Of a DNA stretch of 64,000 bases, positions 1 to 64,000 are shown piece by piece. Below the pieces are notes generated by a model, which had not been told where the DNA came from, ran no database searches, and saw only the letters and a list, made by a program, of their open reading frames with translations. Origin of the DNA: Methanomethylovorans sp. GTDB lineage: Archaea > Halobacteriota > Methanosarcinia > Methanosarcinales > Methanosarcinaceae. Each line of letters starts with the position of its first letter. Position 1 is the first letter of the stretch. The translations under genes and the position numbers were made by a program. The DNA lies in NCBI RefSeq assembly GCF_041447285.1, contig NZ_JBGMEB010000026.1, positions 1 to 64,000 on the forward strand. Direction: 5' to 3'.

Positions 1-270
1 CTTATCAACTATTGGTACTTACTGAATTGCAAAATAAAGTTAAACTCAGGAATTCGTTTGGAAGGCTATTCTAAAAAAGTACATCAAATTAGAATAGAAA
101 TCTAAGGAGCTAATTTGATGGCCTCTAAGAGTATTCCTGTATAATAAAGAAAGGGGACAATGAGTATTTATTATATATTAAATTTTGCATCAAAATGTTT
201 GACTCGACAGAATAGACGACTGCAACTTATATTTTCCAAGAACATATAAGATAAGCATAATTAAGATTAC

Positions 271-1335
271 ATGAAGCGGAAGTTCACCGTGACACAGATA
301 GACCTTACACCGCTCAAAGGAATGAATTTTAGTTGTCTGGAAGGATGCGGGTTCTGTTGCAGTTATCCTGCAGAAGTAATGGAATCTGAGGATAGTTTTT
401 TCCGGATTAAAGATATGGAACCTGCTGCCTTAAAAAAGTGGGAGACAACTGACCCTCAATTCTGTAATGTATTCACTATGAAACAACAGAATGATATCGG
501 TGCCTGCATTTACCTCAGGGAAGATAACAGATGTGGCATCTACCCTATACGTTCAATTATTTGCAGGAACTATCCAATCAAGATATTTTTCGGCTGGCGT
601 ATACAGTTATATGTCACTATGACATGCAGAGGAGTTATTGAAGCGCCTGGTTCTTCCAAACTACTTCAAACGGGAGAACAGGTTATTTCAGAGACGCCCT
701 CTGAAATCATACTGCAAAGAATATCTAAAGCAGATGAAATGTATTCATCTTTGCCGCAGGTACTGGAAAATTACATTCCTCCTGAAGCATTGCAGAAAAA
801 ACTTATAGAATGCGCCTCCTCCATTGTGATCGATCCCTTCAAATTATCAGAGGAATGCATCACAGACTTTGAATCACAGTTATCATCTGACAACTTCATG
901 GATCTGCCCACTTATTTATCTAAAGATCTGAAATGGATGGTCTTTAAGCTGGAAGAAAACCAGATAAAGGAACTGATACTCAAAAGAAACGGTGAAACTG
1001 AAACCACTAGAGTAACAGATTATTCAGGGATCAGACCAAGAGCCTGCTCTGCTGCTGCAATCAAATACATGCGCCAATATTTGTTGAATATCGCACACCA
1101 TGACCATTTTACAGGAATGGTTTATTTGAATGCAATAAACTCAGGAGCATATGACTCAATTGTTGATCAGGGAGTCCATTTATTAAATAAAATTGCCGGA
1201 GAATTCCTGGTTAAAGCGAATTTTCTGGCAGCTATCGGAAACCATAAAGAGATAGATGAAGAACTGGTGCGTGAGACCATTATTTTCTCTGATGGATATT
1301 TAGCTACATGCCCAGCCTATGGAATTGTTATATGA
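271..1335 (+). CDS. YkgJ/UPF0153-family protein with an N-terminal CxxCxxCC domain and a long (~230 aa) C-terminal extension of unknown function
   Basis: The N-terminus has CLEGCGFCC followed by C(G)IYPIRSIICRNYP. This matches the COG0727/PF03692 signature CxxCxxCC...C.IY..RP..CR.YP. Confidence 0.55.
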   Translation: MKRKFTVTQIDLTPLKGMNFSCLEGCGFCCSYPAEVMESEDSFFRIKDMEPAALKKWETTDPQFCNVFTMKQQNDIGACIYLREDNRCGIYPIRSIICRNYPIKIFFGWRIQLYVTMTCRGVIEAPGSSKLLQTGEQVISETPSEIILQRISKADEMYSSLPQVLENYIPPEALQKKLIECASSIVIDPFKLSEECITDFESQLSSDNFMDLPTYLSKDLKWMVFKLEENQIKELILKRNGETETTRVTDYSGIRPRACSAAAIKYMRQYLLNIAHHDHFTGMVYLNAINSGAYDSIVDQGVHLLNKIAGEFLVKANFLAAIGNHKEIDEELVRETIIFSDGYLATCPAYGIVI

Positions 1336-1390
1336 TTGAACTTGATACAAGAAAGGAGATTTTGAAATATTGGCTTTGAATATAAAAGAA

Positions 1391-1612
1391 TTAAGTCTGT
1401 GTTTCCTGAACAGGCTCTTTTACTTCATAGACAAATAGTTCCTCAATAGGAACCTCGAACAGCTGAGATAGTTTGAATGCAAGTTCAAGAGAAGGATCGT
1501 ATTTTCCCTTTTCAATTGCATTTATCGTCTGCCTTGTTACATGCAGTTTGTCCGCCAGAGCTTCCTGGGTAAGGTCGTGAATAGCTCTGTGAACTTTTAT
1601 TTTGTTCTTCAT
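1391..1612 (-). CDS. XRE-family helix-turn-helix transcriptional regulator (short Cro/C1-like)
   Basis: IKVHRAIHDLTQEALADKLHVTRQTINAIEKGKYDPSLELAFKLSQLFEVPIEELF is a classic HTH_XRE motif. The likely start is the internal MKNKIKV, because the ORF-track N-terminal extension overlaps the upstream gene. Confidence 0.7.
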   Translation of the reverse strand: MKNKIKVHRAIHDLTQEALADKLHVTRQTINAIEKGKYDPSLELAFKLSQLFEVPIEELFVYEVKEPVQETQT

Positions 1613-1613
1613 C

Positions 1614-2009
1614 CTATGCCTCGTATTTCCTGTTGTAGTACGAGTAAAGGATTGCATAAAGCAATATAATAAGACAGCTTGCATAGGCAAGGAAAAAGCC
1701 AAGATCCATATATTGAGGATATATGTTTCTCATTGATATGAGAATGGAGCCAACTACAGCAAAGCATATAGCAACAATTTTAATTGTGAGGGTGGAAGCA
1801 AGATGACCTATGTGAAAGTTCATTTCATCTTCCACAACCCCATTAACTGTTTTTTTGGCAAGATATAGCACCACCATGCCTGCAAACATACCCCCGCCTA
1901 CGAGTACCGGATTCCCTATAGAAGATGCAAATCCTACAATTGCTCCGACAGCCACTACAATAATAAACGAGAAAACGCTGAATTGATTTTTCTTCATATT
2001 GAGCCTCAT
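1614..2009 (-). CDS. small polytopic membrane protein (DUF2975-like) co-transcribed with the downstream XRE regulator
   Basis: 131 aa with 3-4 hydrophobic helices. It sits immediately upstream of, and abuts, the HTH gene, a common two-gene module. Confidence 0.5.
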   Translation of the reverse strand: MRLNMKKNQFSVFSFIIVVAVGAIVGFASSIGNPVLVGGGMFAGMVVLYLAKKTVNGVVEDEMNFHIGHLASTLTIKIVAICFAVVGSILISMRNIYPQYMDLGFFLAYASCLIILLYAILYSYYNRKYEA

Positions 2010-2133
2010 ATGTATTATAAACTACATTAAGTAAATTTAAATTAACATAATGTACTGTTTACTTTACATTATGTAAAACATGTATATAAAGATACTCAAT
2101 GAAAACGAATAATGAAGGTTTATCTTTTATACT

Positions 2134-2577
2134 ATGCTATCTGAGATCTATTATCGAACAGGTGATGCAATGGTAAAGCTTAATTCATCTATGAAAGACG
2201 CATTTTCCAAAATGAGGATATTTCCACTGGCAACCGCTTCAAAAGAAGGCGTTCCAAATGTCATACCCATCGGCTTCTGTAAATTGCAGGAAGACGATGA
2301 AACGGTCTGGATAGCCGATAACTTTTTCCTGAAAACACTTGAAAACCTCAAGGAAAATCCCATGGTTGCCCTGTATGTATGGGGACCTGAGACACAGGGC
2401 TGTTTCCAGATAAAAGGCCCCATAGAGATCAAAACAAGTGGTGAAGATTACGAAAAGATGTACAAGATGGTCAAGTCCATGGGAGACAGATTCCCAGCCA
2501 GAAGCCTTGTGGTATTGAAGATCACAGAAGTATACGAGTGCATATCAGGCCCTGATGCAGGCAAAAGGCTGCTCTGA
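2134..2577 (+). CDS. pyridoxamine 5'-phosphate oxidase-like FMN-binding split-barrel family protein
   Basis: Size (~135-147 aa) and the motifs IFPLATASKEGVPNVIPIGF ... ENPMVALYVW resemble the PNPOx-like/general stress protein 26 fold. The start may be the internal MVKL. Confidence 0.45.
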   Translation: MLSEIYYRTGDAMVKLNSSMKDAFSKMRIFPLATASKEGVPNVIPIGFCKLQEDDETVWIADNFFLKTLENLKENPMVALYVWGPETQGCFQIKGPIEIKTSGEDYEKMYKMVKSMGDRFPARSLVVLKITEVYECISGPDAGKRLL

Positions 2578-2600
2578 AATTGCTCCGAATTATTCCTTTT

Positions 2601-3398
2601 TTAATCCAAATAAATTTGAGCAACTTCCCACTCGGCTTCAAGTAAGTGTTTCACAAAGAAAACAAACTCTTTTCCATTGGACCAGATAGCTGCGAGCTCT
2701 TCTCTTGAACCTGCATCTTTCCTGAGATTTATCAACACCTCAGAGCTATCTACTAAAATAACTCCACCTTTTCTGAATTCTTCGTCTTTGAGAGTATACA
2801 ATCTAAGTTCTGCTGCTGGAATTTGTTTTGCTATATCCTGCAATTCCGCTGGCGAATAGACGATTATACGCACTTTAACACCTTCGCTGATCTTGCGATT
2901 TAATACCTCAGCAAGTTCCTGATGGTGCTTTTCTACCAGCGGGTACATATTTTCAAGATCCCTGAAACCTGGATGAGGGGTTTCTGCAATTATTTCGGAT
3001 CTTGCATTGCAAATAACCTGGATTATCCTGTCAGTTACATTTTTCAGGCCGTTTATAGTCCAGACAACCTCTTCCTGAATTTCATTATCCTCACTTGAGT
3101 ATACCTCTTCAAGTTTTTCAAGAGCTAATTCAGTTTCCTGCTCAAAATCCTTTTTGATCTTTTCAATGGCTTCCTGAGGGCAGATGCATTTGTATCGCAT
3201 GGGCTTTGTATGCTGCACTTCAATAAGACCACGTTCAGCAAGCTTTTTTAGGACTCCGTATACAGCAGGCCTTGGTATGCCTGAGAACATATGAAGGTCT
3301 GTGGCTGTGCCGCTCCCATACCTGTTCAATGCCACAAAGACCTTGGCCTCATACTCGGTAAGTCCTAAATTCTTAAGAGAATCAATAAGTGAAAACAT
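2601..3398 (-). CDS. TrmB-family transcriptional regulator
   Basis: N-terminal LGLTEYEAKVFVALNRYGSGTATDLHMFSGIPRPAVYGVLKKLAERGLIEV is the TrmB winged-HTH. A C-terminal sensor-like domain follows. Confidence 0.8.
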   Translation of the reverse strand: MFSLIDSLKNLGLTEYEAKVFVALNRYGSGTATDLHMFSGIPRPAVYGVLKKLAERGLIEVQHTKPMRYKCICPQEAIEKIKKDFEQETELALEKLEEVYSSEDNEIQEEVVWTINGLKNVTDRIIQVICNARSEIIAETPHPGFRDLENMYPLVEKHHQELAEVLNRKISEGVKVRIIVYSPAELQDIAKQIPAAELRLYTLKDEEFRKGGVILVDSSEVLINLRKDAGSREELAAIWSNGKEFVFFVKHLLEAEWEVAQIYLD

Positions 3399-3448
3399 GA
3401 AACTTTTTTCCTTTAAATTAAGGAGAGAGGGGTTTATTCTTTACCCGT

Positions 3449-4519
3449 CTATCCTTTTTTCTGTTTATTGTAGATGAAAAAACCACCTGCAGCAACGATC
3501 ACTATTAAAATGATCGCAAACAATCCAGTATAAGTTGACAATGACTCACCAAAAGACCTTGCAGGCAATGTTTCAGTCTTTATCTTAATAGTATCTGATA
3601 TCTGGCTATGCCCATCTTGATCCTCGTATTTGATCTCACTATTGATGGAATATGCCTTTGCCACTGCCATTTCATCAACTTTCAGCTTAAATAAAGCATC
3701 TGCTGTCTGCCCTGGCTCCAAGGTTCCTAAGAAAGCCTGATCGTCCGTAGTACTGAAAGGATCATCGGGGCTAATTCTGACTGTAGCGTCTTTTGCCGTC
3801 ATCTCTCCTGTGTTCTTATAGGTGACACGCAGCATCCCATCTGAATTTGCATATAGCGTACCTGTAGCATTCACCACCTCAAAATCAGCCTCATTATCTA
3901 CCTTTATGTTGATAGTCTGGTTCTGCTGACCCACAGCATACCACAGTCCCACTTCCATATTGGTGATACCCAGATCAGTTTCATCATCACCATTGATCTG
4001 AACATCCTGCTGATACCCATAATACAGTTGCAGGTTCAAGGGATAAGTGCCTGCGGGAGCATTCTTGGATATCTCTATGCTAAACTGCACAGGATCTTCA
4101 GTTTGCTGTCCGGAGGAAAGAGATCCAGCCTCTTGTGGTCCGGATTTGACTATTACGTATGGACTTGAAGAGTTGAGAATAGCTACAATACCAATAGCAG
4201 TAGTTCTCTGTGCTTCATAATTCATCTCTGTCATCTGCAACTTCTGTTCAAGTTCATCAAGGTCGTCTTTATCAGCTTCGTCCTCAAAGCCGCTGATAAC
4301 ACCTTTGTTCATCAGATTGAGGTCTATTGTTACTGTGTCCCCACGGGAATACTCATTATCCCCGATCAAAGTTGCAGTTACATTAGGTCCTCCGTAGACG
4401 GAATAGTAATTGTCATCAAAGTTAAAGAATTCAGGTAACTGTGCACATGCAGGTGCTGTAATGGAAATTACCAGAAATAAGAATGCTAATACATTAGTCA
4501 CATTTTTCAGGCTGTTCAT
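3449..4519 (-). CDS. COG1361-type cell-surface (S-layer domain-like) protein with signal peptide and C-terminal TM anchor
   Basis: It has a signal peptide and a beta-rich body with a conserved NAPAGTYPLNL motif shared with its neighbour. The C-terminal helix is GLFAIILIVIVAAGGFFIYNKQKKG. It overlaps the upstream paralog by 4 bp. Confidence 0.6.
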   Translation of the reverse strand: MNSLKNVTNVLAFLFLVISITAPACAQLPEFFNFDDNYYSVYGGPNVTATLIGDNEYSRGDTVTIDLNLMNKGVISGFEDEADKDDLDELEQKLQMTEMNYEAQRTTAIGIVAILNSSSPYVIVKSGPQEAGSLSSGQQTEDPVQFSIEISKNAPAGTYPLNLQLYYGYQQDVQINGDDETDLGITNMEVGLWYAVGQQNQTINIKVDNEADFEVVNATGTLYANSDGMLRVTYKNTGEMTAKDATVRISPDDPFSTTDDQAFLGTLEPGQTADALFKLKVDEMAVAKAYSINSEIKYEDQDGHSQISDTIKIKTETLPARSFGESLSTYTGLFAIILIVIVAAGGFFIYNKQKKG

Positions 4520-5628
4520 TCAATCCCTCTGTTCTTTTGGTTCATGCTCCTCAATATGTTCTTAGATATTATTACTATCAAAGTAATGATTATGCCGATG
4601 ATGGCAATGCCGGTGATATTCAATTTATCTTCAGTAGGTGTGACCGGGACATCCACTTTCATATTGCTTGAATATGCAATCTCACCGTCTGTATCGATGT
4701 ATTTGATCTCACTGTCCAATCCATATGTCTTCGCCACAGCTGTACGTTCTGAAGCGATCACAAATGATGCAGTTTTGCTTGAACCCGGTTCAATAGTGCC
4801 AAGGGGTTGTGTAGACCCACCACAAGAGAGAGGTTTCATTGCAACGATCCTTGCAGTAGCATCTGTTGCCGGAAGCTCCCCGGTGTTAGTATAGGTGACA
4901 TTTATGGTACTAGTGCTACCTGCTGAAAGCTGTCCCGACACTTCAGTAACTTCTAACCTGGGCTCAGGCTCTATAACTATCGGAATTGTTAAGGTTTTAT
5001 TTGCTGTCTGATAAAAGGTTTCATGATCCTTTGAAGGCATACCCTGAACAGCTGTGCTTCCCGCAGTCATTCGTATATCTTTTTGATATTCATATGCAAG
5101 AGGAAGAACCAGCATATAGACACCAGCAGGTGCATTTTCTGAGATTGTCAGAGTAAATACAAGAGGATCGGGCAATTGTCCCGGAAAAACTTCTTCCAAG
5201 GTCTGGCTGTTAGTGGTCGGGTCAACATCTATATATTCTGAATTGGTAACCAAGGTCGCTTTCACACCATAAGCAACAGTACGGAGAGATTCATAGTTCA
5301 GCTCTTTGATGGAAAGAGCCTGTTTAGTTTCAGAAGTACCGACACCTTGTGCACTCTTAGCCCCATAGAGCACTCCCCTGTTGGAAATAACGATCTTTAG
5401 ATCTCTTGTTTCCCCTCTTTTAACTTCAGCATCTCCAAGCACTGAAGCATAAAGGTCCGGTTCTCCGTAGCTTGTGTAAAAGTTTGTAGTCTGCTGATAT
5501 GTAGCTGGCAAGAACTCCTTTGCAGAAGCAGGACATACTCCCACAGCTGAAAGCATGCTAAGCATAATCACAACTACCAGAATGATGGAAAAGCACGCTG
5601 TAATTCGTTTATAATATCTATTGTTCAT
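4516..5628 (-). CDS. COG1361-type cell-surface protein, paralog of 3449-4519
   Basis: Same architecture as its neighbour, with the motif NAPAGVYMLVL and a C-terminal TM anchor. It overlaps the MMPL gene by 4 bp. Confidence 0.6.
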   Translation of the reverse strand: MNNRYYKRITACFSIILVVVIMLSMLSAVGVCPASAKEFLPATYQQTTNFYTSYGEPDLYASVLGDAEVKRGETRDLKIVISNRGVLYGAKSAQGVGTSETKQALSIKELNYESLRTVAYGVKATLVTNSEYIDVDPTTNSQTLEEVFPGQLPDPLVFTLTISENAPAGVYMLVLPLAYEYQKDIRMTAGSTAVQGMPSKDHETFYQTANKTLTIPIVIEPEPRLEVTEVSGQLSAGSTSTINVTYTNTGELPATDATARIVAMKPLSCGGSTQPLGTIEPGSSKTASFVIASERTAVAKTYGLDSEIKYIDTDGEIAYSSNMKVDVPVTPTEDKLNITGIAIIGIIITLIVIISKNILRSMNQKNRGIE

Positions 5629-7973
5629 ATGGTGCTAACCTCCGTTGCCTTGGCATGGTTAGTATTCATGGTTTTCATTTTCTTTTTCGAGATCCTTTGT
5701 TCCCTGTGCTTGTCCAATAAGACCAACACGGGAGGGAATACTACAAATGTAGCAAACAGTGCCAACGTAACATCAATTACCGTAATGAAGCCAAAATTGC
5801 TGGTCATACTAAAGGGAGAAGCGATCAATGCAGCAAAACCAAAAACGGTAGTAAGTCCGGAACTGATAATGGCTTTCCCCATCTTGAGACCTGCCTCATG
5901 CATAGCCTCATCAGGCGTGGCGCCTTTATCTTTCTCTTCGAAATATCTCTCCATCATAAGGATAGCATATTCGGAACCCACTCCAAGAATAAGTGCACCA
6001 AGAGTTGCTGTCATGGGAGTGTATTCGAGACCTGTATAATACATGATACCTCCGGACCATCCTACTACTATCAGCATTGTAATGACAGGAGTCAGAGCTT
6101 TAAGGTGATCTCTGTAAATTGCCATCAGTCCTATGAAGACCATGACTATACCAAGCATTGTCATCAACATACGCCCTGAAGTAAGCGCACCGATCACCTC
6201 AAAGAAAACTACAGAATTTCCGGTGATAGTAACAGTGGTGCCAGGAGGCGGAACAAACCATTTAATGTCTTCTTCGACGGTATCCGAAAGTTCAGATATA
6301 CCTTCAAGTCCAAGTTCCCCCATAGCGTTGCCGATGTTAAGGTTCAGCACCATGATATTCCCGCCATGGAGGTACCATTGTTTCTGGCTATCTGGTATCT
6401 GTGCATATATATGTTCTACTTCTTCGGCAGTATCCGGGATCTCACCGCGGTTCATTTCTTTTACAAGAGACACAATACTATTGGACCCATATATGTGAGA
6501 TCTGCCCTCAACTTCGTGCTGTGAGAACTCGTCAATCCATTTAAGCAGGTCAGGATTGGCATTGTCGTCTGTTTTAATTACAAGATTTAGCTGATCGGTA
6601 CCACCCAGTATGCTTCCAAGATGTTTGAGGTCCAATAAAGCAGGCATGTCCTGTGGGACAAAAGTCTGGACATCTGTCTGCAGGGGAACCATAGAATCCA
6701 CGTACATGCCACCAAGACAGGACAAGCTTGCAATAATTAGGATAATCCATGGATATTTTAATGTGAAAGAAGTCATCTTCCCGATCAATCGATCTAATAT
6801 ATCAGGTTGTGTTGTGTTGCTTGGATGATCATTCTTTTTATTGATACCTTTTTTCGAGTTCTTTCTATCCTCCAGGCGATGCAGAGTATAGATGACTGTG
6901 ACACCTACAAAGAGGGAAACAATAAAACACATGACTATTCCTATGAGCAGAAGTTTTCCAAAATCCTGTATCATGGGCACTGCAGATGTAAACAGAGAAA
7001 AGAAACCCAGAGCTGTGATGATCAGAGCTATAAGCACTGCAGGTCCGATGTGCTTAATAGTTTGCACCACTGCTTCAGCAGCATCTTCTCCTTTTGCAAG
7101 TTCTTCCTCTATGCGGTTATGGAACTGGATAGCATAATCGATCCCAAGCCCGATAAGTACCGGAAAAGCGGCCATTGATACCATTGTCATGGGTATGTTC
7201 ATGAAACCCATTGCACCGAAAGTTAATATGATACCCAGAAGTACAATTGGTAACGGAAGTAGTCTCCACCGAACATGCTTGAATACCATATAAAGTACTA
7301 CTAGCATCAGTATGGCTGATATCCCAAGCAACGGCCCCATGCTTGAGTTCATCTCGTAGTTAAGTGCAACATTAAAAGCAGGATCACCGGTTACTATCAC
7401 ATTGTAGTCCGGCGGAAACTTGGCAAACGCAACAGCTGACTCTGTCTGTTCCAATATCTCTTCCTGCATCTGGTCCGTGGTAGTTCCTTCTATTACAACA
7501 GACATGAAAGCGTGGGTGTCATCAGGCATAAGAGCAGAAGGCATGTATGAAGCCACTATACCCTTTATAGTTGCTTCATCATCGGGTATTTCTGCATTCC
7601 CGGTCATTTTGTAGTTAACTTCTTTTATAACGGTGGAAGGAGAAGTCACTTCAATTACACCTGGTATATTAGCAGCTGAAAGCTGGGCCCTGTCCAAGGC
7701 TTTGAGAAGTTCCGGATTTGTGATATCCTGACCCTCGACCATCACAACTATTGACTGGGTGCTGAAAAGATTAAGATAAAGATGGTCAAAATCCTGATAC
7801 AGCTTGGAGGTCTTTTCAACAAAAGTATCAGTCCCTGATTTCATTTCAATGAGCTGGGCTCCCTGCAGGGAGAGGACTATTAACAGCAGCGCAATCAGTC
7901 CGATAGCTACTGAGTTGTCCTCGATGAAGACTCCAAGTTTTTCAAATATGCCTTTTATAATTACACACCTCAA
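5625..7973 (-). CDS. MMPL/RND-superfamily exporter (COG1033-type)
   Basis: 782 aa with two 6-TM bundles, each preceded by a large extracytoplasmic loop. Glycine-rich TM segments are typical of MMPL/SSD transporters. Confidence 0.75.
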   Translation of the reverse strand: MRCVIIKGIFEKLGVFIEDNSVAIGLIALLLIVLSLQGAQLIEMKSGTDTFVEKTSKLYQDFDHLYLNLFSTQSIVVMVEGQDITNPELLKALDRAQLSAANIPGVIEVTSPSTVIKEVNYKMTGNAEIPDDEATIKGIVASYMPSALMPDDTHAFMSVVIEGTTTDQMQEEILEQTESAVAFAKFPPDYNVIVTGDPAFNVALNYEMNSSMGPLLGISAILMLVVLYMVFKHVRWRLLPLPIVLLGIILTFGAMGFMNIPMTMVSMAAFPVLIGLGIDYAIQFHNRIEEELAKGEDAAEAVVQTIKHIGPAVLIALIITALGFFSLFTSAVPMIQDFGKLLLIGIVMCFIVSLFVGVTVIYTLHRLEDRKNSKKGINKKNDHPSNTTQPDILDRLIGKMTSFTLKYPWIILIIASLSCLGGMYVDSMVPLQTDVQTFVPQDMPALLDLKHLGSILGGTDQLNLVIKTDDNANPDLLKWIDEFSQHEVEGRSHIYGSNSIVSLVKEMNRGEIPDTAEEVEHIYAQIPDSQKQWYLHGGNIMVLNLNIGNAMGELGLEGISELSDTVEEDIKWFVPPPGTTVTITGNSVVFFEVIGALTSGRMLMTMLGIVMVFIGLMAIYRDHLKALTPVITMLIVVGWSGGIMYYTGLEYTPMTATLGALILGVGSEYAILMMERYFEEKDKGATPDEAMHEAGLKMGKAIISSGLTTVFGFAALIASPFSMTSNFGFITVIDVTLALFATFVVFPPVLVLLDKHREQRISKKKMKTMNTNHAKATEVSTI

Positions 7974-8168
7974 CTGTTACAGCTTTTTGTCAGGATATGT
8001 GCCTTATAGAAGAGACTTATATTTATAGTTTCCTATAAAAATACGACTTTGTTGTTATTAAAATAACAACTAAAAATAATGATAAATAGTTGCACATATA
8101 GCACTTTATAGTTCTACGTAGAAGGAAAAGAAAAGGAAAAAAGAGAAACACAGAAAAAGAAACGTTTG

Positions 8169-10022
8169 TCATTCAAGCTTTTCGCCACATTGCATACAGA
8201 ATTTTTCTCCTTCTTCCGCATCTCTACCGCATTTTGGACATTTCTTCTTCCCTGCACCGATATTCGAGCGCTGTATAACACTATCCTGAATGGTAGTGGT
8301 GCTGGTAATGTTGTATTGAGTAGTGGCCGTGTCCACAAAGAGATTTACATCTGTTCTTTTTTGGATCTCTTCAAGCATCTTATGATAGAAACCTGTAAGT
8401 GCTTCTTCTTTCTGAGCCCAGGCTTTAAGTATCAGGCGAGATTTACGTTTCCCAACTACTTCCACATAGGCTGCATATTCCATACCTGAAACACCTTCAG
8501 CGAAGAACCTTGCAACACCTGTGAAAAGCTGCGGCGTAGAAGTCGTTTCCGGATTTAGCATGTACAGGTTCAAGTCCCTGAGCACTCTTGAAGAGATATC
8601 AAAAAGATTCTCTGCAGGAATATCGAGGTCAAGGCTTTCTTCTTCTGCCACAAGCATCTTGTTAACCTTTTGCCTCCAGGCATCTTCATGGATTTCCCGT
8701 CTTCTTAGCACAGGGCAGATAATGCTTACCATCTTGCTTACAATATCGCCTTTTCTTCTTTTCCTCAGGCTATAGTCATAATATGTAATGGAACCTGAGA
8801 TCGCACAATCACCGCATTCGCCTGTGGGACGTATCTCGAATGTCGCTGTTTTACTTTCACCTGGTTCCAGCATGGAGATGGTCTTTTCCTTCTCCTGCAT
8901 ATAGAATACATCAGGAACGAACAAATCCACTTTTATGTCACCTATCGGGTCTTTGGAAAGGTTCTCAACTTTTACCTTATACTGGATAGAGGCACCTGCA
9001 TATTGGAATGCTGATTTTACCACAATAGGAATTCCGTTCTTCCCGGTTACAGGAGGTGTATTAACAGATTCAGTTATCTTTTTCTGTGGCTTTTCAGTGG
9101 GCAGGGGTGGTGACATTACAGGAGTGGACTCAACAACTACTGGTGGAGCTTTGCTAACTTTATTTATAACAACTGGTTCCACTGTCTTTTTTTGCTTAGT
9201 GCCCTTTTTCTTACCTTTGAGAAGGAGTACTAAGAATAGCAGAAGGAACACCACCACAACAAGAATCATTAACAGGCCCAGGACACCATATATTGCATCA
9301 TCAGTCTGGGTAGAGTCACTATATCCCGTACCGGAAATGTCAGTGATCGTTGAAAGCGTGCGTGGATGATAGTATACCACCCCGGCATAAACATAGACGC
9401 TCTCTTCCAGACTCTGGTATCCTACTTTGGAGAGTCCTATAGTGTGGGTGCCTGCCTGCACATCATATATCCAAAAATAGTCAGAGCCGGTCGTACCCAT
9501 ATAGTAACCATCCAGATATACTTCCACTCCCGGAGGTGTGGTAGTTATGGCAATGGAACCAGTAGTGGAGGTGGTGGAAGTAGTAGATGTGGTAGAGGCA
9601 GTATCAGTAGTGTACGTTTCTTCTGAACTAACCTCTACATTAGAGATCAACACATAATTAATATAATAAGCGTCAGTGTACAGGCTGTCAATGTCAAAAT
9701 CAATACTGATCTTGTCATCATAGTATGAGAAATGCGTTCCGGGACTGTAAATCTGGTCAATGAGCACAACTGAGCCATAAGTAATCGAAAGTTCCACAGT
9801 ATTGCTGTAAGTGTCCACTGAGTATACATTCAAGTAATAGCCATTGTCCACTTCAATGAAACTGTATTCCATCAGAGGAATGCTATCGTCATAGTAAGTG
9901 TAGTCACTGAGGGGAATTATACCGTCAGCTGAACTTGCCAAGGGGATGGCAAATATAGACAGCAAGAGAAATAATGCATAGGTATAGGACTTGTGGATCA
10001 GCATATGCCACATCCTTTCCAA
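8169..10022 (-). CDS. single-pass membrane protein: secreted Tyr/Thr-rich N-terminal region with PEGA domain, TM helix, cytoplasmic domain, C-terminal zinc ribbon
   Basis: It has a signal peptide and an STT repeat tract. The PEGA-like segment is PPGVEVYLDGYYMGTTG...AGTHTIGLSKVGYQSLEESVYV. The TM helix is LLMILVVVVFLLLFLVLLL followed by KGKKKG. The C-terminus is CPKCGRDAEEGEKFCMQCGEKLE. Confidence 0.6.
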   Translation of the reverse strand: MERMWHMLIHKSYTYALFLLLSIFAIPLASSADGIIPLSDYTYYDDSIPLMEYSFIEVDNGYYLNVYSVDTYSNTVELSITYGSVVLIDQIYSPGTHFSYYDDKISIDFDIDSLYTDAYYINYVLISNVEVSSEETYTTDTASTTSTTSTTSTTGSIAITTTPPGVEVYLDGYYMGTTGSDYFWIYDVQAGTHTIGLSKVGYQSLEESVYVYAGVVYYHPRTLSTITDISGTGYSDSTQTDDAIYGVLGLLMILVVVVFLLLFLVLLLKGKKKGTKQKKTVEPVVINKVSKAPPVVVESTPVMSPPLPTEKPQKKITESVNTPPVTGKNGIPIVVKSAFQYAGASIQYKVKVENLSKDPIGDIKVDLFVPDVFYMQEKEKTISMLEPGESKTATFEIRPTGECGDCAISGSITYYDYSLRKRRKGDIVSKMVSIICPVLRRREIHEDAWRQKVNKMLVAEEESLDLDIPAENLFDISSRVLRDLNLYMLNPETTSTPQLFTGVARFFAEGVSGMEYAAYVEVVGKRKSRLILKAWAQKEEALTGFYHKMLEEIQKRTDVNLFVDTATTQYNITSTTTIQDSVIQRSNIGAGKKKCPKCGRDAEEGEKFCMQCGEKLE

Positions 10023-11309
10023 TCACTCAAGCTTTTTTCCGCACTGGCTGCAGAAACTCGCCTCTGCAGGAATTGTGGAGCCACACCCGGAACACCGCTT
10101 TACAGCAGAGCCACCTTTTGAACTTGCAGCACCCATCAAACCCGCATCCAGTTCATGTCTTCTGTAGGCATCAGCGCGCTCCCGGTCTTCGACATCCATC
10201 ATAAAGGAAACCTTATCTTCCTTTGCCATAACCTCACTCTGTTTTACTTTGGCAAGGGCTTCTAACTGCTCTGATGACAGTTTTGCGTACTCTCTGCCTT
10301 CACTTATGGTCTTGGCAACATCAGCACCGCCGGTACTAGTAACAGCACTGATGTAATCCATGTCCCTGTAATGCTCCCGGTCCTTCATATCCTGTTCTAC
10401 TTCAAGTTCCGCACGCATTCCTTTTGCCTTTGAGATATGCAGTTGATCTTTAAGTGCTATGGCATCTAAGGCTTCTTTCATATCTGTTTCATGGCGCAGC
10501 CTTTCAAGTTCCAACCGGGCTTCTTCTTCTTTCAGGCGTTCCTCACGGACAAATTCACTTCTTACGGCTGTTGGAGCTTGTGATGCCCGTACCTGTGCTA
10601 CATCTACCCGCCCAAAGCGCTCGTATTTTCCTTCTTCTCCAAGTGTCTTAAGCTCAGCAAGTTCTTCTTCAGTCTGGAACTGGTTAGTTGCCTCCATAAC
10701 CCTGCCGTATGATCCCAGGTCCCATTGTATTGTATACCTGAGCATTTCCAGCCCCCACATTTCCAACGTAGAACGCAGCTTCATTTCCAGTTCGTTCTCC
10801 AGACGCATCCGCAGTTCCCTATTACCATAGATGTTCTCTATGTTCTCGGTCCTGACCTCCGGCTCAAGTACAAGCGTGATGACCTCGCTTTCCAGGCGTT
10901 TGTAGACATCCTGCACACTTAAACTCCGCTCTCCATCTTTATCAGATGTCGTGTAGGCGAAGATCATCTGGAACAAACGTTTTATCTCCATGACCCTGAA
11001 CCTGAGCACGCCACTACACGATAAGCTCTGGTTGTCTGCTGTCCAGAGTTTTGAACATTTCCATTGCAGGTCTTTAGGTGATGTATCTATAAGGGCAACA
11101 TCCACATCCTTGCGGATAGTGCCGGGACTTAGCAAACCACCCACACTTAGTTTCCCACTTTCGATAACTTCCTCTATCTCCCCTTCCTTGATCAGCACAC
11201 CTTTTTCGTTTGGAGAGAGGATCACAGATTTTCTGAAAAACCCATCCACGTTCTTCTTTGGAACTACCCTAGCTAATTCATCTGGCTGTCTTTTCCATTT
11301 GAAGGCCAT
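10023..11309 (-). CDS. SPFH/band-7 (flotillin-like) domain protein with coiled-coil region and C-terminal zinc ribbon
   Basis: The N-terminal pattern resembles the SPFH core (SVILSPNEKGVLIKEGEI...SGVLRFRV). A long E/R/K-rich coiled coil follows. The C-terminus CSGCGSTIPAEASFCSQCGKKLE is near-identical in pattern to the tail of the adjacent gene. Confidence 0.5.
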   Translation of the reverse strand: MAFKWKRQPDELARVVPKKNVDGFFRKSVILSPNEKGVLIKEGEIEEVIESGKLSVGGLLSPGTIRKDVDVALIDTSPKDLQWKCSKLWTADNQSLSCSGVLRFRVMEIKRLFQMIFAYTTSDKDGERSLSVQDVYKRLESEVITLVLEPEVRTENIENIYGNRELRMRLENELEMKLRSTLEMWGLEMLRYTIQWDLGSYGRVMEATNQFQTEEELAELKTLGEEGKYERFGRVDVAQVRASQAPTAVRSEFVREERLKEEEARLELERLRHETDMKEALDAIALKDQLHISKAKGMRAELEVEQDMKDREHYRDMDYISAVTSTGGADVAKTISEGREYAKLSSEQLEALAKVKQSEVMAKEDKVSFMMDVEDRERADAYRRHELDAGLMGAASSKGGSAVKRCSGCGSTIPAEASFCSQCGKKLE

Positions 11310-11426
11310 TTGTGTTCCCCCACACTATTCTATAATTATTAATCGGTAAAGATTATATATATGGTTTTGCCAAAGTATTAAATGGTAAACATTTGTGGGA
11401 AATGACAACTTCCAAAGGGAGTTAAC

Positions 11427-11582
11427 ATGAACAGATCATATCCTGTGAGCGCGAGGGTTTCTGAGGATATCAACCAGTATCTTGAAAAACTGGTGAATTC
11501 CGGACAGGCTATCAATAAATCTGAGGCTGTAAAGCTGTGCATCAGATATGCCAAGCAGATGAAGATGGAGGAGGTCATATAA
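11427..11582 (+). CDS. small (51 aa) ribbon-helix-helix (CopG/Arc/MetJ-like) DNA-binding protein
   Basis: This ORF is not in the track. Its translation is MNRSYPVSARVSEDINQYLEKLVNSGQAINKSEAVKLCIRYAKQMKMEEVI. The strand-helix-helix pattern is present. Its stop abuts the GTG start of the next gene, which is preceded by a GGAGGAGG SD. Confidence 0.45.
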   Translation: MNRSYPVSARVSEDINQYLEKLVNSGQAINKSEAVKLCIRYAKQMKMEEVI

Positions 11583-12152
11583 GTGGAGATCAACAACCCT
11601 TTCAAGAAAGTGTCACCTGATGAGCTCAAAACCAAACTTGCCATTTCGGAACAAAGGCTCTCAGCCAGAGAGAAAGAACTGGTCAAAAAGAAAAATAAAG
11701 CACGTGAAGAAGCAAAGAATGCACTTTCTGAAGGCAACGACAGAGAATTCAGAGTGGCTTCAAGGCGCTATTCTCTGGTGGACGGGCAGGTAAATACCAT
11801 TGGCAGCATGGTGGAAATGGCGCAGTCCATGACCGATGTTATAGAAATGCAAACTGGTCTTAAAGAAGTCGTAGAGATCGGCCAGGACCTGGGCAAATGG
11901 CAGAAACAATTGGGATTTGACACGAATAAGATGGAAAGTGCCATCACGAACATTCGTACCTCTATGGAAAAGGTCAACACGGCTACGAGCATGATGACCT
12001 CTTCGATGGATGTTGCGATGAGCGGAAATACTGAACTGAGTGAAATGCAGGATGCTCTGCGGTCTGAACTCCTTGCAGAGCTTAGTGGTGAAAAGGCATC
12101 AGAGGATAAGCTTTCAAAGAAGATAGAGTCGGAGCTATCTGAAAGCAAATAA
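11583..12152 (+). CDS. ESCRT-III / Snf7-family (PspA/Vipp1 superfamily) coiled-coil protein
   Basis: 189 aa with a basic N-terminal helix (KELVKKKNKAREEAKNALSEGNDREFRVASRRY) followed by QVNTIGSMVEMAQSMTDVIEMQTGLKEVVEIGQDLGKW. This follows the Snf7 (PF03357) helix alpha1-alpha4 pattern. The C-terminus is acidic. Confidence 0.6.
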   Translation: MEINNPFKKVSPDELKTKLAISEQRLSAREKELVKKKNKAREEAKNALSEGNDREFRVASRRYSLVDGQVNTIGSMVEMAQSMTDVIEMQTGLKEVVEIGQDLGKWQKQLGFDTNKMESAITNIRTSMEKVNTATSMMTSSMDVAMSGNTELSEMQDALRSELLAELSGEKASEDKLSKKIESELSESK

Positions 12153-12180
12153 ATTTATTTTGTTAACTTGAGGTGCTAAC

Positions 12181-13344
12181 TTGGCTGCATCAAGTTCCAT
12201 GGCGGCAGAGGCTCGGGGATACGCCAGAGTGGCAAAGGAGCTGGAAGACTCCGGAGAGCTGGAACGGGCACGTACTTTGTATCTCAAAGCTGCGAAGCTG
12301 TACAATGAAGCGTCTAAAACAACAGATGATGCTACAGACAGAAACATCCAGAGAGATCTGGCTGAACATCTGCTGGAAAGAGCACAGTCTATAAGACAGA
12401 CAGAAGTACAGCATTCTGGCAAAGAAAGAGGAAAAGGAAATGGTGATGAAAGTTCTCTCTCTAAAGAGGACCTTTTTCTCAAACAGATCCCGGATGTGGG
12501 CTTTGCTGATATAGGCGGCCTGGAGAACGTAAAGGAAGAAATCAGAAAGTCTATCATATATCCCTTCACTCATAAAGAGCTGTACAAGTTGTACGGGCAG
12601 AAGGCAGGAGAAGGCATATTACTATATGGCCCTCCAGGTTGTGGAAAGACCATGATGGCTAAGGCTGCTGCAAAAGAATGTGGTGCTGATTTCATAAGTG
12701 TCAAGACCAGCAGTATAGTAAGCAAATGGGTGGGAGCTTCAGAGAAGAATATAAAGCAGGTATTTGATACCGCCAGAGGCAGTGAAAGAGCTATAATATT
12801 TTTCGACGAGATAGATTCCATTGCAGTGCGGCGTAGTGAAAGTGAGGATTATGCAAAACGTGTGGTTAATGAGTTGCTGGCGCAGATGGATGGAGTGGAT
12901 ACTTCACATGACAATCTGCTTGTGCTTGCTGCGACAAACGAACCCTGGGCTATAGATCCGGCTTTGCGAAGGCCGGGACGCTTCAGTAAACTGGTATTCA
13001 TTCCCGAACCTGATATGGAAGCAAGGATGGCTATTTTCGGCATACAGCTTAAGAAGCGTCCTATTGCAGAGGATGTGAACGTGCAGGAACTTGCACGCGT
13101 CACAGGATCTTATTCAGGTGCGGATATCTCTGCCATCTGCAAAGAAGCTGCGGATATTCCTCTGGGTGAGGCATTAAGAGGAGGAAAACCACGCAAAATA
13201 AAGATGCAGGATTTCCTGCAGGCGATAAAGCAGAGGAAACCTTCCATTCTCAGCTGGTACATTGAGGCAAAGGATCAGATCATGGACACCGGAGAAACAG
13301 ATGCTTTTGAGGATATTCTTAAAAGAGAACTGGATGCAAGGTGA
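12181..13344 (+). CDS. Vps4/CdvC-like AAA+ ATPase with N-terminal MIT domain
   Basis: The N-terminus AEARGYARVAKELEDSGELERARTLYLKAAKLYNEA...LAEHLLERAQSIRQ is a three-helix MIT-like bundle. The AAA core has GPPGCGKT. The motifs SSIVSKWVGASEK, NEPWAIDPALRRPGRF and DFLQAIKQRKPSI closely parallel meiotic-clade Vps4 motifs. Confidence 0.75.
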   Translation: MAASSSMAAEARGYARVAKELEDSGELERARTLYLKAAKLYNEASKTTDDATDRNIQRDLAEHLLERAQSIRQTEVQHSGKERGKGNGDESSLSKEDLFLKQIPDVGFADIGGLENVKEEIRKSIIYPFTHKELYKLYGQKAGEGILLYGPPGCGKTMMAKAAAKECGADFISVKTSSIVSKWVGASEKNIKQVFDTARGSERAIIFFDEIDSIAVRRSESEDYAKRVVNELLAQMDGVDTSHDNLLVLAATNEPWAIDPALRRPGRFSKLVFIPEPDMEARMAIFGIQLKKRPIAEDVNVQELARVTGSYSGADISAICKEAADIPLGEALRGGKPRKIKMQDFLQAIKQRKPSILSWYIEAKDQIMDTGETDAFEDILKRELDAR

Positions 13345-13395
13345 ATAGTTACTAAAAGATCAGATTAGACAATAAGATAAACGGGGAGTGGAGAT

Positions 13396-14706
13396 ATGAC
13401 AGCAGTTGAAGAGCCAGCGGAGCTACAGGCAAGGAACAGGAAAACTGTTCAGGAACATCTGGAGCAAGCATATGCTGCTGTAGACGGATTGATCAGAAAA
13501 AGTTATAGCAGGCATGATATGGAAACAACATCCCTTCTAAGGGACCTGAGGTCTAATATCAATAACCTGCTTCCGGAGATCAGATCTTCCGGCCTTGATA
13601 CATTCCACAGCAGGAAAGGTAACTTAGACGATTTTTATGCTTCAGAGAAACGCTTCATTGAGAGTTCAGAAAGATTCTACCAAACTGTAACTTCCTCTTC
13701 TGAGGACATAGATGTTTTTAAATTGCAGCAGCTGCTCACAGCAATACAGAGAAATTTCAGGGAGATAATACCTGTTTCTGATGACGTGGTAAAGGATTTC
13801 AAGATTAGGGCAGGCATCAGTGTTGTTAGCGAGCCGGTCAAAGAGACCTCTGCTACTGTAAAAGCTTTCGGGATCTGTAGAGAAGTTCCAACAAATGCAG
13901 AAATATCTTCAGGCCCCTCTACTATGGAGATATTCGGCATCCACAGGGAAACACCAATAGATACAAGAACTTCTCCTACTGGTCAGAGCATGGGCATACC
14001 TATGGCCAGCAGTTCATATAATGTGACTATAGAGCCGGATGGCAGAGAACTTCCACCTCATCTGCTTGCCAGCCTATATAGTTATTTTAACTTACTGGAA
14101 CAGAAGTATTCAACCAACCATCCTGAAATATCAGCAAATGATGTGTACATTGGGGACAAGAGATGGGAATTTGAAAAAGGGGAGAGATACATAAGAGGAT
14201 ACATATACGATAGCCTTTTCAGTAAAACTATTACTTTTTATACTGTATTCAAGCCTTTTGAGAGCCTTAAACAAATAACTGAGTTCATGCAGAAAGAAGC
14301 GGACAGGGTACCATCCGGGCAATATCTCAGCCTCTGTGTAGTGGGTGTTGAGTGGCCAGAAGACATTATAAAATGGGCAGCATCTTTCTTTCATCTGCGA
14401 ATGTCGCTTTTCATTTATGATCTTGCAACAGGTGTTTTTTGTTTTAACAAAGAGCTGAAACAATCAGAAAGATTTGCTTTCTGGCACAATATGGATAAGG
14501 AAACTTCCAAATTGTATGACCAGCTTCTTGAAATACTTGAACAATATGGAGCTATAAGCATTGTTGAAGCTTCAAAGGAACTGGGAATGGAACAGAAAAG
14601 CACTGCAGAGTATTTTAAGAAGCTTTTAAAGGCAGGAGCGCTTGTGGATGTAGGATTTGGAGAACACAAATATGCTCTTTCCATATCAGCATCAAAAAAG
14701 GATTGA
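13396..14706 (+). CDS. hypothetical protein with C-terminal winged-helix-like domain, fourth gene of the ESCRT-like operon
   Basis: The 436-aa body is of unknown function. The C-terminus EQYGAISIVEASKELGMEQKSTAEYFKKLLKAGALVDVG resembles a wH DNA/protein-binding module. Confidence 0.4.
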   Translation: MTAVEEPAELQARNRKTVQEHLEQAYAAVDGLIRKSYSRHDMETTSLLRDLRSNINNLLPEIRSSGLDTFHSRKGNLDDFYASEKRFIESSERFYQTVTSSSEDIDVFKLQQLLTAIQRNFREIIPVSDDVVKDFKIRAGISVVSEPVKETSATVKAFGICREVPTNAEISSGPSTMEIFGIHRETPIDTRTSPTGQSMGIPMASSSYNVTIEPDGRELPPHLLASLYSYFNLLEQKYSTNHPEISANDVYIGDKRWEFEKGERYIRGYIYDSLFSKTITFYTVFKPFESLKQITEFMQKEADRVPSGQYLSLCVVGVEWPEDIIKWAASFFHLRMSLFIYDLATGVFCFNKELKQSERFAFWHNMDKETSKLYDQLLEILEQYGAISIVEASKELGMEQKSTAEYFKKLLKAGALVDVGFGEHKYALSISASKKD

Positions 14707-14798
14707 AACTACAGTTTCAAGAATGATATCACGGATGAACTTTGAATAGAATCAAGAATAAGAAATAGAAAATATAAAAGTGAATGATCCTAGCAGGA

Positions 14799-15191
14799 TC
14801 ACTCTTCGGTCTTGCCGCCACCGACGATCTCTTCGATGGACTTTTCGCCGTACTCAACAACCTTGGTGTTGATCTGGATGATATCAGGAGAGATTTCCTT
14901 TCCGTGCATCATCTTTCTGCGGCGCATGCCATTGGCCTTAGGCACATAACCCACACCAGTAGCAACAAGAATTCTCTTTCTCTTTGGTCCTGGAAGGTCT
15001 GGTCTCATGACCATTCCACTCTTGTCACTTCCACCGGTGATCAAGAGCTTGTATCCTGCAAGACCAACTACAGAGCCATCAATATCCTGGCCTATTGCCT
15101 TTCCGATGAACTTATTTGCTTCAGGACCCTTCACATCGAATTGATAGCTCTTTGTTTTTGGATCTGAAACGACTACTTTAAAATCTGCCAA
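14799..15191 (-). CDS. rps6e: 30S ribosomal protein S6e
   Basis: [17 protein letters not shown]...[13 protein letters not shown]...MRRRKMMHG is diagnostic of S6e. Confidence 0.9.
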
Positions 15192-15249
15192 CTTTATTCC
15201 TCCGAATTGTTATAAATCCTTGTAATTTATGCAATATGATATCTGTTCT

Positions 15250-17025
15250 TCACTTTGCCCAAAATGGGTTTTCTTTCCTCTTAAGCTCCAAGAATGCATC
15301 TAAAGCTTCCACTTCATCCGCAGAAAGAGAATCACATATTTCATGCTCGAGTATCTTTGCATGCCTTTCAGGCACATTCACGTAAAGAATATCTTCCTCT
15401 TTTATCTGGCGTCCGACCGTAGGTCCTTCAATTGCCATGGCTACTTCCATTCCTGTTCTTGCAGAACCTATGTTTTCGCCTCTTAATTGCAAACCTTTGA
15501 CCTTGCCAATGACCACACCATCAGCATTAGTGAGGTCAACATTTGTCCTCACGATACCAGATCTGATCTTTACTCCGACAACTGCGGGCTTACTCTGTCT
15601 GAAAATACAGTCACGCATTATCTGGAAGACAGCGGGTTTGATAATAGTCTCTGAAATATTCTTTTCAGAGAGTTCTTTCTGCTCTTCTATCCAATCCTTA
15701 TAGTCGTCAATGAGCCTGTATATAACATCATTCACAAACAACTTGATGTTAGACAGCTGAGCTTTTTCTCTGGCATCCGGTAGTATCTTTACGTTGAATC
15801 CCACAAGCACTGAGTATTGCGGGTCCTCTATAGCTGAGACTTCAACTATATCACGATGCGTAATGTCGCCGACATCAGCTTTCCTTATAGGGATCTCCTC
15901 TTTTTGAAGCTCATTAACAAGAGCTTCGAGGGATCCAATGGTATCGGCTTTGATAGTGATACCCATTGCATCGGTGTCAATGTGTACCGCATCTACTTCC
16001 TGCTTAATATCCTGAACGATCTTGTCAAGGGTTTCCGGAGTGGCAACTCTTAAAGGAGTACCTGCAAGGGCTCCATCCAGATTAGGGGCCGAGATCTTTA
16101 TACCAGCAGCTGCAATTACCTTATCGATCTGCTGGAACTTTTCTTCGGATTTGATCTCAGACAATGGCCTGGGCTTTAGGATAGCCCTCACTTTTGTCTG
16201 TATCGGCTCACCGAGGCTTCCAATTACAATAGTATCGCCTTTTTGCAGCATACCGTCATAAAGTATCAGATCAACAGTGGTACCGAGACCACGTTCTTCC
16301 TTCACTTCAAGTACGGTTCCTACTCCAGGACCAGTTGCATCATACTGCAGATTTGCTTCCAGGAATTTCTGTGCAAGCCCAAGCAATACCATCAATACAT
16401 CAGCTATTCCTTCTCCGGTCTGGCCACTAATAGGAATAACGCCTATTGTGCGCTGGAAATCCTTTATCCTGTCATAACGGTCAGCATTGAACCCGACATT
16501 ATAAAGTTCACCTATGACCTCATAGAATTTATTGTCAAGATACCCTTTCACATGTTCAGCCTGTTTATTATAGCTTACAAGGAAAGGAGCATTTGGTGTG
16601 GAGTTCCAACCATGTATCCTGTCGATCTTATTGGCTACGACCACAAAAGGAGTTTTGAAGCGCTTTAGGATCTGCAGGCTTTCTATGGTCTGTGGCTTGA
16701 AACCTTCATTGATGTCAACGACAACAATAGCAAGATCAGCGAGCGCTCCTCCGCGACTGCGCAGAGATGTGAACGCGTGATGACCAGGCGTATCGATGAA
16801 CAGCAACCCCGGCACTAGAAACCTTTCCCTTAAGGAAGGATTACCACATTTCTCAACAATTACATCTATAGGCACTTCAGTAGCACCAATATGCTGGGTA
16901 ATTGCGCCTGCTTCACCGGCAGCTACCGAACTTCCCCGTATCCTATCAAGCAGCGTGGTCTTCCCGTGGTCTACGTGCCCCATCACAGATACAATTGGAG
17001 TTCGTAAATTCTTTTTATCTACCAT
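15250..17025 (-). CDS. infB: translation initiation factor aIF5B (IF-2 homolog)
   Basis: The GTPase motifs are VMGHVDHGKTTLLD and DTPGH. The protein is 591 aa in the archaeal conserved context. Confidence 0.9.
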   Translation of the reverse strand: MVDKKNLRTPIVSVMGHVDHGKTTLLDRIRGSSVAAGEAGAITQHIGATEVPIDVIVEKCGNPSLRERFLVPGLLFIDTPGHHAFTSLRSRGGALADLAIVVVDINEGFKPQTIESLQILKRFKTPFVVVANKIDRIHGWNSTPNAPFLVSYNKQAEHVKGYLDNKFYEVIGELYNVGFNADRYDRIKDFQRTIGVIPISGQTGEGIADVLMVLLGLAQKFLEANLQYDATGPGVGTVLEVKEERGLGTTVDLILYDGMLQKGDTIVIGSLGEPIQTKVRAILKPRPLSEIKSEEKFQQIDKVIAAAGIKISAPNLDGALAGTPLRVATPETLDKIVQDIKQEVDAVHIDTDAMGITIKADTIGSLEALVNELQKEEIPIRKADVGDITHRDIVEVSAIEDPQYSVLVGFNVKILPDAREKAQLSNIKLFVNDVIYRLIDDYKDWIEEQKELSEKNISETIIKPAVFQIMRDCIFRQSKPAVVGVKIRSGIVRTNVDLTNADGVVIGKVKGLQLRGENIGSARTGMEVAMAIEGPTVGRQIKEEDILYVNVPERHAKILEHEICDSLSADEVEALDAFLELKRKENPFWAK

Positions 17026-17134
17026 GAGAAACCCCTCGATTATTGTTCTTAAGATGTGTGGAATATAGGGAGCAGGTTATTCTCCATACTGATCACAAAA
17101 ATGATCCTGTAGGTGAAAACCATTCTATCCCAGC

Positions 17135-17584
17135 TTACTCATATAACCATGCTTCATCTATCTTCTTGTAACCTGTGATCTCATTATCCTTAAAATGAAT
17201 GGAGATCTCACGCTTTGCGGCCTCAGGTGAATCGGAAGCATGCACAATGTTCCTTCCGGTCTCAACTGCAAAATCGCCGCGGATAGTACCAGGCAATGCA
17301 TTCACCGGATTGGTTGCTCCATTGATGCTCCTCATGATCGCGATGGAATTCTTACCTTCGATGACCATGGATACAGATGGGCCGGAGGTGACATAATCTA
17401 TAAGAGAAGGGAAGAAGGGCTTTTCGGAGTGCTCCTTGTAATGCTCCTTAGCACTGTCCTTATCCATGACATTCATACGCATGGCTGCTATCTTGAGCCC
17501 TTTTCTCTCAATCCTTAAGATGACCTCGCCTATCAGACCTCTCTGTACAGCGTCTGGCTTTATCATCACATAAGTCTGTTCCAT
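17135..17584 (-). CDS. ndk: nucleoside diphosphate kinase
   Basis: MEQTYVMIKPDAVQRGLIGEVI...NIVHASDSPE is the NDK signature, including the active-site His. Confidence 0.9.
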   Translation of the reverse strand: MEQTYVMIKPDAVQRGLIGEVILRIERKGLKIAAMRMNVMDKDSAKEHYKEHSEKPFFPSLIDYVTSGPSVSMVIEGKNSIAIMRSINGATNPVNALPGTIRGDFAVETGRNIVHASDSPEAAKREISIHFKDNEITGYKKIDEAWLYE

Positions 17585-17596
17585 TTTGACACCGAC

Positions 17597-17785
17597 TTAG
17601 GCTTTTTTGAGGTAGACTCTGCCCTGCTCTGTCCAAATGGTACGCCTTGGAAGCCTTCCAAGCATAAAGTTGTTCTCGCACTTGGATGAACAGAAATAAT
17701 ATGTAGATCCGTCTTTCTTGGCGAACAACTTTCCAGTACCTGGCTCGAGTAACTCACCGCAGAAAGAACACTTTCTCTGCTCCAT
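17597..17785 (-). CDS. rpl24e: 50S ribosomal protein L24e
   Basis: [31 protein letters not shown] is the zinc-binding L24e motif. Confidence 0.9.
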
Positions 17786-17791
17786 TTTACA

Positions 17792-18007
17792 TCACCTTGT
17801 AGTAAGCTTCTTTGCTTCCCTTGAGGTCTCCATAAGCATGAAGACGTCCCCGATCCTTACAGGGCCTACACTGTTACGGGTAATTATACGACCTTTGTCG
17901 CGGCCTTCCAGAACTCTGCACTGGATCTGGCTGGCTTCACCGTGCATACCGGTATTTCCGATAACATCGATGACCTCTGCCGCATATCCTGTATCATCAT
18001 CTGCCAT
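17792..18007 (-). CDS. rps28e: 30S ribosomal protein S28e
   Basis: [45 protein letters not shown] is S28e. Confidence 0.9.
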
Positions 18008-18028
18008 TGTCTATACCTCCCAAGGGGA

Positions 18029-18409
18029 TTACTTCAGGGCGTTAACCTTCTGGACTATGTCGTCAATAAGCTCTGCACCCTTTCCTGCATCTATGATGGC
18101 CACTGTTGCACAGTTTACGCCAATACCGCATGCAGCTCCAAGTTCCTTCTGCTGCTTTACAAAGATATATGGTGCATTCTTCTCTTCACATAGAACAGGG
18201 ATGTGAGCAATGATCTCTTCTGGCTGAATGTCCTCTGCGATGACTGCAAGCTTTACGATACCTCTCTCAATTGCTTTTGTTACTTCGTTGGTACCTTTCT
18301 TGAGTTTACCTGTGTCTCTTGCAAGTTCAACGCTCTCGAGGGCTTTGTCAGCGAGCTCTACTGGAATATCGAATTTTTTTGCCATGTTATTTATCTCCTT
18401 CAAAACCAT
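18029..18409 (-). CDS. rpl7ae: 50S ribosomal protein L7Ae (K-turn binding)
   Basis: The L7Ae/L30e fold motifs are [14 protein letters not shown]...[12 protein letters not shown]...[12 protein letters not shown]. It heads the conserved cluster. Confidence 0.9.
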
Positions 18410-18643
18410 GAATATATTTCATAGTCTTTCATCATTCATTGTAGCTCCGGAATAAATCAAGCCGGAACAGATTGGCTTAATGATCTTCAACTGCCTGCGT
18501 TAGTGCCTTTAAAGAAACTTACATCAAGCGTTGGCTATCAATCGTTGCATTTATTTATATACCTTACGGCAAAATACTAACGTAGCCTGCGCAGAAGGAT
18601 TTATTAGAACAAAAGCCTTTCCGTCGAAAAATGAAAAAGAGCC

Positions 18644-19516
18644 TTAGACGAAAGGCTCAAATGCAAGGCCTAAAAGATTAGATTCATTTGCCTTTACAAC
18701 CACGGTGGTGATATTACCATCTTCTGCAATATCATAATCAAGTCCACGGCTTGAACTGTTCTCTGCAAGCGAATTGAGTTTTGTCAGAACGCTTTGGTTC
18801 AGGTCCAGGTAGATAGTTTCCCTGGCATATGTTTCGTTATCTATAGCTTTAAACTCTAGGTAGTATTGATCAGCAGTCAGCTTCTTGTCAGAACTTATGA
18901 TCTGGATCGCTGCTCCTGGCTCGGTTTTACTAAGCAAGTAGTCGAAATCATGCGAAGCCTCAGCATTACCGGAAAGGACATCCAGTACAGTCTTGACCCT
19001 TGTTTCACTACCTAATAACATTGGTGAACCAACTACGTTAGAATAATTATTGCCCCTTGACAGCAAATAATATCCATTATATGGTTCTGCTGATTGTACA
19101 TACTGGAAGTTAACAACTTCCGGATAAATGGAGTGAAGCTGGAATACTGAATCCGAACTTTTATCGATATTATTGTCGACAGCACTGAACTCTTTAGTCA
19201 CCCATACATTATATATTGCTGCCATTTGAGTCGCATTTGGCTCGAACATTTGTAACTGGCTATTGTAAACCTTAGTAAAATCAACAAATTGAGCAGATGT
19301 AATACCATCTGGACTCATTGCAATTCCATCTGCAATGGAATCAAGCTGATGATCAATATGTTCACCGGCAATGGTATCTATGCTAGGTGCCTCAATACCT
19401 GTTGTATCACTTGTAGTAGTTTTGTTGTTCTTGGACTCACCCGAAACGAAGACAGCAACTACAGACCCTAACATAATAACAACGAGAAAAATAGAAATAG
19501 CGCTCTGTTTATTCAT
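18644..19516 (-). CDS. hypothetical exported protein with N-terminal signal anchor
   Basis: N-terminal hydrophobic helix, then a Thr/Asp-rich linker and a globular region. No recognisable family. Confidence 0.45.
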   Translation of the reverse strand: MNKQSAISIFLVVIMLGSVVAVFVSGESKNNKTTTSDTTGIEAPSIDTIAGEHIDHQLDSIADGIAMSPDGITSAQFVDFTKVYNSQLQMFEPNATQMAAIYNVWVTKEFSAVDNNIDKSSDSVFQLHSIYPEVVNFQYVQSAEPYNGYYLLSRGNNYSNVVGSPMLLGSETRVKTVLDVLSGNAEASHDFDYLLSKTEPGAAIQIISSDKKLTADQYYLEFKAIDNETYARETIYLDLNQSVLTKLNSLAENSSSRGLDYDIAEDGNITTVVVKANESNLLGLAFEPFV

Positions 19517-19645
19517 TCATTATCCTCTCGGCTTTATCTAATGGCATAAAATAATAAAAACCTTTACTTAACAATATTTTATACATAAATATCAGAAAAG
19601 AAAAAGGTATGCAGAGATTTAGATTCTCCGCATCATCATATATAA

Positions 19646-20881
19646 TTAAATAGCTTTCTCACCAATCTTGGCAATTGTCTCATCTATACTTGCCTTCAGT
19701 TCATCAGGTATACCCTGAATACCCACATCAAGGAAACCTCTCACAATCATTCCGACAGCTTCTTCCTCAGTAAGACCACGAGCCATAAGGTATTCTATTT
19801 GCTCCCTGGCAATCCTGCCCACAGCAGCTTCATGGGAAAGCTCAATATCTTCAACATTTGCTTCTAGGATGGGTATAGCCCTCTGAGTACCTTCCTTCGA
19901 AAGCACAAGACCATGACATTCAAGGTGTCCTTTTGCTCCATCGGCATTGCCTATCATTTCACCCCTTGCAATGACTGTTCCACCGGTGGTGATAGTCCTT
20001 GAGATCAGCTCTGCCTTCGTATCAGGAGCATCAAATATTACCCTGCTTCCGAGATCCAGCTCGGAGCCGGGGTGAGCCACACCTATGCTGTTCAGTCGTG
20101 TAAACGCTCCTTTTCCTTTAAGGTGGACTGTCGGATACATCTGGACTGACTTAACCGGTTTGAGAGTAATATAATTGTTGATGTAAGTGCCGCCTTCTTC
20201 AACATGCACCACAGTACGGGGTCTGACACCTATTTGTTCAGCCCAGTTATGTATCATAGTAAAGTTAAGGGTAGCTCCCTTTTTCACATACATTTCTGAA
20301 ATTCCGAGATGTAATCCCTTTTCCACACCCTTTCTGGTGGAACATCCCGTAATTACATCAAGCTGTGCACCTTCTTCTACAACTATTATATTATGCACAG
20401 TTTGCGAAACTTGTTTGGAACCAATTAGCAGGCATGTCTGGACGGGCATTTTGGATTTTTTTCCTGCGGGAGCGCGGATAAAATAGCCATCTGCGTCCTG
20501 CAAGTAGGTCATAGCAGTATATTTGTCTGCATCAGGTTTCACAAGCTTCCAGAAATAATCCTTCACCCAGTCGTATTTCTTAATAGCGTCCTGAAGGGAC
20601 ATGAGCTCAACTTCATCGTCCTGTTTGACAGATGCATGCGAGACTGCATTGTTAAGCATGATGAAAGTGCCACTGCGGTTTTCCTCACTGGGTACAACAC
20701 CCACATTTAAGAGCGTTTTCTGATCATCTGCACTGAGAGTCAGAAGATCCTCTGTAACCTCTACCTCTTTGCTGGCTAGCTGATAATCATCAAGGTTTAA
20801 ATCCTCACCATAGGCAGCACTCTTCTTAAGCGCATCTTCTGCCTTTTTCTTCAGCGAAAGTTCATCTTGCATTTGATACAC
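19646..20881 (-). CDS. sufB: Fe-S cluster assembly protein SufB/SufD family (archaeal short SufB)
   Basis: The C-terminal beta-helix region has SufBD-type motifs. It lies immediately downstream of sufC with a 31-bp overlap. Confidence 0.75.
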   Translation of the reverse strand: MYQMQDELSLKKKAEDALKKSAAYGEDLNLDDYQLASKEVEVTEDLLTLSADDQKTLLNVGVVPSEENRSGTFIMLNNAVSHASVKQDDEVELMSLQDAIKKYDWVKDYFWKLVKPDADKYTAMTYLQDADGYFIRAPAGKKSKMPVQTCLLIGSKQVSQTVHNIIVVEEGAQLDVITGCSTRKGVEKGLHLGISEMYVKKGATLNFTMIHNWAEQIGVRPRTVVHVEEGGTYINNYITLKPVKSVQMYPTVHLKGKGAFTRLNSIGVAHPGSELDLGSRVIFDAPDTKAELISRTITTGGTVIARGEMIGNADGAKGHLECHGLVLSKEGTQRAIPILEANVEDIELSHEAAVGRIAREQIEYLMARGLTEEEAVGMIVRGFLDVGIQGIPDELKASIDETIAKIGEKAI

Positions 20882-21597
20882 TCCTCATACCCCTGTGATT
20901 TAATGTCCTGCAGCATCTCGTGCGGGTTACCGGAACACATCACTGTTCCATTGCATAGTATAAATCCTCTATCTGCTTCCACATAGTCCAGTACCTGACC
21001 GGTATGGGTGATGATAAGGGCCGATTTACCATGTTTACATCTTTCTCCCGCACATTTACCACGGCCACTCAAAAGGTTCTTGATAGTGATGCCAAGTTGC
21101 TCAATGCTCACGAGATCTACTCCGGATTCAGGCTCATCAAGCAACACCATATCAGGATTCTGTACTGACAACTGCAATAGCTCTGATCTTTTGATCTCTC
21201 CGCCTGAGAAACCTACATTTATGTCCCTGTCAAGGAAACGCACCATGTCCAGTGTCTCAGCAATCTCATCATATTCACTGCCACTTTTAGAAACTACGTC
21301 TAAAAGACTACGCAGTTTTACTCCGCTCATGTTTGGCGGCCTCTGGGTCATTATCCCAAGCCCCATTTTTGCCCGTTCGTAGACGGACATATTTGTGATG
21401 TCTTCACCTTTGAAAATGATCTTTCCTTTAACTACTTTATAACCTGAGAATCCCATCAGGGTCATCAGCAAAGCTGATTTACCTGCACCGTTCGGTCCAA
21501 AAAGTACATTTTTATAGCCGTCCTCGACATTAAGGTTAATACCATTAAGGATTCGACGGCCCCCAATTTCTACGGTAAGGTCTTGTATCTCCAGCAT
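20851..21597 (-). CDS. sufC: Fe-S cluster assembly ATPase SufC
   Basis: ABC ATPase with Walker A GPNGAGKS and signature FSGGEIKR, in the SufC size and context. Confidence 0.85.
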   Translation of the reverse strand: MLEIQDLTVEIGGRRILNGINLNVEDGYKNVLFGPNGAGKSALLMTLMGFSGYKVVKGKIIFKGEDITNMSVYERAKMGLGIMTQRPPNMSGVKLRSLLDVVSKSGSEYDEIAETLDMVRFLDRDINVGFSGGEIKRSELLQLSVQNPDMVLLDEPESGVDLVSIEQLGITIKNLLSGRGKCAGERCKHGKSALIITHTGQVLDYVEADRGFILCNGTVMCSGNPHEMLQDIKSQGYEECIKCKMNFR

Positions 21598-21724
21598 ATA
21601 TGTCCCCCTTGAGAGAGCGAAGTTATATCCATCGGGTCTTTATTTATAGATTTCCACTTGTTAACGGCGTAAACTTCCGTGCAAGTGAAGTCTTGCATGT
21701 GTCAAAAACACAAAAGCATTAAAC

Positions 21725-21970
21725 TCATTTTTTGATTGTGCCTACAACAGGGCATGCATCCAAGGCAAATGACTCATGTGGAGCTTCTGTGTCAAGAGCT
21801 TCAGTGAGATCATTGCCAGCTTCATGCAATCCCATGTGCTCTCCTTCTGACCAGAAAACACTCTCAGTTACATCGTATACTTTTCCATTGTACACGACAT
21901 AAGCCTTTTCTCCATCTTTTCCGTTGTAACGGGCAATCTCTTCAACTGTAAACTCCTGCATATATAACAC
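21725..21970 (-). CDS. cytochrome b5-like heme/steroid-binding domain protein
   Basis: 81 aa, FTVEEIARYNGKDGEKAYVVYNGKVYDVTESVFW...GEH, a COG4892-type cyt-b5 fold. Confidence 0.6.
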   Translation of the reverse strand: MLYMQEFTVEEIARYNGKDGEKAYVVYNGKVYDVTESVFWSEGEHMGLHEAGNDLTEALDTEAPHESFALDACPVVGTIKK

Positions 21971-22118
21971 TCCTTATACCGAATAACAAAGGAGATTGAA
22001 AATGAAAAAGCATAAACCTTTCCCTTTGATTTCATTTTTTATAGTGAACGTGCGTATGGAGAAAACAGAATGAATGGAAGAAAACAGGATTGATATTTTA
22101 GAACATATCAGAATGTGA

Positions 22119-22544
22119 TCAATCGTACAGTTTTACCATTGAAACATGTTCAATCCCTGCACCATCAAACACATCACCAAATTCACTAAACCCAAATATT
22201 CTATAGAATCCAATTGCACTGACCTGGGAATCAAGATCTAATCTTTTAATGCCCTCTGATTCAGCTTTTTCTAATAACCTTTTCATCAAATATCTTCCAA
22301 TATCCATTCCTCTGTATTGTTTAAGAACGCATATTCTGCCCAGTTTGAAGTATTTTCCATTATAGAATAACCTGCCCGTAGCTATTGGTATGTTGTTATC
22401 AAATACCAGTAAATGGTGTGCTTGTTCGTCGAATTCATCCCTTTCCATTGATCCTGGAACCTTTTGTTCCTCGACAAACACTACCTTCCTTACTTTGAAG
22501 GCTTCTTCAAATCCTTCTTTTCCATTAATCCATTTATAATTCAT
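22119..22544 (-). CDS. GNAT-family N-acetyltransferase
   Basis: LGRICVLKQYRGMDIGRYLMKRLLEKAE is the acetyl-CoA binding motif A (Q/RxxGxG/A). Confidence 0.75.
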   Translation of the reverse strand: MNYKWINGKEGFEEAFKVRKVVFVEEQKVPGSMERDEFDEQAHHLLVFDNNIPIATGRLFYNGKYFKLGRICVLKQYRGMDIGRYLMKRLLEKAESEGIKRLDLDSQVSAIGFYRIFGFSEFGDVFDGAGIEHVSMVKLYD

Positions 22545-22801
22545 GAGTTCACATAGTTCAGATTATGATTATGGATAATATTAGTATTTGCACATCTCAC
22601 TACCATAATCAAATATTATGTGAGAGTAAAATAGAAGCACACATTTGATATAATATTCATTTTAAAGATATATAAAAGATAGATTGCTGAAAAACAGTAT
22701 ACAGCTTCCAAAAAATTGCTGCTTATTATAAAAACGAAAGCCTTATTTAATGTTTGGAATTTATGCTAACTTATCCATAACTAAAGGCTAGGTGATCTAT
22801 T

Positions 22802-23620
22802 TTGAAAAAAATATTCAACTTTATATTACTGGCACTGCTCGTCGTGTCTTTGGTAGCGATTTCCGGATGTGCCGACAAAACTGCAAATGAGAACACAAAC
22901 CAGACTGCAGGACAGGCAGTAGCATCTGCCGGAACAGTTAATGAGAAAGTTTACGTGATTGGAACAGAACCATATTTCCCACCATTCGAATATGCTGATG
23001 CAAATGTCAGCAGCGAGATAATTGGTTTTGATGTTGACCTCATGAACGCCATAGCTGCAGATCAGGGATTTAAGGTAGAATGGAAAGACCTTGAATTCGA
23101 TGCTCTGATTCCAGCGCTGCAGTCTGGCCAGATCGATATAATCGTTTCAGGTATGACCATAACAGCCGAACGTGAAGACGCTGTAGACTTTACAGAACCT
23201 TATATCAACGCAGGTTTGGCCCTTGCAGTAGCTGCTGACAATGAGGAAATAAAAAGTGTTGATGATCTGAAAGGCAAGGTAGCTGCTGTACAGCAAGGTT
23301 CAACCGGTTCCCTGGAAGCTGAAAAACTGAAAGCCGAAGGCAAGATCGGAGATATAATCTACCTTGCACATGTGAATGATATAATTCTAAACATCCAGAA
23401 CGGCCGTGCAGACTTTACAATCAATGATCTGCCAGTCACCCAGGCTTATATGAGTCAGAATCCTGGTGTCATAAAGATCGTGGATGATGAAATTACAAGT
23501 GATGCCTATGGATTCGCTGTGAAAACTGGTAACACTGAACTTCTGACCATGTTGAACCAGGGTCTTGAGAACGTCAAGAAAGATGGAACATATGATCAGA
23601 TAATGGATAAATACTTCTGA
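22802..23620 (+). CDS. polar amino-acid ABC transporter substrate-binding lipoprotein
   Basis: The lipobox is LVAISGCAD. The SBP_bac_3 pattern (GFDVDL...SGMTIT.ER...DF) is present. Permease and ATPase genes lie downstream. Confidence 0.8.
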   Translation: MKKIFNFILLALLVVSLVAISGCADKTANENTNQTAGQAVASAGTVNEKVYVIGTEPYFPPFEYADANVSSEIIGFDVDLMNAIAADQGFKVEWKDLEFDALIPALQSGQIDIIVSGMTITAEREDAVDFTEPYINAGLALAVAADNEEIKSVDDLKGKVAAVQQGSTGSLEAEKLKAEGKIGDIIYLAHVNDIILNIQNGRADFTINDLPVTQAYMSQNPGVIKIVDDEITSDAYGFAVKTGNTELLTMLNQGLENVKKDGTYDQIMDKYF

Positions 23621-23786
23621 ACATCTTAGTGGCATGCAACAAATGTTGCATGTCATTGTTTTTATCAAATACGAGATGTTTGAATGTATATCTGAGTAGC
23701 CTTCATCGCTATGTTTATATTTAGCCAGGTATTGGCTATAAAAGCAGTTTTTCAATAATTTTCCAATACATGCCGAGGTAGTAAAG

Positions 23787-24479
23787 TTGTCTCTGTTGGA
23801 TACATATCTTAGTCACATCGTAAAAGTCTTCCCTGACCTTCTTCTAGGATCTATGGTGACAATAGAGGTCACAAGCCTTGGCGTATTTTTTGGTCTGATA
23901 CTGGGAACTATAGCAGGACTTGGAAAAATATCCAGAAACAAATTTTTACGTTTTCCATCTATTGCTTATGTAGATTTTATCAGAGGAACACCTCTTCTGG
24001 TACAGATACTGCTGTTTTACTACGGCATTCCAGGACTTTTCTCAAATGTAACAGGCAGACCTCTGTCTATTGATCCTATTCTTGCAGGTATCATAGTGTG
24101 CAGTATAAATAGTGGTGCCTACATTGCAGAAATCGTGCGTGCAGGTGTTCAGTCTATTGACAGAGGTCAGATGGAAGCAGCTCGCTCATTAGGAATGACA
24201 GAAAGAATGGCTATGAAAGAGATCATTCTTCCTCAGGCATTCAGGAGAATAGTGCCACCTCTTGGTAATGAATTTATAGCACTTCTTAAGGACTCATCTC
24301 TTTTAGCTGTCATCGGAGTACACGAATTACTAAAGAATGGCCAACTTTACATTTCAAGGACCTTTGCATCTTTTCCAGTGTACATAGCTATAGCCCTTAT
24401 GTATCTTATAATGACCATTGCAATATCCAGGCTTGTTGCATATTCAGAGAGGAGGCTTGGTGTCAGTGATAGTAATTAA
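23787..24479 (+). CDS. polar amino-acid ABC transporter permease
   Basis: It has the EAA-loop region [22 protein letters not shown] typical of the HisM/GlnP family. Confidence 0.8.
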
Positions 24480-25188
24480 AGATCTCTATAAAAGCTTTGG
24501 AGACCTCCAGGTCCTCAAAGGCATATCAGTTCAGGTGAAGGATAGCGAGGTGGTGTGTGTAATAGGGCCATCAGGGTCCGGAAAGAGCACTTTTCTGCGC
24601 TGCATCAACCTTCTGGAAACGCCTACTTCAGGAGATATCTGGATCGATGGAGAGAAAATAACAGATCCGCAGATAAATATCAATAAAATAAGGGAAGAAG
24701 CGGGTATGGTTTTCCAGCATTTCAATCTCTTTCCCCATAAAACTACACTTGAGAATGTATCTCTTGCTCTTATCAAAGTCCGAAAGCTTCCTAAAGAAGA
24801 GGCTGAAAGAAGAGCACTGGAGATTTTGAGAAAAGTTGGACTGGAAGATAAAGCTCATGTATATCCTGCAGCCCTCTCCGGCGGACAAAAACAGCGCGTG
24901 GCAATAGCACGTGCTTTAGCGATGCGTCCGAAGGTTATGCTTTTCGATGAACCAACTTCCGCCCTGGATCCTGAAATGGTAGGGGAAGTATTGAATGTCA
25001 TGAAAGACCTGGCAAAGATGGGGATGACGATGGTAGTAGTCACTCATGAAATAGGGTTTGCGCGGGAAGTCAGCGACAGAGTACTTTTCATTGACGACGG
25101 CAGAATAGTAGAAGAAGGGACACCTCAAGACATATTCAGCCATGCAAAAAGCGAGAGAACCATTGCTTTTCTGAGCAAAGTTCTTTAA
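24460..25188 (+). CDS. polar amino-acid ABC transporter ATP-binding protein (GlnQ-like)
   Basis: Walker A is GPSGSGKST, the signature is [15 protein letters not shown], and Walker B is [11 protein letters not shown]. The start is probably GTG at 24460 or 24466 after GGAGG, since the track ORF begins earlier inside the permease gene. Confidence 0.8.
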
Positions 25189-25685
25189 ACTATTTTAGAA
25201 CATATATCTGAAATCATTTTCTCATCCAGGCGGTATATTACCCAGTCATCAAGTAGGTGAGCACCGAAACTTTCGTAGAACTTACGTGCAGGATTCCACT
25301 GCAATGCACTCCATTCCATACGCCCGCAATCACGTTCCCTGGCTATCTGGACACACTTTTTAAATAAAGCGGCTCCAATCCCTTTTCCACGATGCTCAGG
25401 AAGCACATATATGTCTTCCAGGTAAAGACCGGGCTTTCCTACAAAGGTCGAAAAATTGTGGAAAAATACTACAAAACCCACGGGTTCAGCATCAAGTTCA
25501 GCTATGAGTGCTTCAGCATATGGCCTGTCCCCAAAAAAAGCCTTTGTAAGCGACTCCTCGGTAGCCGATACCATATGACTTAGATGTTCAAATTCTGCAA
25601 TTCCTTTTACGAAATTTAAAAGCAAAGGCACGTCTTCAACATCAGCATTGCGGATAATAAGGTTGGAGTGTGAAGTATTGTTCAT
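25185..25685 (-). CDS. GNAT-family N-acetyltransferase (SSAT/diamine acetyltransferase-like)
   Basis: The motif is [22 protein letters not shown], in the ~166-aa size class. Confidence 0.7.
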
Positions 25686-26002
25686 GTTTCTGTACTTGTA
25701 AATGATTATATTTAGAAACTATCTATTATTTCAGTACATTTATCATTTGTCAGATTTTTCAAAAATAACCGTAAAAAGAAATGTAATTTAAGAAAATCGA
25801 ATTAATGGTCAATAACAAAAACGAAAGATTTATAGCAGATTGATCTTATGCTAATCATCGACTATATAGGGACTATATACCCTATAGAAAATAGTCAAAT
25901 GTTCGAATTTACAGCTAGTAGGTTTTTGAATATCAGATAACACACTGAAAATAAATCTAGTAGTTCTAAATCGACAATTCATAAGTAGGTACGAAAGGCT
26001 AG

Positions 26003-26266
26003 GTGATTACTTTGAAGAAAATGCTCAATTTCTTGATATTAGGACTTCTGGTTATGGGTATAGTAGCCATTTCCGGTTGTGCAGACAACGCTGTAGAACA
26101 GGCTAATGACACCATGAATGATACTGCAGGCCAGGCTATGAATGCAACAGAGCAGGCAGTTACCAATGCAACCGAAAATGTTTCTACTGTAGTCGTCGCT
26201 GGCGCTGAAGAAACAGTGAATGCAACTGCAGCAGCTGTCAACGAAACCGTAAACGAGACAATCTAA
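26003..26266 (+). CDS. small secreted Asn/Thr/Ala-rich lipoprotein-like protein
   Basis: Its SD-plus-signal-peptide-plus-lipobox (VAISGCADN) is highly similar to the 5' end of the SBP gene at 22802. The short mature part is low-complexity. Confidence 0.35.
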   Translation: MITLKKMLNFLILGLLVMGIVAISGCADNAVEQANDTMNDTAGQAMNATEQAVTNATENVSTVVVAGAEETVNATAAAVNETVNETI

Positions 26267-26495
26267 ATATATCACTAAAACCATTGTTGCAAGCAAAAGA
26301 TTTGCAACAACAGGTAGATGCAATCTCTATTGCATCTTTTCACTTTTTTTATCTGTCCTTATTTTACTACAGGATCTTTAGCGATTGGAAGATCGATCTG
26401 TCATTGCAGATTTTTCAGGAATCAGTTCTATGCCATTTGTGAATGGTTTTCAACTATTTGCACAAAAAAGAAAACAAGGAAAGAAGAGGTGAGAA

Positions 26496-27035
26496 TCACT
26501 GTCTTTCAATGACCTTTTTTCCCTTTTCCATGGGTACTATAGTTAATTGTCCACCTGGTAATGACTGTCTTAAAGGATCAGCTGTAGCTATACGATCCAG
26601 AGTTATAGCAATGGCCGCAACTTCAGAATGGGGCTGATTACCCACTGCAATATTCCAGTCGGCAAGATCATATATTTCCGGAGGGACTTTCTCGGCACCG
26701 ACAACAATCATAAGCTGTTCGCATTGCTTAAGATCATCCACAGCATTCGGAAGGTTTACGCCATACATGGAGAGGTGGCAGACCTTGCCGCCTGCGTCTT
26801 TCCATTTTTTAACTTCATGCTTCCAGTTGACATCATTGGTAACATAAAAGTCGCCTCCCCAGCGGGTGGCTACATCTTCAATGTTCTGCTTGATGCTGGG
26901 ATCATCAGAAGCAAGCAGCATGCCTTCAGCACCTAGTGCTCTGGCTGTGAGACCTACATGAGTGGTTATACGTTTATCCCTGAAGGCCCTGTGACCAATG
27001 CGTAAAATAACTATTCTTCCCATTTTTTTCAGCAC
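26496..27035 (-). CDS. trm56: tRNA (cytidine56-2'-O)-methyltransferase aTrm56 (SPOUT)
   Basis: RIVILRIGHRAFRDKRITTHVGLTARALGAEGM is the conserved aTrm56 N-terminus. Size is ~175 aa. Confidence 0.75.
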   Translation of the reverse strand: MLKKMGRIVILRIGHRAFRDKRITTHVGLTARALGAEGMLLASDDPSIKQNIEDVATRWGGDFYVTNDVNWKHEVKKWKDAGGKVCHLSMYGVNLPNAVDDLKQCEQLMIVVGAEKVPPEIYDLADWNIAVGNQPHSEVAAIAITLDRIATADPLRQSLPGGQLTIVPMEKGKKVIERQ

Positions 27036-27040
27036 CGTTA

Positions 27041-28561
27041 TTAAAATTCTCTTACATCTCCCACTTTTTCCAGAAGCATGCCTTCCACGAGTATAGGTGA
27101 ATCCTGTCTGGCACTCTTGAGAGCCGCCTGAAGCTTTACTTCCTTTTCTGCATATATGGTGAGCACAGTTTCGCCCTGCTTTACAGATTCGCCTCTTTTC
27201 TTGTGAATATAGACTCCTGCCCCTTTATCGTTGGGAGCACCGGCAAGCCTTGCTATCTGGACCAGGCGTTTGTTGTATAACTCTATAATATATCCGTTGT
27301 GAGGCGCCTTAAGGTCAGCAGTGAATTCACCGACCTTTATGTCTTTACTGGTGACATCCGGATTGCCACCCTGAATGGCTATGATTTCCTTAAGCTTTGC
27401 CAATGCATTACCATTCTTCAGGGTTTCAAGAGCAAGGTCGTGTCCCTGTCCCCGGGCTGCAGCACCTCCCATTTCCAGAAGCATACCTGCAAGAGCTGCG
27501 CTTTTTTCGATGAGGCTGTTTGGACCTTGCGTAGTTTCCAGCACCTCAAGAGCTTCTTTTACTTCCAGAGCAGGACCTACTGTCCTTCCCACAGGTGATG
27601 AGCCGTAGGTAAGAGCACAGTCCACATCCATGCCTAAACGCTCTCCGAGACTTATGAGATCGCGTGCAAGTTTACGCCCGGCTTTGATATCAGGTATTTT
27701 GGTGCCAGTGCCTGTGGGAATGTCAATGACTACTTTATCAGCTCCCACAGCACCTTTTTTGGCCATGATGGAGGCCAGAAGCTGGCAGTGCGGGTCTATG
27801 GAAAGCGGGTATTCCACCTTAATGAGCTTATCATCTGCAGGAGCGATGTTAGTGGCTCCTCCCCATACGATGACACCTCCTACTTTCTGGGTCATATCTT
27901 TTATCTGGGCTGCAGTGAATTCCACAGGTGCCAGTATCTCCATGAGATCAGCAGTTCCTCCTGCACCTGTTATTGCTCTGGAGCTGGTTTTTGGAATGAG
28001 CAGGCCGTTAGCAGCCACTATAGGAACTACAAGCAGGGATATCTTGTTTCCGGGTACACCGCCGATAGAATGTTTGTCCATGATGGGGTGAACATCGAAT
28101 TCGATCCTTTCCCCGGATTCTATCATGGCTCTTGTCAGCCATTCGGTTTCTTCCTCGGTCATATCCTTGATATAGGAGGCTGTGAGAAAAGCAGCAATTT
28201 CTATATCACTGAGGGTTTCTTCCGTTATATCCTTTACAAGCTCTTTGATCTCGTCCTTTGTTAATTTTTCGCCATCCATTACCTTCCTTATGATGCGTGT
28301 GGACTTGGGCTTCTCTGCAGCCTCAACTTCCACAGTCTCGGTCCACTGCCTTTGAAGCTGCTCCTGCACCTCATGATAGAGACCGATCATACCCGGAGAG
28401 ATCATATCCTCAGTGAAATCAACAATAGCAGTAAGTGTGACGTGGTCCTTTATCCTTACTCTGTCGCCCTCATTCACGCCAAGCTCCTTGGCATCGATGG
28501 TGTTCAGAATGACCTTGTATTTACCGACCTTGATGTCAATTGGCTGTACTTTTAGCTCCAT
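27041..28561 (-). CDS. deoA: AMP phosphorylase (thymidine phosphorylase family, archaeal type)
   Basis: 506 aa with an N-terminal extension (MELKVQPIDIKVGKYKVILN) plus a TP core (SIGGVPGNKISLLVVPIVAANG...TSSRAITGAGGTAD). Confidence 0.8.
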   Translation of the reverse strand: MELKVQPIDIKVGKYKVILNTIDAKELGVNEGDRVRIKDHVTLTAIVDFTEDMISPGMIGLYHEVQEQLQRQWTETVEVEAAEKPKSTRIIRKVMDGEKLTKDEIKELVKDITEETLSDIEIAAFLTASYIKDMTEEETEWLTRAMIESGERIEFDVHPIMDKHSIGGVPGNKISLLVVPIVAANGLLIPKTSSRAITGAGGTADLMEILAPVEFTAAQIKDMTQKVGGVIVWGGATNIAPADDKLIKVEYPLSIDPHCQLLASIMAKKGAVGADKVVIDIPTGTGTKIPDIKAGRKLARDLISLGERLGMDVDCALTYGSSPVGRTVGPALEVKEALEVLETTQGPNSLIEKSAALAGMLLEMGGAAARGQGHDLALETLKNGNALAKLKEIIAIQGGNPDVTSKDIKVGEFTADLKAPHNGYIIELYNKRLVQIARLAGAPNDKGAGVYIHKKRGESVKQGETVLTIYAEKEVKLQAALKSARQDSPILVEGMLLEKVGDVREF

Positions 28562-28817
28562 GTTCTTCTACCTTCTTAAATGAATGAAACACACGATGGG
28601 ATAAATATGTTTAGGGGATAAGAATTATGGATTAAAAAGAAAGATTATACTGTTTACATTTATTTGTGCATTTAAACCATGATATCAGTCTTTACTAAAA
28701 TTAATACATAAATAAAATATTATAGAACTCCGATAACTTGATATATAAAAATAGATAAAAGAGTTACTGAGATTAATACTTCATGAAGATATACTAAAAT
28801 TTATATGAAATGATAAA

Positions 28818-30488
28818 ATGACCACCAGTTTGATCGAAGTTCAGTTTTCAAAACTTAGCCATTTCTGGATGGATTCTGGATTAATTGGCTTATACAAAAT
28901 AGCAAAAGAAGAACATCCATCGGAAATGGGAGTAGAAATGCGTCTAAGTGACGATGGTGTTGTTTTCAAAGGAACTGAAGCTAATTTGACCTTATTGTTC
29001 AATAAAGCTTATGAGTCACTTTTAGATCAGTATTACAGTAAATCAACTGAAAAACAGAGACAGGAAAATGCAGGTTTCTATTACGATTCCAAAGAAGACA
29101 AATTTGTACGATTCCCTAAGGTAAAAGCTATGGGTATTGCAGGATTGATTTTTAACAAAGCACCAAGAATGACAGTAGAACAAGTTAAATATGAAACTGT
29201 TGAAGTAAATGAAGTTGGTAAAAAAATTACAAAAAAGGTTCTACCAAAGGAATATTCTCATTTACAGAATAGATTGGACATTTTTCTTAATGAAACTGGC
29301 TTAAAAATATCTAGTAATAATCTTCTAATTGGTGGACCAAATGCAATTCAACCTCAAGTTGAAATTAAAGTAAAGAAAGGTAAAATTAAGGGAAAGTGCT
29401 TCATTTGCGGTGAAGCATCCCATTCATTAACAGAAATTGGCGGTACTGTTTATCCAATGATTACTGGATCATCTGGAGTATTATCTTTCAATTCAAATGG
29501 TGGAAAACCTGAAAAGGTTTGTTGGAAATGTGATTTCCTGGGAAAATTTGTTCCAGCAAATGGCTTTTATGTATACAACAATGAGAGTTACAATATCTAT
29601 TTCCCATACTCTTCAAGCTTGGTAAAAATGAGTGAAGTTTATGAGGATTTTCAGGCTTTAAAAATTGATGATCCAAATCTCCTCAAAAACTTTGAGAACA
29701 GGCTGGGCGGTTTCTTTCAGCGTCCATTTGAACAATTATTCACATTTCTCTATTCTTTATACTTGACAGTTTTATCCAAAAAAACAACTGATGGAGATCA
29801 CCATGAACTCGATTTTGAGAAACTCTTTGATGTTGTCATTTCAAAAGCTCCCTTAGAGTTCTATACTATCAATACTACTTCTTTGGGAGATACCCAAATG
29901 GGAAAAATGATTTGGCCTTTTAACGATTCAGTATATCTTTTTAGAATATTTGACAAGTTAGAGAGAAATAAAATCGATATAAAAGAAGTGATGGCAAATC
30001 TTATTGACTACGATCAAACTAAAAATGAAAATAAAACCATTATAAGAAACGCAGTTTGTGAGCGTATTCTGAAGAAAGGCAGTACAATTGAGTTAATTGA
30101 ACAGCATGTATTTCGCATTAATAAATCAAAAAAGCAAAACATAAAGCCAATACACGATTTTGTGATTCAATACGAGAAAATAGTAAAGGAGGGTAACGAC
30201 AAAGTGGATCAAGCAATTATTGATACAGCAGTTAGTTTGGGAAAGACAATTGGATTTAGTGTTGCTTCTGCCGGTCGCAAAGGTAAAGGTGATCTTTTCA
30301 GATTGCGAAAAACAAGGAAACCCGAAGATTTTTTAAATGAGATTAATCGCATTCAAATGAAATATGGGGCCTTGGTTACATCTGATTTGTATGGAAATGG
30401 AGAAGAATTTGAGAAAAATTTCTTAGAGTTCAAACAGTTTTGCATGATTGCTGCACTTAACACATTTAACGCAAAAAATCAAAACTAA
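28818..30488 (+). CDS. cas8b: CRISPR-associated large subunit Cas8b (Csh1-like), type I-B
   Basis: 556 aa and first in the cas operon upstream of cas7/cas5. It has an internal Cys cluster CFICGE...CWKCDF. The subtype call follows from the downstream Csh2-like Cas7 and the HD-helicase Cas3. Confidence 0.6.
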   Translation: MTTSLIEVQFSKLSHFWMDSGLIGLYKIAKEEHPSEMGVEMRLSDDGVVFKGTEANLTLLFNKAYESLLDQYYSKSTEKQRQENAGFYYDSKEDKFVRFPKVKAMGIAGLIFNKAPRMTVEQVKYETVEVNEVGKKITKKVLPKEYSHLQNRLDIFLNETGLKISSNNLLIGGPNAIQPQVEIKVKKGKIKGKCFICGEASHSLTEIGGTVYPMITGSSGVLSFNSNGGKPEKVCWKCDFLGKFVPANGFYVYNNESYNIYFPYSSSLVKMSEVYEDFQALKIDDPNLLKNFENRLGGFFQRPFEQLFTFLYSLYLTVLSKKTTDGDHHELDFEKLFDVVISKAPLEFYTINTTSLGDTQMGKMIWPFNDSVYLFRIFDKLERNKIDIKEVMANLIDYDQTKNENKTIIRNAVCERILKKGSTIELIEQHVFRINKSKKQNIKPIHDFVIQYEKIVKEGNDKVDQAIIDTAVSLGKTIGFSVASAGRKGKGDLFRLRKTRKPEDFLNEINRIQMKYGALVTSDLYGNGEEFEKNFLEFKQFCMIAALNTFNAKNQN

Positions 30489-30516
30489 TCTAATAAACAT
30501 AATGGAGGAACAATAA

Positions 30517-31404
30517 ATGAAATCAGCTAAAGCATTAACTTTGACATACTTAACACCAGTATCATTTGCTTCTCTGAATGGATCAGACAAAGAAGCAGAC
30601 AATATGTCTAATATTAAAAAAATATCAGTAGGTGTCGAACAATATCCTTACGTTTCATCTCAGGCCATTCGAAGAGCATTGAGAAATCAGCTTGAGGTAC
30701 TAGGCAGAGAACTCTCGGAAGGAGTGGCTGCTTCTCAAGCAAAGGGAGCTGCGACTACAAAGCAAGAACCGGAAAAATATATTGATGATGATCTATTTGG
30801 ATACATGGGAACAGAAAGTGGAGATGGAAACACCAAAGGTGGGTCTACTAAAAGAACTTCTGTAGTAAGGGTTTCGCCTTTGATTGCATTGAATCCATAT
30901 CAAGGAGATCTGGATTTTGGGACTAACTACATGGGTGTAAAAGCTGGCGGTGATCCCAATATCTTTGAAACTGAGATCCATTCTGGCCTTTATAGAGGAA
31001 CCATATTAATCGAGCTTGATAGAGTGGGAAAAGGTGATGGATTCAAAAATGAGATTTCTAACACTGAAAAGGCAGCAAGAGTTAAAGATCTACTTAAAGC
31101 AATTAAAAATCTATGGGCTTCCGGTAGACAAACACGATTCCTTGCAGACATTGCTCCAAAGTTTGTAGTTGCAGCAATGCTTAGCACAAAAAACCCGATT
31201 TTTCTCGAAAGTGTGAAACTTGAAGAAAACGGAATTAATGTTCCGATAATAGAAGAAACTCTCAAGGATTATAAACCTGAAACAATTTCTTCAGTAATTG
31301 GAATGAGAAAAGGATTCTTCACTACTGAAATTGAAAATGCGAAACCTTTGGGAGAAGCATTTGAAGAGATGGAAAAATGGATAGATGAATATTATAAGCA
31401 GTGA
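30517..31404 (+). CDS. cas7: Cas7 (Csh2-like) backbone subunit
   Basis: LTLTYLTPVSFASLNGSD...YVSSQAIRRALRNQL is the Cas7 RAMP glycine-rich/thumb signature. Confidence 0.8.
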   Translation: MKSAKALTLTYLTPVSFASLNGSDKEADNMSNIKKISVGVEQYPYVSSQAIRRALRNQLEVLGRELSEGVAASQAKGAATTKQEPEKYIDDDLFGYMGTESGDGNTKGGSTKRTSVVRVSPLIALNPYQGDLDFGTNYMGVKAGGDPNIFETEIHSGLYRGTILIELDRVGKGDGFKNEISNTEKAARVKDLLKAIKNLWASGRQTRFLADIAPKFVVAAMLSTKNPIFLESVKLEENGINVPIIEETLKDYKPETISSVIGMRKGFFTTEIENAKPLGEAFEEMEKWIDEYYKQ

Positions 31405-32150
31405 TAACTATGTATATCTTTTCGATAGAAGGGGTATCAATAACTGCTTCTTTTCGATCTCCAGAAACTCATACATTTCATAAAACACTTCCACTGCCCC
31501 CAAAAACAACAATAATTGGGATGATGGGGGCTGCTCTGGGATTGAGTTTAGAAGAGGTACATAAATTCGTTACAGACCAAGGTTTCCTAGTAGGAGTTTA
31601 TGGTTTTAATAAAGGATTAATGCGTGACCTTTGGAATTATAGGAAACTCACGGGTAAAGAAAAGAAATACACAGCTGATGATATTAAAAATCGTAGGCAA
31701 TATAGTATCCTAATCAGAGAGTATTTGTTCGAAAATGAATTCACATTCTATTTTGGATCAAATGAACTGGAAAAATTAGAGCAATTAAGATCTGCATTTA
31801 TATCACCAACATATCCACTGACAGTAGGAAATAGTGACGACTTGTTTAAAACATGTAAAATTGGAGATATAATTAAAGAGGAAAAATGCAAACTCAGTAA
31901 GTTTGAGTATACTGTTCTACCTGGAGATTTATCAGAACTTTATAATAATGACATTGATTTTAGCCAGATCCCAGTAGTTCAAACCGTAAACACACCTCAA
32001 GTATTTCTCTTGCCTACAAAATTCATTTTTGAAGGAGACGAAAGAAGAGTAAGTGAACGTCAGAAGTTTACCTTCATAAGCACTCCTGTTAAATTAAAAA
32101 AAGAGATGGATGGATACACTGTAAACGGAAAAAATGTTGTGTTGCTATGA
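31401..32150 (+). CDS. cas5: Cas5 (Cas5h-type) subunit
   Basis: SITASFRSPETHTFHKTLPLPPKTTIIGMMGAALGL is the Cas5 N-terminal signature. It overlaps cas7 by 4 bp. Confidence 0.8.
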   Translation: MITMYIFSIEGVSITASFRSPETHTFHKTLPLPPKTTIIGMMGAALGLSLEEVHKFVTDQGFLVGVYGFNKGLMRDLWNYRKLTGKEKKYTADDIKNRRQYSILIREYLFENEFTFYFGSNELEKLEQLRSAFISPTYPLTVGNSDDLFKTCKIGDIIKEEKCKLSKFEYTVLPGDLSELYNNDIDFSQIPVVQTVNTPQVFLLPTKFIFEGDERRVSERQKFTFISTPVKLKKEMDGYTVNGKNVVLL

Positions 32151-34381
32151 ACACTGTTATTTGGGCTAAACCTGATCAATCCTATGAAGAACACATTACT
32201 GCTTCTTATAGAGCATGGAAACAGACTATTGAAGCAAAAAGAAATCAGATAAGAAAATTCAGTCAAGAATTCGGATTTGATGAAAGACGTTTTTTAATGA
32301 GTTCTCTTTTAAGTGTAGTTTTACATGATATTGGAAAATGTACAGATATCTTTCAGAAAATGATGGTTGCAAAGCAAAAAGGAGAGCACTTTGACTATCA
32401 TGAAAATTACAGACATGAACTTGTATCTTTCATGTATGCAGCTTATGGAAGTGCTGTTTTAATGCAACAAGAAGGTCCATTGGTTGGAAAGCTTCCACTT
32501 GAAGCTCTTGCTGTTTTAGGTCACCATAAAGCAATCAATCCAAGCATGTCATTTTTCGAAAAAGAAAGAACAAATGAAATACCATCTTTGATAGAAGATG
32601 GAATAAAACAGGCGTTGATTCTAGCACAACAAATTTTTGATGAAGAAGGATATACTTTTCCAAATGATCTTTTGAAATTGATCATAAAAGATAATCCATA
32701 TAACAGAGCTTGTAGCTTTTTAAACAATTATGTTGCCAAAATGTATCAAGAAGACAGCAACAATGAAGCAATAAGGCCTACTTACCTACTCTTAAAAGCG
32801 ATATTACATTATTCTGACTGGCATGGTTCTTCAGGTTTAGATGTTAATTATCATTTGCAAACAAAGTCTCTAGAGTTGGTTTCAGAAATTGAAAAGAGAT
32901 GTGAACTGAAAAATATTCATTTTGTCGGTTTGACAGAATTCCAGAAAAACTGTGCCAGCACTTTAGATAATGTGATTGCAATTGCACCTACAGGTAGTGG
33001 GAAAACCGAAGCATCACTATTGTGGGCATTAAATAATCTAGAAAATATGGATGGAGGGAAGTTACTCTATTTATTGCCAACGATGGTTACAGCAAACAGC
33101 ATATTTTTGCGACTTGAAGACTATTTTGGGAAGGGAAATGTGGGACTAACACATTCTACAGCTTCTTTCATGTTCCAGGATGAAGAAGAGAATCAAGAAG
33201 AAAGAAGAAATGTGCTCTTCGATAAATCTTTCATTAAACCTGCAACTGTAGCCACAATTGATCAATTGCTTGTAACCGGATTCAATCATGGAAAATGGAC
33301 ACTTATTGAAGCAAACGCCGCCAATGCTGTAATAGTAATTGATGAAATCCATTCTTATGATTCATGGACATTGGGACTCATCATAAAATCTATTGAACAT
33401 TTTTCTAAGTTAGGAGCTAGGTTCATGTTGATGAGTGCAACCATGCCTAGTTATCTAATAGAAATTTTGTCGAAGGCATTTGCATCTGTAAAAATAATAA
33501 AAGACGATTTGTTGCTTAATTCATGCAGAAATAGATATACCACATTTGACAAATACATTGATGATGCAATTGCAGACATCGAAAAATCAGTGATTGATGG
33601 GAAAAAAACACTTGTTGTGGTTAATAACGTTGCAAAATGCCAAGAGTTGTATGAGAAACTAAGTTTTCTGAGTCCGGTTTGTTACCATTCCAAGTTTACA
33701 TTAGAAGACAGAATAAAAAAAGAAAGTTTCATCGAAAACACCAACCTCCTAATTGCTACCCAAGTCGTTGAAGTATCGTTAGATATAGATTTTGATGTTA
33801 TGTTCTGTGAATGCGCGCCTCCAGATGCAATTGTTCAAAGGGCTGGAAGAGTAAATAGAAGAAGGAGTAAAGCAGATAGTCAAATATTCATATTTAAAGC
33901 TTCAGACATCTCTAAAAGGATTTATGACCCAGATTCAACTGGGTTATTGACCAGTTCGCTCCAGTCTTTTTCAAGTTCTCCCGAAAATTTAACAGAAGCT
34001 GATCTCATTAGAATAGTAGAACAGGTATATTCCCATATTAAGATAGAAGATTCAAAGAATTTCCTTGATGCAAGTGATCAATATGAACAAACACAAAAAA
34101 GGTTATCTGGAGTTTTTGATAATCCTAATAGGGAAGAAACTAATGAAGTTACAAGAAAAATAGACTACTTGCAAATTCCTGTAATCCCACTTCTTTTCAA
34201 AAATGAAGTATTAAAGCTTCCTCCTTCAAGACGCCGTTTATTTGAAATTAAAATGCCTTACTGGTACGTATTGAAAAACAAACAAGAAATCGGAGGTATT
34301 ACCTTTTGTGAAATGGATTATGATTTCGAAATCGGTGCACAATTTAGAAATAACACTGAAGTTTCGAGTTTGATAATATGA
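32147..34381 (+). CDS. cas3: Cas3 fused HD nuclease-SF2 helicase
   Basis: The HD motifs are LHDIGK...HYSDWHGS. The helicase motifs are APTGSGKTEA, VIDEIHSYD and MSAT. Length is 744 aa. Confidence 0.9.
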   Translation: MNTVIWAKPDQSYEEHITASYRAWKQTIEAKRNQIRKFSQEFGFDERRFLMSSLLSVVLHDIGKCTDIFQKMMVAKQKGEHFDYHENYRHELVSFMYAAYGSAVLMQQEGPLVGKLPLEALAVLGHHKAINPSMSFFEKERTNEIPSLIEDGIKQALILAQQIFDEEGYTFPNDLLKLIIKDNPYNRACSFLNNYVAKMYQEDSNNEAIRPTYLLLKAILHYSDWHGSSGLDVNYHLQTKSLELVSEIEKRCELKNIHFVGLTEFQKNCASTLDNVIAIAPTGSGKTEASLLWALNNLENMDGGKLLYLLPTMVTANSIFLRLEDYFGKGNVGLTHSTASFMFQDEEENQEERRNVLFDKSFIKPATVATIDQLLVTGFNHGKWTLIEANAANAVIVIDEIHSYDSWTLGLIIKSIEHFSKLGARFMLMSATMPSYLIEILSKAFASVKIIKDDLLLNSCRNRYTTFDKYIDDAIADIEKSVIDGKKTLVVVNNVAKCQELYEKLSFLSPVCYHSKFTLEDRIKKESFIENTNLLIATQVVEVSLDIDFDVMFCECAPPDAIVQRAGRVNRRRSKADSQIFIFKASDISKRIYDPDSTGLLTSSLQSFSSSPENLTEADLIRIVEQVYSHIKIEDSKNFLDASDQYEQTQKRLSGVFDNPNREETNEVTRKIDYLQIPVIPLLFKNEVLKLPPSRRRLFEIKMPYWYVLKNKQEIGGITFCEMDYDFEIGAQFRNNTEVSSLII

Positions 34382-35034
34382 ATCTTCTCGTTTTCACCTT
34401 AACCCTCACCTCCACTCGTCCCATTCAGGAATCCGGTGCACAGCTTAGAGGATTCTTTTCCACAAAATTCAATGAATACAACCTTCTGCATCAGCACAAT
34501 GCTGACAAGTTCATTTATCGCTATCCAATGGTCCAGTATAAAAAGATAGACAAAACACCTACTGTAATTGGAATAAATGAAGGTGCTGAGGTTTTAAAGG
34601 AAATATATGATGAATATGATAAGATTACACTCAATGGCAATGAGTATGAGATAGTGGAACGAGGGATAACTTACAAAAAAGAAGATTTTGGAATCTCTGA
34701 GAAATTGATCAAATATGAGTTTGTGACACCGTGGTTTGCACTTAACCAGGACAACTACAGAAAATATCTTTCTTTGGATAAAGAACAACAGGCAGAATTG
34801 CTCAACAGGAATCTTGTAGGTAACATGTTATCCATGTCTAAATCCCTGGATTATCAGGTACCTGAAAGGATAAAGTGCCATACTGAGCTGAAGGAGCGCA
34901 GTTCGAGCCTGAAGGGAAATGAGATCATTGTATTCCGCGGTTCTTTTGTTACAAATTTCCAGATACCTGATTATTTAGGCCTTGGTAAATCCGTATCGAG
35001 AGGTTTTGGGACGGTGAAAAAATGCAGCTTGTGA
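34378..35034 (+). CDS. cas6: Cas6 crRNA endoribonuclease
   Basis: The C-terminal glycine-rich loop GLGKSVSRGFGTV is present. Size is 218 aa. Its position after cas3 is unusual for I-B. Confidence 0.75.
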   Translation: MNLLVFTLTLTSTRPIQESGAQLRGFFSTKFNEYNLLHQHNADKFIYRYPMVQYKKIDKTPTVIGINEGAEVLKEIYDEYDKITLNGNEYEIVERGITYKKEDFGISEKLIKYEFVTPWFALNQDNYRKYLSLDKEQQAELLNRNLVGNMLSMSKSLDYQVPERIKCHTELKERSSSLKGNEIIVFRGSFVTNFQIPDYLGLGKSVSRGFGTVKKCSL

Positions 35035-35990
35035 TAAACTCCCATGGTTCTTTCCTTAAAAAGAACCACAACTGCTTTCTGATCAAAAACGAAGATAAAG
35101 TTTTTGAGGTATCCGCAGATAAAGTTGAAAGCATTCTCATCACCACATCAGCAACCATAACCACGGATGCTATCAAATTTGCAGTGGAGAGCAATATCGA
35201 TATAGTTTTTCTGGATCATTTCGGCGACCCTTATGGAAGAGTATGGCATTCCAAGCTTGGAAGCACTACACTTATTCGAAGACGACAGCTCGAGGTCGCC
35301 GAACAGAAGAAAGGATTTGAACTGGCAAGAGGCTGGATAGAAACCAAAATGAACAATCAGATCGATTTCCTTAAAGATCTCAAGAAGAATAGGCCTGAGC
35401 AGCGTGCTGAATTGGATGCATATATTGAAAACATCGAAAGAATGAAAGTTCAACTTCTTGAACTTGATGGTACACTGGAAGAGAAAAGAGGTTCTATTAT
35501 GGGTATAGAAGGCATGGCTTCCAGATACTATTTTGAAGCACTGAGTTTTATCATGCCTGAAAAGTGGAAATTCCAAAGCAGAAGCCGCAATCCTGCCGTA
35601 GATGGATTCAATTGCCTTCTGAATTACGGCTATGGTGTGCTATATTCCATGGTGGAAAAGGCTTGCATCATCTCCGGACTTGACCCTTACGTGGGTTTCA
35701 TGCACACTGATAATTATAACAAGAAGTCACTTGTTTTTGACCTCATAGAGATGTATCGCATCCATGCAGACAGGACTGTAGTTAACCTGTTCTCCAAACG
35801 GCAGGTTAAGGAGGAGTATTTTGACAGCATACCCAATGGTTTGAGCCTGAATAAAGATGGTAAAGCCCTCTTAATCCAGTCACTGAATGAAACTCTGGAC
35901 CAGAGTATGGATTACAATGGAAGGAATGTAAAGATCCGGAACATATTGGAACACGACTGTCACAAAATCGCTAACAGCTTGATAAAATGA
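35022..35990 (+). CDS. cas1: Cas1 integrase
   Basis: 322 aa with GYGVLYS and the nuclease-domain acidic residues. It is followed by cas2. Confidence 0.85.
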   Translation: MQLVINSHGSFLKKNHNCFLIKNEDKVFEVSADKVESILITTSATITTDAIKFAVESNIDIVFLDHFGDPYGRVWHSKLGSTTLIRRRQLEVAEQKKGFELARGWIETKMNNQIDFLKDLKKNRPEQRAELDAYIENIERMKVQLLELDGTLEEKRGSIMGIEGMASRYYFEALSFIMPEKWKFQSRSRNPAVDGFNCLLNYGYGVLYSMVEKACIISGLDPYVGFMHTDNYNKKSLVFDLIEMYRIHADRTVVNLFSKRQVKEEYFDSIPNGLSLNKDGKALLIQSLNETLDQSMDYNGRNVKIRNILEHDCHKIANSLIK

Positions 35991-35997
35991 GGTTTGA

Positions 35998-36291
<294 letters not shown>

Positions 36292-36299
36292 GGCAGCAT

Positions 36300-36902
36300 A
36301 TGGAAGAGACGATAGCTGAGAGCTCTACAATAATAACGATATCGGATGTCCTTGAGTACCAGTTCTGCCCTAGATTCATTTACTTCATGCACTGCTTGGA
36401 TATACCGCAGCATGAAGAAAAAAGATTCAAAGTTATTAAAGGCCGAGAAGTGCATGAGGAACGAAAACTTACAAATAAGGAATATGTAAGGAAAAAACTG
36501 CATTGCGTTCAGAAGGATTCTGAAGTATACCTTGTGTCGAAAACACATCATATCAAAGGCATAGTTGACGAAGTGCTTTTTTTGGAAGATGGCACAGCAG
36601 CACCTTTAGAATACAAGTTTGCGGAGTACAAGGAAAAACTCTTTTCTACTTACAAGTACCAAATAGTCTTGCAGGGGTTATTAATAAAGGAGAACTACGG
36701 TAAAGAAGTGAACAGAGGATATGTTTGTTATACTCGTAGCAATAGCCTGGTGAAAGAATTGGAAATCACCCATTCTGACTACAGTAAAGCAATTGAGATC
36801 GTTGAAGATATCCTGGAAATCATAGAGAAAGGCAAATACCCGAAAGCAACAAGATCCGGAAACAAGTGCATAGATTGTTGCTACAGGAATATCTGCGTAT
36901 AG
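36300..36902 (+). CDS. cas4: Cas4 RecB-like nuclease with Fe-S cysteines
   Basis: The N-terminal Cys is in CPRFIYFMHC. The C-terminal cluster is CIDCCYRNIC. The RecB motif ...HIKGIVDEV is present. It sits last in the operon, adjacent to the leader. Confidence 0.8.
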   Translation: MEETIAESSTIITISDVLEYQFCPRFIYFMHCLDIPQHEEKRFKVIKGREVHEERKLTNKEYVRKKLHCVQKDSEVYLVSKTHHIKGIVDEVLFLEDGTAAPLEYKFAEYKEKLFSTYKYQIVLQGLLIKENYGKEVNRGYVCYTRSNSLVKELEITHSDYSKAIEIVEDILEIIEKGKYPKATRSGNKCIDCCYRNICV

Positions 36903-37015
36903 CCACTATTTTCTTATATTTTTAAACCATTTGATAATTATGCAGCAAGAATCTAAGTGCTGCAAAAGGAGACTTTATAGCCAGTTTTGAGCCAAAAATC
37001 GGAAAAAATTGCGCT
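36903..37015 (+). promoter_or_regulatory. CRISPR leader (A/T-rich, between cas4 stop and first repeat)
   Basis: 113 nt of AT-rich sequence lie directly 5' of the first perfect repeat. Degenerate repeats are found only at the opposite, 43.1 kb end. Confidence 0.55.
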
Positions 37016-40000
37016 ATTCGAAATCAAGATCCACTAAAACAAGGATTGAAACACAGAAATAGGACTCCACGAGGTGCTTACGAGTGAGTATTCGAAATCA
37101 AGATCCACTAAAACAAGGATTGAAACTAGGGGTAGATTTCGCATTCGTCCTGAAACGTGTGAAAGTTATTCGAAATCAAGATCCACTAAAACAAGGATTG
37201 AAACTGGCACGTTATGTTATTACTTTTTCAAAATATAAACATTCGAAATCAAGATCCACTAAAACAAGGATTGAAACTATATACGCCGATACCTCCTTTG
37301 TACTCACACCATCACAGATTCGAAATCAAGATCCACTAAAACAAGGATTGAAACTGGTACACCCCTTTTAAGATCGTGTTTTCTCATATAATATTCGAAA
37401 TCAAGATCCACTAAAACAAGGATTGAAACGTTCCTATCATTACAGATACCTTAGTACCAGCACTAGAATTCGAAATCAAGATCCACTAAAACAAGGATTG
37501 AAACTTGGCTGTGGCAGTAGCCTTCTTAGCCCTTATCTCATTCGAAATCAAGATCCACTAAAACAAGGATTGAAACCCGGCAAGCTCGGTCTAGCTGCAT
37601 TCTTCACGGGAATTCGAAATCAAGATCCACTAAAACAAGGATTGAAACTTCACCTTGTAACCATCTGTTGAAATTCTCTTCTAATATTCGAAATCAAGAT
37701 CCACTAAAACAAGGATTGAAACGTAGCATCGCTCATGCGAATCCCAACTCCTCGGATATTCGAAATCAAGATCCACTAAAACAAGGATTGAAACTTTCCT
37801 GATCTCAATTTCTTCCATATTTCCACTGTCCAATTCGAAATCAAGATCCACTAAAACAAGGATTGAAACAATATCCACTTCCAAACTTTCGCTATATGAT
37901 ATAATTCGAAATCAAGATCCACTAAAACAAGGATTGAAACTCTATAAACTGTTTGGTTCTTCCGTTCACATCATCATTCGAAATCAAGATCCACTAAAAC
38001 AAGGATTGAAACAGAGCACTCACTGGAACATTGTCATCTGACAACATCTATTCGAAATCAAGATCCACTAAAACAAGGATTGAAACAATACTTGGATAAA
38101 GGAGCCATAATCATGAAAACTCGATTCGAAATCAAGATCCACTAAAACAAGGATTGAAACCCAATATGCTATAGACTGCTCACTGCCATATGAAAAATTC
38201 GAAATCAAGATCCACTAAAACAAGGATTGAAACCGGATATAGGACAATTGCAACGCCTCTACCCCTCAGTATTCGAAATCAAGATCCACTAAAACAAGGA
38301 TTGAAACCATTCGCCAACTCCACATGACGGGCAAGGTTGAGCATTCGAAATCAAGATCCACTAAAACAAGGATTGAAACCAGAGAGAACCGAGGAGAGAT
38401 TTGATGCAAGTTAAGCATTCGAAATCAAGATCCACTAAAACAAGGATTGAAACCCATTTATGGTAACCTCTCTTCCAATGCAGGCGTTAATTCGAAATCA
38501 AGATCCACTAAAACAAGGATTGAAACTCAATGGGATTGAAGGACATATAGATAACAGCATCTATTCGAAATCAAGATCCACTAAAACAAGGATTGAAACC
38601 CTCTGGGTAGAAAGTGCCCTGCTCATCGTGGTAGCATTCGAAATCAAGATCCACTAAAACAAGGATTGAAACCAATTGGTGCGGCTCTATCCTCCGCCTT
38701 TTCAACATACGATTCGAAATCAAGATCCACTAAAACAAGGATTGAAACAGCTTCGCCTCGTTGCCGATCTCATCACCGTGCAACCATTCGAAATCAAGAT
38801 CCACTAAAACAAGGATTGAAACCAACTGTACCTACGGTTGCATTATCTGGAATTTCATAGCCGTATTCGAAATCAAGATCCACTAAAACAAGGATTGAAA
38901 CCATAATGGATATACCTTGACTAAAGGCAGTGTCCTATTCGAAATCAAGATCCACTAAAACAAGGATTGAAACATATCTTGCAATACTCGGCACATAGTA
39001 CATGATTTTATTCGAAATCAAGATCCACTAAAACAAGGATTGAAACACCTTCACTTAATCACCTCACGCGATAGCCAGCCTGAGATTCGAAATCAAGATC
39101 CACTAAAACAAGGATTGAAACGTCAGTGTAGCCTCATCTGTGGTCTTGTGGACCAACTATTCGAAATCAAGATCCACTAAAACAAGGATTGAAACAAACT
39201 ATTCTGTACAGAATGTAAGACAGCCATATATAATTCGAAATCAAGATCCACTAAAACAAGGATTGAAACTTTGTATAATAATAAACCATAAACTAATACC
39301 TAAGATTCGAAATCAAGATCCACTAAAACAAGGATTGAAACCTACAAGTCTGACTTGTATAAGCAGGATTGATATAGATTCGAAATCAAGATCCACTAAA
39401 ACAAGGATTGAAACAGTTCCAAGAATCCGGTACAAAACTCAGATGGTGGAATTCGAAATCAAGATCCACTAAAACAAGGATTGAAACCAATGTAACTGAA
39501 GAGGTACAATGGTCAATATTAGATTCGAAATCAAGATCCACTAAAACAAGGATTGAAACTATATGATCGAACGATTATCTTTTCTGCGTTCTCAGATTCG
39601 AAATCAAGATCCACTAAAACAAGGATTGAAACAGGGGTGGATCTCCAGAGTTGAGGACAAATTTGATATTCGAAATCAAGATCCACTAAAACAAGGATTG
39701 AAACAGCAAAACTATCACCCACAGTCAGTGGCTATAGAATTCGAAATCAAGATCCACTAAAACAAGGATTGAAACATTAAATCACTTGCAGAGGCTTTGA
39801 AACATGCTAGCGTATTCGAAATCAAGATCCACTAAAACAAGGATTGAAACTCCCATCCCATCTTTACACCTCCATCAAAAATTCAATTATTCGAAATCAA
39901 GATCCACTAAAACAAGGATTGAAACGCAGTAATCCATAATTGCTGTATGTGCCATTTACAATTCGAAATCAAGATCCACTAAAACAAGGATTGAAACGCT

Positions 40001-43000
40001 GATTCTTTGGCAGCTGGAGTAGCTTTTGCATCCAATTCGAAATCAAGATCCACTAAAACAAGGATTGAAACGATTCCCAGTGTCTGCTTTGATCTGGACA
40101 ACGAGCATTCGAAATCAAGATCCACTAAAACAAGGATTGAAACTCTCATGGGGAAGAAATATCATGAAGAAAAAAACAGTATTCGAAATCAAGATCCACT
40201 AAAACAAGGATTGAAACGCAGTAATCCATAATTGCTGTATGTGCCATTTACAATTCGAAATCAAGATCCACTAAAACAAGGATTGAAACTGTGAAGGTAG
40301 ATGACTTTGTTTGCGGATCCTTCACGATTCGAAATCAAGATCCACTAAAACAAGGATTGAAACTTGACTACAGCCTGCGCTACAGCTTTTGCAATATGTA
40401 TTCGAAATCAAGATCCACTAAAACAAGGATTGAAACTACAGACAGTTGTTTCTGTTTCACCATCGTTCATTATTCGAAATCAAGATCCACTAAAACAAGG
40501 ATTGAAACTGATATCATATGCGTCATATGAAGAGTATCAAAAAAATTCGAAATCAAGATCCACTAAAACAAGGATTGAAACATCTAACCTTGGATCCAGT
40601 GCTCTTACATCTGAAAGTATTCGAAATCAAGATCCACTAAAACAAGGATTGAAACTGGCCTGCTGTACTACATTTGCTGCTGCACTATACAATTCGAAAT
40701 CAAGATCCACTAAAACAAGGATTGAAACTCCAGAACCGGAGCGGGGTTCAAATTGAATTCAAGCAATTCGAAATCAAGATCCACTAAAACAAGGATTGAA
40801 ACTTGTGTATGTGCAACCCTTTCTTCCCTAACTTCAAATTCGAAATCAAGATCCACTAAAACAAGGATTGAAACTGTAAAGTTCTCTACAGATGGAACCG
40901 TTCATAAGTATTCGAAATCAAGATCCACTAAAACAAGGATTGAAACCATAACTGCGAATAAATGGTTGTGGTGCGAACAAATGATTCGAAATCAAGATCC
41001 ACTAAAACAAGGATTGAAACATCAAAAGATGTACATGGTCTTTGTCTGTTTCCATCTATTCGAAATCAAGATCCACTAAAACAAGGATTGAAACTCCAGT
41101 TCCTGAACTCCGGATCAATCGACAATTCCATTCATTCGAAATCAAGATCCACTAAAACAAGGATTGAAACGATGAGCAAGTCTAAGGTTGTCTTTGTCGA
41201 TAATCTATTCGAAATCAAGATCCACTAAAACAAGGATTGAAACCTTTGTCCCCGACTAGGTGTTTTCTCTCCTTTGCAATTCGAAATCAAGATCCACTAA
41301 AACAAGGATTGAAACCCTGTTTTGGTCCTCTCGGTCAGATGAGGACCGCAAATTCGAAATCAAGATCCACTAAAACAAGGATTGAAACAGTATGGCCCTT
41401 ACAACAAGCCCAGATACACTATAATTCGAAATCAAGATCCACTAAAACAAGGATTGAAACTACCTCAGATTGACTAACTCTCCCTGTATTTTGTATTCGA
41501 AATCAAGATCCACTAAAACAAGGATTGAAACAGATTGTCTGTAGCTCCATTGCTAGATTTGACCCGAATTCGAAATCAAGATCCACTAAAACAAGGATTG
41601 AAACTGGCAACCTGGTCAAGCTCCCATTTGCTCTGCACAGAATTCGAAATCAAGATCCACTAAAACAAGGATTGAAACAAGGAAGGATAGGAGTAGTACT
41701 CAGAGCAGTATAGATTCGAAATCAAGATCCACTAAAACAAGGATTGAAACCTTGCCATTTGATAAGCATCAAAGCTCAGTTGGGCATTCGAAATCAAGAT
41801 CCACTAAAACAAGGATTGAAACCACCGTTGACGCAACAGCAGGCGCTGCAACCGTTCAGGATTCGAAATCAAGATCCACTAAAACAAGGATTGAAACCCT
41901 ACTGCACCGATCCCGGCTAGGACCATTAGAATAAGATTCGAAATCAAGATCCACTAAAACAAGGATTGAAACTCAATTGTCATGATTACTCCTTCCTCAA
42001 AACATAAACAATTCGAAATCAAGATCCACTAAAACAAGGATTGAAACTATGGCATCAGTTGTGCAAAGAAAAGACCGTGTGAAATTCGAAATCAAGATCC
42101 ACTAAAACAAGGATTGAAACTTCGTTTGCCTCGACTGATCAGATAGTCTGCAGTCCTATTCGAAATCAAGATCCACTAAAACAAGGATTGAAACGGCTGT
42201 ACATTTTGCTTACAGTTAGGACAGTATTTATTCGAAATCAAGATCCACTAAAACAAGGATTGAAACATTCACAGTTGCACAAGGACTGGATGCGGTTGGT
42301 TTATTCGAAATCAAGATCCACTAAAACAAGGATTGAAACCCTCTTTATTCTTACCTATGGGAATGCCTGCAGCATATGATTCGAAATCAAGATCCACTAA
42401 AACAAGGATTGAAACAGATACTGATCTATTGACACATTGACTCTGTCCTTCAATTCGAAATCAAGATCCACTAAAACAAGGATTGAAACACATAGTATAA
42501 GTGCTCACGATCCGGGCAGTACAATTCGAAATCAAGATCCACTAAAACAAGGATTGAAACTTCAATGTGCTTACATCAGACGCCTTATTGTTGATTATTC
42601 GAAATCAAGATCCACTAAAACAAGGATTGAAACTATATATGGGTAAAATATTGAAGGGAATTATAATCCTATTCGAAATCAAGATCCACTAAAACAAGGA
42701 TTGAAACGTCCAATGTCCAAGGCGGCGCGAAGCACTTCACTCATTCGAAATCAAGATCCACTAAAACAAGGATTGAAACTACTTTGTGATAGTTAGCAGA
42801 TGGAGGGATGTAGAATTCGAAATCAAGATCCACTAAAACAAGGATTGAAACGTAACCATAAAGAAGGTGAAGAAGTAATGCCCGGAGAATTCGAAATCAA
42901 GATCCACTAAAACAAGGATTGAAACCTCAGTATCTTCCCATAAATAATACGTAATTGTGTCTATTCGAAATCAAGATCCACTAAAACAAGGATTGAAACC

Positions 43001-43147
43001 GCACAGCATCGAAGGCAGTGGTTACCACGGTTCTGAATTCGAAATCAAGATCCACTAAAACAAGGATTGAAATGCAGTAAGCTGATACTGGCCAAGATAG
43101 GTTCTTTTGCATTCGAGAGCAAGATCCATCATAACAAGGATTGAAAC
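37016..43147 (+). CRISPR. CRISPR array of about 83 units plus one degenerate terminal repeat
   Basis: The 37-nt repeat is ATTCGAAATCAAGATCCACTAAAACAAGGATTGAAAC. The period is about 72-76 nt and spacers are 34-39 nt. The penultimate repeat ends GAAAT. The last repeat (43111-43147) carries four substitutions. A decayed remnant, ATCCAGTAAAACAAGGATAGAA, lies at about 43195-43216. The 3' ATTGAAAC handle places the crRNA on the + strand. Confidence 0.95.
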
Positions 43148-43480
43148 TGTGGCTCTGCTACCCAAATATAGTCAAATTTCAATATTTATAGAATTATCCA
43201 GTAAAACAAGGATAGAATAATTTCATTAATCTGTCAGTTTATTCTCTGAAAGTAAATCTACATGCTCCAAAATTTCGCTTGTTCCTTTTCCGATAATTAA
43301 AGAATACTTAAATATAAGCAAAAACATGCAACTATTAAATTTGGACCAGTTGAATGAACATAAAGCAAGCTGATTCTTACAAGTGTCCGGTAATCACATA
43401 AAGAGATAGAAAGGTCTGGCGCGGAAATGAAATGCGCTGTAATTGAGATATGATTTTATGATCGTTTTGAGGTTTTCGCA

Positions 43481-44071
43481 ATGTTCGAAATAGAATTTGT
43501 CAAATTACAAAACGGTAAATTCCAGTTAGTTGATATTAATGTCCCACTGAGAAGTGAGATTTCGGAAGATTATATTTACGACGGTAATGCGGTTTTTCAG
43601 GAGCCCAACGGTATCATTGAAGTCCGTGGCCCCCAGCTTCTGCGCATCAGGAAGCTTCAGGTAATTGATAATGAGATAATGATGCAGATAAAGCAGGTAA
43701 TGCAGACTGCACAAAGGCGATTTGAAGAAATTAAAGTGGCACCTGCATATAAAATAGCATGTCCGAAATGCGGCAGAGCCGAATGGCGCAAACCCGGAGG
43801 CAAATGCAAATGCGGAAAACAGATACCTGAACCCAGTGAATATTACAAGGTCCCTATAGAGACCCGCGTATGCGTGGAACGCGGAGAATACTCACTAGAG
43901 CATTACATTCCATACATTAGTATGGGTGAAGCCCATGTGTCAAACGTGCCTGTGATCCTGAGTGCAGCCAACAGGTATTCTGTAAACAATAAACTCTATG
44001 CCCTCCTGACAGAGGAAGATATCCGCAAAATACTGGTTGATTTCGCAGCCGGAGAAATATCATACGTTTGA
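43481..44071 (+). CDS. hypothetical protein with internal CPxCG...CKCG zinc ribbon
   Basis: 196-aa ORF immediately past the CRISPR trailer. It contains ACPKCGRAEWRKPGGKCKCGKQIP. No family recognised. Confidence 0.4.
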   Translation: MFEIEFVKLQNGKFQLVDINVPLRSEISEDYIYDGNAVFQEPNGIIEVRGPQLLRIRKLQVIDNEIMMQIKQVMQTAQRRFEEIKVAPAYKIACPKCGRAEWRKPGGKCKCGKQIPEPSEYYKVPIETRVCVERGEYSLEHYIPYISMGEAHVSNVPVILSAANRYSVNNKLYALLTEEDIRKILVDFAAGEISYV

Positions 44072-44299
44072 TGATATTTTTGAATAATGGCTTATTGGCC
44101 ATTCCGGTATTTTTATTCTTTTTTGATTTTGTTGTAAAAGCAAGCATCCTATAACTGGAACATTGCCACAGTTGGCGAAGATATGTTCCAGGCTGCACGT
44201 ATATAAATTAAGAAGACAATAAGTACTTACTTAGAAATTTCTGTGGTTATACAGCAATTATCTTACTTGCAAGGAAGTGAGATATAAAGGAGCGAGAGG

Positions 44300-44503
44300 A
44301 TGGAAAATAAATACTGGCTATTAGTATTGATAAAAATAGAAGACGGACAGCCCGTCATTGAAAACCGGGAAGAGAAGGGCAGTCTTGGAGAAATAGCACA
44401 AAGCCTGGCATCTGAAGGAAATATCCTGCTCAATGCAATACCTATCACTGAGAAAGATTACAATCTGCTAAGGCGGATCCCTGAAAGCGAAGTCGACTAT
44501 TAA
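44300..44503 (+). CDS. small hypothetical protein (67 aa)
   Basis: It is preceded by GGAGCGAGAGG. Composition is not low-complexity. No family recognised. Confidence 0.25.
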   Translation: MENKYWLLVLIKIEDGQPVIENREEKGSLGEIAQSLASEGNILLNAIPITEKDYNLLRRIPESEVDY

Positions 44504-44607
44504 GCTGAGCTTAGAGATTTCCAAGCATCATACACTTTAATTATTTTTGATGCTTGATCCACAACTGGTTCAGAGAATTGTATAAAAATATACAAGAGGG
44601 GTTTTCT

Positions 44608-44913
44608 ATGAAGCAAATGGTAAAAATAACAAACATCGATGTATTATCACTGGCTAAGATATTAGGCCTTCTCTATGCATTCTTTGGCTTAATACTTGGA
44701 CTCCTGATGAGTCTGTTCATGGTAGTTCCTAGTTCTATGATGGGATATGCAGGAGGAGTTTCAGGCCTTCTGATGGGACTAGGAGTCATCATAACCGTAC
44801 CCATATTTTACGGCATCATGGGCTTCATTTCAGGAATAATCATGGCCATACCTTACAATATCATAGCTAACTGGATAGGTGGTCTTGAAGTAGAAGTAGA
44901 GACAAAAGAGTGA
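44608..44913 (+). CDS. small glycine-zipper membrane protein (2-3 TM)
   Basis: A GAGGGG SD lies 8 nt before the ATG. Hydrophobic segments have GxxxG spacing (GLILGLLMSLFMVV, GLLMGLGVIITVPIFYGIMGFISGIIMAI). Confidence 0.4.
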   Translation: MKQMVKITNIDVLSLAKILGLLYAFFGLILGLLMSLFMVVPSSMMGYAGGVSGLLMGLGVIITVPIFYGIMGFISGIIMAIPYNIIANWIGGLEVEVETKE

Positions 44914-45609
44914 AAATAAAAAGTATCTTAGCTGCTTTAATAAAGCTACGGATGAAGCAGAAAATAATTCCACTTCAAACGTATCTTATACAGCTATTGT
45001 TATCTGACTCATGCTCAATAACCCCGAGGCCTTCTTTTATTTTACCCCTGGTTTCTGCATCCAGTCCTCTGAGGTTCTTTATTGAGTCAGGTCTTAGTGT
45101 AATAATATTAGTCGTCATTATATTCTCTCCATAAACATTAAATCTGATTGTTATCAGCACATTCCGATGTTATTGAAATTGTAGTTCGGATTTGAGGGTT
45201 TTTCAAAAATGCCATGCACAATGCTTTTACGTTTTTCTTCACTAACATGTCGGGCTCCTGTAGCACTTTTTCAATGTCGATGAATCAAGGTAAATATATT
45301 AATCTAAATATATGTAGGTTTCGCTGATAAATATCGCCGAATATTACTTAAAATAAAGAAAAATAATGAGGAAAGTAAGTGAAAATAGCAGAAACTTAGA
45401 ATTGGGAATGATGGCAAGAGTAAGTACAAGGAGGGCCTTGCCATCGATCGGATGAAGACACTTCACATATACAGTTGATATTATAAAAATATGTCTATTA
45501 AATCATCGCCCATTTATAAAGGACAAAACATTAAAAAGAATATATTTTTGTATCTACAAACCATATTAAAATACATACTGCAATCCTGGAAGGAGTATGA
45601 TCATATAAA

Positions 45610-46071
45610 ATGTTCCGATTAATCCATATCGCTATTGATGAAGCTCGCAGAGGTATGCAGAACAATCACGGAGGGCCCTTCGGAGCCGTTATAGTAAAAG
45701 ACGGGGAAATAATAGCCACAGCCCATAATGAAGTGCTTAGCAGTAAAGACCCCACAGCCCATGCTGAAATACTGGCTATCCGCAGGGCATCACAGGAACT
45801 AAAACAATTCGACCTCTCAGATTGCGAGATCTACACCACTTCACAACCATGCCCCATGTGTCTGGCAGCTATCTGCTGGGCCGGGATCAAACGCATCCAC
45901 TACGGCACCACCACTGAAGAAGTTGCAAGCATCGGCTTTAATGATAGCAACATCTACCGCATCCTCAAAGGCGAACAGCCCTCCGAAATAGAATTCATGA
46001 CCATTGAAAGAGAAGCCTGCCAGGAACTGCTCAAGGAATGGGAAAACAAACCAGACAAACAAATGTATTAA
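45610..46071 (+). CDS. CMP/dCMP-type zinc deaminase family protein (TadA/GuaD-like nucleoside deaminase)
   Basis: The zinc-binding motif is HAEILAI...PCPMCLAAI. Size is 153 aa. Confidence 0.7.
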   Translation: MFRLIHIAIDEARRGMQNNHGGPFGAVIVKDGEIIATAHNEVLSSKDPTAHAEILAIRRASQELKQFDLSDCEIYTTSQPCPMCLAAICWAGIKRIHYGTTTEEVASIGFNDSNIYRILKGEQPSEIEFMTIEREACQELLKEWENKPDKQMY

Positions 46072-46147
46072 AACCAAATTCCCTATCCAGAACAACAACC
46101 CCGCCGCAGGCGGCACGTTCCAATATTTTCAATTGATGAGCAGAAGA

Positions 46148-46741
46148 TCATAGTTGTCTTCTGCATATCCCAGCCAATAACAACATCCCGATAGCTACAG
46201 ACAGAATGAACCCAGGAGTCTTTGCAGGCTCTTCTGAGGGAGTTGCTGCTGATGATTCAACTGAATCGCCATCGTAGTACTCCTCGCTGACGGTTACATA
46301 GGCGGCGGTGAATTCGCCGCTGATTAGTGTATCAAAAGAATCCAAATCATCGAATTGGTAGACAAAATCTAGTGGTACACTGCCACCAGCCCAATTTTCT
46401 GTAGGAACTACAGTCCATTCATAGGTTTTTGTTTCATTCTTTTCTATAATTCCACCGGTATATTTGTTCATTTCACTTGTAGATCCATTAATTATTTTGA
46501 AATCTTTTTCATCAATAGTTGTCAGCATTGCAGAGATTTCACATCTTTGATATGGAGTAACATCAAATCGAACTTTGAAAGGCTCTCCAATCTTCAAAAC
46601 TGGCTTTGGGGTTTCTGAACCAGGATATAATTTTCCATTGAAATATACATCAATTTTACCGTAGGGACTTTCTGCTGATCCCACGATAGGCAAAATTAAG
46701 AGACATAGAATGTAAAATAAAACTATGAATTTGTTATTCAT
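46148..46741 (-). CDS. secreted protein with PGF-CTERM archaeosortase sorting signal
   Basis: It has a signal peptide. The C-terminus is Thr/Ser/Pro/Glu-rich linker, then PGF, then hydrophobic helix, then RRQL: ...EEPAKTPGFILSVAIGMLLLAGICRRQL. Confidence 0.7.
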   Translation of the reverse strand: MNNKFIVLFYILCLLILPIVGSAESPYGKIDVYFNGKLYPGSETPKPVLKIGEPFKVRFDVTPYQRCEISAMLTTIDEKDFKIINGSTSEMNKYTGGIIEKNETKTYEWTVVPTENWAGGSVPLDFVYQFDDLDSFDTLISGEFTAAYVTVSEEYYDGDSVESSAATPSEEPAKTPGFILSVAIGMLLLAGICRRQL

Positions 46742-46750
46742 TTTTTAACC

Positions 46751-49700
46751 TCAAAATTGTAGCTCAAAATTGTCATAACCTGGAGATTTTTCTTCCCTTC
46801 CACCAATCTTGTCTCCAACTCCTTTTGGTCCAGGTCCTACAACTGTTGCAGCGTAACCATTAAATGAAAAATAAATTGGGGAGTTTCTTCCCAAGAATAT
46901 GGAACTTCCATCTATGTTTTTTTGCGTAGGATGTTTTACCCTTTGGTTGTCTCTCACATACGCCTGTGCCTTGTGTCCAAGGAACGGATCAACGATACAT
47001 TCGTTGTCTATGTCACTGATTTGGAATGTTTTGTATCGGCCCTTCACATCATATTCCCATAGATTTATCGTGCATACCCAGTTTGGTGGGAGCAAGGGCA
47101 GGCCAGCAGGCACGTACCTCATAGCTGTTTCAATTCTTTTTGCAACTTTCTCTGCGGCTTTGCCAGTCAGTTTATTAGCTGAATCATCAAGTTTTGTTTG
47201 CAATTCATTATCGATGTTAGAGAAACATTCATCAATGGTCTCATGGCACACATCGATAGCTGCACACACTCCATCCGACACGCCCATCTGCATGTCAGCT
47301 TCAAGGCGCAGCATAGCAATATCAACCTCTCCGCGATTTGTGACACTATTCAAATCCATGTTAGCCTTGAGCATACCAAAGAGATCCTTTGCCAGAGTGT
47401 CGTCCGAGGTCATAGCTACCAGCTCTTCATTACTTAAAGAATTCAGGTACTGTTGTGTCAGGATTTCCACCAGGTCAGGATCTATACATGTAGATAGCAC
47501 AGGATCAGCAGCCACCTGTCTGCTTATCTGCACCGGAATATCTACCCGAAGCTGATCAGCATAGGTATTCACAAGCCTTGTCTGATTGTCCCGAAGCAGA
47601 GCAGTATCTGTGCTTACTCCAGCCTGTGTCAGATTCACAGCCTCAGCCTGCATCTGCATGAGCACTTCGTCCACCTGTGAGTTCACTTCACAGATACTGC
47701 TGCTCATCTGCTCTGAGACAGCAGTTTTTACCGGATCAGTGCACCCTTGCATAATATCTGCAACCTCACCGCTTACATCCCCGGAAAATACACATGTGTT
47801 ACGCACTGCCAGAGGATAGATCGTTTTCCCTGTAACCTCGTCTTCCCATACGAACTGCTCCTGCAGGTCAAATCCTTCATCATGGTATAGATAGTCAGGA
47901 TACTGATCCACCAGCAGAGTCAGGTTCTCAGTCCAGCTGTATTTGCTGTGAGGCCAGCCGACCACTTCCATGGTATCCATCACACCCATATCCTGCGCAA
48001 GGGAATTTGTTGCCATGGACAAAGCAGGATTATCAAAAAGCAATTCAGAAGGCGAAAGACCACCCAGAAGATCTGAAAGCATAGATCCCTTTTCCTCCTG
48101 GAAAGCATCGTTTACATATCCGTCTAAAGAGTCTCTTACTCTTGCATTGCTACCCACAAGTTCCTGCACTGTATTCTCATAAGCCTCGTTCCTTACGATC
48201 ATACGGGCCGCATCGCTGCAGGTAGTGAAATTATTCCCACTGAAATGACCCTGAGCCTGCACATATTCCTCCCTTTCGTTTTCCATTTCAAAGGACATGT
48301 CCTGTGCAGCTTCATAAAAGAGATCCGCAGGATTGCGTCCCAGGTTATCACCCATAAGAGAGACTTTACGTGAGGGGCCTGTATCATCCATTTCATCCAG
48401 CATGGAGAGCAATTCCTCTGTCATAAGACCAGGAAGCCATTCTGGCACATCGCATGCAACAGTCCGCCTGGGCAGATGATTGCCGTTATGATACTCTTGA
48501 TAATCAGTTTCTATCTGCACGAGATTGACATAAGATTCTCTGTACTTATCGGCAGCATCACTGCAACATGTATCTGCCAGTTCCGCTCCGTCAACTATCA
48601 CGGATGTATTTCTGAAATCATAATCTATAGGCTGGACATACTCTTCAAGACCCTCATAAGTATTGGTCCTGAAGCATTTGTGATAAACGAGAGTAATGTT
48701 CTCTGTTTCAAGTTCCTTATGCGACTGCTGTACAGAGTCATACTTATCCAGCCTTTCATTATCGTGTCCGTTGTCTATCACGCCTGTGTACGTATAGGCA
48801 TAATCATAGTCCAGCTCCCACTGAGAACATACATCAAATTCCACAAGATATTCGATGTCCCAGTCAAAGGAATGAGATTCACTGTTAAGGTAACCATCTT
48901 CCCTTTCCATGTTAAGAAGAACATCATTTCCTGCGTACATCATCACTGGTGTGACCTTGAGGTTTTCCAGAGATGTGGAAAGGTGATTAAGGCGGGCATT
49001 TGTTATCTGCCAGTTGGCAATATCCAGATCAGTAATTGAACTGGGTTTCATTATTCTCTCACTGTAGGTTATTCTGCTTGTGTTCTCGAATGCATATCCC
49101 GGAACAATGGCCCCATCATGCCATAATGAAACAACATATTCAGCATCCCATGTCAGATGATAATAAGAAAAGCTCTTGCTGAGCCTTACAGTATCAGGAT
49201 CAAAAAACGTCTCAACCTGCACATCCCTTATTGCAGGCCTGTCATTTACTCCAGTTCTTATTATTTCCGGCATTACCTTGGCACTGTATATTGTACTGGC
49301 CACGTTATGAATCAGATCTGGCTCTTCATGGCTCCACATCCTGTCATTAAAGATCCATCCGTTTTTTACAACTTCTGTGTAATTGGAAACCGCCATGGTC
49401 ACTGAAGCATTATCTTCCACTTGCTGCAGGCTCGTACCGGCATCTGCCATTGAACTGCTCATACTTTCTTCTACATCCATGTTAAAAGAACCGTTCTGAG
49501 CAAGATGATCATAGAAAGATGAAATATTACCATTCTCCAAATCATAACCTGATGTATCTCTTTTTATATCAGAGTACATAGTCTTTCCATTGTAGTAGCC
49601 TGTGTACATCAAAGACCAGGGATCCACAGCATCAAAAACACGTTTCTGGGCATACACTGTGCCTGCATTCACAGACCCTGCTATGGAGGGACCTGTAAGA

Positions 49701-50767
49701 ATATTCAGTGGCCCGCCTGCATAATGCTGCCAAGGTCCGTAAGTAAAAGAGCGTATATTGGACAGCCCAAGAACAATATCCGGTGATACACCCGTATTAA
49801 GTTCCTGCTCGTATTCAGTAGTGAGCTGTTCAAGCAGCGGTTCTCTTGAATCCACTGGCGTAAAAACATCCATACTTCCATTGTTTGTTATGCCTGTTTC
49901 GATATCAGTTAACGTATAGTTCAGGTCCTTTACAGTAAGTGTATAATAAATAGTATAGCCATCGTGGCTCTGAGATATACTTCGCCTCAAACTCCCGTTC
50001 ACCTTATCGATGATTATCTGGTCAGGACTGATGTCCCCGTTCACATTCAGAATGTATCTGCCTGCCTTATGAACATCGTGCCTGTAATTGTTTTCCATGA
50101 ACTCATTGAAACGTGCTGCAACGATATCCTTGATGGGGTTTGTACCCACATGGAACCAGTCAGTAGCCTCTACATCATTTCCAACCTTCAGTACAACATA
50201 TCCGAAACAATATGATGCATCCTCGGGTATCTTTACTTCCTGCACAAATGAAGAACTTCCCCATAAGCTATGGGATTCGTTATAGTTGAAGTTCATATTG
50301 AAACTTCCAGTGCCATCGTATACAGTAAGCACCCTTTCCTGATCGCTGAACAGAGAAATTATTGCACCTATGGCATTGGACGGAAGCTCCACTTGTACCT
50401 GCAAAGTATCTCCCGGTTCAAGGTCTTTATTTAAAGGACGGGCAACAAAACCATCATTACTCCATGCCTCCAAGGATGTTGATTCTGCCTGGATGATCGG
50501 ATGTTCTCCCTGCCACTCTAACGCCTCCATACCTGCATAATTAAGGCATCGCGATATATCCGCACATGCCATGTCCAGCATATCATGCTGAGGATCCGAC
50601 GCATCAGTGGAATACACCACCTCAGCAAGCTGATAGTCTATGCGTGTGAGATTTGCCGCCATCAGTAATGAGAACAACAGGATGAATATGCCAATAATTG
50701 CAAAAGGAACATAAGCCTCATTGTCATAAATGAGTTCATTAATTCCTTTTTTCTGTTTTTTGTCCAT
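46751..50767 (-). CDS. giant (1338 aa) acidic, Cys-containing cell-surface protein with N-terminal signal anchor
   Basis: A single N-terminal TM (FAIIGIFILLFSLLMAANL) is followed by a ~1300-aa Asp/Glu/Tyr/Asn-rich ectodomain with many paired Cys. It lies 10 bp upstream of the PGF-CTERM gene on the same strand. Confidence 0.5.
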   Translation of the reverse strand: MDKKQKKGINELIYDNEAYVPFAIIGIFILLFSLLMAANLTRIDYQLAEVVYSTDASDPQHDMLDMACADISRCLNYAGMEALEWQGEHPIIQAESTSLEAWSNDGFVARPLNKDLEPGDTLQVQVELPSNAIGAIISLFSDQERVLTVYDGTGSFNMNFNYNESHSLWGSSSFVQEVKIPEDASYCFGYVVLKVGNDVEATDWFHVGTNPIKDIVAARFNEFMENNYRHDVHKAGRYILNVNGDISPDQIIIDKVNGSLRRSISQSHDGYTIYYTLTVKDLNYTLTDIETGITNNGSMDVFTPVDSREPLLEQLTTEYEQELNTGVSPDIVLGLSNIRSFTYGPWQHYAGGPLNILTGPSIAGSVNAGTVYAQKRVFDAVDPWSLMYTGYYNGKTMYSDIKRDTSGYDLENGNISSFYDHLAQNGSFNMDVEESMSSSMADAGTSLQQVEDNASVTMAVSNYTEVVKNGWIFNDRMWSHEEPDLIHNVASTIYSAKVMPEIIRTGVNDRPAIRDVQVETFFDPDTVRLSKSFSYYHLTWDAEYVVSLWHDGAIVPGYAFENTSRITYSERIMKPSSITDLDIANWQITNARLNHLSTSLENLKVTPVMMYAGNDVLLNMEREDGYLNSESHSFDWDIEYLVEFDVCSQWELDYDYAYTYTGVIDNGHDNERLDKYDSVQQSHKELETENITLVYHKCFRTNTYEGLEEYVQPIDYDFRNTSVIVDGAELADTCCSDAADKYRESYVNLVQIETDYQEYHNGNHLPRRTVACDVPEWLPGLMTEELLSMLDEMDDTGPSRKVSLMGDNLGRNPADLFYEAAQDMSFEMENEREEYVQAQGHFSGNNFTTCSDAARMIVRNEAYENTVQELVGSNARVRDSLDGYVNDAFQEEKGSMLSDLLGGLSPSELLFDNPALSMATNSLAQDMGVMDTMEVVGWPHSKYSWTENLTLLVDQYPDYLYHDEGFDLQEQFVWEDEVTGKTIYPLAVRNTCVFSGDVSGEVADIMQGCTDPVKTAVSEQMSSSICEVNSQVDEVLMQMQAEAVNLTQAGVSTDTALLRDNQTRLVNTYADQLRVDIPVQISRQVAADPVLSTCIDPDLVEILTQQYLNSLSNEELVAMTSDDTLAKDLFGMLKANMDLNSVTNRGEVDIAMLRLEADMQMGVSDGVCAAIDVCHETIDECFSNIDNELQTKLDDSANKLTGKAAEKVAKRIETAMRYVPAGLPLLPPNWVCTINLWEYDVKGRYKTFQISDIDNECIVDPFLGHKAQAYVRDNQRVKHPTQKNIDGSSIFLGRNSPIYFSFNGYAATVVGPGPKGVGDKIGGREEKSPGYDNFELQF

Positions 50768-51002
50768 GGATACTGTCCTGTCTAACTATGTTGCCACGGA
50801 TATTACATAATAATTATATAAATATTGTGCTGATTATCGTATAAAAATGCAATATATAAGCAAGTGCCCACTAAGGCAGAAACTTATAAATCAGCAGCAG
50901 ATATATTGAAAATGGGAGCAAATTTATAATTCAAAAATAGATGAGTTTTATATATTAATGCCATAATATAAAGGCTACTCGTTGAAAAGGGAGGAGAAAG
51001 GC

Positions 51003-52208
51003 ATGGCTGATCTTACTATATATACTCTAAGTTTTCTCTCGCTGATCATCACCATCTTGCTCCTGATCGTGTTCAGCTATCTCTTTCGAGAGAAACAGCT
51101 CTTCTACCGGGAAAAAATATTTCAACAATTGATATTGATTGCAATATTTGTAGTAGGTCTCATATTTATTATTTTTACTTTACCTCTAGATATAGACACA
51201 AAGAATTTGCTGATCACACTTTTAGGTATAGTAAGTGGTGCAGCTATTGCATTCTCATCTTCGACCTTTATATCCAATGCTATGGCAGGTATTATGCTTC
51301 GGCTTATCAAGCCTTTCAGAATAGGCGATTACATAAAGATAAACGATACATTCGGGAGGGTCACAGAAATAAATTTTCTGCATACTCAGATACAATCCCA
51401 AGAAAGAGACCTTGTAACTATACCCAATATTGCCCTTGTGTCTCATCCTCTTAAAACCATCCGCACATCAGGAACCATTATCAGCACAGAACTTTCCCTT
51501 GGCTATAATGTACCGCGCAAAAAGATCGAAAAGAACCTCCTTCTTGCAGCAGAAAAAGCAAAACTTGAGAATCCCTTTGTGCATATTACAGAACTGGGAG
51601 ATTTTTCTATAAAATATAAAGTCGGTGGGCTTCAGAAAGATGTTGGAAGCCTCATAACCTCAAGTTCAGATTTCAAGAAATATGTAGTGGATGCACTTCA
51701 TGGAGATAGCATTGAGATCGTTTCTCCAACTTTTATGAATCAGAGACAGATTCAAGAAAATAACCTATTCATACCGCTTGCGGAAGAAGAAAGTACCTAC
51801 GAAGCAGATATCCAGAAAAGTGTACTGGAAAAAACCACAGAGCAGATAATCTTCGACCGCGCCATCGAGGCAGAGAACCTGGATAAGATAAAAAATACGA
51901 TGGAAAGTATTCATGACCGGAACAAAGCAATGGAAGAAAAAGTCAAGACCATTCTGGATGGTAACAGAAAACAAAGACTCATGATGGAAATTGATGCACT
52001 CAGAGAAGAGGAAGAAAATTTAAAACATGGAGTGGAAGACCTGAAAAAGCTGCCAGATTTCACTGCAGATATAGAGGATCAGGAAAAAGATAAGATCATT
52101 AAAACCATAGAAAGTACGATGGCACAATCAAACGAACTTGAAAAAAAACAAAATAGGCTTCTTCAGAGAATAGAAACAGCACATATCCGTGAAGGCAAAA
52201 TGAACTGA
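51003..52208 (+). CDS. MscS-family mechanosensitive channel with long C-terminal coiled-coil extension
   Basis: Three TM helices precede the MscS beta-domain motif FRIGDYIKINDTFGRVTEINFLHTQIQSQERDLVTIPN. The C-terminal ~140 aa is Glu/Lys-rich coiled coil. GGGAGGAG precedes ATG 51003. Confidence 0.75.
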   Translation: MADLTIYTLSFLSLIITILLLIVFSYLFREKQLFYREKIFQQLILIAIFVVGLIFIIFTLPLDIDTKNLLITLLGIVSGAAIAFSSSTFISNAMAGIMLRLIKPFRIGDYIKINDTFGRVTEINFLHTQIQSQERDLVTIPNIALVSHPLKTIRTSGTIISTELSLGYNVPRKKIEKNLLLAAEKAKLENPFVHITELGDFSIKYKVGGLQKDVGSLITSSSDFKKYVVDALHGDSIEIVSPTFMNQRQIQENNLFIPLAEEESTYEADIQKSVLEKTTEQIIFDRAIEAENLDKIKNTMESIHDRNKAMEEKVKTILDGNRKQRLMMEIDALREEEENLKHGVEDLKKLPDFTADIEDQEKDKIIKTIESTMAQSNELEKKQNRLLQRIETAHIREGKMN

Positions 52209-52264
52209 ATACCTATCAAAATACCCCTACACAATTATATAACATGTGTTGTATTTAGCCAATT

Positions 52265-53143
52265 ATGATTATCGGTGTGCTTGGGCCCAGAGGGTCATAT
52301 TCGGATAAAGCTACCCAACTATGGCTTACTAGAGAGCACCCTTTCTCAAAAGATGTATCCCTTAAGTATTGTGGCGACTTCATTGACACTTTTGATTCAG
52401 TAGTGAACAATGAAGCTGACATAGGTATTGTACCTGTGGAAAATTCTATCGAAGGATCAGTGGGTGTTACCCTGGACCTGCTCCTGGAACATGATATCCA
52501 GATCATAGGAGAGGTTGTTGTGCCTATTGAACACTGTTTACTGTCTAAAGGGGAGATTGAAGATATCAGAGTGATATTATCCCATCCCCAGGCACTTGGA
52601 CAGTGCAGACAGTTCATCAAAAGCCACTTTCCCCATGCGGAGATACGGACCACAGGCAGTACATCTCATGCAGCCAAGCTTGCCACTGAGTTTGAAGAAA
52701 TGGCAGCTATAGCATCCAGAGAATCAGCCGGTATGTATGGTCTGAACGTGCTGCTCTGTGATATACAGGACTGCAATAACAATCATACACGTTTCATTGT
52801 CTTCAGGAAGAAACAGGAAATTGATGACATTATCTGGAAGAATAGAGATAAAAATACAATCGAACAGAATGATAAAACAAGTTTACCCCACAGAACATCT
52901 ATAATAGTCTACCTTGACAGGGACAGACCCGGAGCATTGTATGACCTGTTGGGAGAATTCGCTACCAGGAAGATCAATCTCACCCGGATAGAATCCAGAC
53001 CATCAAAACGTATCCTGGGAGATTATGTATTTTACATTGACTTTGCAGGAAATATAAGCGATACTATTATAAAAGATGCTTTAAATAACGTTCTGCCGAA
53101 AGCAGGGATGATGAAAGTGCTTGGCTCCTATGTCATGATGTAA
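52265..53143 (+). CDS. pheA: prephenate dehydratase (PDT plus ACT domain)
   Basis: IIGVLGPRGSYSD...TRIESRPS has the ESRP motif, and a C-terminal ACT domain follows. Confidence 0.85.
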   Translation: MIIGVLGPRGSYSDKATQLWLTREHPFSKDVSLKYCGDFIDTFDSVVNNEADIGIVPVENSIEGSVGVTLDLLLEHDIQIIGEVVVPIEHCLLSKGEIEDIRVILSHPQALGQCRQFIKSHFPHAEIRTTGSTSHAAKLATEFEEMAAIASRESAGMYGLNVLLCDIQDCNNNHTRFIVFRKKQEIDDIIWKNRDKNTIEQNDKTSLPHRTSIIVYLDRDRPGALYDLLGEFATRKINLTRIESRPSKRILGDYVFYIDFAGNISDTIIKDALNNVLPKAGMMKVLGSYVMM

Positions 53144-53182
53144 TAGTAGGAGACTAGCAGTATACAGGACAAGTGCATTGCC

Positions 53183-54061
53183 ATGAAGGTTGAAGACTTC
53201 ATCAGGGATATAAGTACAGTTATTGCAAAATACAGAAAGCTATACAAGCTGCTTGATGTTATTTCAATAACATTTCTAGTGTATTCTATTTTGCTTATCA
53301 CTAACATGGAAATGGTCTTTGAAATATTCCCAGCACTTGAGGTATATTCCACAGCATCGATAAGTATCCTTGGTGCAAGTATTTCGTACCCTGCCATCTT
53401 TCTATTCATTATATCGGTAGCTTGCGGAGTTTTGTTAACTTTCATATTGCATATCAGAGATGATAAAAGAAGCACAATAGATCTCGTTGAAGAAAAATAT
53501 CCTGTGCTGCGAGAAAGACTCAGTACTGCTTACGATAACCGTGAAGTGGACAATATAGTAGTAGCAGACCTGCAGGAAAACGTAGCAAAAGCATCTGCCA
53601 ATGTCATTCCTTCAGTTTTCCTTAACAAGAAAAGAATGTATATTGGCTTCCTATCTTTGTTGATTGCTATTTCCTTACTTACGTATGTAAGTATAAGCGA
53701 ATACCGTATATCTTCAACACCACAGGATATCATAGGCCCATTATTACCCCATAACGAAGGCGATGGCTCTGATCTGGCTGTAATGGAACAGACAACAAAT
53801 AATTCAGATAATACTAAGGAGAATCTGACCGGCAAAACTGCAATTGTAGTGGTGGAAGGAAAACAAGTTGATCTGACTCTTCCACCTGGTTCAGGAACAG
53901 GGTTTACACAGGGAGAGCAGGCCAATAATACACCTGAGGATTTCACACCCTCTTCTGCATACGACATTGGTGTAATGTCTTCGTCTATATATTCCGAAGA
54001 GTTGCCGGAAGGGTACGAAAGCATAATCAAACAGTATTTTGAAGAAATGGCAGGAAAATAA
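53183..54061 (+). CDS. hypothetical membrane protein preceding the MoxR-DUF58-vWA operon
   Basis: It has 2-3 TM helices, a Thr/Asn-rich loop, and a C-terminus ending QYFEEMAGK. Its position is equivalent to DUF4129-like genes of Bat-type clusters. Homology was not verified. Confidence 0.35.
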   Translation: MKVEDFIRDISTVIAKYRKLYKLLDVISITFLVYSILLITNMEMVFEIFPALEVYSTASISILGASISYPAIFLFIISVACGVLLTFILHIRDDKRSTIDLVEEKYPVLRERLSTAYDNREVDNIVVADLQENVAKASANVIPSVFLNKKRMYIGFLSLLIAISLLTYVSISEYRISSTPQDIIGPLLPHNEGDGSDLAVMEQTTNNSDNTKENLTGKTAIVVVEGKQVDLTLPPGSGTGFTQGEQANNTPEDFTPSSAYDIGVMSSSIYSEELPEGYESIIKQYFEEMAGK

Positions 54062-54108
54062 TGCCATGCAGAACATTCTATTTATCATGAAAGTAAGGGA
54101 GACCAGAG

Positions 54109-55083
54109 ATGAACTCCAGTGAAATGAGTGCAGGAAATCTGTCACAGACATACCGGATTGCCAGCGATATGTTCAATGCATTATTCGCAGAGATCGGTAA
54201 GGTCGTAGTCGGACAGCAAGAGTATGTGGAACAGATGATCATCGCTATGCTCTGCAATGGGCATGCATTGGTTGAGAGCAATCCCGGTCTTGGGAAAACA
54301 TTGACCATTTCTACTATAGCAAAGGTCATGGACCTGCGCTTTAGCAGGATCCAGTGTACACCGGACCTGATGCCTGCGGACATCACAGGAACGAACATCA
54401 TAGAAGAGCACGGTGGAGTCAAGTCATTCAAATTCCAGGCAGGACCAATCTTTGCTAACATAGTGTTAGCCGATGAAATCAACCGTGCATCCCCAAAAAC
54501 ACAATCTTCAATGCTTGAAGCAATGCAGGAAAAACAGATCACTGTCGCCAATGATACCTATCTGCTTGACAAGCCTTTCTTTATCCTGGCCACACAGAAC
54601 CCCATTGAGATGGAAGGAACTTTCCCATTGCCTGAAGCGCAATTAGACAGGTTCCTCCTGAAAATATTGCTGGATTATCCTACATATGAACAGGAACTCA
54701 GCATTGTGGAAAGGTACACTAAGATGGATTCTCCGCAGGTCAGAAAAGTCATGAACAAGAACACACTGCTCGACCTGCAAAAACTGACCACTGAAGTGCC
54801 TATATCCGATCAGTTAAAATCCAGAGCTGTAAAAATAGTTATGGCTACAAGGCAGAACAGCGAGCACATAGAATACGGTGCATCCCCCAGGGCCTCTATA
54901 GGCCTGATCCTGGCAGCAAAGGCACGCGCCCTGATCAACGGCAGAAATTACGTAAGTGAGGAAGATATCGAGGTTATGGCTTATCCGATACTTCGCCACA
55001 GGATAGGTCTTTCATTTGAATCAGAAAGAAAAGGCATTACTGCAGATCAGATGATCAAGGGAATCCTTTCGCAGGTCAAATAA
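54109..55083 (+). CDS. MoxR-family AAA+ ATPase
   Basis: The motifs are LVESNPGLGKTLTISTIAK and VLADEINRASPKTQSSMLEAMQE. Size is 324 aa. Confidence 0.9.
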   Translation: MNSSEMSAGNLSQTYRIASDMFNALFAEIGKVVVGQQEYVEQMIIAMLCNGHALVESNPGLGKTLTISTIAKVMDLRFSRIQCTPDLMPADITGTNIIEEHGGVKSFKFQAGPIFANIVLADEINRASPKTQSSMLEAMQEKQITVANDTYLLDKPFFILATQNPIEMEGTFPLPEAQLDRFLLKILLDYPTYEQELSIVERYTKMDSPQVRKVMNKNTLLDLQKLTTEVPISDQLKSRAVKIVMATRQNSEHIEYGASPRASIGLILAAKARALINGRNYVSEEDIEVMAYPILRHRIGLSFESERKGITADQMIKGILSQVK

Positions 55084-55102
55084 AAAATAAGGCCATGAGG
55101 AC

Positions 55103-55981
55103 ATGAACCCCGGGAAACATACTATTAATGCGGATTTCTTCCGGCAGCTTGACAGTTTTTCCTTTATGGTAAGGAAAAGAGTATCCAGCGTATATGCCGG
55201 TAGCCGACGCTCTGTCAACAGCGGCAAAGGCATAGATACCGTAGGGTTCAGGGAATACTACCCTGGAGATGAACCCAGATCCATTGACTGGAAAGTATAT
55301 GCCAGGTCCGAAAAACTGTATGTTCGGCAATTCGAGGAAGATAAATCCCTCACAGCACACATACTGCTGGATGCCAGCAAGAGTATGGACTATCCTGAAA
55401 AAAACACCACTAAATTTGAATATGGCCTGATGCTTGCAATGGGCTTTGCATACATGGTGACAAAAGATAATGATAAGTTCGCCATTTCCACCTTTTCTCA
55501 GGATGTGGATATAGCTGAACCACGCAGGGGAAAAAAGTATCTTTTTCAAACACTTGACCGGCTTGAAACAACAAAGCTTCAGGGTAAGACCGACATACAT
55601 GAATGCATCATAAGATACAGCCGCGCTATACATTCACGGTCTCTTGTGATCATCATATCGGATTTCATGGATGATCTGGATTCTATAAGATCCGCAATAT
55701 ATCGTTTTTCGGATCATGACCTTATTCTTGTGCAGGTGCTGGACAGGACAGAAGCTCAGCTTCAGGTGCATGGACATACAAAGTTCAAGGATCTTGAGAC
55801 TGATGCAGATCTTAAAACGTATGTAGGCAACAACTTCAAGGATAATTATCAGCGCAAATTAATGGACCACATGAACAGCATTAAAGATACATGCTACCAT
55901 GTGGGAGCGGAATATTATGCTTTTACTACAGATGTACCCATCTTTGAAGCTTTCCTTTACACAATAGGCAGGAGACGCTGA
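55103..55981 (+). CDS. DUF58 domain protein (vWA-like MoxR partner)
   Basis: FREYYPGDEPRSIDWKVYARSEKLYVRQFEE is the DUF58 core. Confidence 0.8.
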   Translation: MNPGKHTINADFFRQLDSFSFMVRKRVSSVYAGSRRSVNSGKGIDTVGFREYYPGDEPRSIDWKVYARSEKLYVRQFEEDKSLTAHILLDASKSMDYPEKNTTKFEYGLMLAMGFAYMVTKDNDKFAISTFSQDVDIAEPRRGKKYLFQTLDRLETTKLQGKTDIHECIIRYSRAIHSRSLVIIISDFMDDLDSIRSAIYRFSDHDLILVQVLDRTEAQLQVHGHTKFKDLETDADLKTYVGNNFKDNYQRKLMDHMNSIKDTCYHVGAEYYAFTTDVPIFEAFLYTIGRRR

Positions 55982-55982
55982 T

Positions 55983-57863
55983 ATGCCCTTTGAAACCCCT
56001 CTGGCCCTGCTCGCTTTGGTAAGCGTTATACCTCTTATCATATTGTATCTGCTAAGGCCAAAGCCTCTGCTGGTGAAGATTCCATCTGTGATGTTCCTCA
56101 TGCAGGTGGAAGAAAAAAAGCGTTTCTTCACTTCTATTACAAAACTTATTAAAGATCCTTTGTTCCTCATACAATTGCTGGTGCTTATTCTATTGGCACT
56201 GGCCGCAGCCGCTCCTTATATAATCACAAACGAGCCCTTAAGCGACGAGCATACGGTACTCGTGATAGATATGTCTGCCAGCATGCAGACAGAAAGCCGT
56301 TTCCAGGAAGCCACCAGCAAAGCAGGGGACTATGTAAGCAAGGAGAACAGCATAGTTCTTGCTCATAATATTCCTGTGATATTGCTTGAAGGACAGGATG
56401 CAACTACTACCAAAGAAGCTCTTTCCTCTCTTAAAGCAGGTGCTACAGTAGCAGATATTTCTGCTGCCATGGGTACAGGCATGAGAATGCTGCTGTCTGA
56501 AGGCGGAGGCAGACTCGTGGTGATCTCGGATTTTACCAACTGGGAAGGAGAAGACCCGGTATCTGCAAAGAACCTTGCAGAATCAAACAGCATAAAAGTG
56601 GAGTTTGTGCAGATAGGCAAAACCACAGATAACATAGGCATTATCCAGGGCCGGCTTGAGACCACAGAGAACGGTTATAATTACAATTGCGTGATCAAGA
56701 ACTACGGAGATAGTGACCAGAACATTCCCGTAGAGATCACTAACACTGATGGTAATAGTGAAACCAATAGCATAGACCTGACAGTAAAGGCAAAATCCAC
56801 AGAACAGTTCGTTTTACAAAATCTTAGTACAGGCACCACCACTATCAAAATAAACAGGGATGATAGTTTACCTGCGGACAATATTGCTTACGTATCGGTA
56901 CCAAAGGTTTCTAACAAACGTGTCCTGTTCGTATCAGACCAGTCATTGTTACCATCGATGACATCAGTGTCCCTTATGCCAGGTATTCAGACAACTTCAG
57001 CTACTGGAGTGCCACAAGACCTGACACAGTTCAGTGTAGTAGTTGTTGCTAAAGCCAACCAATCCCTTTCATCAAGCGAGATCTCACTACTTTCATCTTA
57101 TATTAACAGTGGCGGTAAGGCGGTGTTCATTGCAAGTGACAGCCTCGCTGCGCAGGGTACTGACCTGGAACTTCAGAAACTGTTACCCGTAAGGACATCC
57201 AACGTAACAAAAACAGAAAAGGGTCTTGGCATGAAAGTGAACCAGTCCACAAGGCTCACTGATGATCTTGACCTGGATGAGATAGCAGTATATAAGTATC
57301 TGAATGCAACCGCAAGGCTAGACACAACAACTCTGATTGTATCAGAGAAAGGAGATGTACCCATACTCGCATACGGAACAGTGGGTGAAGGAACTGTTGT
57401 GTATGTGGGATTCAGTGACCAGCTTGGAGAAAATTCCTGGAACAATTTCCATAACCTGCCTGATTTCCCTGTGTTCTGGTTCAAACTTGTAGGCTGGCTG
57501 GGAGGTTCCGGAGATATTTCTGAATACAACCTGAAGACAGGAGCTGTTTCAACTCTGGCAAAGGAGCAGGAAATAACCACCCCCAATGGAAAGGAAATAA
57601 CAAAGAAAGTGCTTTACAGCAGTGCTGGTCTATATGAAGTGGCAGGCAGGACAATTGCTGTTAACCTCTACAATGATAAGGAATCAGATACTGCCCTTGA
57701 TGGTTCTGATGTTATTAGCAGGGCATCTGTCAAGGATGAGCCTTCTGTTGTGAAGGCAACAACATACGAATCTAAAAATTACCTGGATACTATTATGATA
57801 GCATTGGTATTCATATTGGTCATTCTGGAACTGTACATAATCAAAAAGAGAGGTGAGCTGTAA
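55983..57863 (+). CDS. BatA-like protein: aerotolerance-regulator N-terminal TM domain plus vWA domain
   Basis: The N-terminus PLALLALVSVIPLIILYLLRPKP is the BatA_N pattern. The vWA MIDAS starts at VLVIDMSASM. Confidence 0.7.
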   Translation: MPFETPLALLALVSVIPLIILYLLRPKPLLVKIPSVMFLMQVEEKKRFFTSITKLIKDPLFLIQLLVLILLALAAAAPYIITNEPLSDEHTVLVIDMSASMQTESRFQEATSKAGDYVSKENSIVLAHNIPVILLEGQDATTTKEALSSLKAGATVADISAAMGTGMRMLLSEGGGRLVVISDFTNWEGEDPVSAKNLAESNSIKVEFVQIGKTTDNIGIIQGRLETTENGYNYNCVIKNYGDSDQNIPVEITNTDGNSETNSIDLTVKAKSTEQFVLQNLSTGTTTIKINRDDSLPADNIAYVSVPKVSNKRVLFVSDQSLLPSMTSVSLMPGIQTTSATGVPQDLTQFSVVVVAKANQSLSSSEISLLSSYINSGGKAVFIASDSLAAQGTDLELQKLLPVRTSNVTKTEKGLGMKVNQSTRLTDDLDLDEIAVYKYLNATARLDTTTLIVSEKGDVPILAYGTVGEGTVVYVGFSDQLGENSWNNFHNLPDFPVFWFKLVGWLGGSGDISEYNLKTGAVSTLAKEQEITTPNGKEITKKVLYSSAGLYEVAGRTIAVNLYNDKESDTALDGSDVISRASVKDEPSVVKATTYESKNYLDTIMIALVFILVILELYIIKKRGEL

Positions 57864-60322
57864 TGGTGAGCCTTGAGCATCCCGCCATGTTATGGCTCAT
57901 TTTGCCGGTGCTGGCGGCAGGCATCTATCTGATCCGCAAAGGCGCTAAAAAGGGCCTGATAATATCCAGAATGATAGTACTTGCATTGTTGGTCATCGCT
58001 CTGGCTTCTCCATATAATGTGGTTAACAAGGTATCAAACACTGAAAATCCCGATATAGTATTGATATCCGATGAAACTTCAAGCATGGAGCTTTTCGAAA
58101 CGGAGACAACAACAACCCTTTATGAATCCCTGGCAGCAAATACACCTACAAATGTTGTGAAGCTTACAGGCGATAGCACATCTCTTGGAGATGCCATTGT
58201 GCAATATGCACGTGGAGATAATCAGATAGTCATTGTTTCTGACGGCAACAGCAACAAGGGTCAGGATCTGGAAGAAGCTCTTAACTTTGCCAAAGATACA
58301 GGGACAACGGTATACTCGGTAACTCCGGAATTAAAAACAAATGATGTGAGCTTATACATAAGCGGTGATAAGAAAGTTGTTCTTGACAATGAATATCAGT
58401 TTGATCTGATAGTACAGCAAGCAGGAAATTCCTCTATAAGTTGTCAGGTAGAGATGTTTGTGGATGACAAGCCAAAAATGAGCAATTATCCAATAACTCT
58501 CGATGACGATTCCAAAACAGTACCTATAACACATACCTTTGATTCTCTGGGTGCCCATACGATCACTGCCAGTATTACGGTTTCAGGAGAAGATAGCCAA
58601 CCCATCAACAATGTCTTTTATAAAACCGTATATGTAGTTCCAAAACCAAAGATACAGCTCATTACCGATGATACAAGCTCACCCATGGCTAATATACTGC
58701 TGAATCTTTATGACACTTCAGTTGGCACAGAGCTAACAGATCTGGACAATAAAAAAGCAGTCGTTCTGGATAACAGGAACATCAATTCGCTTTCAGACTC
58801 AGACATACAGAATTTAGAAGATTACGTTAGCTCTGGAAACGGCCTGTATGTTGTAGGTGGTGACAGTTCCTATAACTATGGAAACTATCTTAACTCATCC
58901 CTTGAAAGTATATTGCCTGTATATTCAAAGGCCAGTGAATGGAAAGGCGGCAGAAATGTGGTACTTGTGCTTGATGTTTCCATGAGCACTTCTGCCCATG
59001 GGACGCAGGGTGATATTTTAGGCAATGGAATAGCTGTTCTGAGGAATGAATATCTCAGAGATGCAAATGTGGGTGTGATAGCGTTTGGAACAGAAGGTCT
59101 GGATGTATCAGGCGGTCTGGTATACATGGGACTTCCTTCTAATGTAAATATGCTGGAAGAGAAAATAAAAACACTTACACCGGCATCTACCAGTGAAACA
59201 TCCTTAGACCAAGGCTTGGTTATTGCACAGGAATGGCTCTCAGACGGCGAGGGAGAACTTGATGTGGTTATCGTTTCTGATGGAGGCATCGAGCAAAGAT
59301 ATGAAGAAGCACTGCAAGTTGCCACTGCGCTCAGTGATGCAGGTGTAAAGCTATATTACGTACATATCAAATCCAAGGCACCTTCACAGTATGATAAATT
59401 CGGCAATGCCTTTGCAAAACAGTTAATGGATGAGGTTGGAGGGCTGTATTTCCCTATGCAGGCGGGGGAACGGGTTAACCTTGTCTTCGATGAGCTGGAA
59501 CAGCCAGAGACAAATGAATCTATTGATTATAACGCATTTACCCTTGTAAAATACAATCCCACGCATTTCATCACTAAGAATGTAAATATTTCAGCTAACA
59601 TCACAGGATACAATGATATTACACCAAAACCTGGTGCAGACAGACTGATCCTGACTTCCACAGGCCAACCTGTGCTCACAGTATGGAGATATGGCCTGGG
59701 ACGTGTAGCTTCTCTTAGTACAGATAATGGAAATGGTAACGGCAATATGTGGAGTACCCAGATGTACTCTGGTAATAACTCCAAACTCACTTCATCCACC
59801 ATGAACTGGCTCATCGGTGATCCGCAGGTTGAGGAAGGAGCTGTACTGGAAGCTGATGATACATGGTTCGGGACTCCTGCTCAGCTTAAACTTACGATGT
59901 ATGATGAAGGCGTGCCTACCATCAAGCTTGATGGCAGTGAAAATATTGACCTTTCGCTTACCGGTAAGAATACTTATGAGGCAACAACAGACATTGGCCA
60001 GGTGGGAGTTCATTATATATCCGGATATCCAATAGCAGTTAACTATGCGCTGGAGTACAGGGATGTAGGAGTTAATCCAGATCTTGCAACAATGATTTTG
60101 TCCAATGGCGGAAAGACATACACAAAGCGAGAAGCACAGGCCCTGCTGCTTCAGGATGCAAGAGAAAAACCAAAATATATCAACGAGACAGTAAGCCAGA
60201 AGATGTATTTCATCCTGGCAGCCCTGATATTGTTCTTGTTTGAGGTTGCAATCCGCCGCCTCAGAGAGATCAAGGAGATGAAGGCGCAGGAGAAAAAGAT
60301 GCAGGAAGTAGCAGAGGCATAA
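57863..60322 (+). CDS. large vWA-domain membrane protein (BatB-like) with C-terminal TM helix and coiled-coil tail
   Basis: It has a BatA_N-like N-terminus, vWA-like segments and a C-terminal helix MYFILAALILFLFEVAIRRL. Its start overlaps the previous gene's stop. Confidence 0.6.
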   Translation: MVSLEHPAMLWLILPVLAAGIYLIRKGAKKGLIISRMIVLALLVIALASPYNVVNKVSNTENPDIVLISDETSSMELFETETTTTLYESLAANTPTNVVKLTGDSTSLGDAIVQYARGDNQIVIVSDGNSNKGQDLEEALNFAKDTGTTVYSVTPELKTNDVSLYISGDKKVVLDNEYQFDLIVQQAGNSSISCQVEMFVDDKPKMSNYPITLDDDSKTVPITHTFDSLGAHTITASITVSGEDSQPINNVFYKTVYVVPKPKIQLITDDTSSPMANILLNLYDTSVGTELTDLDNKKAVVLDNRNINSLSDSDIQNLEDYVSSGNGLYVVGGDSSYNYGNYLNSSLESILPVYSKASEWKGGRNVVLVLDVSMSTSAHGTQGDILGNGIAVLRNEYLRDANVGVIAFGTEGLDVSGGLVYMGLPSNVNMLEEKIKTLTPASTSETSLDQGLVIAQEWLSDGEGELDVVIVSDGGIEQRYEEALQVATALSDAGVKLYYVHIKSKAPSQYDKFGNAFAKQLMDEVGGLYFPMQAGERVNLVFDELEQPETNESIDYNAFTLVKYNPTHFITKNVNISANITGYNDITPKPGADRLILTSTGQPVLTVWRYGLGRVASLSTDNGNGNGNMWSTQMYSGNNSKLTSSTMNWLIGDPQVEEGAVLEADDTWFGTPAQLKLTMYDEGVPTIKLDGSENIDLSLTGKNTYEATTDIGQVGVHYISGYPIAVNYALEYRDVGVNPDLATMILSNGGKTYTKREAQALLLQDAREKPKYINETVSQKMYFILAALILFLFEVAIRRLREIKEMKAQEKKMQEVAEA

Positions 60323-60624
60323 CGTATATTATACGTCCGACATAATCAGAAGTACCAATTTCAGCCTGCTGATAATGATAGATATATCTAGTATGGAGTA
60401 ATCGCTCCATAAGTATAAATAGAAGCCTTTTTAATGCTATGTATAGGGCTACATGTTGCACCTGAAACTTTGTGGGAAGTTTTGCAGCATAATAGCCGGA
60501 AACATTTTATGAATTCAGTATAAGGAAATTGGTTAGCAGTGTCTGTATGTGGGATTGTCATTAATGGTACATACCCAATATTAGAATACAGATGGATTAG
60601 CCAATGAATAAGGGGGAAGATACT

Positions 60625-61245
60625 ATGGCTAAAGAACTGTACAAGTTACCAGCTTTGAAATATGGTTATGCGGACCTTGAACCGTATATTTCAGAAGAGC
60701 AATTGCGTATACACCATGATAAACATCATCAGGCTTACGTCAGTAATGTCAATTCACTGTTGCAGATGATGGAAAAGGCCAGAAAGGAAGGTACAGATTT
60801 TGACTACAAAGCAACTGCGAAAGCTGTGGCCTTTAATCTGGGTGGTCATGTGCTCCATGATTATTTCTGGTGGGAAATGACACCTGCAGGAAATGCGACA
60901 AAAGAGCCCATAGGTGAACTGGCTGAAGTGATCAAGGAAGACTTTGGAAATTTCGAGCGTTTCAAAAAGGAGTTCACCCAGACAGCATCAACCGTGGAAG
61001 GCTCTGGATGGGCAGCACTCACCTTCTGCAATGACACCAAAAGGTTGGGGATCATGCAGATAGAAAAGCATAATGTAAATCTGGTTCCGGATTTCCCGAT
61101 CCTCATGGCTATAGACGTATGGGAGCATGCTTATTATCTGGATTACAAGAATGAAAGAGGAAAATTCATAGATGCTTTCTGGAACATAGTCAACTGGGAA
61201 GAGATCGACAAATACTTCCGGAAGATACAGCACCTTAAGGAATAA
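60625..61245 (+). CDS. sod: Fe/Mn superoxide dismutase
   Basis: The motifs are [10 protein letters not shown] and [13 protein letters not shown], the metal-binding His/Asp motifs. Confidence 0.9.
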
Positions 61246-61307
61246 GGCCAATCTTAATTTCAGATAAGGGTTCAGGATAAATAATAACCCGGGTGTGGGG
61301 TGTGTGG

Positions 61308-62219
61308 ATGAAAAAGTCTGTCATGGTGGTATTATTTATAATTGTTGCTTTGATCGTAAGCGGTTGCTCTGAGAACAAGCTTAATGCACCTGCAGAAAAG
61401 CCTACTGTGGTGATAGGCTCTAAACTTTTCCAGGAATCTTATATACTTGCCCACATGGCGGCTCTTATGCTTGAAGATGCTGGCTATGAAACTAAAGTAA
61501 TAGAAGGGCTTGGAGGAACTTTTGTCAATTATGAAGCGCTGAAGAAGGACGAGATAAACACCTACGTGGAGTACACAGGAACTGCTTACAGCCAGATCCT
61601 GAAGAAACCACCACTTGATGTGTGGGACCCTGAAGTTGTATTTAATGAAACAGAAAAGGGATTGAAAGAGATAGACAATATTGAGGTGGTCAGTACTCTG
61701 GGATTCGAAGATGCTTATGCAATTGCAGTAAAAGAGGCTTGGGCAGAGGCAAATAATATCACAAATATCAGTGATCTCAAGAAATATGCACCTCAGATGA
61801 CGATAGGAACTGATCCGGAATTCGCCACCCGTGAGGACGGACTGCCTCGTATAAAAGATGTATATGGCATAGAGTTCAAGGATTACAAGCAGGCCGTTGC
61901 CACAGTAATGTATGAGGCGATCAAGATCGATGAGGTAGACGCTATATCTGCATACACTACTGACACCAGGAACGAGGTTTTTGATCTACGGGTGCTAAAG
62001 GATGATAAGAATGCATTGCCTCCTTATGATGCAATATACATTATGACACAGGAATTTGCTACAAACAATCCTGATGCTGCGAGAGCTTTAAAGAAACTGG
62101 AAGGTAGAATCGACACCGACACCATGAGGAGTCTGAACTACAAGTTCGATGTGGAGAAGATGGAACCAAGGGATATCGCAAAAGAATTTCTTATCCAGGA
62201 AGGACTTATAGAAGGATAA
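61308..62219 (+). CDS. osmoprotectant (glycine betaine/choline) ABC transporter substrate-binding lipoprotein, OpuC/Otb-type
   Basis: The lipobox is IVSGCSE. The body is COG1732-like, and a CBS-ATPase and a permease lie downstream. Confidence 0.7.
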   Translation: MKKSVMVVLFIIVALIVSGCSENKLNAPAEKPTVVIGSKLFQESYILAHMAALMLEDAGYETKVIEGLGGTFVNYEALKKDEINTYVEYTGTAYSQILKKPPLDVWDPEVVFNETEKGLKEIDNIEVVSTLGFEDAYAIAVKEAWAEANNITNISDLKKYAPQMTIGTDPEFATREDGLPRIKDVYGIEFKDYKQAVATVMYEAIKIDEVDAISAYTTDTRNEVFDLRVLKDDKNALPPYDAIYIMTQEFATNNPDAARALKKLEGRIDTDTMRSLNYKFDVEKMEPRDIAKEFLIQEGLIEG

Positions 62220-62263
62220 GACTATTCTATTCTTTTTTTCAAAACAATACCCGGAAACAAACA

Positions 62264-63391
62264 ATGCGCACACAAAGATTGTTTGAAAGGATAGAGTCCA
62301 TTGAACTACAGGCTGTGAGTAAGAAATACGGTTCGCGTTTTGCTGTGGACTCATTGGACCTTAATATAGAAGGAGGGGAGTTGCTGGTCCTCCTCGGACC
62401 AAGCGGTTCCGGGAAGACTACAACGCTTCGAATGATCAACAGGATGATAGAACCGGATACGGGGACTATCCTGATAAACGGACAGAACATTATGAAGTTA
62501 GATCCGGTAAGCCTCAGGAGGAACATTGGCTATGTGATACAGAACATCGGTCTTTTTCCTCACATGACTATCGGGGAAAACGTGGGTCTAGTCCCAAAAC
62601 TTGAGGGATGGGACGAGATAAGAACAACTGAAAGAGTACGCTATCTGCTGGATTTTGTATCCCTGCCTCCAGACAGGTTTATAAAGAGATATCCACGACA
62701 ACTAAGCGGAGGCCAACAGCAGAGAGTGGGGCTTGCAAGGGCTCTTGCCATGAATCCACCACTTCTTTTAATGGATGAACCTTTCGGGGCTCTGGATCCT
62801 ATTTTGAGAAAGCAGTTACAGGAAGAATTCCTGGATATCAAGAAGGAGATCGGAAGGACCATTGTGTTCATTACCCACGATATAGAAGAGGCTTTCAGAC
62901 TAGGCGACAGAATAGCCATAATGGACAATGCCAAGCTTGTACAGGTGGGTCCTCCGGAAGAACTCATCTTTGAGCCAGTGAACGACCTTGTTGCTGATAT
63001 AGTGGATACAGAACGGAAGTTCAAGCACATGGATATATTAAATGTGAAGGACCTGATGACACCGCTCGATACAAAATATCTACTGGATGCAAGTATGGAT
63101 ATATGTGGCGCGGTGCAGACCATGAAAGAAAGGGACACAGAGATAGGGATTGTATTTGAAAATAATGTACTTGTTGGCAAAGTGGAGATGATAGACCTCT
63201 TAAAAAGTGAGGATGAGTACACGCTGATTAAAAAAGTAGCAAAACCAATGAAGGTCTTTGCTCCACAGGACTCAGTGGCATCAGCTCTATCTGAAATGAA
63301 AAAGAGTGGAGAGTACATGGCAATGGTTATGAATGGGGATGCACCCAGGGGAGTGCTAGTATCTGATGAAGTGCTTTTAAAACTTATTTAA
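62264..63391 (+). CDS. osmoprotectant ABC transporter ATP-binding protein with C-terminal tandem CBS domains
   Basis: Walker A is GPSGSGKTT, the signature is LSGGQQQRVGLARAL, and the C-terminal ~130 aa is CBS-like. Confidence 0.8.
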   Translation: MRTQRLFERIESIELQAVSKKYGSRFAVDSLDLNIEGGELLVLLGPSGSGKTTTLRMINRMIEPDTGTILINGQNIMKLDPVSLRRNIGYVIQNIGLFPHMTIGENVGLVPKLEGWDEIRTTERVRYLLDFVSLPPDRFIKRYPRQLSGGQQQRVGLARALAMNPPLLLMDEPFGALDPILRKQLQEEFLDIKKEIGRTIVFITHDIEEAFRLGDRIAIMDNAKLVQVGPPEELIFEPVNDLVADIVDTERKFKHMDILNVKDLMTPLDTKYLLDASMDICGAVQTMKERDTEIGIVFENNVLVGKVEMIDLLKSEDEYTLIKKVAKPMKVFAPQDSVASALSEMKKSGEYMAMVMNGDAPRGVLVSDEVLLKLI

Positions 63392-63423
63392 AAACTAAAA
63401 AAGATAAAAGAAAGAGGACAAGG

Positions 63424-64000
63424 ATGATCCGGGAAATCGCAGCGCTGTGGGATGAACATTTGATGACGATGCGTACCGTTGAACATCTACAAATGTTTAG
63501 CATTTCCCTCATAATATCAGTGATTATAGGCGTAATTATTGGAGTATTAATATACTCAAAACCAAATATAGCTTCTCCGACACTTAATATTCTTAATATT
63601 CTGGAAACAATACCAGATATGGCGTTGATAGTTATTCTTTTGCCTCTGCTGCGCTTGGGCACAGGACCCACTATAGCAGCTTCGGTCATCTACTCAATAT
63701 TACCAATCGCAAGGAACACCTATATCGGCCTTAAGGGTGTAGACGACCAATACATATATGTGGCTGAGGCTATTGGCCTCTCACCACGCGAAGTACTTTT
63801 AAAAGTTAGAATTCCCATATCTCTGCCTCTCATAGCTGGGGGGATAAGGATAGCTCTGGTGTTCACCATGGGGGTTGTAACATTGGGAGGACTTGTGGCG
63901 GCGGGGGGACTTGGAACAGTGATCCAGAATGGTATCCAGCTTTATGAGAAAGATGCTATACTGCTAGCAGGCCTATGGACGGGAATACTGGCTGTCATAC
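63424..64000 (+). CDS. osmoprotectant ABC transporter permease (3'-truncated by window end)
   Basis: Not in the ORF track because there is no stop within the window. It translates without stops from ATG 63424 as MIREIAALWDEH...TM helices... with the EAA-like loop AEAIGLSPREVLLKVRIPISLP. Confidence 0.7.
   Translation, partial: MIREIAALWDEHLMTMRTVEHLQMFSISLIISVIIGVIIGVLIYSKPNIASPTLNILNILETIPDMALIVILLPLLRLGTGPTIAASVIYSILPIARNTYIGLKGVDDQYIYVAEAIGLSPREVLLKVRIPISLPLIAGGIRIALVFTMGVVTLGGLVAAGGLGTVIQNGIQLYEKDAILLAGLWTGILAVI

Follow-up and report, generated by a model that had tools for sequence, protein, structure and literature searches.

In the 64-kb stretch of Methanomethylovorans DNA analysed here (the window), two neighbouring genes, which we call A and B, face a divergent operon that encodes a 51-aa protein, a Snf7-like protein, a Vps4-like ATPase and a coiled-coil/winged-helix (wHTH) protein (Table 1). 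The question raised by this arrangement is whether A and B belong to the ESCRT genes that they adjoin and, if so, in what capacity. With a probability of about 0.7, we read both as components of a euryarchaeal ESCRT system for membrane remodelling, A being its SPFH scaffold and B its adaptin-appendage-like membrane protein. The A-B/ESCRT locus is real and coherent, but it has already been described by comparative genomics as the Meth_adaptin ESCRT system (Makarova et al., 2024, mBio 15:e00335-24, PMC10936438), with Methanosalsum zhilinae (WP_013898571-WP_013898578) as the exemplar. Both ORFs lie on the minus strand, with the positions and terminal sequences given in an earlier sequence-only reading of this DNA.

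Table 1. Coordinates of genes and features at the locus (positions in the window)
Feature	Position	Strand	Detail
Gene A	10023..11309	-	soluble SPFH, long coiled-coil and C-terminal Zn-ribbon protein, 428 aa
SPFH/Band 7 domain of A, aa 30-195	10725..11222	-	Pfam Band_7
Long helical/coiled-coil region of A, aa 200-394	10128..10712	-	DSSP on AF2 model
C-terminal Zn-ribbon of A	10026..10094	-	CSGCGSTIPAEASFCSQCGKKLE; generic PF13240 type, QRSNIG motif absent before ribbon
Gene B	8169..10022	-	type-I membrane protein; maximal ORF 617 aa, likely start ATG 10004 (611 aa)
S/T-rich linker before PEGA of B	9555-9608	-	
PEGA (Ig-like) domain, extracellular part of B	9372..9560	-	PF08308; aa 155-217 of 617-aa ORF
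Single transmembrane helix of B	9219..9296	-	residues 243-268 of 617-aa ORF; hydropathy peak 3.74
Lys-rich stop-transfer stretch after B helix	9186-9218	-	KGKKKGTKQKK
Adaptin-appendage-like cytoplasmic module of B	8355..9026	-	Ig-like beta-sandwich and alpha/beta platform
Ig-like beta-sandwich of B	about 8721-9026	-	
Alpha/beta platform (TBP-like) of B	about 8355-8708	-	
Portable C-terminal tail module of B	8172..8324	-	~50 aa; kept across B family
Motif part of B tail	8256-8291	-	...IQDSVIQRSNIG; then short linker and Zn-ribbon
Zn-ribbon of B	8172-8240	-	CPKCGRDAEEGEKFCMQCGEKLE
Shared divergent intergenic region, 117 bp	11310..11426	.	alignment of 12 loci, several genera
Conserved core of intergenic region, 40 nt	11349-11388		minus-strand reading TACCATTTAATACTTTGGCAAAACCATATATATAATCTTT
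Small conserved gene, 51 aa, first in ESCRT operon	11427..11582	+	beside Snf7 in 27/30 loci with A
Snf7/ESCRT-III-like protein, 189 aa	11583..12152	+	Snf7 Pfam match, orthologues
Vps4-like ATPase	12181..13344	+	AAA 151 bits; AAA_lid_3
Coiled-coil protein with C-terminal winged-helix domain, 436 aa, last operon gene	13396..14706	+	weak HTH_24, aa 377-414

Domain architecture of proteins A and B

Protein A corresponds to arCOG15283 (‘SPFH family protein, ESCRT system component’), and the SPFH component of M. zhilinae (P0065) is its direct homologue at 50% identity. A Pfam search places Band_7 (PF01145) at residues 30-195 with 33.8 bits, above the curated cut-off of 23.6, and the SPFH alpha/beta fold is present. 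In the AF2 model, DSSP assigns a single 125-residue helix at aa 200-324, and the helical region aligns with the coiled-coil wall of the HflK/C, flotillin, prohibitin and erlin cages; the earlier description of A as an SPFH/band-7-like protein with a long coiled coil is thereby borne out. Although A has the same fold as the prohibitin, HflK/C and flotillin cages, it differs from the SPFH cages (HflK/C, prohibitin, flotillin, erlin, stomatin, QmcA), which have an N-terminal transmembrane segment or hairpin and use their C-termini as a cap, in that it is anchorless and ends in a Zn-ribbon, and its oligomerisation is putative. A Kyte-Doolittle scan (19-residue, threshold 1.4) detected no transmembrane or hydrophobic segment in A; an N-terminal transmembrane or hairpin anchor is usual in the SPFH family but not universal. 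The claim that both proteins are membrane-associated therefore stands for B, which has one strong transmembrane segment, whereas for A it is presumed rather than observed.

Protein B corresponds to arCOG15284 (‘Adaptin appendage domain, ESCRT system component’) and is ordered as a signal peptide, an ectodomain with PEGA, a transmembrane segment, a Pro-rich linker, an adaptin-appendage-like domain, a QRSNIG motif and a Zn-ribbon. The maximal ORF opens with TTG; 611-aa homologues match the ATG at 10004, which is preceded by GGAAAGG, so that A and B abut at 10022/10023, as first described, for the maximal ORF but are separated by 18 nt when the likely start is used. The proposed signal-peptide, PEGA and single-pass architecture agrees with the hydropathy scan, which finds an N-terminal hydrophobic signal-like segment and a single strong transmembrane segment, and with the Pfam search, in which PEGA (PF08308) scores 41.3 bits (cut-off 20.8) at an extracytoplasmic location between the two; all three profiles suggested for checking (Band_7, PEGA and PF13240) score above cut-off.

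The cytoplasmic part of B is more than a tail, comprising ~340 residues with a two-domain fold, an Ig-like domain and a TBP-like platform, accompanied by the Zn-ribbon; the adaptin-appendage fold of B, like the missing anchor of A, was overlooked in the sequence-only reading. In the clathrin-adaptor and COPI ears (AP-2 alpha, beta2, AP-4 beta, gamma-COP) the appendage ends a HEAT-repeat trunk, whereas B, which crosses the membrane once, has it as its cytoplasmic part, at a sequence identity of 7-11%; B also carries a Zn-ribbon tail and an invariant Cys triad in the appendage module (PTGECGDC at 8805-8828 and CP within 8706-8720), both missing in adaptins. The ectodomains of B paralogues are very variable, and B belongs to a receptor family in which ectodomains are interchangeable.

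Conservation of the divergent ESCRT locus

The Snf7-like protein of the window aligns with Pfam Snf7 over its full length at E = 0.098, below the cut-off; 15 of 17 orthologues match the model (best E = 5.6e-5), arCOG00454 (CdvB/Snf7) includes the gene that holds the matching place in the M. zhilinae locus, and a PDB sequence profile search with the Snf7-like protein found nothing. Its gene lies directly upstream of that of the Vps4-like ATPase, to which MIT (E = 0.0011) and Vps4_C (E = 0.01) align below their Pfam cut-offs and NCBIfam CdvC aligns end to end (1-365) with 244 bits, under the equivalog cut-off of 650. Given that this ATPase is 57-75% identical to those of Methanolobus, Methanococcoides and other related loci with the same gene order, we infer that it belongs to the Meth_adaptin clade. 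The coiled-coil/wHTH gene evolves fast, with homologues in 30 loci at ~30% identity outside the genus.

The synteny comparison that the sequence-only reading had called for finds the divergent order kept in Methanomethylovorans, Methanolobus, Methanococcoides, MAGs of other Methanosarcinaceae and Methanoperedens. A lies directly upstream of the B orthologue in 27 of the 30 loci whose B orthologues have enough flank and, among the 30 loci that contain A with a flank of 3.5 kb or more, is accompanied by Snf7 in 27, by the 51-aa gene in 27 and by Vps4 in 25. Were the adjacency to ESCRT genes incidental, A and B would form an ordinary envelope-protein operon (SPFH plus surface protein), and the same-strand genes downstream, for an MMPL transporter, two CARDB surface proteins and TrmB, are indeed envelope-related, as B paralogues are indeed found away from ESCRT genes. 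However, conservation of the MMPL and CARDB genes stops at Methanomethylovorans, whereas the divergent order reaches Methanoperedens; in Methanococcoides vulcani everything from mid-Vps4 to mid-B, including Snf7, the small gene and A, is missing together, as if lost by one deletion; the intergenic block is conserved; and an independent published contextual analysis agrees with the ESCRT link (PMC10936438). Synteny thus largely refutes an incidental adjacency, which we consider highly improbable. The B paralogues (below about 57% identity) lie mostly elsewhere, away from A and from ESCRT genes, with A beside 6 of 22, and one locus (L040) has an SPFH/B-like array with Snf7 and Vps4 undetected within 17 kb, so that the SPFH/appendage pair may also function independently of ESCRT.

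The divergent intergenic region is 117 bp long, as first noted, provided that the 11427-11582 ORF is a gene; its product has a mean column identity of 82% over 15 genomes. In the 12 aligned loci, from several genera, 25 positions of the 40-nt core are invariant between spacers that are otherwise unalignable, and the window and the two relatives nearest to it depart from the others in the palindrome adjoining the core. We read the core as a putative BRE/TATA-like promoter element with an adjacent operator-like repeat. The 51-aa protein looks ribbon-helix-helix-like by eye only, neither Pfam nor PDB sequence searches supporting a fold, and may regulate the divergent promoters. Together, the synteny, the conserved block and the published Meth_adaptin system uphold the proposal of a single, probably co-regulated membrane-remodelling locus.

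Zinc-ribbon tails and a portable module

Both C-terminal ribbons, putatively zinc-binding, match Zn_Ribbon_1 (PF13240; cut-off 25), that of A with 25.4 bits and that of B with 27.1 bits, and share the spacing C-x2-C-x10-C-x2-C. In the window a terminal CxxC..CxxC tail occurs in the A and B ORFs only. The tails had been called near-identical, which is not the case: they share 12 of 26 amino acids and 41 of 81 nucleotides (BLASTP, 44% over 32 aa), mostly residues of the PF13240 scaffold, and only the final ten residues (FCxQCGxKLE) agree at 8 of 10. It is possible, if somewhat unlikely, that the shared ending has no function in common, generic ribbons having been carried independently and their likeness being family consensus only, each serving as a small stable cap or as a lipid- or nucleic-acid-binding knob of a kind common on prokaryotic membrane-associated proteins. 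Besides the scaffold residues, this alternative is favoured by unrelated bacterial ribbons that are up to 50-68% identical to the B ribbon, by the 26,515 cluster representatives (many with 5-19 tandem ribbons) that the ribbon part of the profile matches, by the separate conserved signature of each family and by the lack of within-genome co-variation between A and B tails (mean identity 0.447 versus 0.438, permutation p = 0.12, 32 genomes); as sequences, the two tails are no more alike than generic PF13240 ribbons. Against it, the ribbon is almost always kept at the extreme C-terminus (84 of 85 A homologues and 118 of 120 B homologues) and terminal ribbons cluster in system genes: 2,959 ORFs of at least 80 aa in 65 loci include 128 such ribbons, of which 103 belong to the A and B families and the other 25 fall mostly in adjacent genes within those clusters. 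The pairing of an SPFH-ribbon protein with a ribbon-bearing membrane protein also recurs in Firmicutes and in a second SPFH lineage, a distant family with three Zn-ribbons beside arrays of B-like genes.

The suggestion of a common recruitment module does find support, but for a longer module than the ribbon. This B-type tail (“IGTQVKDSVVQRSNIG” plus Zn-ribbon, the last ~50 residues) recurs on unrelated proteins in related loci, but A is without it in this genome. In another genome it is carried by a HEAT/Adaptin_N-like protein encoded within the ESCRT operon; multi-TM proteins of these neighbourhoods have it too, as do DUF2341 membrane proteins, among them a type-I protein with no cytoplasmic part beyond the tail. 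It also ends database proteins without an appendage domain. The motif stretch of B has low pLDDT (model residues 247-273) and so looks like a linker or linear motif. The portability of this tail among system proteins is the less-explored point: the QRSNIG-type tail, the 51-aa first gene and the promoter block go unmentioned in the main text of Makarova et al., 2024 (PMC10936438).

A more speculative and distinctly unlikely reading takes the tail (‘h-IGD-x-IGTQVKDSVVQRSNIG’, short linker, Zn-ribbon) as a portable sorting or recruitment tag by which the carriers observed, namely single-pass receptors (with PEGA, CARDB, PQQ, DUF2341 or LamG ectodomains), multi-TM proteins and the HEAT/adaptin-N-like soluble protein, would be captured by the SPFH/adaptin-appendage/ESCRT-III machinery; the disordered motif could be bound by the appendage platform or by clustered SPFH C-termini.

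Related systems and a proposed working

The window has the Meth_adaptin families, namely Vps4 (arCOG01307), ESCRT-III (arCOG00454), SPFH (arCOG15283), appendage (arCOG15284) and coiled-coil/wHTH, with the SPFH gene divergent from the ESCRT-III/Vps4 operon as in M. zhilinae, and A, encoded beside ESCRT genes, has the same make-up as the SPFH-coiled-coil-Zn-ribbon protein that the published account lists among the components (PMC10936438). It differs in that its appendage-Zn-ribbon protein has a PEGA ectodomain and is encoded directly downstream of the SPFH gene, and in that M. zhilinae has ProX and a second (GOLD-TM-appendage) gene: neither lies between the Vps4 and wHTH genes of the window, and BLASTP found no second ORF like the cytoplasmic part of B, nor any B paralogue, in the 64 kb. 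Because Methanolobus loci carry different extra genes, the second appendage protein and ProX appear to be variable accessory features.

A parallel to the Bacillus subtilis PspA-YdjGHI (SamGHI) module was already drawn by Makarova et al., 2024 (PMC10936438). By published descriptions YdjI/SamI is, like A, soluble and anchorless with a C-terminal Zn finger, and is encoded with Zn-ribbon membrane proteins and an ESCRT-III-superfamily protein; in B. subtilis experiments it needs the membrane proteins for its membrane location and is required for PspA foci, a precedent for such a protein recruiting an ESCRT-III-superfamily partner (PMC8581546; bioRxiv 10.64898/2026.02.06.704340). That module differs in having bacterial PspA instead of Snf7 and in being without Vps4 and an adaptin-appendage domain; YdjG combines N-terminal ribbons with an NTF2-like domain, and YdjH has a TPM domain. 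The locus resembles PspA-YdjGHI in outline but is not a member.

The likeness to YdjI speaks for a rival reading, a module for envelope-stress sensing and repair rather than a sorting or vesicle machine, in which the B ectodomain would sense perturbation, A would be a brake or scaffold on B, the 51-aa protein would set both operons and the Snf7-like polymer would patch the membrane. The conserved small gene at the head of the ESCRT operon, next to the promoter block, fits such a module, as does the stable housekeeping position that 17 loci occupy beside S6e and aIF5B, a hint of a core role in the cell. Yet the polymer is Snf7-type with a Vps4 partner rather than PspA-type, the scan of proteins yielded no TPM (YdjH-like) domain, a DNA-binding fold for the 51-aa protein is putative, and adaptor/cargo logic better fits the appendage fold, the variable B ectodomains and the HEAT and DUF2341 proteins that bear the tail; we regard the stress module as rather doubtful.

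Under our preferred reading, A and B would be the membrane-proximal half of a Meth_adaptin-type euryarchaeal ESCRT system. B would turn its variable extracellular Ig-like (PEGA) domain toward the cell envelope and, through a long flexible linker, hold a cytoplasmic adaptin-appendage-like hub with its ‘QRSNIG + Zn-ribbon’ tail. Since A has no anchor of its own, we infer that B or its paralogues bring it to the inner membrane face, as YdjG/H do YdjI. There the 125-residue helix would mediate oligomerisation of A, and the resulting ring or cage would mark out a patch of membrane, which the Snf7-like polymer would deform or seal and from which the Vps4-like ATPase would recycle that polymer; the output may be vesicle or cargo sorting or else membrane repair. 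The divergent operon would also supply the small putative regulator and a coiled-coil/winged-helix adaptor. The Zn-ribbon tails would be assembly modules, the B-type tail probably tethering other system proteins to one shared partner. The C-termini of SPFH cages come together at the apex, at a distance from the membrane, which makes contact of the A ribbon with a membrane partner harder to picture.

Euryarchaeal ESCRT systems have so far been predictions only, and our literature search found no experimental work on the Meth_adaptin system in any archaeon. The A-B/ESCRT finding itself repeats published comparative genomics; the window adds a clean, compact six-gene example with one shared promoter region and, beyond that, an anchorless SPFH protein like YdjI, receptors with interchangeable ectodomains and a conserved tail among several components. 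The Meth_adaptin type has been likened to the ancestral archaeal ESCRT system, and forerunners of eukaryotic coat-adaptor domains have been proposed within it. If the B tail is a recruitment signal, archaeal ESCRT cargo selection would become directly testable, and the tail would be a prokaryotic cargo-selection signal, a functional analogue of eukaryotic sorting motifs, that links separate adaptin-trunk-like and appendage-like proteins as they may have stood before their fusion in eukaryotic adaptors.

The locus as a Meth_adaptin ESCRT system

The gene set of this locus is that of Meth_adaptin, a euryarchaeal ESCRT system type described by Makarova et al. 2024 (PMC10936438). In the Methanosalsum zhilinae example of that study, Vps4 and ESCRT-III are joined by a coiled-coil/wHTH protein, by arCOG15283, which combines SPFH, coiled coil and Zn-ribbon, and by adaptin-appendage proteins, among them the Zn-ribbon-bearing arCOG15284 (PMC10936438); its SPFH protein is homologous to that encoded by gene A (50% identity). 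The sequence-only reading had proposed one membrane-remodelling locus joining SPFH and ESCRT genes, which was right but already published: the locus is genuine and conserved, the outline of that reading holds, and the kind of system it belongs to has been known since 2024. Our literature search found no experimental work on an archaeal system of this type. A parallel has also been drawn to the PspA-YdjGHI system of B. subtilis (PMC10936438), in which YdjI is an SPFH protein without an anchor and with a C-terminal Zn finger, its membrane localisation requires the membrane proteins YdjG (with two N-terminal ribbons) and YdjH, and PspA foci depend on YdjI (PMC8581546; PMC11237479; bioRxiv 10.64898/2026.02.06.704340).

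The ORF coordinates, minus-strand orientation and protein ends first read for A and B proved exact, and the Band_7, PEGA and zinc-ribbon models all matched above cut-off. Gene A scores 33.8 bits against Pfam Band_7 (cut-off 23.6; residues 30-195) and 25.4 bits against Zn_Ribbon_1 (cut-off 25); its product has no hydrophobic segment anywhere, that is, no anchor, and a PDB sequence search with it gave no significant match. In the product of gene B, a signal-like N-terminus leads through a linker rich in S/T to a PEGA domain that scores 41.3 bits (cut-off 20.8). One strong transmembrane (TM) helix comes next, bordered by a stretch rich in Lys; after it come a linker rich in Pro, some 300 further residues of the cytoplasmic part and a Zn_Ribbon_1 scoring 27.1 bits. 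The two genes had been thought to abut end to start at 10022/10023; 611-aa homologues match an ATG at 10004, with a GGAAAGG motif ahead of it, and with this likely start of B the A-B gap is therefore about 18 nt. What had been called the cytoplasmic tail of B does end in a ribbon, but the cytoplasmic part is actually an adaptin-appendage-like hub ahead of that ribbon. Conservation in the B family is confined to the cytoplasmic half, and the ectodomains differ (PEGA, CARDB, PQQ propeller, CarboxypepD_reg, DUF2341, LamG, PA14). Beyond these architectures and folds, which are established here, the appendage module holds, in its cytoplasmic Ig-like subdomain, an invariant Cys triad that may form an extra metal site.

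The divergent ESCRT operon begins with a 51-aa gene of 82% column identity, for whose product neither Pfam nor PDB sequence search supports a fold; it looks ribbon-helix-helix-like by eye, a label given on inspection only because the PDB search found nothing significant. Among Snf7 orthologues, 15 of 17 match Pfam Snf7 (best 5.6e-5), and PDB sequence searches with the window's Snf7-like and 436-aa proteins returned no significant match. The 436-aa coiled-coil/wHTH gene evolves far faster than its neighbours, with ~30% identity to Methanolobus orthologues versus 67-80% for A, the cytoplasmic part of B, Snf7 and Vps4; in several MAGs its paralogues adjoin B-like genes instead of Vps4. An anti-phage defence role was considered and rejected, the PADLOC matches being generic AAA only, for Vps4. 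Relatives' ESCRT operons carry extra genes absent from the window, namely a HEAT/Adaptin_N-like protein that ends in the tail seen on B, a two-TM protein of ~580 aa that has a duplicated motif plus a ribbon, and a 423-aa protein with weak Ig-like/TRAPPC13_C matches.

Features of the window and of related loci (L0nn, loci in other genomes, with their own coordinates)
Feature	Position	Strand	Remarks
TrmB regulator	2601-3398	-	downstream of B
Two paralogous CARDB/NPCBM_assoc surface proteins	3449-5628	-	downstream of B; C-terminal TM
MMPL/RND-type transporter	5625-7973	-	downstream of B
Gene B, maximal ORF	8169-10022	-	
Cys triad of B	8805-8828 and 8706-8720		PTGECGDC ... CP
Gene A	10023-11309	-	428 aa
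Conserved 40-nt block	11349-11388		in 117-bp spacer
51-aa gene	11427-11582	+	first in ESCRT operon, across the spacer; under usual ORF-listing threshold
Snf7-like gene		+	second in operon; Pfam Snf7 E = 0.098
Vps4/CdvC-like AAA+ ATPase		+	third in operon; MIT-like N-terminus
436-aa coiled-coil protein	13396-14706	+	C-terminal winged helix
ORF block, presumably cas genes	28818-36902	+	5' of CRISPR array
CRISPR array	37016-43147	+	84 identical 37-nt repeats; Rfam CRISPR-DR7
Extra operon genes of relatives	L032 1738-2625; L011 4137-5882, 2781-4052	-	absent from window
Tail-bearing gene arrays	L040 3919-14365; L059 12554-15909; L043; L030		up to five consecutive genes ending in QRSNIG + Zn-ribbon
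Degenerate locus, Methanococcoides vulcani SLH 33	L056 8411-10579		

Synteny, the shared spacer and gene loss

Scanning 185,579 species genomes with a profile of the B cytoplasmic part gave 65 loci. Those labelled below phylum or class all belong to Methanosarcinales, Methanoperedens or ANME-2, the rest being labelled only Methanobacteriota, Halobacteriota/Halobacteria, Euryarchaeota or uncultured archaeon. The window belongs to a member of Methanosarcinales; the nearest named relatives of its locus are Methanomethylovorans MAGs (89-96% protein identity), then Methanolobus (~67%). The expected synteny with the Snf7/Vps4 genes is present in relatives: A lies directly upstream of the B orthologue in 27 of 30 cases with enough flank, and of the 30 loci that have A with 3.5 kb of flank or more, 27 hold the 51-aa gene, 27 Snf7 and 25 Vps4. 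B paralogues of lower identity, of which a genome has as many as four, are mostly found at other sites that lack A and the ESCRT-operon genes. S6e and aIF5B, on the other side of the locus, are conserved neighbours in 17 loci. Downstream of B, the block from the TrmB regulator to the transporter is conserved within Methanomethylovorans only, and on this restriction the MMPL and CARDB genes were rejected as system members. Elsewhere in the window, the strong AT skew and absence of long ORFs over the CRISPR interval are due to that large array.

The spacer that separates A from the 51-aa gene contains a 40-nt block in which 25 positions are invariant in the 12 loci that were aligned, ranging from Methanomethylovorans to Methanoperedens; outside the block, the spacers of these loci cannot be aligned. 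The block consists of GGAAAAC-n2-TATATATAA and an adjacent short palindrome, TTGTATACAA in most genera and AAATG-n5-CATTT in the window. It reads as a BRE/TATA element by a short palindrome and is probably a shared bidirectional promoter plus operator. In M. vulcani the C-terminal third of Vps4 adjoins the C-terminal 190 residues of B, and Snf7, the 51-aa gene and A were not detected there; this joint loss is as expected from a single deletion across the divergent promoter.

Generic ribbons and a specific B-type tail

The tails of A and B had been called near-identical. Their ribbons do have identical spacing (C-x2-C-x10-C-x2-C), but the tails share only 12 of 26 residues and 41 of 81 nucleotides (44% over 32 aa by BLASTP), and the common positions are essentially the PF13240 scaffold. 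Ribbons of unrelated bacterial proteins reach 50-68% identity to that of B, and the ribbon half of the tail profile matches 26,515 cluster representatives in a library of 1.8 billion proteins. Recent tail duplication was rejected on the low nucleotide identity. Concerted evolution or co-variation was likewise rejected, A-B ribbon identity across 32 genomes being 0.447 within genomes versus 0.438 between them (permutation p = 0.12). Each family keeps its own signature (ST.P.EASFC.QCG in A, RE.E..EKFC.ECG in B), and the resemblance, judged on these comparisons, is generic. The ribbon's position is strongly kept, at the extreme C-terminus in 84 of 85 A and 118 of 120 B homologues. A and B are the only ORFs in the window with a terminal CxxC..CxxC tail; among 2,959 ORFs of at least 80 aa in the 65 loci, 128 have C-terminal ribbons, 103 of them in the A or B family and the other 25 mostly in genes neighbouring A/B within the same clusters.

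The conserved end of B exceeds the ribbon. It spans ~50 residues, with the consensus h-IGD-x-IGTQVKDSVVQRSNIG, then 3-6 residues, then the ribbon; its QRSNIG-type motif sits in a low-confidence stretch of the structure model and is presumably disordered. We did not find this module described in the literature. Database search with the tail alignment yielded only short fragments and generic ribbons, and the best 150 matches of the profile search were dominated by proteins with 5-19 tandem Zn-ribbons, at least ~20 of the 150 being full-module matches. Carriers otherwise unrelated to B include the ~580-aa two-TM protein immediately 3' of Vps4 in Methanolobus, where the motif is duplicated; a HEAT-repeat protein within the ESCRT operon of another genome that scores 49 bits against Pfam Adaptin_N (cut-off 37); some DUF2341 type-I membrane proteins, of which the module is the whole cytoplasmic part; and, from a protein library search, multi-TM and small soluble proteins. 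In some loci, 3-5 tail-bearing genes form an array beside a second, distant SPFH family of ~630-715 aa, whose members have a pair of Zn-ribbons at the N-terminus and a single one at the C-terminus, the latter preceded by a low-complexity Gly-rich stretch; neither Snf7 nor Vps4 was detected in the flanks fetched around these arrays. In Methanoperedens, a protein encoded just 5' of a B-like gene has 25% identity to the C-terminal half of A, lacks a Band_7 match and carries an RRSNIG-like motif followed by an A-type ribbon. Viral carriage of the tail, as in an ESCRT-hijack scenario, was rejected, with no match in viral contigs.

The idea of a recruitment module common to A and B is upheld in altered form, because the B-type tail recurs on otherwise unrelated proteins and A of the window has a plain ribbon only. 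Such a module is supported as a tail common to system components and possible cargo, not as one specific to A and B.

A candidate mechanism

We propose that B and its paralogues would bring A to the inner face of the membrane, where A may assemble into a ring or cage marking a membrane patch; the Snf7-like protein would polymerise there and Vps4 would recycle the polymer, while the 51-aa protein may regulate both divergent promoters. As judged from sequence, the output could be either vesicle/cargo sorting, as published, or stress sensing with membrane repair, for which YdjGHI is the precedent. Geometry poses a difficulty: the SPFH cages known so far bring their C-termini together at an apex remote from the membrane. 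The ribbons of A would therefore cluster at that apex, although the long linkers of B could conceivably reach them. The tails themselves would tether components to a common partner, and of the leads from this locus only this tail-tag hypothesis holds real promise.

What the first reader, a model, noticed from the sequence alone, without database searches (positions are those of the whole stretch)
11310..14706. ESCRT-III (Snf7-like) plus Vps4-like MIT-AAA ATPase operon, with RHH and winged-helix partners, in a methanogen
Four co-directional genes with short or abutting junctions encode a 51-aa RHH-like protein, a 189-aa protein whose helix pattern matches Snf7/ESCRT-III, a 387-aa ATPase and a 436-aa protein ending in a winged helix. 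The ATPase N-terminus reads as a three-helix MIT domain. Its AAA core tracks meiotic-clade Vps4 motifs (SKWVGASEK, NEPWAIDPALRRPGRF, DFLQAIKQRKP). MIT binds ESCRT-III tails, so the pair looks like a minimal Cdv/ESCRT membrane-scission or repair machine. This is in a euryarchaeal methanogen, where cell division is FtsZ-based and ESCRT machinery is not the textbook expectation. The RHH and wH proteins could be regulators or recruiters, analogous to the CdvA-CdvB wH interaction. I cannot tell from memory whether this operon is already described for Methanosarcinales.
Basis: partly seen in the sequence, partly recalled or inferred. Interest (0 to 1): 0.8.

Follow-up and report, generated by a model that had tools for sequence, protein, structure and literature searches.

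The report
Known ESCRT-type membrane system in methanogen
This is a real gene cluster for an ESCRT-III-like filament protein and its Vps4-like ATPase in a Methanomethylovorans methanogen, but this kind of cluster was already described by comparative genomics in 2024, so it is a new example of a known, still untested system.

Summary
Four co-directional genes lie at the stated coordinates, with junctions of 0, 28 and 51 nt. They are conserved with the same order in 37 genome loci of Methanosarcinaceae and Methanoperedenaceae. The 189-aa protein belongs to the ESCRT-III/Snf7 family. This shows only through intermediate sequences and fold, because its own Pfam Snf7 hit is sub-threshold. The ATPase is MIT plus one AAA cassette. 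The 436-aa protein ends in a winged helix. The 51-aa protein is RHH-like.

The cluster is not minimal and not new. With the divergent SPFH/coiled-coil/zinc-ribbon gene and the PEGA/Ig/zinc-ribbon membrane gene, it matches the 'Meth_adaptin' ESCRT system of Makarova et al. 2024 (mBio), whose reference locus is Methanosalsum zhilinae. An 80%-identical ortholog sits in the same 90% cluster as a protein listed there as ESCRT-III.

One caveat applies. By raw score the AAA core resembles Cdc48-D2 more than CdvC, so the 'Vps4' label rests on the MIT domain and the gene context.

One detail goes beyond the paper. The RHH gene abuts or overlaps the ESCRT-III start in 29 Methanosarcinaceae loci. A TATA-plus-17-nt block upstream is 96% conserved across genera and is a candidate operator. 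It is degenerate in this window.

The parts
8169..10022 (-). 617-aa membrane protein with signal/N-terminal PEGA domain, one TM segment, a cytoplasmic Ig-like domain, a conserved alpha/beta region and a C-terminal zinc ribbon. It is a candidate 'adaptin-appendage-like' component.
   Evidence: Pfam gives PEGA 41.3 bits, NPCBM_assoc/CARDB Ig-like hits at residues 340-405, and Zn_Ribbon_1 27.1 bits. The gene sits downstream of SPFH in almost all related loci. Its cytoplasmic part (345-587) is 21% identical (E=4e-9) to the gene that follows SPFH in a Methanosalsum zhilinae-type contig. No adaptin hit came from a PDB profile search.
10023..11309 (-). 428-aa SPFH (Band 7) protein with a coiled-coil region and a C-terminal zinc ribbon, transcribed divergently from the operon.
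   Evidence: Pfam gives Band_7 33.8 bits (cut-off 23.6) at residues 30-195 and Zn_Ribbon_1 25.4 bits at 406-427. It is 47-95% identical and in the same divergent position in 37 loci. It matches the 'SPFH + coiled coil + zinc ribbon' component of Meth_adaptin loci.
11310..11426 (.). 117-bp divergent intergenic region. It holds a TATA box ATTATATATA (11352-11361), then GTTTTG CCAAAGTATTAAATGG TAAACAT (11364-11392), then an SD GGGAG before the RHH start.
   Evidence: Sequence. A cross-genus alignment shows a TATA-plus-GTTTTCCATTGTATACA block that is 95.6% identical on average, against 46-48% for its flanks. The window's copy is a degenerate version. A direct repeat at 11334-11354 and 11373-11393 flanks the TATA box.
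11427..11582 (+). 51-aa RHH-like protein, a candidate regulator of the operon.
   Evidence: It is 68-96% identical and lies immediately upstream of ESCRT-III in 37 loci. In 29 Methanosarcinaceae loci the gap to the ESCRT-III start is 0 or -1 nt. The family has 59 clusters. Orthologs are named 'ribbon-helix-helix protein, CopG family' or 'Arc/MetJ-type RHH regulator'. Weak NCBIfam hits go to AbmR C-terminus (0.0012), CdrS (0.011) and ParD (0.034).
11583..12152 (+). 189-aa ESCRT-III (Snf7/CdvB-type) protein with GTG start.
   Evidence: A 90% cluster whose representative is 80% identical holds WP_048205007.1, which Makarova 2024 lists as ESCRT-III arCOG00454.
12048..12083 (+). [quoted passage not shown] It is a candidate MIT-interacting motif.
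   Evidence: Q156, L159, E162, L163 and E166 are invariant across 34 sequences. The stretch lies in helix 152-188 of the AF2 model. Its function is inferred only.
12181..13344 (+). 387-aa Vps4/CdvC-like ATPase with TTG start. It has MIT (residues ~11-72, nt 12211-12396), a linker, AAA (146-275, nt 12616-13005), a lid (298-345, nt 13072-13215) and a C-terminal helix.
   Evidence: Pfam gives AAA 2.4e-44, AAA_lid_3 3.6e-10, MIT 0.0011 and Vps4_C 0.01. NCBIfam CdvC aligns over 1-365 with 244 bits, and the CDC48 D2 part scores 274 bits. The SD GAGGTG lies 5 nt before the TTG.
13396..14706 (+). 436-aa protein with an N-terminal helical/coiled-coil domain (7-138), a disordered low-complexity linker (144-256), an alpha/beta domain (257-356) and a C-terminal winged helix (373-428, nt 14512-14679).

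Best explanation
The locus (8169-14706) is a chromosomal copy of the euryarchaeal ESCRT-type system that Makarova et al. 2024 call the 'Meth_adaptin' clade.

Shown here: the gene content, the domain identities, the orthology and the conserved synteny.

Inferred mechanism, by analogy with characterised ESCRT-III/Vps4 systems:
- The 189-aa ESCRT-III protein polymerises on the cytoplasmic face of the membrane. Its conserved N-terminal F-K-K segment probably helps membrane binding.
- The hexameric MIT-AAA ATPase docks by its MIT domain on the conserved C-terminal helix of the polymer subunits. It extracts them with ATP, which drives remodelling, scission or recycling.
- The SPFH/coiled-coil/zinc-ribbon protein marks or encloses a membrane patch.
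- The single-pass PEGA/Ig/zinc-ribbon protein and the coiled-coil/winged-helix protein act as adaptors that link membrane or cargo to the filament, in an ESCRT-II/CdvA-like role.
- The 51-aa RHH protein is translationally coupled to ESCRT-III. It most likely autoregulates the operon at the conserved element just downstream of the TATA box.

These organisms are expected to divide with FtsZ. The likely job is therefore vesicle formation, protein sorting or membrane repair rather than cytokinesis.
For: The four ORFs and the two divergent partners are present.

Domains: SPFH, zinc ribbon, PEGA, Ig-like, AAA, lid and MIT.

ESCRT-III membership comes through intermediates and fold.

The MIT profile hits VPS4 and calpain-7 MIT structures.

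Synteny of all six genes holds in Methanosarcinaceae and Methanoperedenaceae loci.

RHH/ESCRT-III junctions are 0 or -1 nt.

The published description of the same gene set, with M. zhilinae as reference, is. A direct cluster link to the listed protein WP_048205007.1 is. The M. zhilinae-type contig shows SPFH <- | -> RHH -> ESCRT-III -> ATPase.

The promoter block is 95.6% conserved, against 46-48% for the flanks and 54% for third codon positions of the RHH gene.

There are precedents for small RHH regulators of archaeal division or ESCRT genes. The aCcr1-box lies between the TATA box and the start codon of cdvA. CdrS regulates ftsZ2.

Euryarchaeal Cdv homologs are thought not to drive division.

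Against: The AAA core and lid score higher against Cdc48/p97 D2 and PAN than against CdvC/Vps4. MIT and Vps4_C are below the Pfam gathering scores.

The adaptin-like nature of the 617-aa protein was not reproduced here. ProX and a GOLD-domain protein, which belong to the reference locus, were not found among the genes scanned on the left side of the window.

The candidate operator is degenerate in this very window, while the predicted DNA-reading strand of the RHH is unchanged.

No experimental paper was found with these tools. A library search that paired ESCRT with five related genus names (not Methanomethylovorans) returned no paper naming ESCRT.
Confidence: 0.85

Rival explanations
1. The components are the same, but the machine carries out cell division, as CdvABC does in Sulfolobus.
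For: ESCRT-III plus Vps4 drive cytokinesis in TACK archaea, and probably in Thermoplasmata that lack FtsZ. An RHH regulator next to the filament gene recalls aCcr1/cdvA and CdrS/ftsZ2.
Against: Euryarchaeota with Cdv homologs keep FtsZ and are thought to divide with it. Where both systems exist, FtsZ directs division. The system is patchy: 43 loci among about 186,000 species genomes, and none from a named Methanosarcina species. A core division machine would not be so patchy. There is no CdvA.
Confidence: 0.05
2. It is a PspA/Vipp1-type envelope-stress module of the bacterial branch of the ESCRT-III superfamily, anchored by an SPFH protein as in Bacillus subtilis.
For: PspA homologs acquired from bacteria exist in Methanosarcinales. 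SPFH-PspA links are known. Vipp1 structures appear in the Foldseek list (ranks 11, 14, 38 and 44).
Against: Family members hit Pfam Snf7 (11 of 45), and PspA_IM30 is not among the 13 families any member matched. The profile's PDB hits are Snf7, CHMP, CdvB and Asgard ESCRT-III, with no PspA or Vipp1 among the 60 hits shown. Foldseek ranks CdvB, ESCRT-IIIB and Snf7 first. The partner ATPase is an MIT-AAA, not a PspF-type activator. A membrane-repair function as such is not excluded by the best explanation.
Confidence: 0.04
3. The ATPase is a generic Cdc48-like unfoldase that happens to sit beside an unrelated coiled-coil protein, and there is no ESCRT-type functional coupling.
For: The best-scoring solved relatives of the ATPase are Cdc48/p97 D2 domains (230 bits per domain). 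The lid region scores 80 bits against p97 and 47.6 bits against Sulfolobus Vps4. The MIT, Vps4_C and own Snf7 hits are all below the curated cut-offs.
Against: The adjacency ESCRT-III -> ATPase is kept in about 30 loci across families, including distant Thermoplasmata MAGs. MIT is detected in 9 of 28 orthologs, and MIT structures dominate the profile's PDB hits. The coiled-coil protein is linked to Snf7 at significant E-values.
Confidence: 0.04
4. It is an anti-phage defence or mobile-element cassette.
For: The ATPase hits the PADLOC IetA models at 147 bits and NCBIfam IteA at 128 bits. A large CRISPR array lies 22 kb away in the window.
Against: Those are generic AAA matches, weaker than the matches to CDC48, PAN and CdvC. 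The other five proteins have no PADLOC hit. No copy was found in viral contigs or plasmids. The flanks are housekeeping genes (aIF2, ribosomal proteins, NDK), with no composition anomaly.
Confidence: 0.02

Closest known systems
'Meth_adaptin' clade ESCRT system (Makarova et al. 2024, mBio 15:e00335-24; reference locus Methanosalsum zhilinae MZHIL_RS06480-06510)
   Same: Both have ESCRT-III followed by a MIT-type Vps4 and a coiled-coil/C-terminal wHTH protein, a divergent SPFH/coiled-coil/zinc-ribbon gene, and an Ig-domain zinc-ribbon partner. The proteins are orthologous: the ESCRT-III-like protein is 73-80% identical to those of genera listed in the paper, and WP_048205007.1 sits in the same 90% cluster as P0016.
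   Different: In this window the Ig/zinc-ribbon protein follows SPFH and carries an extracellular PEGA domain and a TM helix. The wH gene follows the ATPase directly. No ProX or GOLD-domain gene was seen among the left-flank genes scanned. The paper does not mention the 51-aa RHH gene, although it exists in the M. zhilinae-type locus. The paper's text calls the clade 'Methanobacteriales', but its listed members are Methanosarcinaceae.
CdvB/CdvC of Sulfolobales (CdvABC division system)
   Same: Both have an ESCRT-III-family filament protein encoded next to a MIT-AAA ATPase. CdvB and CdvB2 structures are among the best fold and profile matches. The NCBIfam CdvC model aligns over the full length.
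   Different: There is no CdvA. The ESCRT-III protein has no fused winged helix, which sits on a separate 436-aa protein. No canonical MIM2 is present. The host is expected to divide with FtsZ. The CdvC score of 244 bits is far below the equivalog cut-off of 650.
Asgard/eukaryotic ESCRT-III (Snf7/CHMP) with Vps4 and ESCRT-II
   Same: The best profile matches are Heimdallarchaeota ESCRT-IIIB (4.2e-9) and yeast Snf7 (1.4e-8). Snf7 core 5fd9 superposes at rmsd 1.7 A over 101 residues. Some winged-helix partner orthologs hit EAP30 (ESCRT-II).
   Different: There is a single ESCRT-III paralog, and no ubiquitin, ESCRT-I or full ESCRT-II. The ATPase lid shows no room for the Vps4 beta-domain insertion (inferred from the sequence, not modelled).
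Cdc48/p97/VAT D2 AAA domains
   Same: These give the highest raw similarity of the AAA core and lid, and both carry an RRPGRF-type second region of homology.
   Different: The ATPase here has one AAA cassette instead of two. It has an N-terminal MIT-like three-helix region instead of the double-psi barrel N domain. Its pore loop reads SKWVG, as I recall for Vps4 (from memory). It is consistently linked to an ESCRT-III gene.
Small archaeal RHH regulators aCcr1 (Sulfolobales) and CdrS (Haloarchaea)
   Same: All are RHH proteins of about 50-60 aa tied to division or membrane-remodelling genes. The aCcr1-box lies between the TATA box and the start codon of cdvA. CdrS regulates the tubulin homolog ftsZ2. 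There is a weak NCBIfam CdrS hit (E=0.011). Here a conserved element occupies the same promoter position.
   Different: No significant sequence relationship was shown. Binding, target and regulatory sign are untested. This RHH family is confined to these ESCRT loci (59 clusters).

Membership tests
ESCRT-III / Snf7 (PF03357) family | Significant sequence match to the Snf7 profile or to solved ESCRT-III proteins | tested here: met
   The protein's own hit is only E=0.098, phmmer against the PDB finds nothing, and the narrow profile finds nothing. The link is transitive: P0122 matches the family profile at 1e-23 and scores 29.1 bits against Snf7, above the cut-off of 27.3. Of 45 members, 11 hit Snf7, the best at 1.2e-15. 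The broad profile hits ESCRT-IIIB at 4.2e-9 and Snf7 at 1.4e-8.
ESCRT-III / Snf7 (PF03357) family | Alpha1-alpha2 helical hairpin followed by shorter helices (ESCRT-III fold) | tested here: met
ESCRT-III / Snf7 (PF03357) family | C-terminal MIT-interacting motif (MIM) | tested here: inconclusive
   The most conserved stretch is in the last helix (Q156, L159, E162, L163 and E166 invariant). It does not fit MIM1 or MIM2 as I recall their consensus. No co-folding tool was available.
ESCRT-III / Snf7 (PF03357) family | Polymerisation on membranes | not testable with these tools
   Needs biochemistry or electron microscopy.
Vps4 / CdvC ATPases | N-terminal MIT domain | tested here: met
   Pfam MIT gives E=0.0011 and 19.4 bits over model positions 4-65 of 66, below the cut-off of 30. 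It matches 9 of 28 orthologs, the best at 1.3e-5. Profile against PDB: calpain-7 MIT 0.0045, VPS4B/SKD1 MIT 0.059-0.37, VPS4A MIT 0.49. MIT domains make up 8 of the 12 hits. Each hit is marginal, but they are consistent together.
Vps4 / CdvC ATPases | Single classic-clade AAA cassette with lid | tested here: met
   AAA 2.4e-44 and AAA_lid_3 3.6e-10. GPPGCGKT and the DEID-type Walker motifs are invariant in orthologs.
Vps4 / CdvC ATPases | AAA core grouping with Vps4/meiotic clade rather than Cdc48 or PAN | tested here: inconclusive
   Score ranking is CDC48 274 bits, then PAN 247, then CdvC 244 with MIT included. The best solved relatives are p97/Cdc48 D2. The lid region scores 80 bits against p97 and 47.6 bits against Sulfolobus Vps4 4lgm. 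No phylogeny was run. Orthologs are placed in arCOG01307 'Vps4' by Makarova 2024, whose selection criteria were MIT or gene neighbourhood.
Vps4 / CdvC ATPases | Vps4_C C-terminal helix | tested here: inconclusive
   Pfam Vps4_C gives E=0.01 and 16.2 bits, below the cut-off of 21.3.
Vps4 / CdvC ATPases | Gene adjacent to an ESCRT-III gene | tested here: met
   The gap is 28 nt in the window. In most loci the two genes are adjacent. In Methanoperedens-type loci they are separated by several kb.
'Meth_adaptin' ESCRT system (Makarova 2024) | SPFH protein with coiled coil and zinc ribbon in the locus | tested here: met
   Band_7 33.8 bits and Zn_Ribbon_1 25.4 bits, both above their cut-offs. It is conserved in the divergent position.
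'Meth_adaptin' ESCRT system (Makarova 2024) | Coiled-coil protein with C-terminal wHTH next to Vps4 | tested here: met
   The counterpart WP_013898572 is annotated in the same way.
'Meth_adaptin' ESCRT system (Makarova 2024) | Adaptin-appendage-like (Ig + TBP) proteins | tested here: inconclusive
   Ig-like Pfam hits occur in the 617-aa protein. There is distant homology (E=4e-9) to the gene after SPFH in the M. zhilinae-type contig.
'Meth_adaptin' ESCRT system (Makarova 2024) | ProX and GOLD-domain partners | tested here: not met
   The ORFs of at least 100 aa in 1-8168 that were scanned are CxxCxxCC, DUF2178, PNPOx, TrmB, two Ig-like proteins and MMPL. The genes to the right of the operon up to about 18.4 kb read as S6e, aIF2, NDK and ribosomal proteins. 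That reading is from the translations and was not run through a profile search. The rest of the window was not scanned. ProX and GOLD are accessory in the published description and are not needed for the core.
'Meth_adaptin' ESCRT system (Makarova 2024) | Orthology to listed members | tested here: met
   Cluster P0016 (80% identical) contains WP_048205007.1 of Methanococcoides methylutens MM1, which is listed as ESCRT-III arCOG00454.
Ribbon-helix-helix (CopG/Arc/MetJ) superfamily | Beta-strand, helix, turn, helix pattern detectable by profile or structure | tested here: inconclusive
   Only weak NCBIfam hits were found (AbmR C-terminus 0.0012, CdrS 0.011, ParD 0.034). The local Pfam copy gives nothing. 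The PDB profile search gives non-significant NF-YB hits. Orthologs are named RHH/CopG by NCBI and JGI and carry the weak precomputed label PF27540. No structure was predicted.
Ribbon-helix-helix (CopG/Arc/MetJ) superfamily | Sequence-specific binding to a repeated operator | not testable with these tools
   A candidate site was found, but binding is untested.

The most novel reading that the evidence does not exclude
The 51-aa RHH protein is not mentioned in the published account of this system. It abuts or overlaps the ESCRT-III start in the 29 Methanosarcinaceae loci measured. It may be a dedicated switch of the euryarchaeal ESCRT operon, acting at the near-invariant element that overlaps the predicted transcription start. 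That element is GTTTTCCATTGTATACA, extended to a 26-bp palindrome in Methanoperedens-type loci. If so, small RHH regulators of membrane-remodelling or division machines (aCcr1-cdvA, CdrS-ftsZ2, and this one) would be a recurrent archaeal theme. A less likely variant is that the RHH is a stoichiometric protein partner of the filament rather than a DNA binder.
Probability: 0.45. Interest if true: 0.4.

Novelty: already known. Interest (0 to 1): 0.25.

Why it matters
ESCRT machinery outside TACK and Asgard archaea bears on how old membrane scission and protein sorting are. Makarova et al. [quoted passage not shown]

This window adds another member, from a Methanomethylovorans, and confirms the published gene set independently. 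It does not change that picture.

Two points remain open. No experimental work on the system was found in the paper library, so its cellular job is unknown. The conserved RHH gene and its candidate operator offer a simple experimental handle, through EMSA, reporter assays or regulated expression, on when the system is switched on.

Tried and rejected
- Direct phmmer of the 189-aa protein against the PDB gave one irrelevant weak hit.
- The narrow family profile A1 against the PDB gave no ESCRT-III hit, only MakA at 0.055. The membership claim therefore rests on intermediates.
- Alignment A2 was too diverse for the locus scan, so A1 was used instead.
- The RHH profile against the PDB gave only NF-YB histone-fold hits at E of 0.067 or more. 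I rejected these as non-significant. They are also hard to reconcile with the invariant Gly26, which would break the long histone-fold helix.
- The adaptin test, a profile of the cytoplasmic part of the 617-aa protein against the PDB, gave nothing relevant.
- A small gene in the paper's Methanolobus psychrophilus table looked as if it might be the RHH. It was an unrelated fasciclin fragment.
- I searched for further copies of the candidate operator. There is one site in the window. The 17-mer occurs essentially once per locus, with a second copy only in L019, so there is no sign of a wider regulon.
- The defence reading was checked with PADLOC, which gave only generic AAA hits.
- The mobile-element reading found no viral or plasmid copies.
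- AFDB fold libraries were unavailable.
- Makarova 2010 is not held in the library.

Full report
**Observation**

- 11427-11582 (51 aa, ATG start)
- 11583-12152 (189 aa, GTG start)
- 12181-13344 (387 aa, TTG start)
- 13396-14706 (436 aa, ATG start)

The junctions are 0, 28 and 51 nt. Each downstream start is preceded by a Shine-Dalgarno-like motif. The motif for the 189-aa gene lies inside the last codons of the 51-aa gene.

The 189-aa protein is 99% identical to a protein of MAG Methanomethylovorans sp. PtaU1.Bin073. The window is therefore from a Methanomethylovorans, a member of the Methanosarcinaceae.

- A 428-aa SPFH/Band-7 protein with a C-terminal zinc ribbon (10023-11309, minus strand).
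- A 617-aa protein with a PEGA domain, a TM segment, an Ig-like domain and a zinc ribbon (8169-10022, minus strand).

**The 189-aa protein**

On its own it is a poor Snf7 match. Pfam Snf7 gives E=0.098 and 12.8 bits against a cut-off of 27.3, although the alignment spans positions 4-163 of the 171-position model. phmmer against PDB sequences finds nothing useful.

It has 74 close relatives, all about 185-190 aa. Several are named 'Snf7 family protein' by UniRef.

A profile of 34 of them was searched against 1.84 billion cluster representatives. Only 84 proteins came back at E≤0.001, so this is a small family.

The link to ESCRT-III runs through intermediates:
- P0122 matches the family profile over its full length at E=1e-23. 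It passes the Pfam Snf7 gathering score with 29.1 bits.
- Of 45 full-length family members, 11 hit Snf7, the best at 1.2e-15. PspA_IM30 is not among the families any member matched.
- A profile of these 45 hits solved ESCRT-III proteins over nearly full length: Heimdallarchaeota ESCRT-IIIB (4.2e-9), yeast Snf7 (1.4e-8), an Asgard Vps20/32/60-like protein, CHMP1B, CHMP1A, CdvB, CHMP3 and Vps24.
- The narrow 34-sequence profile alone does not reach any of them. The subfamily is therefore quite divergent, and the membership claim is a transitive one.

The most conserved stretch is in the last helix, where Q156, L159, E162, L163 and E166 are invariant. This is a natural candidate for the ATPase docking site, but it is untested.

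**The ATPase**

- Pfam gives AAA (2.4e-44), AAA_lid_3 (3.6e-10), MIT (E=0.0011 at residues 11-72, below the gathering score) and Vps4_C (E=0.01).
- MIT is detected in 9 of 28 orthologs, the best at 1.3e-5.
- A profile of the N-terminal 80 residues returns 12 PDB sequences. Eight are MIT domains of calpain-7, VPS4B/SKD1 and VPS4A. Each hit is individually marginal.
- The NCBIfam CdvC model aligns end to end (1-365 against 1-362 of 370) with 244 bits, far below its equivalog cut-off of 650.

The core itself scores higher against CDC48 (274 bits) and PAN (247 bits). Its best solved relatives are Cdc48/p97 D2 domains. Its lid and C-terminus score 80 bits against p97 but 47.6 bits against Sulfolobus Vps4.

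SKWVG resembles the Vps4 pore loop as I recall it. RRPGRF is the classic Cdc48/PAN form. Both comparisons are from memory and were not tested.

I ran no phylogeny, so 'meiotic clade' is not shown. The Vps4 label rests on MIT plus context. These are also the selection criteria used in the literature.

**The 436-aa protein**

It has only 15 close relatives in the word-indexed search. tblastn finds 21-33% identical counterparts in the same loci of other genera, and 67-71% identical ones in the other Methanomethylovorans loci.

The AlphaFold model has mean pLDDT 61.8, with the domains at 70-90. It shows:
- an N-terminal helical domain (7-138)
- a disordered linker (144-256)
- an alpha/beta domain (257-356)
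- a C-terminal H-H-H-E-E winged helix (373-428)

**The 51-aa protein**

The local Pfam copy gives no hit. NCBIfam gives only weak hits to RHH proteins: AbmR C-terminus 0.0012, CdrS 0.011 and ParD 0.034.

Its 59 relatives are all 41-75 aa. Several are named 'ribbon-helix-helix protein, CopG family' or 'Arc/MetJ-type RHH regulator' by NCBI and JGI.

The sequence pattern reads as strand, helix, invariant Gly26, then helix. That fits an RHH by eye. No structure was predicted, so I rate the assignment likely but not proven.

**Synteny**

A pattern scan of one genome per species returned 43 loci.

In 37 of them the order is: Ig/zinc-ribbon protein, then SPFH, both on the opposite strand, followed by RHH and ESCRT-III on the forward strand. 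These loci come from Methanomethylovorans, Methanolobus, Methanococcoides, unnamed Methanosarcinaceae and Methanoperedenaceae.

The ATPase and the wH protein follow directly, or after an inserted gene. In Methanoperedens-type loci they are rearranged.

A few Thermoplasmata and other MAGs have only ESCRT-III plus the ATPase. No copy was found in viral contigs or plasmids. No named Methanosarcina species appears among the hits.

**Comparison with the literature**

Makarova et al. 2024 (mBio, PMC10936438) built a Vps4 phylogeny and described five euryarchaeal clades. Their 'Meth_adaptin' clade has Methanosalsum zhilinae as its reference locus and comprises:
- ESCRT-III
- Vps4
- an SPFH protein with coiled coil and zinc ribbon
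- two adaptin-appendage-like proteins, one with a zinc ribbon and one with a GOLD domain
- ProX

Their tables list ESCRT-III and Vps4 from Methanococcoides methylutens MM1, Methanohalophilus portucalensis and M. zhilinae. WP_048205007.1 from that list sits in the 90% cluster whose representative is 80% identical to the window's protein.

Earlier work had already noted ESCRT-III-like and Vps4-like genes in some Euryarchaeota. It argued that they do not drive division, because FtsZ is present.

The finding is therefore a further member of a described system. A search that paired ESCRT with five related genus names returned no paper that names ESCRT, so I found no experimental study of it.

**What differs from, or adds to, the published description**

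1. The window lacks ProX and a GOLD protein among the left-flank genes scanned.
2. The Ig/zinc-ribbon protein has an extracellular PEGA domain and a TM helix. I could not reproduce its adaptin-like assignment by sequence profile. Its cytoplasmic part is distantly homologous (E=4e-9) to the gene that follows SPFH in a M. zhilinae-type contig.
3. The RHH gene is not mentioned in the paper and is absent from its M. zhilinae gene table. It is nevertheless present there, overlapping the ESCRT-III start by 1 nt. In the 29 Methanosarcinaceae loci I examined, it abuts or overlaps the ESCRT-III start by 0 or -1 nt.
4. The divergent intergenic region holds a TATA box followed by GTTTTCCATTGTATACA.
   - The 17-mer matches with 0-1 mismatch in 31 loci, and with 2-3 in two more.
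   - Across 21 Methanosarcinaceae loci, the 31-nt block of TATA box plus 17-mer has 95.6% mean pairwise identity. The flanks have 46-48%, and third codon positions of the RHH gene have 54%.
   - In Methanoperedens-type loci it extends to a roughly 26-bp palindrome centred on GTATAC.
   - Its position, between the TATA box and the start codon, is where the aCcr1-box of Sulfolobales cdvA promoters lies.
   - In this window the element is degenerate (11364-11392), although the RHH's putative DNA-reading strand is unchanged. This weakens the pairing somewhat.

**Mechanism**

The gene set, the domains and the conservation are shown. The rest is inferred by analogy with characterised ESCRT-III/Vps4 systems.
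- The ESCRT-III protein forms a membrane-bound filament.
- The MIT-AAA hexamer remodels or recycles the filament through its C-terminal helix.
- SPFH and the Ig/zinc-ribbon and coiled-coil/wH proteins act as membrane-patch and adaptor components.
- The RHH acts as an operon regulator.

The likely role is vesicle formation, protein sorting or membrane repair, not cytokinesis.

Four rivals have little support:
- a division role
- a PspA-type module
- a chance neighbour of a Cdc48-like unfoldase
- a defence cassette

**Verdict**

The novelty rating is 'already known'. Interest is low to moderate. The RHH and its candidate operator are the only part that goes beyond the published description.

Noticed in passing
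window 37016-43147 (+): A large CRISPR array: 84 matches to the Rfam CRISPR-DR7 37-nt repeat model at a spacing of about 73 nt.
   Followed up: no
window 11352-11392; loci L004-L037, about 30-100 nt upstream of the RHH start: A TATA box followed by GTTTTCCATTGTATACA is nearly invariant across genera. The block has 95.6% mean pairwise identity against 46-48% for its flanks. It is palindromic (about 26 bp) in Methanoperedens-type loci and degenerate in Methanomethylovorans, including this window. It is a candidate operator for the RHH.
   Followed up: partly
window 3449-7973 (-) and 2601-3398 (-): Directly beside the ESCRT block lie an MMPL/RND-type transporter (782 aa) and two Ig-like (CARDB/NPCBM_assoc) proteins in one strand-run, plus a TrmB-family regulator. 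I did not check whether this neighbourhood is conserved with the ESCRT locus.
   Followed up: no
window about 13830-14160 (wH436 residues 144-256): The disordered linker of the 436-aa protein holds a duplicated short motif, FGI(C/H)RE(V/T)P. Several close relatives have only one copy, because of an indel of about 23 residues in alignment A5.
   Followed up: no
L030-L037 (Methanoperedenaceae and related MAGs): The cassette is rearranged. The wH gene and extra Ig/zinc-ribbon paralogs lie upstream on the opposite strand, and the ATPase is 1-5 kb downstream of ESCRT-III instead of adjacent. The RHH to ESCRT-III pairing and the palindromic site are kept.
   Followed up: partly
L019:6247-7333: One Methanosarcinales MAG has a 1,085-bp SPFH-RHH intergenic region with two copies of the 17-nt element. 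The SPFH gene appears split in the tblastn hits. This may be an insertion or duplication.
   Followed up: no
Genome-contig scan and the supplement of PMC10936438: The type strain Methanomethylovorans hollandica is not among the 43 loci. The paper lists for it a different ('Main'-type, arCOG09748/arCOG08177) system on NC_019972. ESCRT types therefore seem to vary within the genus.
   Followed up: partly
PMC10936438 main text, section 5: The paper's text glosses the Meth_adaptin clade as 'Methanobacteriales'. Its listed members (Methanosalsum, Methanococcoides, Methanohalophilus, Methanolobus) are Methanosarcinaceae. This could hide the system from a taxon-based literature search.
   Followed up: yes
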